Of a stretch of DNA of 64,000 bases, positions 1 through 64,000 are shown piece by piece; the stretch's first letter is position 1, and every line of letters begins with the position of its first letter. The position numbers were made by a program, and so were the translations under genes. Origin of the DNA: Marsupella aquatica (lineage: Eukaryota; Plantae; Marchantiophyta). Where the stretch lies: NCBI GenBank assembly GCA_973895155.1, contig OZ316892.1:820917-884916 (forward strand), read 5' to 3'. A model generated the notes under the pieces. It had not been told where the DNA came from. It was given only the letters and a program-made list of their open reading frames with translations, and searched no databases.

Positions 1-1630
1 CGCCCCAAGCGTCTGCTGCCCATGGCGTCAACTCCATTGGCCTTGGGCCCAAGAGTAGCTCTCACTCAAGCCCTCATAACTCAAAGTCTGTCCGGACCCC
101 TTGAGTCCGGCCCTTTTCCCCCTGACCCGACAAGCTCTCATCTAGTCTAAGTCCCTAGTGTGTGTCACCAGCTTGGCGCCTTGCCTTTGCTAGTGCCACG
201 TCTCATTGCCCACAAGTCTCCCCCTGCTAAGTCATCTTCGGATTGCCTATCCGAGCTTGGACCATAAGGGAGCTTGGCGTCGGAGTCAGCGATGCAGGAG
301 CTAAGTATTAAGGTAGTCGAGTTCTGCGTCTATCACGCACTGGGTTAGGTTAACATTACATCCCAAACGGTGTTTGCTTGGATAGGAGAAACTTAGACTC
401 ATTGCTACGGAGCCAGCAAGGGAGTCAGTTGAAAGATAGGAAGATCTTGTATTGCGGAGACTCAAGTGGTATGACTGATGGGCCTAGAGTTCAATAAAGC
501 AATCTCTTGTGTAACAACCATTACCGCAGATTGGGAGCAATGGTTGGCACAACACCAAGCCAACATTAAAATGATTGGCAATCTCAATCATAAGGTGGCG
601 CATGATCTGCAGGCCGAGGTGGATGACGTCTCCAATGAGGCGGAGGAGTCAACCAGAGATAATAGCACCCTACAGACTCAGGTTACGCTATTGTTGACCC
701 AAAGGGATGGGTCAGGAGATGCCTTTGACAAAGGCAGCTCTAGGGCCCAACCCGACAAGAAGATAAACCCAGGGCTGATAACATAGCAAAATCAGGGGTG
801 GTTGAGGGAAAGAGCAATGAGTCAGCAACAATGTACAACATGATGACAGGGGGCGTCTTTGGGCTAATGTTAGTGACAAAACAATTGCCATTAGGCGTCA
901 ATTAGCGGCACAATAGATAGGATTAGGAAGAGACTCAGTTAGGACCATTGACGTGGGGTAGGATGCTAATCAATGTAGTGCAAGAGGTAGACAGTTAGGT
1001 TCTAGGGATTAGGGTTGCAGGTCAAGTACGCAAGAATATTGACAGTCAATTGCAATAATTATGAGGACAACAACCAGTTAGGTACTTAGGCAAGGATTAC
1101 TTGTTGGAGGTAGTTGGCTCTTTTGTCACTTTGGCAAGTAGTATTCAAGGACTCCCCTGCCCGTGTGGAGGGGGACTTTCTGATTTCTAGATAAGTGGGC
1201 TAAGGCAACGTGATGCACGGGGAGTCCCGGCCTGAGTAGGATTAGAGATCACTTAGGAGTGAGAGCCAGAGTTGAGCTTGCCAGGTGAGAGCTTGACTCT
1301 GGCTCTCGAGTAATTTGTGGGGCTATAATCAAAGGGGAAGGCTAAGTTGATCTTTGTGAGTAATTTGTGTATTGATTATAATTTGCCTCTAACAAAGATG
1401 CCATTTAAGGGATGCACTGGGTGTAGAGTAATGGTTTCGATTGTAAGAAAGTGTATGTTGAATATGTTACGATTTCATATTGTTGGCAATGGCTTGAAAG
1501 CACGCAAGCCAGGAGTTAGTAGGATCACTAATTGTGGATATGCGGTGGATTCAAAATAAACTTGTGATATATACATATGTATAGGGCAGTGTCTTGGAAG
1601 TAGGTTTGTATGTGTAAATCCCCCACTACA
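1..1630. mobile_element. Probable decayed LTR-retrotransposon remnant with a broken coiled-coil ORF
   Basis: Coiled-coil-like ORF at 478-786 flanked by in-frame stops. The segment ends in CCCCCACTACA (1620-1630), an LTR-terminus-like motif, where composition switches to AT-rich. No diagnostic domain seen. Confidence 0.3.
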
Positions 1631-2348
1631 TCCCTCCTTGTTATTGATGATAAGATAACATTTTATAAAAAATGTTCTTTACCTTGTAACTTGTTAAGCT
1701 TTTTCCAAACAAATAAAATGAATGATCTTTACCTTGTCATTGTTATGTTACTTCAAGAACATAAATAAATATGTTATACTCTTTGGCTTTTTAGGGTTTA
1801 GGTTTTGGATGCAAGAATTAGAATACCATAATTAAAACAAAATCATGTACAATTTAGGGTAGAGAAATGAATTAATCTACCCAAATTTTGACTTCCTTAG
1901 CCCAATTTCAACTCACAACTTTCCAACCATAAGTCTTTGATAACCTACAATTAATTTTTATAGTTAATTTTTGGTTACACGCATGAATGGTCTTAGTGTA
2001 CACATATGTGAAATTGAAATCTACAATTTATTATGTAACCCTGAGCATTATCATTGCAATGACAATAATTCTTCTGAATCCCATGGGGAAACTTTTATAT
2101 TTTATCTCATTCATATCCTTATATGAAATGGTGTTGCAGAGTTCTTTTGGCTCTTCATATGTTCACAGAATCAAGGTGTAGGGGGAACAATTGTAGCAAT
2201 GGATCAGATCTAGACTGTGTGGGCTCACCAAACTAAAGGTACGGCTGGTGTCCATCCTATACACACTGACACTTCCAATTCATTCGGATTATAGCAAATG
2301 TTTTTCCAGTATGTCAACTAAATTACAACGTCTTCTTGGTTTGTAGGC

Positions 2349-3168
2349 ATGGCACGTAACAAACAAAAGGCCAAGAAACCTAAGATGAAGGTGAGCAACA
2401 CGCAGGTGTCTTGGACAGATTGTGAGAAGTTCTCCAGGAGTCAGGTTTATCAGAAGACAGCTCATTATTGTGCCATTTGTGATGATGGTGGGTGCTTGGC
2501 TATCTGTGATGGCCCATGCATGAGGCATTAACCCCAAGTCTCACCTTGCTACAGAGAATAATTGTCCAGGGGTGGGCCTCCCCTCTGCACACCAGGGAGC
2601 CTGGATGTGCATTGGTTGTGTAGAGAAGCAAGCTAAGTGTGCACAGTGCGGGAAGTTGGGATCTTATAAGAGCTCTATTGATTTCAGACCAGTTGTTAGG
2701 AAATGCCCTAACAAATTTTGTGTGAGGTTTTATCGTTTGTCATGTTTGCCTACTCATGCTAAACTTTGCCCACTTCATACATGCAAGGCATGTGGTGAAC
2801 ATGATGATGAGTATTGGACAAACATAGTTCATTGTGTTAGGTGTCCCACAATGTAGCATTATCATTGCTTGAAGGAGCTTCAGACAGAAGGCTATGCTTG
2901 TGACAGAAATCTATGATCACTCTACACATGGTGTTGATTGATGGATCTTTTATTCTCATCGTCATCCGATCGATCCTACTTTGCGCATTCCTATCAGAGA
3001 TCACATATCTTGGCTTTCATGTTGAACAAAGTGGGTCAATGGCATAGTGCCCCTGATGTGGATGTATTGTTTGGAGATTGCAGAGAGTTCATTTTTGATC
3101 AGAAAAACCATCAAGACATTAAACAGAAGTTATCTTGTGCTTACATGTGGTTGGATACATGCCTCTAA
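2349..3168 (+). pseudogene. EDM2/NSD-like tandem PHD-finger pseudogene with introns
   Basis: CAICDDGGCLAICDGPCMRH, then WMCIGC..KCAQCGKLG..KCPNKFCVRFY..SC..CPLHTCKAC..HCVRCPTM*HYHC: the Cys/His pattern of EDM2/NSD-type PHD arrays. Broken by stops and frameshifts. Upstream GT..AG intron at about 2239-2346. Confidence 0.7.
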
Positions 3169-6100
3169 AAACTTTCCTTAAGCTTTCCAGGATCTCTTCA
3201 GACTCAGCAATCATTTGAAAATTGATAAAATCTATCATAAACTTATTATTATGTGTCTATGAAGTATATGGTTTTTTCAATGGATGACAAATTCATAAAT
3301 TTTTTGTATAAATTTTTGATTTTGATTGAATGGACAATGTTTCATTTATAACATACTTTATATGTGAATCCTAAAGCAATCTTCAAAACATTGTCTCCTT
3401 TTTGTATTCTATGCAGTGTCATTCATGTCAACATTTTACCCAAGGAAAGAAGTGTAGACTGCTTGGGATAAATCAATATCTACATTTGGAAATGTGAGTA
3501 TTTTAATATCAAATTTACCCATTTTTTGTACTTAAATCTTGAATTATTCATAAATGTAATAACAAAAGTTATAACTTACGACATTTTGGTACTCAGATCT
3601 GAAATGGTTCGTGTACTATTTGACCGGAATTATAATTTTTTATTGAATAAAAAATTTATTCTTATATGGCAGATGGGAAAATGAAAGCGTAATATTTTGA
3701 GAAAAAAAAGAATTGGGGGAATATTTTTGTGGATATATTTGCTTCAGTGTGGGAAGACCTCAAAAACTTAGATACCATAAAATTAAAATTTGCACTTTAT
3801 TGGTTTCTTTGTCACGAAAACATTTTTGAACTTTTTGTTAAAAAAGTTCTTAAACTAGAATCCTCAAGATTTTCTTGAATGGGTATCAAAATTATAAAAG
3901 TCATATCATTCAAATCTTTCCTCCCGAGATGTTCATTAAAATTGATGACATCTTTCTTATCATAGTTTCAGATTAAAATTGTCTCAACCTTTGAAAAAAT
4001 CAATTGTCATATTTTCTAATCTTAACATTAGAAAGCTTAAAATGTTTCAAAAAGAATGAGATGATATTTGTAGAATTGGAGTAACTTATGTCAAGGTTGA
4101 AGTAGATGTTCAACGTATATCCTCTTCAAAACTAAAAACATTTACGGGTGTGATTTTAGGTGATTGGGATCAAACTACAACAACATTTACCTCTGATCCA
4201 AACTTTGTTTTCTTAAAATTTTCATCAGACCCAGTTATCATAGAAGAAAAAAAAGATAATTTACCTATCTTTTTGATAGGTCTGGAGTCAAATCATATTT
4301 GATAGCGATGATATTTCATCAAGATATCTTATCACCTGATTCAATGATCTTCATTCAAAGATTATTAAAACAATTACATGCTACTCATCATGCTATCCAA
4401 AGAGGGAAAGAAAAAAGACCATGGGAAAGTAAGATGACAGGATTTGATCATTTTCATAATTCTTACAAAAAAATCAAAGTTACATATCTTTTTATACTCA
4501 TGACATTCTTCAATCAAGATTATCTCGATGCAGCCAATTTTAAAGATCTGGTGGATAAATATTCTCATCGAGAGTTAATCCATATTATACTTGGACTTTA
4601 CATGTGATTATATCCACAACTGTTACAGAGTTTTTTAGATTATTCTCATCTTTATTTAAGTTAAAACGATTATAAAATGAACATATTTGATAAAGCACTA
4701 AAATATAAAAGTCCCAGTGCTTATCAATTGTATATTAGTAAAGATTATTGTATAAGAACTCACTCTGATCATGATACAACAAATTTTATTTTATGTTATG
4801 TTAGTCATTCTGATGTCAAATTTCTCCTAAAAACTTTATTATTCCATAGTATATAATATTATTATCTATTAGAGATGATAATTTATTTTCATTTCGTAAT
4901 GATATTGTCCATGACATATATCGAATTCCAATATCATATTCTGTATACGTAAGAATTATTACTGTAAACAAAAAATTAGATGAACTTTTATAGAGATAAT
5001 ATTAATATATATATATATATAATTTGTATTTATAATTATTTTTTATTATCCTTCAACCTTTAAATATTATATTTTCTAAATTAAATATTTATTATATATA
5101 TTAAATTTAATGTAACAAGATGATAAAATATTAAATAATAATTTAATTTCTTAATAATTTAATTTAATTTATATTAAGAGTTAATAACATCCAAAGAACT
5201 AAATTAACATAATTTAAAAAAAATTAGGATTTAGGGAATAATAACTCTCCTCACAATATTCAATGAAAAAATAAATTAAGATTCAAAGTTTGATGAGAGT
5301 CCTCTCCTTTTTATCCTTAGGAGCGAAACTAAAAAAGATAAATTTTAATAAACACACATTTTCAAATACAACTTTAAATTAACTAGGTAAATTTAAACTA
5401 CAAAATATAAACTTGTGGTATGCCATATATGTAAGAATCCTTAAAAATGCTGAAATGATAAATTTTCAAAACTTTCTGAAACTTTTTGATTGTATTTAAA
5501 GTTATTTGGTGACTTACAACAGGATATCATTAAAGTTCCTATTTATTTGAAAATCTTCAAAAACTTCAATTCAACTTGAAATTTGTAAGCATGTTTTTTG
5601 GAATATAATCTATTTGCTGGCACAGTTCAAGACTTTTTGAAGTTAGTTTAATTGGTTTTTATCAGTACTATGTTAGACGATTGTTATATTGATATTTAAT
5701 TACATCAAGTTTTAATTAGGTCTACTTTGTTTTACATATTAGTTTTCTTTGGAGGATGAAAATGTATCTTTAATATTTATTTTAGTTAATTTTTGGTTTT
5801 TAATGAGTGAAAAATTACACATTTTTATTTCATTTTGACCATTTTTGCTTGAGGCATTATATAAGGAAAAGTGATACACTAGTTAGGTAAATTAATTCTT
5901 GCATATTTTAGCCGAAGAGATTGTCCCTTTGACACTGATTATGGAGAAATTTAAGACATATTTTGAATGTCGCTCCTTAGGTGAAAAAGACTATTTTCTT
6001 TTTATATTAGATTTCATGAGGAATTTGGATATGGAAGTAAAACTACATAAATACATGTGATTTGTATTTTGGATCATAGATAGCATTGGCTTAAGATCCA

Positions 6101-6304
6101 ATATATGAAATTCTTTCTTTATGAAACTCTAGAGTTGTCCAAAATATCTTTGACCATGTATGATTGGTAAGAATTTGTGGAAGTCTAGATGAGAATTCAT
6201 TTCAAGCTTTCTAGGGTAAAAGACCATGCTCATAAGTTCTAGATGGAAAAAAACTTCATTCTATCGAGTCATGAGAGGTAAGAGCAGCTTAAAGTCTGGG
6301 TTCT

Positions 6305-7921
6305 TTAATTTGAGGAATATAGGATCATAAAAAATATATAAGAATAGAAATCATGGCATCTTATGCTAGGAGTGGAAAAACCAGGAGGGTTAAGAGGAGA
6401 TGATGGTCCAACAGAGAAGGCTTCTTCATGGGAAGGAGATGAAAAGGACCTAGTAGTGAAAGTAGGAATCTCAATCTCAAGTAAAAAGTTTTCCTCAAGC
6501 ATGTCACACATCTTCCTTAAGTTCTTACATATCCTTGAAAGGCCTATAAATACATCATCCATTTTGGCACTCTCATCCACTATTAGGTGATTTCTCTTGG
6601 AGAGTAGAATGAGAGTGGTATTCTTGACCAAGTATTCATCATGTTGTACCCTAGATATATCATTCATTTCATTTCATGATAGGGAGTTTTAGAATCAATT
6701 TTCTAGAAGCAATTCCAAGGCTAGTTAAGGATAGGCACAATACAAATTCTAATCTTTGTTCAGACTAAGTAAATATTAAGGGAAGCCCTCTACCTCTAAC
6801 CAATGAGATCCTAAACTAACTCCACTCAAAACATCTCTAGGTATGTAAATACACAAACACCTATCAGGGAGATTCAATTCTCAGTTTCACAAACAAGTAG
6901 GTATAGAAGTAGGCCCTATGAAGATAGATGAAATCAATAGAATTGAGAAACTAGTGGGGAGCAAGAAAACTACTCATACACAAATGGTCACTCCCAAGTT
7001 GGAATTCCAAATTTTAGAATAGAAAGAAAAGTGTCATTCCATGGTAATAATGATAGAAATCAAATTGAGATGAATAATAAGAAAATAAATAACTAATGTA
7101 GAGAAAAACTAAAATTAGGGGTGAAATAAATACTATGGGCATCATCATACCTAACAGTTTTGTTCATTAGAATCCCCTGAGAACTCCACATGTAAAGATT
7201 TTGACTTTGATTTCCAATTCGATGGCTTTATCAACCTCAATTGGATGTCAACCATCACTCTGCTCTCCAAACATTGTGGTCCAGTCGTTCATGTTAATCT
7301 TTTTTAGGATCTCAACTCATTGTTTGTTTATTGGGTCTTTCAAAGCCCCATCCAATAACTTGGTGGCTTTCTTTGCTTCATCTCTCAACTCTTGCACTCG
7401 AAGTTCCCAAATATCATGTAAGCATGTCATGGTATCCGAACATCCTTAGAATTATATTGCACCAACTCTCGCTGGGCTATTTCACCCAGCCACTTCTTTC
7501 TCTCCTTCTCTCTCTGCTTGGCATTTAATTCCAATGTTCGGATATGTACTCCACCATCTCGAGGTTTTGCTGCTTCAACTTTTGTAACGCTTCAAAAGTC
7601 TGTGAGTTGTTGGGTAGTTTCTTTAAGCGACTTCTCTATCACTGTTATCATCTGAGAGGTATGACCTGCACATTGAGAGTGAGTATGATGAACATTAGCA
7701 AATTTATCTTCTAATTGCAGCCGCTTCTCCTTTTCTTCTTCATATTGGCCTAAAGCCTCCTTGCTCGCTTCTTGGGCCTCTTTCAATTGTGCATTCAACT
7801 CTCTGCCCTCTTCTTCAAAGGTTGTTACATGTGCAAATGATATGCATATACACACCAGTATAGTGGATATAAAAGAAGTCCTACACATCTTAAAGAAAAT
7901 AAGCTCAGACACTGATTTCAA
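6305..7921 (-). pseudogene. Decayed coiled-coil ORF fragments, probably a retroelement accessory ORF
   Basis: Minus-strand E/K/Q-rich heptad-like fragments (7592-7921, 6305-6667). No recognisable domain. Confidence 0.25.
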
Positions 7922-7989
7922 AGAGACATTACAAGTTCATCCTCCATGAATCTATATAATAAAAATCTAGGCTTTCCACACAGAAACTA

Positions 7990-10325
7990 GTTCACAGTTC
8001 AAACTAACTACCCTATGGCAGAATAGACTTGAACACCCAGGTAACAATATGTACCATAAAATTATAAAAGACACAATAGGGATACCTCCAAATGTACACC
8101 CTTCTACAAACCAACCTCCATGTCTCGCATGCTCACAGGACAAGTTTGTAACCTGACCAACAATCCCCAAGACCATCTACAAAAGATTAAATGCAGATGT
8201 ATGTGGACCCATTGATCCATCATGTGGACCATTTAGGTTTTTTCTAGCCAGTATAGATTCATCTAATAAATGGTCATAAATATCTCTTCTCTCAACTAGA
8301 AACCTAGCGTTCCCAAGGATATTGGCGAACATTATTAAACTCAGATCCCAATTTCCTAAACACCCGATAAAAACACTATAAGTAGATGGGGCAGAGAAAT
8401 TTACCTCAAAAACTTTTGATGATTTTTGCTCAACCATCGGTATTGACATACAATACTGTATCTCATACGTCCATGCATTCAGACTAAATTGCGGGATCAT
8501 TATTAATACATATAAAACTATCAACATTAGCATGAGGATATATTATACTCATGCGACATCACTTATCCAATACCTGGACCATCAGCATATATTTCATATA
8601 ACCCACACCATCTAGTCTACGGACGCCCACCAAATAAATTGCTCACCTCAAAATGTTTGGATGCCAAGTAATGATACCCAAATGCACCAAGATGGGTCCA
8701 ATCACCAATTAGGTATACATTGGATATGATTCACCCTCCATCATCATATATATAGAACTAAGTACAGGTAATACATTTAAAGCTAAGTTCTAGAACTGTC
8801 ACTTTTATGAATACACTTACCCACAGCTAAGGCATGCCAAGGATCAACAAGATAAATTGAAGCAACAAGACCTAATCTGGCATACAAATAACATATTTCT
8901 AATAGATCCGAGGACCAAACAGACGGATGATGAAGTCCAAAGAATACTTTACCAAGCAATAGGATCTATTGGAAAAACTACCAAATTTATTTAATGATGC
9001 GGCAACTACTACCCGATCGCACAATGAAGCTGCAAACATACTAGCTAGAATTTCATTTACAAATAATATTGCCTCAATTCCACCACTGAGAGCTAAGCGT
9101 GCATGCCCAATTGGTTCGAAAGATACATAGCCTAGACAGCGAAGAACAAACACACCTATAATACCTGAAACCCATACATTATCATCCCCTGCAGAACATA
9201 CAATAACAAATACTGAAAATGAGAAAATGACAATCCAATATATGCATAATGGATAGATCCAATCACGCAACAGAATCAAAATGGATGAACACTTTGCATT
9301 CACTATATACCAAGAAATTACAAATGAGATACCAAAACCATTAACAGTCCTGAAAGCACAATATCTGAGACTTGATTTGATTAAATGGTAGATAACTATC
9401 AATTCATAGTTAGATTCTCTTATCAAGAGAATTTTTTTTTGATCAATTATAAAAGTCCACCATATACACAATTCACAAGGTACAAATTTATATTTGTTAG
9501 GAGAGGAAATGCTTAGGGGGAGGTAGTCCGATATAAAGCCAGGCTGATGGCTAAAGGCTCCACACAAATTCTGGGATACGACTACGACCTAATGTATTCC
9601 CCAATAATGGATACTGTCATTTATAAATTCTTAATTGGATTTTCTATGACAAACAAACAAACTATGTGTTTGATGGATGTGGTGGCAGCCTATCTGTATG
9701 GTACTCTTGATACTGAAATCTATATGAAAGCACCCCCAGAATTGATGAAAAGAATAGCAATTTCACATTCAGGGGGAAAGAAAAAGCATTACAGACCCAG
9801 ATCACTCCGACTAAGAATCAAAAAGGGCTTCATCACCATAGCGAACCTACTATCCAACAAAACCTAAGTGTGCTACACACACCACAGGGCTACAAACGGT
9901 ATGACACTGAAAAAGAAATCAAAAATGATCCACAAAGAATCACTCCTATAGAGGATTCATATGGGCATGAAAAAGGACTAAGTCCCTCAACCAAATCTCA
10001 AAAACATGTGTTACACACACATCAAGCTCATATATTTCTTGATAAAGAGCAAACACTGTCTACTAAGCCACAAAGAAAGACACTGCCTATGCAGTACAAG
10101 TTTTAAGATCTATAAATGGCCTAAAACAGAGTTGACGTATTTGATATAAGCGTTTCAAAAATGAGATACTATCTTTGAATTTTACCAATGACAAAATCGC
10201 CCCATATTTGTTCTTGAAAAATAAAGGCAAGGAATATGTTATTATTGTATTATTGTATTATATATAGACAATATCAATATATAGACGATAGATAAGCTAA
10301 AAGAAGTCTTTGAAATGGATGATCT
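7990..10325 (+). mobile_element. Degenerate Ty1/Copia (Bianca-like) integrase-RT fragment
   Basis: Integrase ADVCGPIDPSCGPFRFF..IDSS and RT AKGSTQILGYDYDLMYSP..MDVVAAYLYGTLDTEIYMKAP..RSINGLKQS. Colinear with the Copia at 31.7-36.6 kb. Many stops; no LTRs recognised. Confidence 0.85.
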
Positions 10326-10959
10326 TGTATAATAGGGTATAGGAAAAGATAAATTATTTTCCTCTTAAACAACCAAAGTTTGTTCTTGTTAAGAGCTTGT
10401 GAGATCTAAAAGATTGTTTTAACATATTTTGAGATAATTTTAAAAGCTAATCTATCTCAAATTTCAAGTCTTTATCGACATGCTTAGGTTTGGTCCAAGA
10501 AGGAATTTTTAATATATCCTCAGGTTATGTGACGTTTGTATCGTCAACAATGCAATAATAAATTCTAAAAATATAACAAAATAACCAAAAGCCAGAGGCG
10601 TAAAGATAGGATTAGGCGAGTCTTAATTGTCTTTCTTCTCTCACCACTTAGCAATTTATGACTAAGTTAGGCATGATTAAGAGTCAACAGAGTCTGACTA
10701 ATTTAGGCTGATGCTTAAAACTAATCTCTAAAGCGAACCATCTAAAAATTTATAAAAGATACATGAAAGTAAGTCCGTATTAATTTTAAGGCCAAGTCAT
10801 AACAAGGCGATACTCATCACTCCGAACAAACTTCTTGTTTTAATCAACTCTCTAGATTGTTCTTCTGGATCTATGATAATTGTGAGTTCTCGTTTGACAC
10901 ATCTTCCAAAAATACTTGATAAGTATTCCAAACACTCAAGTCAATTAAGATCTTTGCCT

Positions 10960-13900
10960 GAACTCAAGCATGCGTTTCCAATCAATTTGAATATCGACAT
11001 GGCATTGCTGGTCACATCTAGCAAGTATGATCACGGACTAAATTCTAAACACAAGTCATAGATTATCAAAGATAATGCTTGTGCAAAGGTAGATCTAGCG
11101 TTACAGTTTCTCAATAATAAGTTCTATCGGAGAGTCCAATCTTGGATATTTGTTGGTTTGTCTATTCAGGAAGCCAGGAATTTAGCTTGGTGTCATAACA
11201 TAGATTCAAAATTTTACCAACAAATGACCACAATCCAGAGGGTGAATTATATTCATATGCGATTTGTTGAAAATGGATCATCTTCAAATCAAGATTTCAA
11301 GAAGGAATGTGCCACAAAAATCAATATATAAGATTGGGGTGTGCTCAAAGACACTGGGGTTTTAAATGCTAATGACAATCTATTTCAATTAGCATTTCAC
11401 TAGGATCCTGTTTGGTCAGTTGTCAAATAGATTTGTGACAAGTGGGAGGTTTGTGAAATTAAGGGGCAGAAAGGAGACAAGGCTAAGAAGAAAGCTTCAA
11501 AGTCTGAAGATGCCAAAATGTCATTTGAGGATATGAAATTGACATAATGGAAACACATGCAAACCTTAAAAGACCCTGTCATGGTTTGCCCTATGTTACA
11601 AAGAGTTCTAACTAAATAACTTTCTCTATAAGAGATAGGGCAAGAATTCCAGTGGCACAAATTCCAAATGCAAGTCCAGAAAGTCTTTCTTACATGTCTC
11701 TACGAGGAGAGTCGGTCAACTTGCAAAATGATATACCCAGAACATTGCACAGATAATGTCCTCAAGAATTTTGTTCCTATTTTCCAAAATTGGGTGAGTT
11801 TACTGAATATTTGTACTCAAATTTTAAATGCTTTGTTCTAAGTTTAATTATTCTTAACCAAGTTTTTAACATAATTTTCTGGCATGTTTGCATAAAGACA
11901 CAACCTCCCAAAAAAGAATGGAGAGAATGATGAAGGCAAGGATCTGAAATCTTTTCCTAACAAATTCAATGCGTATATAGTTCAAACACAAAATTAGCTT
12001 GCAATGAAGATTTCCAGTAGGCAAACCCAAGATGGTGAATTACATCCAAATGCTTTTGAGCATCAAGAATTTGGTGATGTCTATTACGATATTTTCACTC
12101 ACGATGCTCAGCAATTACATTAGGTCGTTCCCTCCAGGGCTTATACATTATGTGGAATGACAAATAAGAGTTATGGGGTAAAAGTGATACAATTTAAAAC
12201 TTTTTGTCACTACTTGAAAATTTTGAAAGCATCTGATCACCCCTTAACCTATTTTGAGCCTCAAAAGAAAATTTTGGAAAGAAGTAAAGAAGTTGGGATT
12301 TCAGACTGAAGAATAGTTTCTTGCTAAATCTAAAATAAATCGTTTTTAGCTAAATCCGGAGAAAATTGCTTATAGTGGGATTTCGGTTTGAGGATTCTAC
12401 ACCAACTTTACCAAATGATTGTGGATCGGCCCCATGTTGGTTGGAGGAGCTTTTGGTCTTGTTGGAAAGTTTTTTGCAAGGGCTACATGAAGAATTTCTT
12501 AAATCATGAAAAGCAAAACTTCAAAATATCCTAAACCGATTCTCCGGGATATCTTGGCATGTGTTGCTTAAATTGTTTTGCATCTCTTTTTCACCTCTTG
12601 AGCCTTTCCATAAGTTAGATAGAGTAAGATATAAAGGGACATAGTTTAGTGTACCTTTAGGAATTAGATTTATAGAGTCTTAGTCTTATCTCACCTTTTA
12701 GGACCTTAAGTTTAGATGAGAACATATTTTTAGGCTTTTAAACCTTTTGGCATCTCAACCTTTTGACGGAGCCTTACAAGTGGACTCTTAAGACCATGAT
12801 TCATTATCTTTTTTTCAACATTGATATTTGACCAAGTGTGGGTCTTTTTCTCATGCCAAATTGGGCTAAGGAGAGAGAATCTAATGAAGAAGGTCATTTG
12901 TACCACTCACATCAATTGAATTTCAAATATTTCATGGATCAAACCTAAGTATTCAAGTTTTGATGTTTGAATTAGTTGTAGAAAATTGTATTGAATGGAT
13001 AACTAAGGTGTGCCTTTGAAATCTAGTTGAAATGAGAATTGTACCAACCTTCATGACGTAAAACCGATCACTACTAAGTGTATAAAGAAGTTAGCGGGAA
13101 GAGAAAACCTTTCAATCTATTGAGAATAAGCCAAACCTAAGGAAGTTCATTTCAACATTTGTGACATAATAATCATTTCAGGATTATATAAGGAGAAACA
13201 GCAAGGAAATCAGATTTCAAACACCACAAAACCTTAGTAAATCGCTTTGTTTAGTCTTTACGGGACCAAATCTTGGTTGTTTTGAGCAAGATCTTACACA
13301 TTTGGTGTTGCTCTACTTATCATACATTAGCATTGGCAGATATTCCTTTTGGGGTTGCCTTGGCTGGATGCAAGCTGCACAAAGATATTGTGGGATGGGG
13401 AGTTCAAGAGATCATTGTGATCACAAAGATCACAATGCGCCAACTGCAAAATTGTGGCGCATTATCACCCATCATAGTATTGACCAATATAATGTTGTCA
13501 AAACAGTTTTGAAGGCGGAGTATAATGGTGGTTTTCAGAATTGTGTTTGGTAAGATAAATGATAAATTGCTAAGTAGATTTTGTATTATATGTTCATGAT
13601 TTCATGAACCCTAGTTTGGAAAAGAAAAATCTAATGCATGCTCTTTGCTGGTTTTCAGGGTCAAGGATAATGTGAAGAATTCTGGAGCCTGAGACTCAAC
13701 AACAACTTTGAGTGTTTTACTATTGGTTTTCACAGTCAAGATGGCAAACGCTCATTGGAGCATTTTAATTTTGACACTAATGAGTCTAGGAATAATGTGG
13801 TTGTTTGCCCAGCAGTTACCAACAAGCTAAAACACAACAGTGATAACAAGGCAGTGAATGTTTACCAGAAGCCCCGGGTATTGCTGAATTAGGAAGTGAC

Positions 13901-14299
13901 TCATTTAGTCAAGTGGTTGATTGGGTGTTGAATATTTGCTCTGGATCTGGGAATGGAATGACATCCTCTTTGGCAACGAGAGCACATTGCATAGCTGTTG
14001 AGATTGATGAACGACAAAGTAGTGTGTTGAAGGGAAGGATTCTCAACCTTGTGGACAACATTGAAGAGGAAGACGATGAGGGACAGATTGATGTTGATCT
14101 GGAGAGAAAAGAGGACCTTGAGCACATTAGAGTAGAGAGTGTAGTAGAAGGTTTAACTCTTATGCCAAGATTGATGGATGGGGCTTCTGGAAGTGGAGAA
14201 GAGGTTGGAGAAGGGTTAGATAGTTTAGTTGCATCTAGAGATTTAGTGGAATTAAATGCAACACCTAGGATTTATAGTATCGTTTTACTTAACATTTGA
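10960..14299 (+). pseudogene. ParB-like domain fused to a beta-class N4C/N6A DNA amino-methyltransferase (N6_N4_Mtase-like); spliced, interrupted pseudogene
   Basis: ParB-like part about 11062-11793: IIKDN--ACAK (decayed GGNH), GLSIQEARNLAWCHN..MT. MTase part: DIFTHDAQQLH*VVPSRAYTL joined across the insertion to ALADIPFG (DPPY-like motif IV, 13339-13353); intron 13550-13658; W.K.N..FECF..NVYQKP (13866-13874)..DWVLNICSGSG (motif I, 13937-13951)..CIAVEIDERQ. Confidence 0.8.
12151..13324 (+). mobile_element. Solo-LTR-like insertion with 5-bp TSD (CATTA) splitting the methyltransferase
   Basis: CATTA at 12146-12150 and 13325-13329. Starts TGTGGAATGAC, the same 11-mer that begins the LTR at 23219; ends ..TCATA (decayed CA). 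Removing it restores the reading frame RAYTL-ALADIPF. Confidence 0.72.
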
Positions 14300-15394
14300 G
14301 TTTGCACAAACTCTGATCAAAGACTATGTATTTGATGTTTGTTATTAAGTGTGAATTTGAGTTTTTATGAATTGTGATAATAAAGTCTCAAATACAAAAG
14401 ATTTTGGATGCAGTCATTAGAATACCATAATTAAAACAAAATAGTTATGTTTAATGACTAAATTGTATAATGATTAGCTAGAATCCAAGAGTTAGGATAA
14501 TTATGATACTCTGAGTAGGGATGATAGCTAAATATTAAGGGTGCTAAGCATTAAGGGCAGGAAAGTGCCGGTGGGTGTGATACCTTGAAATATATAAATG
14601 TTTGATAGATAAAGGGATAATTATGTACCCCTTTGAAATTTGTCATCAGTAATAAAGTGGGCAACAAAATAAAGAATTAAATAACATCATACAAAGTAGG
14701 AAACTATTTTGGATTAGGAGGCGTGTGAAAAGGTCCCCTAGATTGAGAGTCTATCATTTGGTCATATAGTTTGTTCTTTTTTTTAGTTCAATCTCCTTTT
14801 TTATCGGTTGTGTGTAATGTGTGACCCCCTAATAGTGTTGCAAAGAATGATAATAAAGTATAATTAGTCATTAACAAGTCATGATTTATACATTAAAGTA
14901 TTGTCTAAGTACAACTAGGTTAACCGTCAAGAACCTTTAACGGTTTGTACGTTGTGTGGGGTGTACCCAACTTCATGAGATATGGGACAAAAGGGTGGCC
15001 GACAAGAAAATCAGCATTGTCAGGATTGTACCCTCTCCATTCAAGAAAATATCATCACACGAGGGATTGTACCCTCAGTCTCCATTCAAGAGAAGAAGAG
15101 TCATCATTGTTTGGATACAGAAAGTAGTGGAACGAGGGAAGCCATTGCTCCAAGACGTAGGAGGAAGAGGATTCAAGCACCATAAAAGGAAAGGCACTAA
15201 GACCACCGTCCGCTATTCAATTGACTGTGCCATTGTTGAAACTACTTCAATCTATGAGACCAACATGTTTGTCAAGTACATTAGAGTTTTCACAATGCAA
15301 GCCCCCCGTTGAAATCTTTAGGAAGGAAGGATGTTCCGAATGTTTGTAAAGTTGATAAGTTGACTGAACTACCTTCATTTGTAAAGATTTCACA

Positions 15395-18300
15395 ATGACA
15401 TCTCCAAATCAAACCCGAGTAGAGGTCCCTCCAACCAAAAATAAACAACCTCGATCAACTCCAAAAGAAAGATTGAGGAACTCAATCTCTGAGGTGGCTT
15501 TCATTGAAGAATACAAATAGATATTTGAAAGGGCTCAATGCTATGGACTTGTCCAAATTGATAGGTTTGTATCAATTGATCGTGCTTGTCAGCTTCACAA
15601 AGATATTATGGATGTCAATTTTGCAGATACTGCAATGTTTATCACATACAAAGCACAAGCCTACCGCATCCCCAACAAGGAATTAGCCACTTTGTTTGGG
15701 ATTTCCGCCCCAGACAACCTACCAGCTGACTATCCAATTGAGGCACTTATGGGAAGAGAGATGAGTGCCTTCCTAAAGCAAGGAGGAGAGCTCCAGCATG
15801 AGAAGAAGGTCCAATATGCCGTTATAACAAACCAAGAGGTCCGCAAGTATGTAGAGTTCTTTATTAAGTGCGGGACTAAGTGGGTAATCCTCAAGAGTGG
15901 GTACCACTATGTAACGCCAGAGCAACTATCAATTGCCAAGAGAGTATTAGATGGAACTCTTCACCCATTGCTAATATGGAAGCGCAACCTTGCAAGTGCT
16001 ATAACCAGGAAGGGGCTACCATTGTTTCTGTCAGTTTATGCACATGTATTAAGCATAGTGATGGACCACGCCCTTACTACCGACAGGGTCACAACCGGGG
16101 TCACAATAATCTCCTTGCAGGACAGCAATTCAGAGGAGCGAGAGGAGGCAAACCAGGAGGAAGAAGAAAAGGAGGAGTTGGAGAGCGAGGATGGGGAAGA
16201 AGAGAATCCGAGACTCTATGCCCCAAAGGGATCCCTGGTCTTGGGCCTGGTCTAAAGCAATGAAGATGAAGTGGACAATTCTGATGAAGAAGGCGCACAA
16301 GGATTACGCACATTGAGGATAAAGGGGAATGCGTGTGTTAAGTCCTTGAAAAGAAAGAAAAGGAGAGTGATAATCCCGGGTCGAAGAGGAAGAAGAAGCT
16401 ATGACATCTACTGCCCAATCTGACTATGTATACCACCAACCAGTGTTGACAGAGTTGCTATCAAACGTTGTCATGTCTGAGCTCACCTCCTTTGAGTAGA
16501 GGATGAAGTTTATTAATCGACCCTTCCCTGTAGGAACTGACAAACGTTTGTGGTTACAACAAGCCAAGGAAGTGCGCGGGTTGGCCCACATTTGTGCACT
16601 CGAAGCAGAAACTGGGGCAAGAGAGAGAGAAAAGGCAAAGCAGCAAGAAGAAGATTTGTTCAGAAGCGCCAACACCAACCTTAAGCTCCAAGGGAGGATT
16701 GAGAAGTTGGAGACTTTGCTGAAGGAAAACAAGGAGATGGTGAGACTCCTCAATGAGAAGGTGGACTAAGATACGAGAACAAATGTTACATGAGCAGGAG
16801 ATGAAGTCCCAAGAAAAAGAGGCAAGGATTACTTTGCTAATAGAGGAAGTGACAAATGTCCGGAAGGAAGCAGAGAAGCAACACACTCAGATTACCACAA
16901 AGGCAGAAGAATTGAGTCGGTATTGTTCTAGGAGTTGTAGTACACAATGTTTTTGAGATCCTGGAGACAGTCAGTAAAGCTCTGACGGAAAATTTGGAGT
17001 AAGGAGAGTCGGAGTCAGAAGATCAAGAAGAAGCCTAGGAGATAGTACCAATAAGGGCAGAGTTGGGATCCACAACTAATGTTAATGTGGATCCACCAAA
17101 ATACAATGAAGAGGATTTTGAGACTGACGAGGAAGACGAGGAGGGCGAAGCACCTCAAAACTTGGATGCAGAGAGTGAGGGAGGAGTAGAGGCCTTACAA
17201 AACCTGAGTAAGCAGGCCGAGCAATGTCGCAAGAGCCTCAAGAGGAAACAGAGGCAGTAACCTCCCAGAGGAAAATGAAGACGAAGATGAAGAAGAAGGG
17301 AGGAATGCGACCTTCCAACAACCCACACTGTCCAAACTTCCGGATACCACCAATCTGGCAAAGTTGAGGACTTCTGCCCAACAACTGGCGTTCATAGGGA
17401 AGCCAATCCCCAACACCAGGGATCTACATTATTGGTTGAGGGATTTGAAGGAGAGCAAGGCAATGGTGAGGATAGCAGTCTTGGAATCTGAGGGCAAGAT
17501 TTTGGACATGGAGAGGCTGAGGGTAGCAGAAGAGAAGGTTGAGCAACTCCTCGTAAAGGTACATAAGAAGTCCAAATCTAACAAGCTTGCATTGAAACAA
17601 TTGGAGAACTCAGAGGGATTGCTAGACAAAGCAAGGGAGAAAAATGAGGAAACACCCCCAGCCCTGCAGTAGGTCCGGGAGGCGGTCCGAACACAGGCCT
17701 TAAAAGTCAAGTTAGGAAAGGCCTAGAAGGAGAGAAAGAAGCAACAGGAGCTGCTGGCTGACAAGGAGGAAGAATGGAGTCACCTCTTGTCGACCGTCGA
17801 AGAGGAGTTAAACGAGGTAACCACCCAACATGCAAAGTGCAGTTTTGTGTCCCAACAGAAAGCCGATGAGCTGCAAAGGGTAATTGAAGAGTTGGAGCAG
17901 AGAGTAGGGGAAGGAGAACAATTGGCACTCCGGCTGTCCAACTAGCTGATTGCGCATGGGAAAAGAATGGAAGAGCTCGCAGAGAAAGAGGTGTCAGCCA
18001 AACTGGTGGCTTTGGAGTGTGAGGAGAAGCTCCAAGAAGCAAGGAGAGTCAAGCAGGAGCTACAAGGACAATTGGAGGAGAAGCAGACATACGTTGCCGA
18101 GTTAGAAGAAGAAGGAGAAAGAAGAGAGAAGGAGAGGAAGAGATGGCTCCAGGAAGTGGCGAGTAAGGAGCTTGTCCAACAATGCAGTTAGGTGGTCCGG
18201 ATTCCGACGGACACTTACGAGGCCTGGGACCTAGAAGTACAGAGCCTACGGCATGAGGCTGCCACAACAGCTAAGTTATTGAAGGATGCACTGGCAGACT

Positions 18301-20136
18301 CGGTGGGGTATAACCACCGTGACAGCAAACAGCAAATAGCAAATAGTTACTCGTAACAGCAAACGGGTGGTAAAATTTTTGGAATTTTTTTTGGAATTTT
18401 TTTTTGGAATTTTTTTGGGGAAAAAATATTAAATTTTTTTTGTGAGTCGATAATTTTTGGCTAGCGCCCGGAGCTAGTAATAGTATCGCCTTACACTAGC
18501 AAAAAATTGTCATGTTTTAAATTATTTTGAAAATTGTGACTTTTAATGACACATTTTAAGATTGTCTAGTTTGCTCGTAACAGTAAATTTTTGCTCGTAA
18601 CAGGAAATTTTTTGCTCGTAACAATAAATCTGCTTGCTATTTGCTGTCACGGTGAAAACCCTCGACTTGGTGCACAAGAGGAGGCTGGAACAACTCAAGA
18701 AGGTGAGTGTAAACTCATGGAAACTATTCACGGGGCAAAAGATAGCATCTGAAAATGTTATTGAAGTTGATGAAGCTATGGGGTTGGAAACTCTCCGTGT
18801 TATTTTGGCCACAGCAGGGATTAACAAGAGGGCCATTCGTCCGGAGGACTGCGATCGGATTTGGTATGACATCCCGGTCCGGATCAGATTTATGCTTCCA
18901 TTCTTTGAATAGTCGGGAGCCATTGGGTTCACCCAATCCAAAGACTTATATTTTAGATTGGGAGGAAGGGCCAACAACAGAGTCACATAAATCTTGCTAT
19001 CCGAACTGGAGCGAGAGCACCCTGACCACCCCCATTATGTGACCCTCATGGCAAATGTGAATACTGCGCATCCCGACTGTTTGACGTGGAAACTCCATTG
19101 GTTCTATAGTTTAGCAGTACATAGGAAAGTCTTTGATTTAGTAGAAGTAGTAATGAAGTCCTGGGCGGTGAGAGAAATCCATACCAACTGTGGGAAGTAT
19201 ACTCTGCCCCTCCTAGTTATTTTTCTCCAAACGGCCGGATGGCACAACGAAGAGAGAAATGGGACGAGTGTGATTTTTAATCCTTACTACACGTCCCATT
19301 TTATAGTAACCAATGAGTGGATGAGCTTCGTAGACCTTCCCGTCCTACCCCAATTCAGTCATCTTGCCATGACTCATTTTTATTCACTCTAGAGGTAGAG
19401 ATCTAGCTAAAGTGGCTTGTGCAAAGGACACTATCCAAACCGACGAGCTTCCTTTTGATCCAATTGATTTGAGTCTGGGTGTTTGGGAAAAGACATCCTT
19501 TTGGGAAAGGATGACCCCTATGGAGAATGTAATTAGATGATTAGAGGCAAGTGTACATAATTATAGATTAGGAAATTATTTTGGACGTGCAAGACATCAC
19601 ACTAATTCTTCCGAGAGCTTGTAGACAATGACGGGTTTGGTGTACACATCAAGACCAACCCTATAGTTGTATATCATTCAATATGGCAGCATGATCCCTG
19701 GGTAAGGATGCGACTGCCCCAGCACAAGGCCAACCCACCATTAAGTCTTTTGGCTCAACTCCGGCGGTGGATAAATGCCCTTACGAATCGATATCCTTTC
19801 AGGCGTTTGCTTGCAGACCCCCACTACTTCCGGTGGTACTGTTTTGTGCGCTCTTTAATTGAAGTAGTGGATCGATCCGGACGAGCAGGCAAAGTTGACG
19901 TGGATCTTAATGGCGAGATGAAGTGTAAAGGGATGATCATGTGGAAGTTGTTTAGCCGGGCAGGGCCAGTAGCCGCATGGATGTACAATTTTTTAATAAA
20001 CGCCAAGTTCTTGAAGGGAGAGGACCCCATAATTAGATGCGGAGGACCACCAGCGCCAACTCAGGCGTACCTCATGATGGTATACCAACCCAATCCTAAC
20101 ACAGTGGACAATGAAATTGAGCTTGAGGACGAATGA
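15395..20136 (+). pseudogene. Very long decayed ORF (about 1,450 codons): acidic/coiled-coil N-half and unknown globular C-half; likely a retroelement accessory ORF
   Basis: ORFs 18634, 18994 and 19708 share one frame separated by isolated stops. ORF 17967 joins them once the 18315-18654 insertion is removed. ATG 15395 is in frame with ORF 15608. A few frameshifts in the 16-18 kb part. Confidence 0.5.
18315..18654. mobile_element. 340-bp non-autonomous TIR element with CACCG termini (CACTA-like MITE)
   Basis: Perfect 15-bp TIR CACCGTGACAGCAAA / TTTGCTGTCACGGTG and internal CTCGTAACA repeats. Excision with a 3-bp TSD (AAC/AAA) restores the host frame DSVGYN-TLDLVHKRR. Confidence 0.75.
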
Positions 20137-20979
20137 GGTCCTAACACTTACGAAGAATACCACAATTGGTGGATGGTCGTGGGTGAGACGCCGGGGGAAT
20201 GGAAGGAACGACCTTTGAGGCAGCGGAATGAGCTCCGACGACAGTGTTGGACTCGCCGCCGGATTACGGTAGTGGCAGCAAGGGATCCAGAGGTAGCCGC
20301 ATGGGAAGCCGCCCACGAAAGAGAAACAAGGTGACTGCCTATTGTGCCAGATGAGTAAAAGAGCGGCGGATAGGATTAGGTTAGGGAAGCACATCACTTT
20401 GTAGATGGACGGTGGCCATTACCCCATTCTTAGGACAGATTGTAAAGTATTTAAACCCCTAGCCTATCATGGGCAAAGGGGGGGAGAGCATTGCTCAATT
20501 ATATGGTACACATTCTTGCAAGCATAATCGTGTTGGTGTGTAATGTTCTTTTCCCGTTCTGATAAGTCAGTCTTTATTGAATTTGCAGTAGAGAATGTCG
20601 TTGAGGAAGTCAGGTTTTGGATGCTCACAATAGTGACAACATGAGGAGATTTTCCCCTGTATTGTAGTTTATCCAGACCAGTGTCAAGAGCGGTGTCGTA
20701 TTGTACTAGAGACACATATCATCATTTAAGCTCTAAAACTCGGTATTCGTTTCCATGGAAGAACATGTTGGGAATGGTTTACAATCATTTAACACAAATG
20801 AATGACTAAAATAACAAAACACAAAGATAAGCCTTTTACTTTGAATGCTCAGCAAGGCATAGATTTAAAAGTCTGCTTGACATTATAAATATAATTAACA
20901 AAATGGATGAAATTAACAAAATACAAGGAAATTTTGAGGTATGATGAGAGAGTCTAGAAAACACCAAGGTAACTTCTCA

Positions 20980-21370
20980 TTCAGCACGATTGGCAATATC
21001 GATGCCAATCAATGCGCCATTAGAGGGGTGATTACACCCTCACAGTGTTTATAGTGACGTAACGGAATTGGGCAAGCATCAAATGCATTCGGGCAGCGCC
21101 AACCAAAGGCTCCCTTGCCCTGTCCCCGCCGCGAGCCCTTATCCCTTCCGCGTCCTGACCCCGCGCCCTTAACCTTATCCCTGGCCCTGTCCCTCTTGCC
21201 ATTATCCCTCCCGCGCCCTCACCCCATGCCCTAAAACCCTATCCCTGGCCCTATCCCTCTCGCCATAGGGACGCGAGTCCCCTTCCGCACCACACGGCCC
21301 TGGACTCGGTGATCATCGCCCATTTACCTTGGTCACCCGCTATCACAAATTTGACCGGAGTCGTGAGTCG
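20980..21370 (+). repeat. MULE left TIR
   Basis: Reverse complement of 29791-30180 with scattered, mostly transition, differences. Confidence 0.93.
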
Positions 21371-21783
21371 ACCTAGAATGATTGTTGTACTCAATCCAGT
21401 ATCTAGTATACGATGATCCTAACAATGATTAAGACATTCCCGCCGATTCTATTTCCGCTCATTGCAATGCCCTATTGCAGTTCAGTAATGCGCATACCCT
21501 GCCATTTTGCACTTGTACAGCTCTGACAATCAAGCAAGCCGCATCGGAGGAGTGTGTGACTCTAGCAATCCTCTGTATCAAACGTGGTGCATTTCCGTGT
21601 TGTCTTCTGTCAACCTCGTGACCTTACACATTTCTCGCTTGGTATTTTGGAGAGAGGGCTGGGGTTTAGGGCAGTAAACAGACAACAATTCCAAGTTTTG
21701 TGACATTCCCGGTAAGGCATTTCACTTTACATGACGACTCTTTTTGATGTGCACATTGCCGTGATGAAAGAGGAGCCTGTTAT

Positions 21784-22266
21784 ATGGGTCCGTGTAGTGT
21801 TCATGTTGTTAATTTTATAGCAATAAACCCATTCCCAAAGAAATTCATCTATCGAGGGTGTACTGAGGCAACCCCTAGAGGGTTGTGTAAGATTTCAATT
21901 GAAGGTCCCCGAGAGAAGCATTGCAAGCATGACGCTGTCCAGAATGGAACGTTCACCAAATTCTTCCGATTTGAGCTACACCTGACAGACGGTAGCTTGC
22001 ATTGTAATACCGGCAAACCTGGTTTGCGAGCTGCAATTTGGGAAGCGGCCCGAGACTTACTTCGTCTCCCTGCATCTTCTCTAGCTGAAATGGATCCAGT
22101 TGATCAGTTCAAGGTTGTCCACGATTCTATGAAGAATGCGTCGCTTTGCAATGTTACGTTCAGGATCAATCGTGGCATCCTATTTGTCCACAACTTGGAC
22201 ATCATTTCATCAAACACTATATTGCCGCAATCCAGAATATGGTCCCAGACTCAATCGCCTGTGTGA
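21784..22266 (+). CDS. RPA1 C-terminal (Rep_fac-A_C)-like Zn-OB-fold protein carried in the MULE
   Basis: FIYRGC...LCK...HCKH...FFRFELHLTDGS...AAIWEAARDLLRLPASSL follows the Y.aC..C..C..Y.l.l.D.tg..f..a..l.g.sa pattern of RPA70 DBD-C. The true 5' end may be spliced. Confidence 0.6.
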   Translation: MGPCSVHVVNFIAINPFPKKFIYRGCTEATPRGLCKISIEGPREKHCKHDAVQNGTFTKFFRFELHLTDGSLHCNTGKPGLRAAIWEAARDLLRLPASSLAEMDPVDQFKVVHDSMKNASLCNVTFRINRGILFVHNLDIISSNTILPQSRIWSQTQSPV

Positions 22267-22451
22267 CGTACTCCTCGTCGCGCTTCCACACCTTCCACTT
22301 GATTTACACGCCATTCACCTACGCGTGGAAGCGGTGAATCAGCTCCGTTTGAAGGGTGCGTTGGCATTCTTCAATCCGCGTTGAAGGGTGCGTTGGCATT
22401 CTTCAATCCGCGTTGGCATTCTTCAAGCGCGACGAGGAGTACGTCACACAG

Positions 22452-22823
22452 GGAGACAGGTCTTCTCCAGGCTGCTTTCTTCAGCACACATTCCTGGCCT
22501 CTCGTTGCCGCTATGAAACTTCATCCTTAGTATATAATGATGGTGGAGTTCCTTCACTAATAAGCCCGTGTTTCTTATAGACATGGCAACCGTACGTACG
22601 CACATTCAAGAATGCCAACGCACCCTTCAATCCGCGGTGAATCAGCTCACCTAAACTTGGCATTCTTGAATGTGCGTACGTACGGTTGCCATGTCTATAA
22701 GAAACACGGGCTTATTAGTGAAGGAACTCCACCATCATTATATACTAAGGATGAAGTTTCACAGCGGCAACGAGAGGCCAGGAATGTGTGCTGAAGAAAG
22801 CAGCCTGGAGAAGACCTGTCTCC
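22452..22823. repeat. 167-bp near-perfect inverted repeat (hairpin) with 38-nt loop
   Basis: Arms 22452-22618 and 22657-22823; one mismatch seen (CTATGA vs CTGTGA). Confidence 0.95.
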
Positions 22824-22929
22824 TAATTACTACGCAGTCAGGGGCACAATGCGCCAGCGCTAGAGCATGGCAAAAAGAAGGGTGAAGTGAGTGCCCCCAA
22901 CACTGCCACCGAATTTATGCACCTGCGCC

Positions 22930-23218
22930 TCACTCCATTCCAATTATTCCCTCTAATTTGCGCCGTACTGTTGCTGCAGGTCCTCTACTCAAAGCAAGTT
23001 TGTCACGCGGTTTGAAGAGAACTGCAAAATATACCCACAACCCTCCGTTCCATCTCCAAATCTCTTTATTATGTTTTTTGAGTTTGTTATGCCTAAACTT
23101 GGATTTGTGGCGTGGGACAGTCTTGTGGACGACCAAATATGGGCCTGCTTGTAGACATTGATTTTGCAGTGCCCAAACACATCCCATGTGTGTACATGGA
23201 GCCAGAGGGCTCTGGATG
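22930..23218 (-). pseudogene. C-terminal (SWIM-finger) remnant of the MULE transposase
   Basis: Frameshifted GSMYT..GCVWALQ.N..K resembles the SWIM motif C.C.WA.qGN.CKH. Same strand as the N-terminal part at 28503-29350. Confidence 0.45.
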
Positions 23219-26200
23219 TGTGGAATGACTCGATATAGGTTTATGTAAGAAACTTGTCATTTTTTTGCTTTTTGAACAAGGAATAGTAAGAAAGACGTTT
23301 TAAGTGCTATCGGAGTAACTAGGTTTTAGGAACTTAAGTAGGTAGAATAGGAAAGATAGTGGAATGGAAGGTTACTGAGTTCTAAGCAAGTGACAAGGGA
23401 TAAGAAAGGTCTTTATGATGGGGCATACAACGTTCCGTCCTTATTTAGAAGAGGCGACTATTCCGAGCCGGAGAAACAACCCGACACTTGAAGTCTTAGT
23501 TTTGGTTCATATTTTTCCCATAGATGCTAGGAGGTCCCTAGAGCACCCCTAAAAAGTTAGATGTCAAGTGGGGTCTCAACCTAGGGTTTCCTTGTGTTTT
23601 GGTGTGACTTAAATTAACAAAATAGCGGGTCCCGGGAAAAATAGCTGATGAAATTTAGGAGTTCCAAGTTTGGAAGTGGGTTAAATATGGTCCACTCTAT
23701 CCCTGGAAACTTGTGGTAGAAGCTGGGTATCTTTGGTTACTTTTTGGGAGCATCTCAAAGGTGAGAAGAATTTTGGAAAACATAATAATTGACCCACTTT
23801 ACCTAATTTTAGAAAATCGGTGATAAGGTTTTGTTTAGATATTAGTAAACCAGGACATAGTCCTATGTCCAGAGAATATGTATATATACTCAGAAGTCAT
23901 TTTGGACTCATGTGTGATTTTTGGGGGTGGTCCAAAACGGTCTGGAAATAATGTTTTCCCAACAAAAAAATCCAAAATTTTTCTTAGTGTCAACCGCGTC
24001 GGCGGCGACCACGACTTAAGTACGAGGCCGGGGCGACTCAAGCACGAGGTCAGGAACACCATAAGGGTCAATACATGAGATGCTTGCTTCGAATTGGGAT
24101 CAAGAGGCAGCTACGAAATTGAATTGAGCTGCTATAGCTTCAGGCATGGGATGCTGATCAGAATTGGCTGGCTGCCTCGATGCTGCTGATTGGAATAGAT
24201 CTGCTTGCTATGGAGAATAGGCTGCTGCTGATCAAGAGCTAGTTGGCTGGCTGTGAGCTATGGTGGGCTATGAAATTGAAGGGCTGGCAGCTGATCAGAC
24301 TTACTGCTGCACCAGAATTAGAAGGGCTAGCTTCAAGCACGAGATGTTGAGTGTTGGCTGATTAGTAAGTATGCTGCAAGCTCAATAGTGTTACTGCTCT
24401 ACTAGCTACGAAGTTGAGAAGGGTGAGCTATGGCCGGCTGCTGGAGAATAGAGCTAGGCTGCTAGCAAATCGATTGAATGTAGTAGCAAACGGACCAGCT
24501 GCAAGGAAGGAATTAAGAGGGCTAGCTGCGAATTGGTGGGCTATGGTTGCTGCAAAATTCTTCTGCGATTTTGAATCACTTGCAAGGCTGGATGGCTATG
24601 GAGGTGGACTGAGAAGGGTGCTGCAAACCTGGTTGAGTTGTAGATTGACCTGCTGCCATTCGAATCCAACAGAGAATGATGCACTTTCAGATTGAATTCA
24701 AGAGAGAGGAAAATGGCTGCAAAAATTTATGTCCTTATCAAATTCTTCATAAGAAACGTAAGTATAATGAGGGTACACCTGGAATCTCCATAAGGGGCGT
24801 GTAAGGTAAGTGTAATCGGGTCACCGCTTACACCCGCTTTACACCAAAAATAGGCCTTGGGAGAATGGGCATAACTTTGGCTAGGGGTATCCGTTGGGGC
24901 CCAAATTTTTTTGTGCTGAGTTAGGGGAAGGTAAGCACCCCTTGGTGAAGGTGGAAACTCAGAAAAAGAGTCACTCAAATATATTTTTAGCCGAGGCCAT
25001 GACGGGGTCCCGATAGCTTGCAAACCAAAGTCGACATAGGGGAATGACTACCAGATTTAGGGGCTGACCTTTCTTGCACCCATACTACTTTAGTTAGGCT
25101 CTAGGGAAGGGTACTTACCTTTGTTCAAAGGTGTAAGGCCATCATGTTAAGAAAAGTAAGTATAGGGGGTAGTTTACTTAGGGTAGTTAGTAAAATAAGG
25201 CCATCTTTGACTAGGCACAACTTGAGACTCACTCACTCTTTTTGCGATATTTCAAGTGGGTTGGGAAGCTGGTGAGGAGGACCATAAGTGGGAGCAGGTT
25301 TGGAGGTCAAAGCATGCAACTCATGTGTGGCATATTCCAGGGCTTGAAAGGAGTCAAAACAATAGGTTGTAGGGTGGGCTACGAACTATAGAGTTGGACT
25401 TTGTGTGTTAGGAGGACTTGGGGGAGGAGTAGTTGGACCCCAGGTCAAGCTTGGTGTGGTGTGGAAGGAGAATAGTATATAAGGAGTAAGTTTTTATTTG
25501 TTAGGGACCGGGAGTCTCATCTCTTAAGTGGAATCTCTACCTTGCCAAGGTAGGGCTAAGCTTGAGAAGGGAGAGGTGGTCCATGCTTAGTGTGGAGAAT
25601 GTGTAGTGAACTTTTGTTATAAAGGTGATGCAATAAAATGAGACTTGCCAATCTTCATTGTGACCATTAAGTGTGAGTGCATTTGAAGTATATGAGAGCA
25701 AGAGAAGAGTCCATGCTATGATATAATCTTGGTCTAAGCTTGAAGGGGATGTGCTAGTACAAAACCAAGGCCAAGGAGGCAAGGTTAAGGTAGAGCACTA
25801 CTTTGAGACTTAGAAAGGATTATAGCTTGAGGGTGGAAAGTATTTTGCTTGGTGTGTGGTGTTAACAAGAAGTAAGAACAAGAGGAAGAGTCCTTAGATA
25901 GAGGAGCCTTCTCTAGAGCTCAAAGGGGGATGTGTGGACCCAAACCAAGGCCAGGGGGCAAGGTTGAGGGGTAACACTACTTTGAGGATCTTGAGGAGAC
26001 TTAAGCTTGAAGAGGAAAGTACTTTGGTTCTTGGGTGTTTGTGTGAGAATCTACTCTAAGGTGACAGCTTGGAGCGGAGATCCCCTTTGCTAATCCTTGG
26101 CGTAGAGGAGAGGGGAAGGGTGTGAGTACAAAAGTAGTCAAGGGGACTACCTCTCTAGAAGTGGAGAGTTGAAACTACTTATGTATGGAGTGATTAGACA

Positions 26201-28502
26201 TTGTAGGCACATTTCAAAAGTTTTGTCAATCCTTTGTGACCCTGGTATGATATGGAGCAGGTATTAGGTAGTCTTTTGGGGAGAAAAACCGCTTAAGCTC
26301 CTTGACAAGTGTTTGACATAGAATCCCACCCTTGTTTTTGGCGCCGCTGCCGGAGACAACTCCTTGCAATTTTTGTTGTGGGAGTGGAGCCACAAGACTT
26401 GGAGGTGTGTTTGCAGGTTGGTTGTTCAAGAGGAGGGAGATATAAGAAGGTGATTGTGAGTGGCATGCCCACTACAAGGAGTCAAGCACTAAGAGAAGCC
26501 TCTCTTAGTTCTAACTTTGGGGACCAGTTGGAGCAACCAGATTGGGTGGACATTCATTTGCAAGCTGAAGCGGAACCCAGTGTAGGGTGGAGTGATACAT
26601 CCTCTTCCACTTCCAACACAAGTGAAGAGCAAGAAGCAGCCATGGTAGTGACTCAAAGAGCAAGATTTCAGTACAAGACATTCCATGGCAAGCCCAAGGA
26701 GGATCCTGATGCTTGGTTGGAGGACTTCATTGGGACAGCCCAAGCCAATGGAGAGTTTGATATTAAGTTGACCACTTTGGCGGGTGTCTTGAGAGGAGAA
26801 GCAAGACCTTGGTTCAACAACCTATCAAATGCCACCAAGAATGATTGGGATGTCTTCAAGCTAGCCTTCTTGCAGGAGTTTAGGAAGGTGGGAGAAGAAT
26901 CAGAAGCTTTGATGAAGATGGGAGAGATCAGAATGGGATCCAAGGAGTCAATAAGGAGGTTTCTACAAAGGTTTCAAAGGTTAGCTACCAAGCTTGACCC
27001 TAGACCAGTAGACTCCATGTTGTTGGCATGGTTTGTGGCAAGCCTACCCAAGAAGATGGGTGTCTCCGTAAGGCAAGCCCACCCTAATACTTTGGAGGAG
27101 GCCATTGAGGCAGCTCAGTCTTATAGGAGTGCTGAGATCTCAAGTTCCAAGAGTAGGAGAAAGAAGAAGCGATTTGCCCATAGTGATTCTTCTTCTAGCT
27201 CAAGTGACTCAAGTAGTTCAGTTGAAGATACTTCTGATTCAGAATCTGAGGAGAGTACTTCCAGTTCAGAATCAGATTCAGAAGCGGATTCTGAGGAGGA
27301 CTCTGAAAAGAAGAAGAAGAAGAAAAAGAAGAAGGCAAAGAAAAAAAGCGACCAAAAGAGGAGAGCCAGCAAGAAGAAGCCAGGTGGTAAGCACCACAAA
27401 TCTGCAACCTTCAACTTGGTGGAAGGTTCTACACCAGCACGCAAGGAGAAGAAGTTGATGGACAACAAGATGAGTGAGATCACCAACCAACTCAAGGCCC
27501 TATCAGTTCAATTTGCTGGTATGCAACCTGATAGGAGAAAGGTGCCGGTGAATAGAGCCCATGTATGGTGTGTCAAGTGCAAAAGTTTTGGCCATACACC
27601 TCAGGAGTGCCAAGGTTGGAGGAATCAAGTTCAGTATGTCAATGAAGAGCCCAGTGAAGTTTATCAAGCAAGCGAAGTGGTGGACTACTTCTATGAAGAA
27701 GCCCCAGAGATGGTGTACCAGATTTTGGGAGGCCCAAGAACTTTGCAAGGAAGACCAGCTCCACCCATGGCACCTCAACTTATGTCTGGTCTTCAACCAA
27801 GAATGGTGGATCAAATAGGACCTCAAGGACCTGGGGGAGTGGCAAGAACTACCGTGGTGATCTGCTGGAATTGTCAAAAACCAGGGCACTATTCCAATAG
27901 TTGCCCTGAACCAAGGAGACAAGGACAAGGAGCTCCCTATCATCTTTGTGTTGTTTGCAAAAGAGAGGGTCATACCACAACCAACTGTCCTATTGGATCG
28001 GCTGCCAAGATGATGGTAGGAAGGGTGGAAGCTCCTCAACCAGTGGTTGCCAAAGCTCCTAGTGAAGCCACAGTGAACTTCTTGAGTATGGAATGGCAAG
28101 AGGAGACCAAAGATGGAGTGACACAAGTTGCTAATGGGGAGTACCAGCCAGATCTACCGAGAATGGAGACACCTGAGGAGGAAGCTGTGTGTTACAAGGT
28201 GTCTACCAGGTCCACAAGAAAGAAGGAAAGAGTAGAAGACAGGAAGAAGAGGAAGGAAAGAAAGGAGCACTCAACGGAATCACCAACCAAAGTTGAAGTT
28301 AGAGCAGAAGTTCAAGTCCCACCAGCTGAAGATAGTGACTACAAAAGGGACCATCCAAAGCTCTTCTATCCCAAGGTGAATGAGGAAGTAATGAGGCAAT
28401 TGGAGGAGATGGAGGCTAAGGAGCATCAAGAGGCCATCAACAAAGACCTGAAGGTTGCTAAAGCTTTGAAGGAAGAAGCTGAGGTGGAAGAGAAGAAGGA
28501 GA
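23219..28502 (+). mobile_element. Truncated Ty3/Gypsy (Athila/Tat-like): about 3.1-kb 5' LTR + PBS + gag; pol and 3' LTR lost
   Basis: LTR-like TGTGGAATGAC..TTTGACA (23219-26318) with a TATA-like motif near 25476. PBS-like TGGCGCCGCTGCCGG at 26339. gag follows and is fused directly to MULE sequence at about 28503. Confidence 0.75.
26465..28502 (+). CDS. gag: Gag (retrotransposon capsid domain + three CCHC zinc knuckles), 3'-truncated
   Basis: FHGKPKEDPDAWLEDF..LRGEARPWF..ESIRRFLQRF; knuckles CVKCKSFGHTPQEC, CWNCQKPGHYSNSC, CVVCKREGHTTTNC. Homologous to the gag at 44231-46145. Confidence 0.88.
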
Positions 28503-29350
28503 CAATTGCACTTGACATGAGGCCAGCCCTGAGATATCTTTCAATCTTTGTACGTAGCTTCAATGAGATCCATGGTGCAATATGGGCATTTGCTGCAAAG
28601 GCTGTCTTGTCTTGGAGACCATGACAAACCCTATCTTGCCGGTCCAAATGGTGCCTTCAGATCCATTTGATCAATAGGGCCTATGGCCGATCCTCAAATT
28701 TAGTGGCGATGAAAGAGCATCGGCAGCCATGGCGCACAGACATTCCTGTGAATTGAAAGGAAGGCAGGAGATACTGAATTAAAATTCAGTTCAGATGAAC
28801 AGCGCACCTGCATTTACTTCATGGAATGCCAACGGGTATGCGAAGGAGTTACATATTTACTTGTTACAGTTTTTGTTTTCAAGAAGACACCTCCTTCGTC
28901 GGATTTCAACTTGTTTGGAACCTTCTTTGATTTCCATCCTCTATAGTCCTCGGGACCAAAGCAGCAACAATACAATGTTGTTGTCTTCACCAAGGGGCCA
29001 GTTTTGAAAATTCTGTTCTCCAACATTTGCCTGGTAGTGAATTCAATATGAAAATCTGCCCGCATGTTTCCGCTCCACATGAAATCCTTAAGTCTACATT
29101 CCGGGATCCAAGCAGAGTCAAAACTTGACCCAAACCATTCGAGACCACTAGAATCAAATTCCCCTGAAGGTGGATCCTGGATTTTATCACACGATAATTT
29201 CTCGCAAAAGCTCTTGTGGATACATGGGGTTTTCCTTGGCTTGATATGAACATGAGGTAAATAACCATCTTCAATATTCAGACCTCGTAGCTGCTCCAGC
29301 ACACAATCGAGAGCATCTGGTACCACTCCGTCCAGCGGCGTCACATTCAC
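28503..29350 (-). pseudogene. N-terminal part of a SWIM-family MULE transposase
   Basis: IQDPPSGEFDSSGLEW..AWIPECRLKDF..YCCCFGPEDYR and HLDRQDRVCHGLQD..APWISLKLR..GL resemble the N-terminus of plant MULE-derived SWIM zinc-finger proteins. Confidence 0.7.
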
Positions 29351-29790
29351 TTCGTTGAACCCTCCCTGAATGTTTAACGTGGGTAATTCTTGAGGTATGT
29401 CATTCGCTTCAATAAACTTGGATATCTGTTCCTACAAGAATGTAACACACATTTGGCGTGCCAAGAGAAATGACAGGTTCCAAGTGTGGACATGACGACC
29501 ATGGACTCATACAGGTGCCACCTTCCAGGCCGTTGCTTCCACTGACATCGCCCATTGCAATTCCACATTCAAATCACCAAGAAACAGACGCACACAAACA
29601 CTGTACCGTGTGAACCATTTACAAAATCACGTGGCAAGGAATGAGAATGTGAGAATGTGCAAGGAACGCACATTCTCTCGATAGAATGTACTCATTCGGG
29701 GAAGTGTGCACACTGACATCCCGCTCAAAAATGTATACACATTTGAAACAGTAGCAGCCCCTGTATAGATATAGTAAGGGTTTATGTCTA

Positions 29791-30180
29791 CGACTCACGA
29801 ATCCGGTCGAATTCATGATAGCGGGTGACCAAGGTAAACGGGCGATGATCGCCGAGTCCAGGGTCGCGTGGTGCGGAAGGGGACTCGCGTCCCTATGGCG
29901 AGAGGGACAGGGCCAGGGATAGGGTTTAGGGCGCGGGATGAGGGCACGGGAGGGATAATGGCGAGAGGGACAGGGCCAGGGATAAGGTTAAGGGCGCGGG
30001 ATTAGGACGCGGGAGGGATAAGGGCTCGCGGCGGGGACAAGGCGACGGAGCCTTTGGTTGGCGCTGCCCGAATGCATTTGATGCCTGCGCGATTCCATTA
30101 CGCCACTGTAAACACTGTGAGGGTGTAATCACCCCTCTAATGGCGCATTGATTGGCATCGATATTGCCAATCACGCTGAA
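29791..30180 (-). repeat. MULE right TIR
   Basis: Inverted copy of 20980-21370, followed by TSD TAACTTCTCA. Confidence 0.93.
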
Positions 30181-31697
30181 TAACTTCTCAACAACACTTA
30201 ATTTGTAATGATTTAAGGTATTGAACTTGTAAGGACATTTATGGAATGAAATGCTTTACTGGGATGGTTATTAGGGTGCCGTCTACATATCTCAACCTTT
30301 CCTTCCAAGATACTCAGTTAGGATTAACAACCAATCACTTCAGTATCCAGTCGGTACTTGGAGTCAGAAATCACAATCACCGTCATCAACAAACTAAATC
30401 ATGGAAAATTGGTCAATGACATTCTTTGCAGGTCGTGCACAAGTAATGTCAAATCCAAAAACCACATGCATCAAGAACTTGAGTATGCATAGCCTTCACC
30501 ATCATGGAATCTATCTCTATACATTCAAAAGATTTTGACATAAAATTATGTTTTATTTCATTGCTCAGAATTCACAACATTCAAAGTCAAGGAAGGGGGA
30601 AGAAATCCTTTGTATGCATTCACTCTTGACAAAAAGCCAGAGTTTCTCTCTACAAAGTGAAGCTTGCCATGCTGCAAATCTACAACACAGGGCTACATAA
30701 TTTCCTCACACCAAAAGTGTCACAAAGTTTGCTCTATATAAGTCAGCAAGAACCCCAAGGAAAAAAAGAAGATACCGAAAGGACATGCCCCTTCAGATCT
30801 CAAAGGTTCTTGACTGAGAATCAAGGGTAACAAAAATATGTTACAAGGGTGCCTAAGATACACTAAAATACTCATGGAATGTGAAACTAACTAAAAATGT
30901 CACTAGTGAAAATTGACACAAAAGTATAGTTTCAGTTTTTACCGAGAAAGTAGAAACAGTGAGTTTGTCCTAATTTTAACTTCTACACCAAAATTCAGAA
31001 TGAAGTGAAACTTTGTCAAGTGATAGATCTACATTCATATTTCATAGTGGCAAAATTTCAGACTTTTTGGAGGTGTTGTCTAGGTGCCTCAAACCATAGT
31101 TTACACTTAACCCTATAATAAGGTTACCTTTAACCTTATATGATGTAACCCAATGGCTACATAATGCCATACCTTAATGGAGAGAAGAACCTTTTATTAT
31201 GATAGAAAACCTTCTCTCACAACACGTTATCAGCACGTGTATGCTCTGGACAAAAATATAGAATAGATGACTCGATGTTTCAACGAGAAAAACATCATTT
31301 TATGGTTCACTTTCTTAATATATAACTGCCCCAACCATTTTTTTTACTCGCCATAGCCCCCAATTACCTTCCAAAATTCAACCCGATCTTGCCCTACTAA
31401 GCAACCCCCAGAGATCTTCTCTCGCCTACTCATAGTAGACAATCCCCTAGATAAGTATCCTTTAATTTTTTTTTCATCCCTGGTTGCACATCGAAGATCC
31501 AATAGAAACCCGAAGCGAATGCCAGGATCAAAAAACATTATGAGGACATGCAACAAGGCCATAATAAGAGCACGCAATAACGATTGAGACACTACAATTA
31601 TAGACGGCATCAAATCAAATCCCGATCTGCAACTGACAATGTGCGAGATATTACAATTATAGAAGACATCAAGTCGACCTCCAATCTATAATCAAAG

Positions 31698-34600
31698 ATG
31701 AGTACAGTCGAGAAACTGCTCTGGCCGGCACTAAAAGTAGACGGCTCAAATTATCTAACATGGATAACAGACGTCGAAACATATTTTGCATCCCAAAAGT
31801 TGGAAGATACACTATATATAGATGCAAATCTAACCCTGAAACAGAAAGCTAAAGCTACATTCCTGTTGCGACAACACCTATCACCGCAACTAAAGAATGA
31901 ATATATGAATGAGGTAAATCCACGAAAGCTATGGGACCAACTCAAATCAAGATTCAACCACATGCAAGAAATATGGCTCCCCGAAGCACGAAGGAACTGG
32001 CATAACCTGCGAGTCATGGACCACACATCAATCACAAACTATAACAGCGCACTATTTAGAATTACATCTCAACTCGAAATGTGCGGCCACCCAGTAAACG
32101 ATAACGACCGAATTGACAAAACATTATCAACATTCCCAGAAGCCAACATAGCACTGGGAACCCAATATCGAAATATGAATTTTATGACTTGTTTGGACCT
32201 CGTAGCCCACTTATTAGTCGAAGAGAAACAACAAATCGTAGCACTTCATAATGCAAGAAAAAGACCAGCAGGATCTGATCCACCACCCCATAGGCTAGAA
32301 GCAAATTACGGCAGCTATAACGATGGAAGACGGGGAAACACTCGAGGCAGAACAACATTTAGGGGAGGAAGAGGAAAATTCAAGGGACAGGGACGATACC
32401 ACCCCCCGAGAAGCAGTATGTTCCCAACACCTAGAAACACATGGAAACGCGGACCGAACATAGGCCGGGACAGATGGCAAAACCTCCAAAACAATACCAT
32501 GAGCAACCATCAAAAACTATGTTATAGATGTAACAAGATAGGCCACATCAGGAAAGACTGCAAAGCATCAGACCAGGATGCACAACGACATACTAATGAA
32601 AGAAACCAAACGAGACAAAACCCACAAGGCAACTACATGGAAATTGAAGAGGATATCGTAGCATACAATGAAACTGAAATGCAAATAGAAACACATACAG
32701 CCACCCCAAACCTGCAGCACACACCACTTAATGACCCCAATATAGGCATTATCGACAGCGGTACATCACATACAATACTGAAGCATAGTAAATACTTTGA
32801 ATACATCACTCCATCATCCAGAACTATGACGACCATCGCCGGACCCAATCAAATCGAAGAGGGCAAAGGCAAAGTGACAATTATACTCCCGGGAGGAACC
32901 AAAATAAATATAGCAGCAGCAATATATGCCCCAACAGCTACACGAAACTTGATCAACTTTCAAGACATACACGCAAATCAATATCAATTGAGAACAGAAA
33001 AACAAGGCGAGACCAAAACCCTGCAGATACTCCAAGACACGGCAGAAATACCACAAATCATGGAGATATTACCCTTAATACCACCTGGCCTATATGCAGC
33101 TATTATTCAAACATACCACATCAAACAGGACACATCAGATATAACACATACCTGGCATTGCAGGCTCGGTCACCCTGGAACTAACATGTATAGTAGAATT
33201 ATCAGAGACTCCACAGGAATCCCCAAGACTGCCAAACCAAATGCAATGAAGACACAATGTATGGCATGCTCGCAAGGCAAAATGATAACACGCCCATCGA
33301 TACCGAAAACCGAATATAAAATCCCCAACTTCTTAGAACAAATTAATGCGGACATCTGCGGACCTATTGACCCTCCCAGTGGCCCATTCAAGTACTTCCT
33401 AGTACTAATTGACTCCTCAACCAAATGGTCACAGATCTCCCTACTCTCAACACACAACTTGGTATTTGCAAGAATACTGGCCCACATTTTAAAATTAAAA
33501 GCTCAGTTCCCTGAGCACCCCACACGTATACTACGAGTAGATGGAACAGGAGAATTCACTTCTAAAGCCTTCGACGACTTCTGCTAGACAACTGGAATTG
33601 ATACCCAGTACTCAGTCCCACATGTACACTTCCAAAATGGCATAGCCGAATCAGTTATTAAACGACTCCAAATGGTGGCAAGACCAATGTTAATGCACTC
33701 AAGCTTACCACTATCGGCCTGGGGACATGCTATCCTCCACGCATCAGCACTACTCAAATATAGACCGTCAGCATACAACTCGAGGACCCAATATCACTTG
33801 GCATTAGGAACGTCACCGGACTTATCACACTTACAAATATTTGGATGCAAAGTTATGGTCCCCATCTTAGGCCCTAAAAGGACAAAAATAGGTCCCCAAC
33901 GACACCCAGGCATACATGTAGGATTTGATTCCACATCAATCATCAGATACCTCGAACCTACAACATCAAATTTATTCAAAGCCCGACACCAAGACTGCCA
34001 TTTCTACGAAGACCAATTCCCAACACTATCAACAGAAGCAACATTACACGATCAGATCCACCAAAACCTTAATTGGAATAACCCAAACCTCACTAACCAA
34101 GATCCAAGAACCAAAAGAGCAGATGAAGAAGTCAGACGAATCCTCCATCTCAATGAGATGCTAGAGAAAATTCCAGACTCATTCAATGATGCGGCAAACG
34201 TGACAAGGTCACATGTAGAAGCAGCAAACGTACCCGCACGAGTGCAGATCTCCAAGACCCCCGCCTCCAAAACAGCACCAAGAGAAAAACGGGGAAGACC
34301 ATCAGGAGCAAAAGACAACCACCCTCGATAGAGAAAAACCCCGGCTACGAACCCTGTAACAACATTAAGTACGGTACACTCAGAACCAATAAACACCCAA
34401 AGCTCAGATAACAAGAAATCTCGATTCAATATAAAAACACTGGATAGATATACCAACGATAGACCACAGAAATAAATGAACAGTTTGTATATCATATAGT
34501 ACAAGAAATAAAAAGTGATACACCAGACCCACTTACTCTCGGGGGGTTGACTATCAAAAATCTTAGGAACCACGTGCGATCCAAAATAGGTATTTTTGAT

Positions 34601-36599
34601 ATAAATTAACTAAATTTTTAAAAAGCGTAGGAGGCAAAAGGAGGTTATTATAAACTCATGTTCATAGAATATTCTCTAATATATACTTTTTATAAAGTAA
34701 AATAGGTTATTAATATTAAAAATAGAGAATATTCTTGGGATATTTTCTTTATAAAATAGGTCTATTTATATTAGGCTAGGATCACATGTGGTACCCCAAA
34801 ATATACACTTAGTTAACCCCCCGAGCACTTGCTATGAAAGAAGCCCAAAAGAGAACAGATTGGCCGAAATGGCAAGAGGCCATATGGACGCCCTTATCAA
34901 AAGACAGGTCTTCGGACCACTTATACAGGCACCACCAGGTAACAACTACACAGAATCCCGATTCACATTCATTAGAAATTGGAATGCGAAAGGAGAAGTA
35001 ATAAGATACAGAGCACGGCTAGTGGCGAAGGGGTATACACAAATACCAGGCAGGGATTACGACCTCACATACTCACCAGTAATGGACGCAATCACATATA
35101 GATACCTTATTACATTCTCCATACAACATAAACTTATCAACAACTTAATGGACATGGTAACTGCGTACCTTTATGGCACCCTGGACACAGAAATTTACAT
35201 GAAAGCACCTCACGAACTGATCCAGAGAGTGAAAGAATATACTCAGGGGGAGACATCCCAGAACCTGAGCCTGGACATAAAGTCGGGTATTCGACAGATC
35301 ATACCTGATGAACAGGTTAAAAAGCTCCTCATGCAAAGTGGACATACACAAGACATGCATAAGAAAATCCCTGGAAATACAGGACCTGGCAAACCGACAT
35401 TAGCCGTAAAAGTATTACGCTCCATAAATGGCCTTAAGCAGAGCGGATGGATACGGTACAAGAAGTTTAAAACAGAGATGATCAACCTCGGATTCACCAA
35501 CAATGATATTGCCCCATGTATCTTCATCAAACAAATGAAAAACAAATTCATTATACTAGCACTGTACGTCAACGATGTGAATATATTTGGGACACCCAAA
35601 ATCATCAAAGAGACTATCAGAACGCTGAAGGGAGTGTTCGAAATGAAAGACCTGGGCGAACCTACATATTGCTTAGGATTACAATTCGAGCACCTCCAAA
35701 ATGGCACCTTTATCTGCCAATCAACATACACACAGAAGATCATCAAACAGTTCAACATGCACCTATCACACCCGGTCTCCACACCAATGGAACTCCAGTC
35801 CCTTGACCCAGCAAAAGATATGTTCAGACGCAGACAAGAAGACGAACCAATATTAGGCTCAGAAAAACCCTACCTATCCGCTGTGGGAGCACTAATGTAC
35901 CTAGCAAACCACACACGACCAGACATATCGTTCTCAGTCAGCCTCCTTGCAAGACACAGCGCCCAACCGACAATCCGCCACTGGAATGGCATCAAAAGGA
36001 TATTCAGGTACCTCCAAGGCACCATAGACCTGGGCCTTTTCTTCCCGAAAGACAGCCCCGATAACCTCATTGGATACACAGACGCCGGATACCTATCTGA
36101 CCCCCAAGACTCAAAATCACAAACAGGCTATGTCTTCCTGCAAGGCACACCCGCAATATCCTAGCGTAGCACAAAGCAAACGATGACAACCACATCATCG
36201 AATCATTCAGAAGTCATAGCATTATACGAGGCATGCAGAGAAGCCCCATGGTTAAGAAGCATCATTAACCACATCAGGACCAGCACGGGCAAGTCAAAGA
36301 TAACCAAACCTACAATAATATATGAGGACAACAAAGCCTGCATAGACCAAATCGTCAACGACATTATGAAAACCGAAAGAACCAAGCACATCGATCCCAA
36401 GTTCTTCTTTACACAAGAATAGCAAGGCAAGAACATACAAGTAGAATGGATTCAATCACAGGATAACAGGGCAGATATATTCACAAAACCCCTACCTGCT
36501 GGAACTCATCGAGACCACGTCGCAGGCATAGGTATGAAAAAGCTATCAATATTAATTCAAGAAAGCAATGACATAAAATCCTTAACGACAAGCGTATAA
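31698..36599 (+). pseudogene. Copia gag-pol polyprotein with premature stops and a MITE insertion
   Basis: ALKVDGSNYLTW (gag), CYRCNKIGHIRKDC, IIDSGTSHTI (PR), WHCRLGHPG/ADICGP (IN), RARLVAKGYTQ/YVNDV (RT, YVDD mutated), IYEDNKACI/RTKHID (RH). TAG stops at 33585, 34329, 36162 and 36420. Confidence 0.92.
34538..34825. mobile_element. 288-bp MITE with 8-bp TSD inserted in the Copia pol
   Basis: TIRs CTCGGGGGGTTGACT / AGTTAACCCCCCGAG; TSD CACTTACT (34530-34537) / CACTTGCT (34826-34833). Removal restores the Copia motif TPDPLTMKEAQKRTDWPKWQEA. Confidence 0.88.
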
Positions 36600-37752
36600 A
36601 CTGCAAATGCCAATACGAACAATCTAACTATTGACGAACGGAACTGAAAGAACCAGCGAGAAGCAGCCCATATAAGAGGTTCGCAACATCCACCGCGAAC
36701 CCTTTCATACATTTCACTTCGTTTTCTTTTTCCTTCTTTGTCCATCCCTATTACTGTGATACAGATAGCTAACACTCAACAAGCCTCCACCAAGAAGGCC
36801 ACACCACAAATCGAGAGAAGACTCGTAACACATATGCCCGAAGCCGATTCACCTGAATGGCGGATCTTCAAATACACGGAACAACTCCAACAAAAAACAA
36901 CACAGCAGATCGAGATGCATAAGACCTGACAGCTAGATCGGACATGCTAGCGATGCACAGCTTGCAAGCCAAGCTTCCCCCCCGATGACTTACGAAGATC
37001 TTATGAACCTAAAGAAGTCATCTTGGAGAAAGCAAAAGACCCAGCGGAGTCAGATCGTCGATACACCAAAGACCTAACGAATCGACATTATACGAATCAT
37101 CAAATAGTATATGAAAATTATAAATGCCCATAGTATAACAAATCTATGAAATGAATGCATAACCATGCACATAGGAAACATATTATTAGACAAAATAAAA
37201 CTAGGATATCCAAAACGGAACCATTGGATCCCAATATGTAATGATGGTAGTACTCTTTCCTTGAGAAGAAAGCGGCAAGGTTTTAATGAGGCTACATCAA
37301 TGGGAATACCAATTAAATAACCTAGGGTTAAAACTGTGGTTACTTTACACACCCATAAATTAACCAAGGGGGAGTGTTGTAAACCATAGTTTACACTTAA
37401 CCCTAGAATAAGGTTACCTTTAACCTTATATGATGTAACCCAATGGCTACATAATGCCATACCTTAATGGAGAGAAGAACCTTTTATTATGATAGAAAAC
37501 CTTCTCTCACAACAGAGAGAAGTGTTATGTGTCATAAATTGCACAACTCCGGAAAACTTTCTAAGTGTCGAGAGCACCAAAGCGCCAAAACGCCAAAGCT
37601 ACAAAAAACCTTATAATTCTCAGATCACAAGTCGATTTGAGTTGAAACTTTCGGGGTAGCTTCTACTACGTAAGGGTTATCTACTGGTGAAGTTTCAGGC
37701 ATTCTTGAATACTTTAACAATTTAACAACAAATCTAATCTAACTGCAAAAAT

Positions 37753-38520
37753 TCAATCTTGCTGCATTAGAGCTTCATGGTCTGGTTGCTGTACTTGTTT
37801 GAAGATCTCTCTCTGAATGACTTCACGGATTGCATCCATATCCTTGGAGTGGTGTCGAATGAAAGGAAGTGATTTTTGCTGACGCTCTATATTCAGCTCT
37901 GGAAGTAACCGCCTAGTAAACATGGTGTTGATCTTGCTGGCTTGCATGTAAATACCAACCAGGTCATAGGAACAGCAGGAAGCATGATAGTTATATGGGA
38001 ATTTTCAAATGAATGCTTCAGTATCCCTAGCAAAATCGAGGAGTGGATGAAGGGTAGAGAAAAGAACATGCCATTTCCTAGTATAATCTTTGAGTTGCTG
38101 GGAAGTGATGTTGTTCCAGATCCTTTGTTTCTTGGTAACTGGAGTGATAAATTTCTGTTTGATGAAAGGATACTCTGGAATGTTACGAGGATCAACTCGA
38201 CTCTTCCTGTTGGTCTGCTTTAGAAATGAGATAATAAACTCAAGATGGTAGGCAGGAAGATTTCCAAAATAAGCTAAAGCTAAATCTCCATTCTCCAACA
38301 CAAATGTCACCAACCAGAATCATGGCAGCAAGGATGGGCCTGAAATATTCTGCCTCATTCCAGATTTCATCCATCTCAGCTATTTCCAAGCGAGTGGTAT
38401 CCCTCAAATGTAGCTTCAAGATATAGAGGCATTCAATTCTCCTCTTGTAATAGTAATTCCAGTATTCTAAGATGGGAGGAGTTCTGAGATCTACTACTTT
38501 AAGAAATTCAGAAAACAGTT
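37753..38520 (-). pseudogene. Unknown decayed ORF cut by the Gypsy insertion at 38541
   Basis: ORFs 38005-38313 and 37753-37947 are in one frame separated by a single stop. No domain recognised. Confidence 0.35.
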
Positions 38521-38540
38521 TGATATTCTCTGTGGTGGTC

Positions 38541-41500
38541 TGTCACATCGTCAGCCTAGGCCTTAACCCGGGCTTCGGCTTAGACAGGCACATCCTTCGT
38601 CAAAATGAGGGTTTGGGCAGGGAGGGATGCACGGAATGCACCTAACTCACGCAAACTAGCGCTAAGTGCGCCTATTGTCATATACGGACACCTCCTAGGT
38701 ATGGTTTGTGTTCCGCCGCCGGAACGTACCTCAGTCGATAGCAGGATCGACCCCGACTTACGGGCTCCTAAGCCTTCGTGTTGTCCGCCTTCGATCCGGA
38801 TTTGATGATATGGGTACTCAACCCGGGCTCGCAACCACTACCCACAAGCTGCACCCCGTGCCCGACTTGGGTAGTGCGTTCGGCCAAGCGTTGGCACATA
38901 TACTTGAGATTCGCACATACACATACGCGCAAGCATACAATCTTGATTTACACAAAGGAAATAATGGGGAAGGATTTTACTACAAAGGAGACATATGCGT
39001 ACACTTAGTTGACCCGAAAGCTCCAGAATGAACAGGTCCAAGGCCGAGGGTGTACACTACAACGGAGCCCGGCTCTGCACTCGCCCAGCAAGCTTAGTCC
39101 CACACCCTCCCCTCGGTACTCTTTCACTCCCAGAGGTCGGGACTCCCCGCACATACCGCGGATGTCCCACACTAAGACTAAAAACCCCCCCTTGCCTCGG
39201 AGGATTTCTCTATTCCTCCATGGTTTTGGCTATCCACGCAGCAAATGGTTGAATAGAGAAATCAGATTAAATGGTTGAATAGAGAAATCCTCCTCCATGG
39301 ATTTGGCCCTCCTCTCCCGATTTCTCTATTCAACCATTTGCTGCATGGATAGCAGCGTTGGAAGTGGCTTGAGCTCCTCTTTCCAACGAGGTCAATTATA
39401 GCCGATTTGACCAAATACACAGAAAGTTATGCCCCCGCAACCAAGAGGGGGTACTCATTGCTACGCTAACCCGAGTTACATAGCTAACCCGAGTTCAGCT
39501 AGCCTAGCTATCCTATCTAACCTTAGAAGAGTTAACCCGTGGCCTCGGGCTAAGCCGCTATCCATGTCCGTTGTCCGCTATCTGTGTCCGTTGTCTGTGT
39601 CCGCTATCCGTTGTCCGTTGTCCGTTGTCCGTGTCTGTTGTCCGTTGTCCGTGTCCGTTGTTCGTGTCCGTTGTCCATTATCCGTGTCTGCTATCTGTGC
39701 CTGCTGTCTACTATCCGTGTCCGTTGTCCGTTATCCGTGTCCGCTATTTGTGCCTGCTGTCTACTATCCGTGTCCGTTGTCCGTGTCCGTTGTCCGCTAT
39801 CCATTGTCCGTGTCCGTTGTCCGTGTCTGTTTTCTGCTATCCGTTGTCCCGGGTTTAGTCTAACCCCAATCTAAATCCGCTAGCCACTAGCCACTATCCG
39901 GTATCTGTATCCGCTACCCTCTATTCACTATCCGCTATCCGTGTCCGCTAACCTCTATCCGTATCCGCTATCCATGTCCGCTAACCTCTATCCGTATCTG
40001 CTATCCATGTCCGCTAATCCTCTATCCGTATCCACTATCAATGTCCGCTAACCTCTATCCGTATCCGCTATCCGTGTCCGCTAACCTCTATCCGTATCCG
40101 CTATCCCGGGTTACACACTAACCCGTCACACTAATAAGATCATATCTTTCCTAATACACCTCCGTTTTGAGAGTGTTTTATATCGATTTTACTCGCCTTG
40201 ACCAGATCTTTCCAATGCCCTTTACAAATCTGGATTTGGTAACATATTGAAAGAGATATGATCGCCGACCACCCGCGACATAGCTTTTATTTCTCTACTC
40301 TTAATGCCATGATTGCCCTTATTCTTGCCAGCTTGCTAACGTTTATACGGTATCAATAGCTACTCCTTGCATATAGCAACCTAGTTACTCAGATTATAGA
40401 ATAAGGACCATGTCATCGACGTCACACAATGGGTATGAAGCTTCCTCGGAAACTGCATGTACCTACTATCGTACAGTAGGACTAGATCGCCTGTCACGAC
40501 GTCGACCTTCCGTAGTCCTTTGTCGTGCTGCTTCTTGGAAGCTACCTGCTACTTTACGATGTGTCGAGCTGCTAGTAGCCGTGCTTCTTCTAATGCTTCA
40601 ATCTGATAAGCTCTGTCCGATGAACTTTCAGCTTCGGGTAAGCGATCCCAAATGCTTACCCAGGAAGTGTGGACTTCAAACTCCACGGGCACCAACGAAT
40701 GTTGGCTAAACATGAGAAAGTATGGGCTATGACTCGTAGTAGTCTTGTAAGCTAGATTATACGAGTACACCGCTGCGTACAACTTATCATCCCAATCCAT
40801 CTTGTGCGCGACTACTGTTTTGTTGAGGATCTTCCCAATGATACCATTGGCTCTCTCTGTCAGCCCATTGGCTTTAGGATGATACGGGGTAGTCTTGCAG
40901 TGCTTGACTAGGTAACGCTCCGTAAGCTGGGCTACGGTGTCATTGAGGAAGTGTGTTAGACGGTCACTTACTAATTCCAAGGGCGGCCCAAACCGGGTGA
41001 AGATCTGCTCGTATAAGAACCTGGCGGTGGTTGCAGCGTCGTCCTTTACCGTAGCCCGTGCTTCGACCCATTTGGTGGATAAATCTATAGCTAGCAGGAT
41101 GTACCTGCATCTTCGTCGTCAGGTAACGAGAGTGAACGGCCCGATATAATCAATACCCCACTTTTCGAAAGGTGCCAAGGGAAGCATGGACGTGAGAGGG
41201 TGATGGTGAGATCGTCTTGGGGCCCCAGCCCGCTGACACAGGTCACAGCCCTTGATGAAACGTTGTATATCCCGATGCAACGTAGGCCACCAATACCCTG
41301 AATCTAGAATCTTTTGGGCTGTCGTGATAGCCGCAAAATGGCCTCCAGCTTCTTCTTCATACAAGGCCCACATAACAATGAGCATCTCCTTGTACTCTAA
41401 GCAGCGTCGTAGCTTCCCATTAACGCCTTCCTTATGTAGGTAACCCTGTATCATAGCGTACGGCCCAGCCTTCCGTCGTCGGGGATGCGGCCTATTAAGA

Positions 41501-44500
41501 GGAAGGTGATTATTGAGCCATACCATGTAGGCGCTCTCGCCCCTACGTGGAATAACTCCTCGTCCGGAAAAGTATCATTAATTGGCTGATCGATTGGTAC
41601 GCCGTCCAGCCTTGAAAAGAAGTCGGCGTTGAGATGTGCTTTCCCTGGCCAAACCCGAACTTCATAGTTAAATTCCTGGAGAAGTAGCACCCACTGGGCT
41701 ATCCGTCCTGTCACATCCGCTTTGTTGACCATGTACTTCAGGCTATCATGATCCGTGTATCCGAGCAGGTAGTGTCAGAACTTTTTGCATGAGTAGATTA
41801 TTCCTAGAGCTTCTCGATCAGTGGGAGAATATTTTTTTTGGCTGTGAATAGTTGACGGCTAGCGAAGTAGATGGGGTGGTCACGTCCGTCCTCATCAAGC
41901 TGACTGAGTACGGACCCGATACAGAACCCTGACACATCGACATACACATGGAACTCCTTATTCCAGTCCGGGGTGACCATGATAGGTGCGGTGGTGAGTC
42001 ATTTACGGAGTTCTTCGAAAGCAATCTATCTCCTGGGTGTCTCCTCGATCACCGCATCCTTCTTCATCATCTTAGTTAAGGGTAACGCAATTTTAGAAAA
42101 ATCTTTAATGAACCGACGATAATACCCTACACAGCCCAAAAAGGATCGTACCGCTTTTTGATCTACGGGAAACACCACCGCCATCCAAGCCGTGACCTTG
42201 GTCCACCTCGATACCCCGTTTGGACACACAATGCCCGAGTAACACTTCTTCCTCTACCCCAAAAAAACATTTGGCGGGATGTAGCTTGAGGTTAACCTCT
42301 CAGCATTGTTGTAGCATACGCCGTAGATGTTTGGGGTGCATGGCGACAGTTCTGAAGATGGCGAAGTCGTCGATAAATATTTCCAAAAATTCCCGTAGGA
42401 AATCGTGGAAGATATTCATCATGAGCCGCTGAAACATGGCCGGGGCGTTACACAGCCCGAACGGCATTCTCCAAAATGTGAACGTCCCCCATTCCGTAGT
42501 GAACATTGTTTGAGCTGATCCGAGAGGCGGATCCAGATTTGATTATAACCCGAATACCCGTCAAGGAATGTATAAATTTTGTTTCGGGCTACCATATCGA
42601 GAACCATATCCATGAATGGTAACGGGTAATGGTCTTTCCGGGTTGCGTCGTTCAGCTTACGATAGTCTTGACAGATCCGGATCTTAGGTTTTTCGTCCGT
42701 ACCTCCCTTCTTTGGTACAATGACAATGGGAGAAACCCAGTCGCTGGCCATTACCGGGTAGATGATATCTGCGGCAAGGAGGCGATCGATTTCCTCCTTC
42801 ACTAAGATGGAGGATCTTGGGTTCATGCGACATTGTCGCTGTCGTACTGCATGGGCCCCGAGGTTCAAATCGATCGTGTGTTCTCCCAACTCGGGGGAGA
42901 CTCCCATCAAATCGTGATGGCTCCATGCGAACACATCTTCATATTCCTTGAGCAGGGCTTGGATAGATTTTTCCGCCTCCCCCGTCAGAGCGTGTCCAAG
43001 GTTAAAAGACTTATCCATCCCAATGGTGTACTTCCGGTAGTGCTCCTTCCTTATGACTTCCACCTGGTTCTGCAGGCTCAGGTCCAGGCTTGCATCCAGC
43101 TCTGCTAACCAAACTCCTCCGTACATGGGTGGAACCAGGATCGATTTTGGACTTGGAGTTACTACCTCCAATTGTGGGATGGACGGGTCCCAGAAGACCC
43201 ATTTCTTATGCCTCGGTTTTGGGTTTTCGGCCTCGGGCAGTTGTTTGGCCGGTTCATGGTCACTAGGCTCTGTACTGGTAAAAGCAATATCGGCTCCCTG
43301 ATTAGCTAGAGCTGTGTCCTCCGTATTGATGGGACATTTTTGCATTTCTTTGGCCCGGGCGGTAGAGGTGTTGGGGGTGGACTCAATAGGAACCCTTGGT
43401 AATTCAGGAGATGCGTTTCTCGGGTTGCCTCTACTCCAAAGACATCTTCCTTGGACTGGACGAAATGAGTTAAATCATATTGAGCTCCTCTTCCTCCGAG
43501 GTCTCCAAATCATATTCCTCGGGTCCCTGTGGCGTTCCTGATAATCATCCATTGCCCATGATACTCGTACTGTGGGTGTCCCGAACCGTAGCTCCTTCTT
43601 TCCCCAATCCGTGACTACACGGCCACCATACAGCCATGGCCTGCCTAGAAGGACCGGATAAGAGGAGGGCCGAACCGGCCTCATGACTAGGAAGTTGAGA
43701 TAGAACTCCACCCCTCCTACAAGGGTGAGCACCCGCGTGAGCGTGCCCAATGGAAGGACCAGCGATCAGATTAGCTCGGGCTGTGGGTTGATATGTGAGG
43801 TATCCTTACTTAACTGATGTTTCCTCAGTCATGATGTTGACTCTCGCTCCTCCGTCTACGAGAATCATCTTGATGGTACAATTATTGATCTCAATCGAGA
43901 TGTCCGGCGCTCCTAGGTCCTCGCATATCATGTTGTAGTCCGCGATCCCCACTCTGGGTAGTCGCCTCTGTCGCCAACCCGTAAGCAACTCCCTCAGTTG
44001 CCGTTGGTACTGTGGATTGTTCTGCAGCAGTTGCCCTACCGTAGCCGTAACTGGGCAACTCTTCACGTCTTCCTTAATATCATAGTCCTCCTTCTTTTCT
44101 TCCTTCGACTGTTGCTTGGCGTCCTCCTCCTGCTTTTCTTGCTCCTATCGCCGGGCGGCCTCGGCTGCTTTGATGTCCTTATCGATTTCCTTCTGGTATT
44201 CCCAAGCTTCATAGGCCTCCAACTATTTCTTCACCAATTCTTCGATGCGGGGGAAAATAGCTTTGGGTCGTCCCGACGGTAGTCATCATCCTTCTCCGGG
44301 GGTATATCTATCGCTGGCTGCACTGGAGTAGTATCTTGCTTTTTCCTACGTTTTTCTTCCTGTTTCTCTTCCTTTCGCTCGGCTCTTGTTGACACTCGGT
44401 AGCACTCAGCCTTGTCTGATGGATTAGGGTGCTCCGCCATGTCCACCAGATTTACCCACTCCGTGTTGTCATCCTGCCATTCCACAGCAATCATTTGGAC

Positions 44501-46931
44501 GACTGCATCGCTCGTGGCCGGTCCGCCCTGGGCCGGTCTTGCTGCGTTTGTTTGAGCGGCTATTACCAATAGACAGTTGGCCGTGGAGTGAGCTTCCATT
44601 TTGCAGACTTGACATAGTGGTGTGCCTCGGCCATCCCCCTGCCGTCTTGGTTTGGTGCATTCCCTCGCAAAGTGGCCTGGCTTCTCATAGTTGTAACAAA
44701 CCGGGGATCGCCAAATCCCTGGCTTAGGAGGAATGCTTGGGTTACTGATAACTTGGAAACTCCTGCCGTTGTTTGGGTAGGGGTACGCAGTTCTACCTGT
44801 TAAGTTACGCGGACCCACCATTGAAATCTGATACACCGAATCAGGGGGATCTTTGAAGAAATACTCCGTGGACTCCGATTCAGGTCCCGGGTTGTCAACA
44901 TCATCTAATTCCACATGGTGGACTCAGTTCTTCCATCTTGGGCATTCCTGCACGACATGCCTGGATTGGAAGCACTTTGAACACCACGCATGTGCTCGGG
45001 TCTCAGGTGGCTTCTTCTTCTCCACAGGCTTTTTTGCGAGATGTACCGACAGTGCTTTGAGACGATCCATGATTTCATTAAGCTTGTCTGTTTTGGCGGC
45101 CTTTGGATCGGGTATCGTTCTTTGAACACGGGGCTTGATTTTTCCCTCCTTCTTAACCCGCCTCTTCTTCTTTTTGCCCTGGCTCTCGCTCTCCAAATCA
45201 CTTCCTGATGAGCTAGAAGTGGAGGATCCGCTGGTCGAAGTCAAATCCGAACTAGATTTTGTCTCCGAACTGGACAAGGTCGAACGATGCTTCTTCTTCT
45301 TCTTGCGTTTCTTCTTCTTCTCATCGTCTGATTTGGAGTCACTGTCACTGAAGGTCTCGTACTTGCCCTTCTTGCGGCATGCCCGCTGGCTTTGCCGGGA
45401 GTTATAGATGGACTCCCGGTAGGTTTCGGCGCACGCTATGGCTACTTGCATTGAAATTGGGTTATTCTGGCGCACCCAGAATTGCATATTCGTGGGCAAA
45501 CCATGGAGGAACCACGTAAGCTGGAGAGCATCACCTAGGCTGGATTTTGGCAGCAAGTTTCTGAAACTTCTGAATGAACTTTTGCAGGGACTCTGTCTTT
45601 CCCATGTGAAGCTGGCCGATCTTTAATAAAGAACGCTGCTCTGATCCAATGGCGCAAAACTCTTGTAGCAACGCAGCTTGGAATTGTGCCCATGTAATCC
45701 CGGGTTGCAACGAGTTGTACCATGGACGAGCTTCTCCCTGCATCACCCCGGGAAGGACGGTTAGCTTAATGGCGTCTTCCCCATTGGCCTTAGCAATGGC
45801 TTCAAACTCATCCAGCCATTCATCCGGATCATCCCCATGACGTCCTTTGAAAGGTCGATAATGGAACCGCGACCGCTGTGATATTTGTGGGGGAGCTTGG
45901 GCAGCGCGGGCCATCGGTGGGGCAGCTGCCATAGGTACTGGTGGTGGTGGCGGTGGTGGTGGTGGTGCAGCACGGACCGGAGTAGGACCGGCTGGACCAG
46001 ACCCCGAAGGTCCCGGTGGTATGTTCATTCGTCGAGGTGATTGCGAATCCTCCAAGCCTGAAGAGTCGGAGCTTGTTGGGATTGCACTCTCTCGTTCGAT
46101 GGTCAATCTCCTCAAGTAAGCTGCTTGAGAATGAGTGACGGGCATTTACTCGTATAAATGCAATGGTTAGTAACTCACAAGGGCCTGGTGTATTCTGCCC
46201 AAGTGCACCCGCGCATGTCTCCCCTCTACTACACGTAGAGTGCCCCCTCTATCTAGCGACAAAAACAAAGGCTATGTCACATTGTTAGCCTAGGCCTTAA
46301 CCCGGGCTTCGACTTAGACAGGCACATCCTTTGTCAAAATGAGGGTTCGGGCAGGGAGGGATGCACGGAATGCACCTAACTCACATAAACTAGCGCTAAG
46401 TGTGCCTATTGTCATATACAGACACCTCCTAGGTATGGTTTGTGTTCCGCCGCCGGAACATACCTCAGTCGATAGCAGGATCGACCCTGGCTTATGGGCT
46501 TCTAAGCCTTCGTGTTGTTCGCCTTCGATCCGGATTCGATGATATGAGTACTCAACCCGGGCTCGCAACCACTACCCACAAGCTGCACCCCATGCCCAAC
46601 TTGGGTAGTGCGTTCAGCCAAGCGTTGGCACCTATACACGAGATTCGCACATACACATACGCGCAAGCATACAATCGTGATTTACACGAAGGAAATAATG
46701 GGGAAGGATTTTACTACAAAGGAGACATATGTGTACACTTAGTTGACCCGAAAGCTTCGGAATGAACAGGTCCAAGGCCGAGGGTGTACACTACAACATA
46801 GCCCGGCTCTGCACTTGCCCAGCGAGCTTAGTCCCACACCCTCCCCTCGGTACTCTTTTACTCCCAGAGGTCGGGACTCCCCGCACATACCGTGGATGTC
46901 CCACACTGAGACTAAAAACCCCCCTTGCCTC
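38541..46931 (-). mobile_element. Ty3/Gypsy LTR retrotransposon (Athila/Tat-like), decayed
   Basis: LTR copies 38541-39198 and 46275-46931 are highly similar and both begin TGTCACA. Minus-strand gag (46145-44231), PR LVDGGARVN, RT IRICQDYRKLN/MPFGLCNAP/FIDDF, RH, IN GGHF..WPTLH..CDLCQ..WGIDYIGP. PBS-like TTTTTGTCGCTAGA next to 46275. Confidence 0.92.
39556..40105. repeat. Degenerate 6-7-mer tandem array (TCCGTTG/TCCGTG/TCCGCTA; then a 29-bp higher-order unit) in the 3' LTR
   Basis: Repeated units are directly visible. They explain the spurious CPLSV/VRC ORFs at 39429-39874. Confidence 0.9.
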
Positions 46932-48919
46932 TACCGAGGGGTGCACTAAATACTAAGGGTCGAGGAACGGAGTGCCCTCGTGCCCAAAGATTTGCTAACT
47001 AAGGTCCTAACTAAGCTGGCTGTCAGGCCGGAAAACGGCTTGTCTTATTAGAAGATCCTAATCTACGCAGGTTGTACAGCATGGCAATGCTGCTCTAACT
47101 AGGGCAGGTGCTTGTCCCTATAGCCTAATTGAGCTATTCCTAACTCTACTCTAATCCTACTCCGCCGATGTCGTAAAGAAATGAGTTTTGGAGTTAGAAT
47201 ACCTCACATAGAGTTTCTCACTCCATTAGACATTATTAAAAATTAAATAAAAATAAATAGTGTGACTTTAAAGAGTAGTCATTTATAAATTATTAGATAT
47301 AATAGACCAAAAATATAGAATAGGTAAAAATAAAATAGTATACCAAAATAATAGTACAAGATGAACTATTACAAGATGAGTTGGAGAATGCACTTGACTT
47401 GCTTGATCCTCAACGCTCTGAACAAGCAGTAGAGTGGGAGCAAGTGGAAAGGGCCGTCATGAAGGTCAGTCAACGAAGAAGAAGGCGAGTACTTGATCGA
47501 GAGGCCATTTTGGGAACATCAAAAGAGCTCAAGGGCAAAGGAGTGAACAATGGGGAAGAAGCAAGAAGACCAAGAGAAGAGGAGAGGAAAGAAAGTTTTG
47601 TTGATGACCTATCAAAGCTCATGGAAGGATTAAAAATCCTAAGCACACAAGTGATTGGGCCGAAAAACAACTCGTGGCAAGGAGGGAGCTCGAGTCGAGG
47701 CAGTACTTGGGGTTGTATGTGGTGTGATAACAAAGATCATGCTAGAAGGGATTGTAGAGAATTTTCTGAAGCACTCAGAAAACAACATGTAAAGTTTGTT
47801 GGTGAAGCTGGCATGAAAAAGATTGCATACTTTGATTCTGGAGAACCTGTGCCACTCAATGGCAACAAAGGTGGTATGAAGGCATTGGTGGAAAAGAGGT
47901 TAGCCGAGCAAGATGTAAGTATGGTAGCAGCAGCATATGAGCCAAATGTCTATGCAGCTCAGAGACATGAAGACCTTGCAGCAAATTTGTCTTTGCTCAA
48001 TAAGAAAAGATTAGCTGAGCATGTTCGACGTCAAACAGGATGGGGATGTACCTGTTCACATCACGGCTATCACAGCTGAAGTAGGAGCAGCTTGGGATGT
48101 TACAGTGGAAGAAGCATTGGCCAACAAATTTTGGAAGCAAGAAGTACGGGGTTTCACTAACGAAGAGTTTTTTGGCTGTCTAAGGAGGGATGTTCAAGAA
48201 ATAATATTAGCCAAGGCTAAGAAGAAGAGATTCTACAAGGAGGGTCCACATGCCTTGGCTGGATCAATCTCAGAAGATTCAGATGAAGATATGGAGGGAA
48301 GAGAGAGTTACTTAACACAAATCTTGGAGCAAGAGGATGGAGCAGATCCAGAGGGGCATGAAGAGTGGGTGCAAGTCTATGATGCTAGTTTTGAAGATGT
48401 CAACACATCTCTTGGATGGGAGACAAGACAAGAAGAAGCAACAAAAGCTTATTGGGCAAAAGGGTGCTCTGAATGCCTAGTGGAGCTTGAGGGAATCAAG
48501 GGCACAATCCGTGCACTACTTGATTCTGGTTCTGAGGTAAACCTCATGTCCTTGAAGTTGTACAAAGAAGGGCAGTGGAAGGTGGATCGAGACATCAATT
48601 GGGGAGTTAAAGCAATAAATGCTACCAAGAATGGATTGTGGGGAGCATGTCCAAGAGTCAAAATTAGAGTAGGCCATGTGGTAGAGCCTATCAATATTTT
48701 TGTGCATGAGAATCTTCCATATGATCTTCTCCTTGGGCAGCCTTTCATCATAGAGTTAAGGTTGGAGACAAGAGTGCTTGATGATGGTACTCATGCTGGA
48801 AAGGTGAAGAGTCGAGATGGCATGAGAGTCATCCAATTCCCTACTGTTCTTCCTGAAAATAGTAGGAACAAGAAAGAACTAAGAGGACCTGAGTTTCGTC
48901 AAGGGAGACAAGACTCTCA

Positions 48920-48970
48920 GGATTTCTCTTAGGCGCTTCGCATGCTAAGATGGAGTTCAAGCGAGGCGCC
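48920..48970 (+). promoter_or_regulatory. Candidate -1 programmed ribosomal frameshift signal between protease and RT
   Basis: G_GAT_TTC heptamer (48920-48926), 5-nt spacer, 10-bp stem GGCGCTTCGC (48932-48941) / GCGAGGCGCC (48961-48970). The RT ORF is in the -1 frame and open through the site. Confidence 0.55.
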
Positions 48971-50712
48971 AATCTGATATCTCCATCTCCACAGGTCAGG
49001 ATTGAAGCTCATCAGTTTTTTTTATCTTCCTTTCATGGAATAAGTAAGAATATGGTTGTTTCATTTGTAGAAAAAGAAAAGTTTTCAAGAAAGCTACAAA
49101 AAGGAATGGATAGAAAGAGGAAAGGTTTGCAAGAAGATGGTGTCATAAAAGAAAGTGAAGAGATTTTTGGCATCTTAGAAGAGAATGGATGTGAACCATT
49201 GATAGAGGAAGTGCTTCTATCAATATATCAAGGTGAATCAGAGATAGAGATTGGAAGAAGTTTATATGAGGTTCTAGCCTACCTAGTTCAGGAAGAGATT
49301 GAGGTTAACACCAAATATAAAATAGTGGATAAAAAGGTTAGACCAGCAGCTACTCCATTACCTTTAGAAGCTAAAGAGTTGCTACAGAAAGCTAGTAAAG
49401 AACCTTCTTTGAGGAATTGGGATAAGATAGGTTATACATTCACTAAGAAGACATTGGATAGTTTACAAATTGGAGGGGATGGCTTACTCACCAATGTTGA
49501 GGTTGAGGCTTTTCGGAAGATGATATCAAAACATGGGAAGGCCTTTTCCTTCAACATAGATGAAATAGGTTGTGTCAACCCAAGGGAAGTGACACCAATG
49601 ATCATCTTTCCTGTTCCTCATATTCCATGGGATTTGAGGCCATTACCAATACCTCGAGCATTGATGCAAGGAGTGGTAGACTTGCTGAAGGAGAAGTTGA
49701 AAGCAAGAATCTTGGAGAGATCCAATGCACCATATGCAAATCGTTGGTTCACTGTGAGAAAGAAAAATGGGAAGTTGCGATTCATTCAAGATATGCAGCC
49801 GCCAAACAAGGTCACAATCAGAAATGTTGGCACCGGACCAGTGGTTGATGAATTTGCAGAGAAGTTTGCTGGTAAGGCAATTTACTCAATTGGGGATCTG
49901 TATTCTGGGTATGATCAATTCCAACTTGCTGAAAGTAGCAGGGATATTACCACCATGCACTACTACATATTGGCCCCTTTTGTGAAGCTTTTTTTTGACG
50001 TCGGGATGGTCTTGCGATGTCATTGACTTCAGATATTTTGTGATCAAACACGCATCACAATAAACCATGCTCACAGGTTCGCAACATGGTGTTGCGAAGC
50101 TAAATACCTCGCAATTTGTTTGAGATCGGATTGAATTCGCAACTCTTTCAGATACTATTCGTCTCGCAAAGTATTTGTGGATCCGCGACCATCGCGACTG
50201 CATTTGGATCTCTTTTGTTTCATAATTTAGTGATAATAATGTACTCAAATATATATTGTGAACCTATTAGCTTCACACAATATTGTGAAGCATAAATAGT
50301 CGCAAGTTACCGAATCCAGTTGATTCGCAAAGTTGAGAACACATTGGCATCACAATTACCGATGGTGTGTTATTCACAAAGTGTTCAGAAGTTGCTTCTT
50401 GACAAGCTTGAAAATGTTTTGCAAAGAGAGTTGTTTGAAAATTTTGTAGAATGGAAATGTTTGAGAGAGTTTCTTTACAAGATGGAGAATGCATGTGTTT
50501 AGGTTACAGCTAGGGTTTTCAAAAAGGTGGCATGCATGAGGATAGCTTTGGAAACGGCTAAGGTTTCATATATAACAGTGAGATGAAATTTCAAAGTCCA
50601 ATTAAGTGTTTGTAAAACAAAAGAAGAAAAGTAATATGTTAATATAAATAAAACCATGATAGTTAGTTTAGGGTCAAATTCTGGGCCCACAACAAGTTTT
50701 ACTACTAGTGCA

Positions 50713-53700
50713 TCAAACCTGGTCCTCATCCTCGCCTCCATTTGACACAATAATAACGTCAGGTTTTTCCGAGATAATGGAACGGGACCGTGGCACATAC
50801 GGTATAACAACTGACCACTCTAGGTCTGGTGGGTACGGAATATAGAAACACTGCTCAAGGTGACTTGGGAATGTAAATGGTTCAGATGTTTGCCAATGAG
50901 ATGGTTGAAAGCTAGTTGCTGATGTCTTCAGTCGAGTAAACCCACACTCATCAAGAAGTACCGTGCGATTATCACCAACCAGGTGAATTTTGAACCACTT
51001 ACACTTGAAGACATACTCTTCAAATTTGGAATCGGCATCATAGGATATGATCAAGATCTTCTCAATCTTCCCATAGTGAGGCACCACATCTCTGATCACA
51101 TTAGTGTCATGACGGCTACTTTGTGAATCTTGCATGAACTGCCCTTGAACTCCACAATCAAAAGTTCTTCCCCTCTTCTCATCAAGGTCAGAAATCCTGA
51201 AATGCCTCCCTTGTGTCCACATTGTTGTTCTGGTTTGAACAAGTCTTAAAGGACCATGAACAATTGTTCGAACCTCAGGAGTCATATCTGGAAAATGTGA
51301 TACATTCTCACCTTGGGCCACCATAGCATCCAACTGAAGTACTTTCTCCTTCATATACTCAAGGAACATTGGAAAGATCCTTGGGCGACGACTCTCCCTC
51401 TTTGCATCCTCATAAAACTCTCTCCAATCTTCCATCATATTGCTGTTACTCAACATGAAAGTACTAACCTGTGTCAACTCCACTGCGGTTAGTAAGCGTG
51501 TTTTTTTTGCACCTGTTAAACGGTCCTCCTCCACTTCCCTCTCTTCCATCCAAGTGCGTGGAAAACTAGGATCAATGGTAGCTAAGATGTTACTACAATA
51601 AAACATACTCTCAGCTGCCAAGTATCCAGTTGCCATGCTCCCCTCCACTCGTGCACGGTTCCGTACATAAGCCTTTAACACGGCCATATACCTTTCCAGC
51701 CAATACATCCACCTACAATGCACCGGACCGGCAATGGCAACCTCCCTCACAAGATGAACGAGAAGATGCACCTGACAATCAAAGAAGGAAGGAGGGAGGG
51801 CCTTCTCCAACTTGCATACCACCTCTGCTGCCAATACCTCCATCCGTGGTATCTCTTCTTCATATATTTCCTTTGAGCATATCCATCTCAACAAAGTGCC
51901 CAGTGACCAAAGGGCGTCTTGCACTTCTTCACTCCCCAAACCTATGATTGCCACAAGAAGTATATGTTGTAGTAAACGATGATAGTCATGTGTCTTGAGA
52001 TACATTGGCCATTTATGACTGTCCTCCATCCCAAAAGCGTTATGTAGATTGGCACCATAGCCTGTAGGAAACCGCATCTGCCCTATGCGTTGTCGAAACT
52101 CTCTTCTTTCACCAACACTCAAAACCCATGGAGCTGAAGGACGATGTTCCATCCCTGTGGATTCATCAACTGTTATCCATACATCTGGATGTCGTTCTAG
52201 ATCCTGGCATGCCTCCCTAAAATTAATGTTTTTTTCCCCATAAAAGTGCTTGATCAAAGCCTTCCCAACATTTCCCTCTATATGCATGGGGTCTAACAAG
52301 TGATGAATCTTCAACTCAGGCCAATAGGGCAAAGTGGCCAGTATACCCCACCTTGTCAATCCACTACCATCAAATCCCATGGCATCTTCAGGGTCTGCCA
52401 CCCTATCAGCTATGGACTTCCAATACAAAAATGTTGTGCGGTCAGGTATCTCACGCTCATCACCATTGATCATGTCAAAGTCTGAAAACAAAAGGGGGTC
52501 AGACCTCATGTGATGCCCAAGTGGAAGAAACTTGGTATGACCAAGGTAGATTATCTTGTGCAGCCATTTTGAGTACTTGGCCATATCGTGAAGGCTTGGA
52601 CCACAAGTGGAGCATGCCTTGTACCCTTGAGTTTGGAACCCAGAAACAAACCCAAACCCTGCTCACAAAATAACATTCTCAATTAGAGTCAAAGGAATTG
52701 AAAAGTTCATGTACATAGAATTAAAGAGGGACTTCCTTCCAAACAAACTTGATCTCCAATACATGAAAAAATACAAATCCATACCACTCACCTGGATAGT
52801 CATGCATGGTCCACATAATGATTCCCTTCAATTGGAAGACACGTGGTAACCCTCCTGTAGTTGTCCGACCATCATATGCCCATACACCCCCCATAATTTA
52901 TGGAGTTCCCCAACCAAGAGCGCCAAGTAGGTGTCCATGTTTTTTACCTTAGATGGACCTGGGATAATCAATGATAGCAATAAGAATCCCTTTTTCATGG
53001 ACAACCATGGGGGAAGGTTGTAATTCATAACAACCACCGGCCAAACCGAAGTAGGGCGCCCTTTCCCTCCAAGGGAGTGTGGGCTTACCCCATCTGATGC
53101 CAACCCCAACCTCACATGACGAGGGTCACGTGCAAATTCTGGCCATTGTGACTCCACATGCTTGTGAGCAGGGGAATCAACTGGCAATCGCATGACACCG
53201 GCCTCTGATCGATGTGTCTTATGCCATACCATCAATTCTGCCAAGTCAGAACATCGGTACATGTGCAACAATCGAGGAATAATAGGAAACCAACGAACAG
53301 CTTTTCTAGGCACCTTTGAGGTCAACATGTTGGTTTCATATCGAGACTCTTGACAAATTGGACACTCAGTTGCGCTGGCATTGGTCTCATGATAGAGAAT
53401 GCAGTCATTCACACAAGCATGAATGATATGGTATTCTATGCCAATGGATGATAGAACCCTCTTTGCCTCCTTCCAAGTTCCTGGCAACACATTTTCACTA
53501 GGTAACAAGAGATCATGGCAAATTGCAAACAAATCCGATAGTAGCGCATTGCTTGCCTTGTGTTTTGCCTGAAGATTCATCAATGCCAAGATGGCAGATA
53601 GTCTATTCAAACGAGCACCCCCATAAATAGGTGTTCTAGCATGTGCCTCAGCTTCTTCCCATTGTTTTTGTCCTTCAGGTGTACGTTGAGGCCTTGGATC

Positions 53701-55291
53701 ATGTGCAACATTTGGTGGAGGGTCTCCTTCATTGGGTGGGACACCTCCTTCACCACCAATGTCTACACCAAACCAATCTGTCATGAAGTCATCCATGGCT
53801 GACTCTTGGTCTTGCATGACCTCATAATCTGTCCGAGGTGCCCCTTCTTCTGGACTGTCATTATCATTGTCACTTGATGAGGAATCTGCTGATGATGTTT
53901 CCCCATCTTGTGGCAAGCCCATTTCTTGATATGTAGCTCTCAACCTCCTTGGCAACATATCTTGACTAGGTCGCACATTCTATAGAAAATACAATAAAGT
54001 ATTCACAATGAAATTAACGCCAAATATAGTAGTGCTCGAAACATATTATTAACAATATAAAAAGAACATGTCATTACAAAACATACGTTCACATACGATG
54101 AACGTATAATACATGTCCCTAAAGTAATCCTAATCCCATTCATAATGTGTAAACAACTCCTCTCCAACCAGAATGGTCCTATTAGCTACAACTAGACAAT
54201 GGTCATGATGATATCTCTGCCCATAAGGGGCTGGAGGGGGACCATCAACAAAAACCCATTCATAGTTTTTCCTACGCTTAGGCCGGGTCCCCACAGTACT
54301 GTTGATGAAACCGGCAATATTCCCACTACGGATGGGATCACCATCAATTATACGCTGGTCACAATACTTTCTGGTGCAACCATCAAAAGTATCCATGTCC
54401 AATGCATAAGTCTTCCACTCAGGGTGTTGAACAAGGATCATGTTCCAATCTCTCCTCTTGTAAATGGGTCCACCATACGGGAACAACGTTGGTCCATCTG
54501 AAGAGCGCCCTTTTCCACCCATATCATCCACAATAATGTCCTGACAAGAGAAAATCCCATACCCATGCCTCTCCCCTAGGGTCGAACTCTTGACAACCCA
54601 ACGTCTTCCCCAAACTTCTATCTCCTCACCATAGGTTATATCACATGGCAAACCAAGGCACTCCGGATTCCAATCCTTTATGATAGGAACACACTTCCCT
54701 GTGAAGGTACAAGGGCCCCATCTACCATCAACCCTACAAGTGTACTGATCCACTTCCCCTCTAGGCTGTCTTTTTGACATTTTTTTCCCTCTTGTAACAA
54801 TACCGTCACCCTTAATTGTCCCAACACTACCTTGCCCTGCTGCCACTAAACGAAAAGCTTGTGAAAGTGCCGAGCCTATAGCATCTAGAACTCCTTGTGA
54901 GGGAACATAGGGTGTTGGTGTAGTGGGTGTAGGCCTACTAGATACCTATAGGAAGAAATGGAACCAAGTGAGTGTGATGAACCTCCCAAATTTTATTTTA
55001 TGCTACCTAGCAAGATTTACAAAATAAAATGGAAATCACAGTAAGTTTACAACTCACCATATGGGATGAAGAAGCTCCCGGTGTAAGACCTCGATGTTGG
55101 CCATATCGAGCAATGTGCTCCGCACATACATATGACTTTTGGACAACCATCCCCACACATTTTTTACAACCACAAAGTTGGCGTGGTGGACCACTAGGTC
55201 GACGTACGGTTGGTTCAGGTTGAGGAGGAGGATGACTTTCTTCATCGGAAGAGGAATCTGATGTGGTGGAAGTTGTAGAGGATGAAGACAT
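50713..55291 (-). pseudogene. TnpD/Tnp2-type CACTA transposase (Transposase_21, DUF4218, DUF4216 motifs); spliced, one frameshift
   Basis: Predicted exons 55291-55058, 53979-52792 and 52658-50713. Motifs IHACVNDCILY, DPRHVRLGLASDG, SVWPV..YNLPPW, MWTMHDYP|GFG..CSTC, LDPMHIEGNV, KTHDYH, FFDCQVHLLVHL, WMYWLERYM. A 1-nt deletion near 52888 leaves exon 2 at 1188 nt where 1189 is needed. Confidence 0.92.
54130..55291 (-). CDS. SET-domain (lysine methyltransferase-like) protein, about 349 aa, sharing exon 1 with the transposase
   Basis: Exons 55291-55058 and 54945-54130 are in frame with no stops. SET motifs VKSST..HGYGIFSCQDI, YGGPI, YALD..IDG...GNIAGFINS, VVANRTILVGEELFTHY. Confidence 0.85.
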
Positions 55292-55724
55292 CTGACAAGT
55301 ATAGCAATTGGAAGGCGATTAGTAAAAACTTCACCAAAACCATCATTGATAATCCCTACCTAAACATATTAAAAAGAATTGACAGAAAAATACCTTTATG
55401 AGACCCGGGCTTAGCAATGCCTTGACGGATCTTGTGGCTCAAATTTCATGAACCAAATCTGGAAGGAGGGGAAAATCTGCCAATATACAATGAATTAAGC
55501 CATGCCTTATGGTGAACCAGAAAAAAAAGATGATAGATTGTAACCCTCCATATTTACAGCAATGACTAGAAATGCATGAGAAAATGTTATACCTTTCAGA
55601 TGCCCGGGCTCTCGCAAGGCATTATCATGCATTAGCCAAAACTTTAAAAAACATGGGGAAGTGCCCTACAACGCCAAAGAGTTTTCCTCTCCATGTTAAT
55701 GAGATAGACAAAGAAATATAAGTA

Positions 55725-56520
55725 ACCCAAACCCTACCCTAAACCCAAACCATGAAATGAAACCCTTCATTAAAACCTAACCCAAATCCCTCAATCACCC
55801 TAAACCCTTACCCTTATCCTAACCAATACCCAAATCCCTCATTAAAAATTCAAACCTTTACCCTAAACCCAAACCCCTACCCTAAACCCAAACCATGAAA
55901 TGAAACCCTTCATTAAAACCTAACCCAAATCCCTCAAGCACCCTAAACCCTTACCCTTATCCTAACCAATACCCAAATCCCTCATTAAAATTTCAAACCT
56001 TTACCCTAAACCCAACCCAAATCCCCCAATTACATATAAAACTCTTACCCTATCTACACCTTACTTTACCTATATAGGCCAACCCCCACCCCTATAGTTA
56101 TTCTAAACTTCACCCTAACCCCTAAATTGAGGCCCTTTTTTAAAACTTAAGCAAAAATTGTACCCCCTCAATTAGAACCAAATCCAACCCTATATCATGT
56201 TACACCCCAACCCAAACACTTACATTAGAAACCCAACCCCTTTAAAAAAACCACAATTAAACCCCCCAACTAAAAACCAAACCCAATCCCTTTAAAAAAC
56301 AACCACAATTCAACCCCTCAACTAAAACCAAACCCAACCCCTGTAATTACTCACAACCTAATGCAAACCTCTACCTTGAACCCTAAGCCAAACCCATTAA
56401 TTTAAACCCAACCCTTTTATTCCAACCTAACCCAAGTTTTAACCCCCTTAATTAAACCAAATACTCCTAGATTAAAACCAAATATAAACCTAACCTTTAA
56501 TTAAACCCAAACCTTTGTTA
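55725..56520. repeat. AAACCC(T)-rich telomere/telobox-like tract with a 143-bp tandem duplication
   Basis: Many AAACCCT/AAACCCA units. CATGAAATGA recurs at 55751 and 55894. Lies between the divergent CACTA genes. Confidence 0.8.
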
Positions 56521-57012
56521 ACTTATATTCTAGTTATCCTTACAACCCAAACATCCATTGACACCCCTTCCATGTTAACTTATGGGCACTTAACATACCT
56601 TAAATGTCGTTTGACAAACCTTAATAGCCGTTTGACACCCCAAAGTGTTTTCCAACCCTAAACCGATAAGACCTGCCTCGCAAATTATTTCACAAGTTAG
56701 AGAATATTTTTGTGAACCTATGACCTTCGCACTTGCTTCGCAAAAACAGAGGCCAAGAACAATTTTTTGGGTCTTCTGCGGGTTGCGATGGCTTTGCGAA
56801 GGGAATAGATTCGGAAGTGCCTCGCAAGTTGCGAGACTATTTGCGAGGGTGCGGGCTTCGCAGTTTCCCATGCGTATGTCATCGCAAACCCGTTTTTGAA
56901 CGGCGTAAACATCGGCGGGAGCTCGCATTCGGGCTCATTTCAGTTTTTGAGCGAGACGAGAAGGGCCGGGGCGCGCGCAACAGTACGAGGGAGACTGTGA
57001 GAGAGGGGAGCT

Positions 57013-59046
57013 ATGGCTACCGGTGAGGGGAGTGGAGGGCAAGGTGGTAGTGGTAGTGGTAGTGGCAATGGGGGAAATCCAGAGAAAGAGAAGAATGCCT
57101 GGGCAGACTTAGTGGCCCAACATCTCAGTGCTGCACAATTGGGAGAAGTGAATCTCAATTCTCCAGCAGGGCTTGCCTCTTTGAGTGCCATTCTTGGACA
57201 GGTTTTGCAAACTGGGATTGTAGCAGGACAAGCTACTAGAGAGGGGGGGCCGCAGCTGAAGAGAAGGCTAGAGAGAAAAAAAGGAAGAGAGAGGAAAGAA
57301 CTAAGTCGGGAGTTGCCTCTCCTCAAGCCCTAGAGAAGCAGAAGAGAAGAGAGGAGAGAGATTCAATTCGAAAACAGAGGGAGGAGCAACGTCAGAAAGA
57401 GGAAGCAAGAAAAAAACTTCCATTCATTGCCTTGGAGACGAGTGGGACTCCAACTGAGCTAGCATATGTAGGGGCTAAGAGCACAATCAAGCAGATTATC
57501 ACAAGCAATTTCTCACGAGGCATGCAGTGGGGGAAGATTGAGAAGGCAGAGCGAAAGAGGGTCATCAACCAAATCAAGGATGCATTTCGCAATGGGCCTG
57601 ACATAGATGAGCAATGGTTGGCAGATAAGATTTCAAATTCTATGTCTCAAATGCGATACCATGACAGGATGAAGATTAGAGCCCACCTGAAAGACTTGAG
57701 ATCATACAGGAACTTGCGTAGACCCCTCCACTTCACCGAGGACATCTGGAATTCGTTTTACAAGATTGAGGTGCAAATTAAGGCAGCTCACGAGTTGGAA
57801 GAGTGGAAGGGCAATCTAGATCAAGCCTTGAAAGCAAAGGAGGCCGGGAAGCTCCCCCCTGACCACGACCTGAAGCCACTTGAGCAGAAGGTAGCTGAGA
57901 TGCAGAAGGTGGCCGACCAGGAGGGAAAGCCACCCAAGCGTTTCACAGATGCAGCCAAACGAGTGAAATCCACCCCCAATCCAGTCCACAAGTTGGGTCA
58001 AGGCGGGCTCCCCGGCCTCAAGTCACACTTTGTGAGTGCCTCTTGCTCCTCCCTAACCTCTCTATTCCTTTCAGAGTTGTGCAATGCAAGTGAATGACAT
58101 CCCCGAAGGTTCTTGCTGTTGTGCATGCTTGCTTGGTTACTAGTTTAGGGCAACTCTAACACTTAGAATTTCTGGCAAATTTTTAAAAACTCTCGGGAAC
58201 ACAGTTTGCGAAGGTGTTGCGATGCGTATTTGTTCGCAAACCCCTCGCAAAGTCTATCATAGACTTTTTCCATTTCAATTTTCCGATGCCTTTGCGAACA
58301 AATGCGCATCGCAAACTCCATCGCAACGCCTTCGCAAAAAAAGGTGGTTCGCAAGTTGCTATGCTTATAGGTTCGCAAATTTGAATTTTAAATTTTTTTT
58401 GGGTCATGTTTAGTAGTTGAGGATTTAGGCGTCACTTGTGGCTATAGGGTATGCTTAAGGGCAAATTTAACCAATTTTAATTGGTTTTATGCATGGCAGT
58501 ATCGGAGGTACAAAAGGAAGATATCAAAAAAGCATATTGAGGTGGCGATAGAGCATGGACGAAAGTACCTCTTTGCGATGGTAGATGCCGAGTTGGCTAC
58601 TGTAAGTGTCTAAGTGTGAACCATATGATTAGCATGCGAACATTGTGAGTGACCCTTTATGTCTTGCGGAAACTAATGATATGTAATGGATGCAGGATTC
58701 GGATGAGCCTGAGGGGTCGGGTGCTGATGTGACCAGTAGTGATGATGATGAGGGGGCTACTCCTGGTACTAGTGGTGCTCGGGGGGGGAGTAGTCGTGAA
58801 GTAGGTTCTTCCCACTGTGGTAGTGGTGGTAGTCGTGTGTCATCAGCACACGTTGATGACCAGGGGGAGGAGGAGGACCCTGAGGATGAGGAGGAGGAGC
58901 AGGAGGGGCAGGAGGAGCCAGAGGAGCAGCAGGAGCAGGAGCGCCGACGGCCATCACGCACCCGTCACCAACAGGATCCCCGGAAGGATAAGGGCAAGAA
59001 GCCAACCAAGAAGCCAACCAAGAGGAGCCGCAAGAGCCCATTCTAG
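57013..59046 (+). pseudogene. CACTA second gene (TnpA/Transposase_24-like), three exons, one frameshift, divergent from the transposase
   Basis: Exons 57013-58031, 58500-58601 and 58696-59046 with GT..AG phase-0 junctions. Frameshift in the G-run at 57243-57249. VHKLGQGG motif; acidic tail with a basic NLS-like end. Confidence 0.65.
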
Positions 59047-62000
59047 TTATTTTGTAGAGATACATGCATGAGAGTGACTTGTCATGCCGGAGCTTAGGGT
59101 AGGAAGAGGCAGCATAGGTTTAGAAGGGCGAACCTAGCATCAGATATTTCCCCCCTCTTGTCCATGTATAGGGTTCTTTGAAGCCCTATCATTTTGTTCA
59201 TGCTTTTCCATTTTATAAAACAACAATTTTGCCTTCCACATTGGGTTCCAAGGAAAACCCCTCGCAAATAATGTATTGAATCCTGTGTGATCATAATTTT
59301 GCGAACCCTTTAAGAACTCATTCCCATCGCACAATATTAACCCTAAGGCGTCGCACTTTTTGAGTCAATTAACTTCAGAACTTCAAATCCAAATATGTCG
59401 GGTTTTTGTGATACTTCTAGGATCGCACTTTCCTAATCGCAACCGTTCACAAACTTCTGAAATCACCGGTATCGCTCTTTGTCATACAATCCCCATCAAA
59501 ACAATTGAACCAGTATCAATCGCAAATATGATGCGATGGTAAATCCGTCTCAAATATTGACGCCCGCGCGGGACGTGTGCGTGTATGTTTGCGAACCTTA
59601 TGCGACGTATAATGGATCGTAGAAGTATTGAATATTGCGAACCTCTCAGCTTCTCAGTTTGCCATGATGTTGCGATGCCGTTGCGATGGTCCGCGTGCGA
59701 AGTTATTAGGTTCGCAAAGTGCGAAGGGGGTGCGATGCGCGTATGTTCGCAATAGCCAAAATTATGAAAATCAGGGGCTTGTTAGTTGCGATGAGATTGT
59801 CTTCGCAAAACCGGCCGATAGTGTTGTAGTGATGAGAACATCGTTGGGGTTGATGAAGATGTGTACCTTGCCACAAGGAGCTACAAATTCAGTAGCCCAC
59901 ATGCAAAATGCCATGAATAGGATTTTGCAATCTTTTATTCCACAAAAGACTCGACCATTTTTGGATGACATTCCTATCAAGGGATGTGTGGAGGAGTGCA
60001 AGGATGAAACAGTTAGGGAGGATGGACTACGACAGTTTGTGTGGGACCATCTTCAAGACGTTGCAGCAATTTTGAAACGATTGATGGAGGTTGGTGTTAC
60101 ACTTTCTGGTGAAAAATCTGCATTTGGCCTTAAAGAGATCTTAGTGGTTGGGCAGAAATGTGGTTCATATGGAAAGAAGCCTAATGATGCAAAGGTAGAT
60201 GCTATTAATCATATGAAGGATTGTAGTTCTGTGAGTGAAGTTAGGAGATTTTTGGGTGGATGTGTGTTCTACAGAATATGGATACCTCATTTTGCTCATA
60301 TTGCAGAATCTCTATATGATTTATTAAGGAAGAAGGTTAAGTTTGTATGGACTGATAGACATTCCAAAGCAATGACTAGGATGAAAGAAGCATTGTTAAG
60401 ACCACCAGTTCTTAGAACAATAAACTATGACAATGATCAACCTGTAATTGTCACAGTTGATTCTAGTCCCATAGCAGCAGGATGGACTATAGGACAGGAT
60501 GATGAGGAAGGACATCGTTTTGCTACTCGCTTTGGGGCTAAGATCTTTGATGAAAGGCAAAGAAGGTACCCGCAAGTCAAACGAGAACTATGGGGTGCAA
60601 GATGCGCCATAAGACAAGAGAAAGATTTCTTGATAGGAGCAAGGGTTATTCTGGAAACTGATTGTAAGCCACTATTAGGGATGATCTCTAACTGTGACAC
60701 TCCAGATATAGCTATGCTAAGGTGGATAGCCTTTATTAGGATGATTAATCCTGAACTAAGGCATATCAAGGGAAAAGATAATTCAATGGCTGATATGTTA
60801 TCAAGGGCAAGATATCATGAAAACAAAATAATTAGTAAACATGTCATAGCAGTCAGTGGAAGTGAGGCACGTACAGAAATTGAGTCTATAGAGTTTAAAG
60901 AAGAACTCTATTTGGGGAAGCTACGAATCATAGGGCAATATCTAAAGAAATTGGAAAAAGAAGAAGGGTGGACACATGAGGAGTTCAAGAAGATTCGGAA
61001 AGAGGCATACCAATTTCTTCTCAGAGATGGGTATCTTTGGAAACGTCCAAAGAAAAAGGGACATGTGCCTTTGCGGGTTATTGATGATGTTGATACAAAG
61101 GCACAAGTACTTCAAAATTATCATGATGATCAAACAGCAGGACATAGAGGAGTCCAAGCTACTTACGATAAGATTCGTGAGTTCTACTGGTGGCCACGAG
61201 TTTACATGGATGTTAGGGACTATGTGGAGAGTTGTAAGGTGTGCCAAATATACTCCAAGCTAAGACATAGAGATGGGTTGAAGCCTACTTACCCATTGGC
61301 CTTACATTTTCAATGGGTGTTAGACATAGTGCATATGCCAAATGGAACAAGGGGTGCAAAGTACTTAGTATTGGCAAGAGAAGACTTATCTTCATATGTA
61401 GAGGGAAGGACACTAGCATCCAATAAGACAGAGCCGGTTTGTAGGTTTGTTTTGGAAGATATCATTGCTAGACATGGATGTTTTTCTCAAATGAGGGCTG
61501 ATCAAGGGGAGCTAAATAGTGAAGAAGCACACAATTTCTTTGCTAAGTTTGGCATCAAACTTAAGCTTACAACAGCTTATAATCCAGAGGCAAACGGAAA
61601 AAGTGAAAGAGGTCATCCACCAATAGTCAATGCTTTAGTCAAAACATGCAAAGGCAACACATTCCAATGGCCTAATCTACTACCATTAGCTCTGATGGCA
61701 GATAGATTAATTTGTAGCTCGGTTAGTGGATTTCCCCCTGCAGAGCTTGCTTCAGGACATTTGCCATTGATGCCAATTGAAGAAAAAGTACAAAGCTGGC
61801 GGACTATAGAGTGGAAGGATGAGGTTTCTAGAGAAGAATTGATTGCTAGAAGGATAGAGCATTTCAATCAGACTCCAGAAAAGATTGCTATAACCTTAGA
61901 GCGCGTCAAAGCGACAAGATTGAAGAACAAATCAAGATTTGATTTGACTCACCGACTCCGACCTATCCCAATCAAAGAAGGAGACTGGGTGCTTATCTCA

Positions 62001-62241
62001 GATAATGCTTTGGACAATCAACACTCAACACTTAAAAAGTTCGCGAGGTGATGGATGAGACCTTTTGTGGTCACCCAAATCCATGATAATGCAACGTATA
62101 ATGTCAGAGAGATGGACGGAACACATCATCGAACCCGATATGTAGGAAAGCGGATCAAGCTATTCAAAAGAAGGACAAAATTTAGTGTCGAGGATATCAT
62201 TGATGAAGACTTACCAAGTGAAGAAGAAATTTGGGACTCAC

Positions 62242-62377
62242 AGATTAGTAGGGGTGAATAGTCTTATCCAGAATGATTGGTGCAGACCGGAGGCTGCACA
62301 AGATTAGTAGGGGTGAATAGTCTTATCCAGAATGATTGGTGCAGACCGGAGGCTGCACAGGTTTAGTAGGGGTGATA
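62242..62377 (+). repeat. 59-bp tandem duplication giving three PPT-like AGTAGGGGTGA copies before the 3' LTR
   Basis: Units start at 62242 and 62301; a third partial unit abuts TGTCG at 62378. Confidence 0.85.
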
Positions 62378-63584
62378 TGTCGTAAAGAAATGAGTTTTGG
62401 AGTTAGAATACCTCACATAGAGTTTCTCACTCCATTAGACATTATTAAAAATTAAATAAAAATAAATAATGTGACTTTAAAGAGTAGTCATTTATAAATT
62501 ATTAGATATAATAGACCAAAAATATAGAATAGGTAAAAATAAAATAGTATACCAAAATAATAGTATACCAAAATAATAGTATACCAAATGAGTATAATAG
62601 GCCAAGATAATAGAATAGGACAAAAATAAGATAGTGTGCCAAAATAGTGGGCTAGCAAATTGTGGATAGTCCACTTTACAAAATAGTGGGCAAAAAAAGT
62701 GGGCTAGCAAATTGTGGATAGTCCACTTTACAAAACAGTGTGCTAAGATAGTGGGCAAAATAGTGGGCTAGCAAATTGTGGATAGTCCACTTTACAAAAT
62801 AGTGTGCTAAGATAGTGGGCAAAAAAGTGGGCTAGCAAATTGTGGGTGGTCAACATTTCAAAGTATAAATAGAAGGGAACTTGCTTCCCATAGAGCATTG
62901 TGTTCCCACTATTGAGAGTGGAGTTCATGGTTTGCCTTGATATAATGGAGGGCTATGCCACCGGTTTTCATGATGGAAGGAATTGAAGATTTTTCTTATG
63001 GTCATGGAGGGCTATGCCACCACTTGAGCACCTTAAGTTAAATACTCAAATCTGGTAAGGACGGCTATGTCGCCTGTATCAAGGATATATTATCAAAGGT
63101 TAACTTGTACCTTAGGTTTAGCTATTCCCATAGATTGTGAATGATGTTGCATGGGTTGCCAAGAGTGCATAGACCGCCGGGAGTGGTTGTCAACCCATTT
63201 TTGATTAGATTACATTGTTTAGATAAAAATGTAATGCGTCAAACGCTTATGTATCAGTTTGGTATAGATTTTGCCACCATGGTTATGAATTCAAATATTC
63301 CACTCATATATCCCGTAGTTACTTATGAAGAAGAGTGGGTGTGTACTATCTATATTTTATATTAGAAAAGATGGATTTGAATCAGGTCCCAAGTCCAATC
63401 TTAAATTTGATGTCTTCCTTGAGTCTAAAGATTATTGTGCGAAGGAAGATATTGTGTAGGGAAATCTTAATAAGAAAGTTTGGAGAAGAGTCGTATAATG
63501 TTATAGTATCTTCGGAAGAAGCTCTAATACTTTACGGGGATCATCCAAGGGGAACTTTAAGTATTTTTGTGCTTGTATAGTTCA
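62378..63584 (+). repeat. 3' LTR of the 47169 Gypsy, with four copies of GTGGGCTAGCAAATTGTGG
   Basis: First 188 bp match 47169-47356; internal repeats at 62640-62845; TATAAATA near 62864. End inferred from ..GTTCA and a composition change. Confidence 0.75.
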
Positions 63585-63599
63585 GGTGAGTAGGCGTAT

Positions 63600-64000
63600 T
63601 TGCACAGGCAGCAAGGCCCAGTGCCTCTTGAGTAGTTTAAAACCCCAAGATACCGCTAATGCCTGGCACGCTTGCCAGAGCCGCCTGAGTGGGAGCGGCT
63701 ATCCCGCTGCCTTCTGAGCCAGTCGGCGTCCTGCTTGAGTAGCTGGACCTGGTCCAGCAGAGATTCATTTTCCCGCTTCGCCGCGTCTGCCTCTTCCGCA
63801 GCCTTCTAGCATGCCTCCTCTAGTTGCTGGGTGTCGCTCGTCAGCTTGTCCACCAATTGGGCCTATTTAGTGGCTTCTCCTTGAAGCCGTGCCACTTCTG
63901 CCTTCAAGGCGTCAATCTCGGCTGTATCCCGCTGAGATCTGGAGTTAGCTTCCTCCATATCCTTTTGCCAACTAACGGCTTGCCCCTGCAAACCATCAAT
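63600..64000 (-). pseudogene. Coiled-coil ORF fragment of another retroelement, running off the window edge
   Basis: Minus frame WQKDMEEANSRSQRDTAEIDALKAEVARLQ..ENESLLDQVQLLK with in-frame stops. Confidence 0.35.

Follow-up and report, generated by a model that had tools for sequence, protein, structure and literature searches.

A decayed, spliced ParB-like and methylase fusion gene in the liverwort Marsupella aquatica belongs to a plant gene family that is probably transposon-borne

Positions 10972-14299 of a 64,000-nucleotide stretch of Marsupella aquatica DNA (contig OZ316892.1, positions 820,917 to 884,916 of the forward strand; hereafter the window) are the relic of a spliced gene that joins a ParB-like part to a methylase and has lost its 5′ part. 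The window copy is a dead member of a plant gene family in which the same two parts are combined. On balance, we favour the view that a DNA transposon carries the intact gene as an accessory, with a predicted product that binds the TCATG-N4-CATGA palindromes of that element and writes N6-methyladenine (6mA) nearby.

The relic and its intact relatives

The three plus-strand frames across 10960-14299 contain only scattered coding fragments. When the front part is read through its lesions, it retrieves nine relatives (E ≤ 0.01, 48-63% identity), one of which is from Calypogeia fissa, and alignment of these relatives led to two metagenome loci, L001 and L002 (two of 125 pattern matches). L001 contains three GT-AG introns of 117, 89 and 99 bp and after splicing reads for 896 codons without a stop, the reading frame continuing past the end of the contig, and spliced L002 spans 879 codons with one stop. 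Introns 2 and 3 interrupt the same codons in the window copy as in L001 and L002. The gene is a single four-exon unit with both domains. A profile search finds 347 representatives of the family at E ≤ 0.001; ParB and methylase parts lie in one protein in 22 of the 150 representatives listed, and in 21 of the 34 that reach at least 380 residues. A reading made earlier from the sequence alone had proposed a spliced fusion of a ParB-like part with a beta-class amino-methylase, and the splicing of L001 and L002, together with the two folds described below, bears this out as one gene and not two separate ones. Its claim that the copy is dead and has intact relatives also stands, given the stops and frameshifts of the window copy versus the stop-free L001.

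Between L001 and L002, dN is 0.13 in the ParB part and likewise in the methylase domain; in both domains, pN is 0.12 and pS is 0.72-0.79, with synonymous sites near saturation. These values indicate that the two loci are under purifying selection. Exon 1 (L001 636-1034, L002 1686-2102) encodes a conserved 125-residue N-terminal domain that has no match in Pfam or NCBIfam and is also found in the proteins P0020 and P0050. L002 further contains a 234-residue open reading frame (2-703, minus strand) that lies head-to-head with the methylase gene, encloses two palindromes and is without a match in Pfam and NCBIfam.

In a frameshift-aware alignment over 10972-14026, the window copy and L001 are identical at 309 of 552 residues (56%). 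The window copy has decayed through nine stops, four frameshifts, the loss of the intron-2 acceptor and a 1.17-kb insertion; a further TAG at 13890 coincides with a frameshift, so the stop tally is nine to ten. The exon 2 remnant (10972-11793, plus strand, as are all exons and introns here) starts where tblastn with intact relatives begins and encodes the second half of a ParB/Srx-type N-terminal domain and a helical, HTH-like region, with stops at 11059, 11329, 11401, 11428, 11545, 11617 and 11629. Intron 2 (11794-11893, 100 bp) has a GTGAG donor and a mutated acceptor, CAT at 11891-11893 versus CAG or TAG in L001 and L002, and it occupies the position of GT-AG introns of 89 bp (L001) and 101 bp (L002). 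The first part of exon 3 (11894-12150) encodes the linker and the start of the methylase domain and suffers a frameshift near 11900 and stops at 11995 and 12121. Its second part (13325-13549) contains catalytic motif IV as DIPF (13339-13350), followed by a frameshift near 13438. Intron 3 (13550-13658, 109 bp, GT..AG, phase 2) sits where L001 and L002 each have an intron of 99 bp. Exon 4 (13659-14299) carries W-x-K-x-N, QKP (13866), the SAM-binding motif I DWVLNICSGSG (13919-13951), AVEID (13994) and an acidic tail, with frameshifts near 13690 and at 13890-13905. The GTGAG donor, intron 3 and the motifs from DIPF to AVEID all lie where the sequence-only reading had put them.

The two parts of exon 3 are separated by a repeat insertion (12151-13324, 1174 bp) that starts with TG and has a CATTA duplication on both sides (12146-12150 and 13325-13329). 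Contigs with an empty site, skipping about 1179 bases (12143-13321), are found in all four sequencing runs, and many related contigs also cover the insert, which is likely a solo LTR. The insertion had been called from the letters and is real, but cutting out exactly 12151-13324, as had been suggested, leaves CATTA in duplicate and disrupts the frame, so that one of the two CATTA copies has to be removed as well.

Nothing in the 64-kb window matches exon 1 or the beginning of exon 2. The place of the 5′ end of the gene is occupied by retrotransposon debris that includes Copia, of which a reverse-transcriptase fragment lies outside the gene at 9517-9864 (plus strand, PF07727 E = 2.6e-16). The stretch 10972-11075, previously read as a decayed IIGGNH segment, is homologous but weakly so: shuffle p is at most 0.005 for five of six references and 0.034 for the sixth, for a stretch that had been chosen by BLAST extension before the shuffle test.

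Folds of the two parts and the catalytic motif

The front part of the gene product has a ParB-type fold, as seen in the predicted model of this part from one relative (P0006, pLDDT 88.8). All 12 Foldseek matches of the model at E ≤ 0.001 are ParB or Noc. Its N-terminal domain aligns with Caulobacter ParB (7bm8) over 95 residues (VIA Z 9.6, rmsd 2.3), and the model aligns with KorB over 195 residues (VIA Z 8.1, rmsd 4.9). Alignments to KorB, ParB and Noc that include the DNA-binding domain cover 180-195 residues (Z 7.3-8.1, rmsd 4.9-5.8), with the DNA-binding domain alone giving Z 4.4. The ParB-like part of the intact relatives has no sequence match in Pfam, PHROGs or NCBIfam. In ParB, the box-II arginine (GxxR) serves CTP binding; the corresponding site in the family is GGxH-S/T/G, with Ser in 49 of 79 cases and the arginine mostly replaced.

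The back part has the fold of a beta-class DNA amino-methylase, judging from a full-length model (P0094, pLDDT 79.7) of a distant member that has DFPY at motif IV and lies outside the subfamily of the window copy. The best matches of this model are CcrM (2.8e-11), M.BceJIV and M1.HpyAVI (TM(target) 0.75), and the structure of bdelloid N4CMT is also matched, at rank 25. In a profile search of the PDB, adenine enzymes score 9e-13 to 2e-12 versus 8e-4 for N4CMT. The ParB/Noc and CcrM-like matches support a prokaryote-type fold, in line with the prokaryote-derived family that had been proposed. The anticipated N6_N4_Mtase match is obtained via intact relatives, in which PF01555 exceeds its cut-off of 26.7 bits (41.0 in exon 4 of L001, 33.0 in P0002 and 65.7 in P0062), but not in the window's own open reading frames (0 of 14), which also lack a ParB match in Pfam. 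It is also obtained in an Atlas feature search, where 28 of 30 hits carry the PF01555 set.

Motif IV precedes motif I in the window copy, as it does in L001 and L002. Among the relatives that cover exon 3, motif IV is DIPY in 17 of 18, and the DIPF of the window is one base away from it; it is motif IV and, measured against the family, not atypical. NIPY lines the active site of Erm, and DIPY is described in the accessible text of PMC12294265 as motif IV of HindIII-type N6-adenine beta-class methylases, which makes 6mA the likelier predicted product of intact copies rather than N4-methylcytosine (4mC). In contrast, the 4mC writers DN4MT1 and N4CMT use (T)SPPY according to the accessible text of PMC8885841 and bioRxiv 2021.02.12.428880, and motif IV begins with Ser in none of the 18 close and 19 distant family members scored. 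The reading as a DN4MT1 relative, and with it as a 4mC writer, was rejected on this motif. The suggestion that intact paralogues write 4mC or 6mA survives as a prediction for 6mA; its 4mC half, like the framing of the gene beside DN4MT1 and N4CMT, is unsupported by the motif. Those two enzymes are likewise eukaryotic beta-class amino-methylases of prokaryotic type, but, as far as they are described, N4CMT has a chromodomain and DN4MT1 has TSPPY without an extra domain, whereas the family combines DIPY with a ParB fold.

With CcrM, M1.HpyAVI, M.RsrI, M.MboIIA and HindIII-type enzymes, the family shares the fold, the order of motif IV before motif I, QKP, the acidic residue after motif I and DIPY. 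It differs from these beta-class N6-adenine methylases in sequence (about 17-20% identity), in its fusion to a ParB part, in being spliced and in having no restriction partner.

The usual motif I of such enzymes is DPFxGSG. The family has DLCxGSG instead, which, together with the Ser at the place of the ParB arginine, suggests a possible change in CTP hydrolysis or in methyl transfer. Motif IV is also eroded in nine of the 19 distant members scored (DFPC in four, and DIPH, DVPN, DTPT, DTRG and DMPQ, with DVPN, DMPQ and DTPT in animal or amoebozoan members), the other ten keeping D-x-P-Y or the near form DALY (DAPY in three, DFPY in three, and DLPY, DVPY, DPPY and DALY), and one paralogous contig of the host reads VPF among the matches listed. 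These features could mean that the gene is a transposon accessory gene whose methylase domain is a non-catalytic module for binding DNA or a base, the protein sitting on the palindromes as a clamp or scaffold. We consider this rather unlikely, because active enzymes of the HindIII type have the same DIPY as the close relatives, the family retains QKP, GSG and the acidic strand behind motif I, and the methylase domain matches the ParB part in its low dN.

A gapped palindrome in and around the gene

Intron 3 of the window copy contains the palindrome TCATG-ATTT-CATGA (13594-13607), a candidate parS-like site and the sole exact match to TCATG-N4-CATGA in the 64 kb (shuffle mean 0.4). The form TCATG-N4-CATG(A/G) occurs three times in L001 and five times in L002 (shuffle mean 0.0), located upstream of the gene and within intron 3. 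In a scan of all gapped palindromes, TCATG-N4-CATGA is the sole one that recurs in both L001 and L002 (0 of 200 shuffles). It is also the sole palindrome common to introns 3 of the window copy, L001 and L002, the three loci on which its conservation rests, and none of 2000 shuffled trios share any palindrome. The central bases are CTAG in L001 and ATAT/ATTT in L002, the same within a locus, and the intronic and one upstream palindrome of L001 are identical across 18 bases. A diverged paralogue of the host has 21 differences in intron 3, none of them at 13588-13612, among the matches listed. A second palindrome, GTGTGTATACAC, is common to L001 (389) and L002 (1544), where it lies about 150-250 bases before exon 1 and is a candidate promoter element.

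In the mechanism we favour, the intact gene would ride as accessory cargo on a DNA transposon. The ParB part would read the TCATG-N4-CATGA of its element as ParB reads parS, and the fused methylase would put N6-methyladenine near the palindromes, adenine being the predicted target. Such self-marking may help the element to be expressed or to move, or it may shield the element from host 5mC silencing. A stronger version, which we hold only tentatively, is that old and active streptophyte transposons load a ParB clamp at parS-like palindromes and spread a fused methylase that lays 6mA, in which case the central bases of the palindrome would co-evolve with each subfamily.

Hosts, carrier and known systems

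The family spans Chara, liverworts, a fern, Ginkgo and some animals, and the named hosts among 30 proteins examined are Calypogeia, Riccia, Adiantum, Ginkgo, Chara, Clastostelium, Holothuria and Ptychodera. In a midpoint-rooted FastTree tree of 47 sequences, the window copy clusters with Calypogeia and metagenome proteins (support of the wider clade 0.94), a placement that points to a bryophyte and probably a liverwort as the host, and the tree roughly tracks streptophyte groups. Grouping by plant lineage, strong purifying selection and conserved introns would also fit a domesticated host gene family that lays a developmental DNA mark, with the window copy as its pseudogene, and Marchantia DN4MT1, described in the accessible literature as a 4mC writer in liverwort sperm, offers a precedent. 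We think a host gene improbable, as the genomes of Calypogeia, Riccia, Chara and Adiantum each contain numerous divergent copies that are often fragmentary, related contigs reach a high depth, the neighbourhood of the gene in the window consists of repeats alone and DN4MT1 itself has TSPPY and lacks additional domains.

Related contigs at 80-95% identity are abundant in all four sequencing runs that contain the window. In run X3, one such contig of 1004 bp has a depth of 574 versus 12-15 for exact pieces, where contig depth does not equal copy number and the runs may include other organisms. At least six lesions of the window copy are read through in related contigs, and loose ends give sense codons or an intact frame at 11076, 11401, 11617, 12131, 13698, 13873 and 13906. 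The depth of the related contigs fits many young copies.

An origin from an endogenous virus or a virus-like element, or contamination with prokaryotic DNA, would explain the phage methylase matches (phrog_67 to the methylase domain of P0062, E = 1.5e-27) but is very unlikely in view of the three spliceosomal introns, named relatives that are all eukaryotes and the lack of any relative in four pattern scans of viral contigs and two of prokaryote genomes, scans that are insensitive. Phage methylases match the back domain alone, at about 25% identity, from which we take the prokaryotic origin to be old.

Nested retrotransposons and CACTA sequence make up the window. Here, as in L001 and L002 (contigs of 3.6 and 4.8 kb), the gene is tied to no transposase, terminal repeat or target duplication. 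By analogy with precedents in the literature, and given the many related contigs, the family gene is probably transposon-borne. One precedent is Sola1-1_Ec32 of Ectocarpus, which carries an accessory gene for a 1104-residue protein with a ParB-like part and an N4/N6 methylase, a protein for which binding and modification of its own element have been proposed (PMC12477816, accessible text). The Ectocarpus gene has the same two domains, is eukaryotic and similarly large (1104 residues versus about 900 or more here), and faces another gene in the opposite orientation, as L002 faces its head-to-head reading frame. However, its carrier is a defined element of 21.5 kb that includes a transposase, whereas the family described here is likened to it by architecture; the accessible text of PMC12477816 mentions neither land plants nor DIPY nor an intronic palindrome for that gene. 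A second precedent is Plavaka, in which the Bostrychia accessory gene PAG2 combines PF01555 with SET and PAG3 combines ParB with a 2OG oxygenase, and red-algal ParB accessory genes lie beside palindromic or tandem inverted-repeat arrays (bioRxiv 2025.02.11.637652, accessible text). The likeness lies in a ParB-like reader beside inverted repeats and in a PF01555 methylase as transposon cargo, but as described there the ParB part and the methylase belong to different proteins, whereas they are fused in the present family.

Two further groups are prokaryote-type adenine methylases in eukaryotes that have a ParB part or reside on mobile DNA. Chlorophyte-type Dam with a ParB HTH is assigned to Iyer group 2, clade 2, in PMC4738411, the accessible part of which lists no such land-plant clade; it is of another methylase class and, as described, has the HTH of ParB only. 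Retrotransposon DAMs are also of another class, and the accessible text of bioRxiv 2026.05.21.726589 does not mention ParB. The present family shows no group-2 (M.EcoKI/M.TaqI-like) methylase domain, its best structural and profile matches being group-1/beta enzymes. In the openly accessible texts covered by the literature search, no paper treats this family in land plants. The sequence-only reading had presented the gene as a rare and hidden novelty; with 347 representatives and an architecture already reported in algal transposons, this is not supported.

The family adds land plants to the range of a scarcely described class of transposon accessory genes known from algae. If the stronger version of the mechanism holds, land plants, which are thought to have lost DNA 6mA, would have genuine, local, transposon-encoded 6mA that counters 5mC silencing. 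The family supplies a candidate writer with an intact motif known to be active, along with a candidate site for its binding and loci to examine, so that the 6mA question can be put to a direct test in Ginkgo, ferns and liverworts.

Other elements of the window were also noted. A CACTA/EnSpm element (49958-59831) with CACTAC ends and an ATG target duplication is nested in a Gypsy element, and its cargo comprises a transposase (50716-53979, minus strand) and a SET-domain open reading frame (54133-54945, minus strand; PF00856 E = 6e-4, below cut-off). A link between the methylase gene and this element was rejected, as the latter inserted separately, spans 9.9 kb between ends of its own and contains no methylase. 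At 2350-3020 lies a decayed PHD_NSD-finger gene (PF22908 E = 4.5e-5), and a 44-bp stretch upstream of it (1800-1843) is repeated at 91% identity directly after the methylase gene (14399-14442); this repeat is possibly part of the carrier element of the methylase gene. A near-perfect hairpin at 22258-22823 has 167-nt arms (99%), a 38-nt loop and smaller internal repeats. Long open reading frames at 15521-16255, 18991-20136 and 21748-22266, without a match in Pfam or NCBIfam, fall in a GC-richer repeat block, and 20979-21370 is repeated in inverted orientation at 29791-30181.
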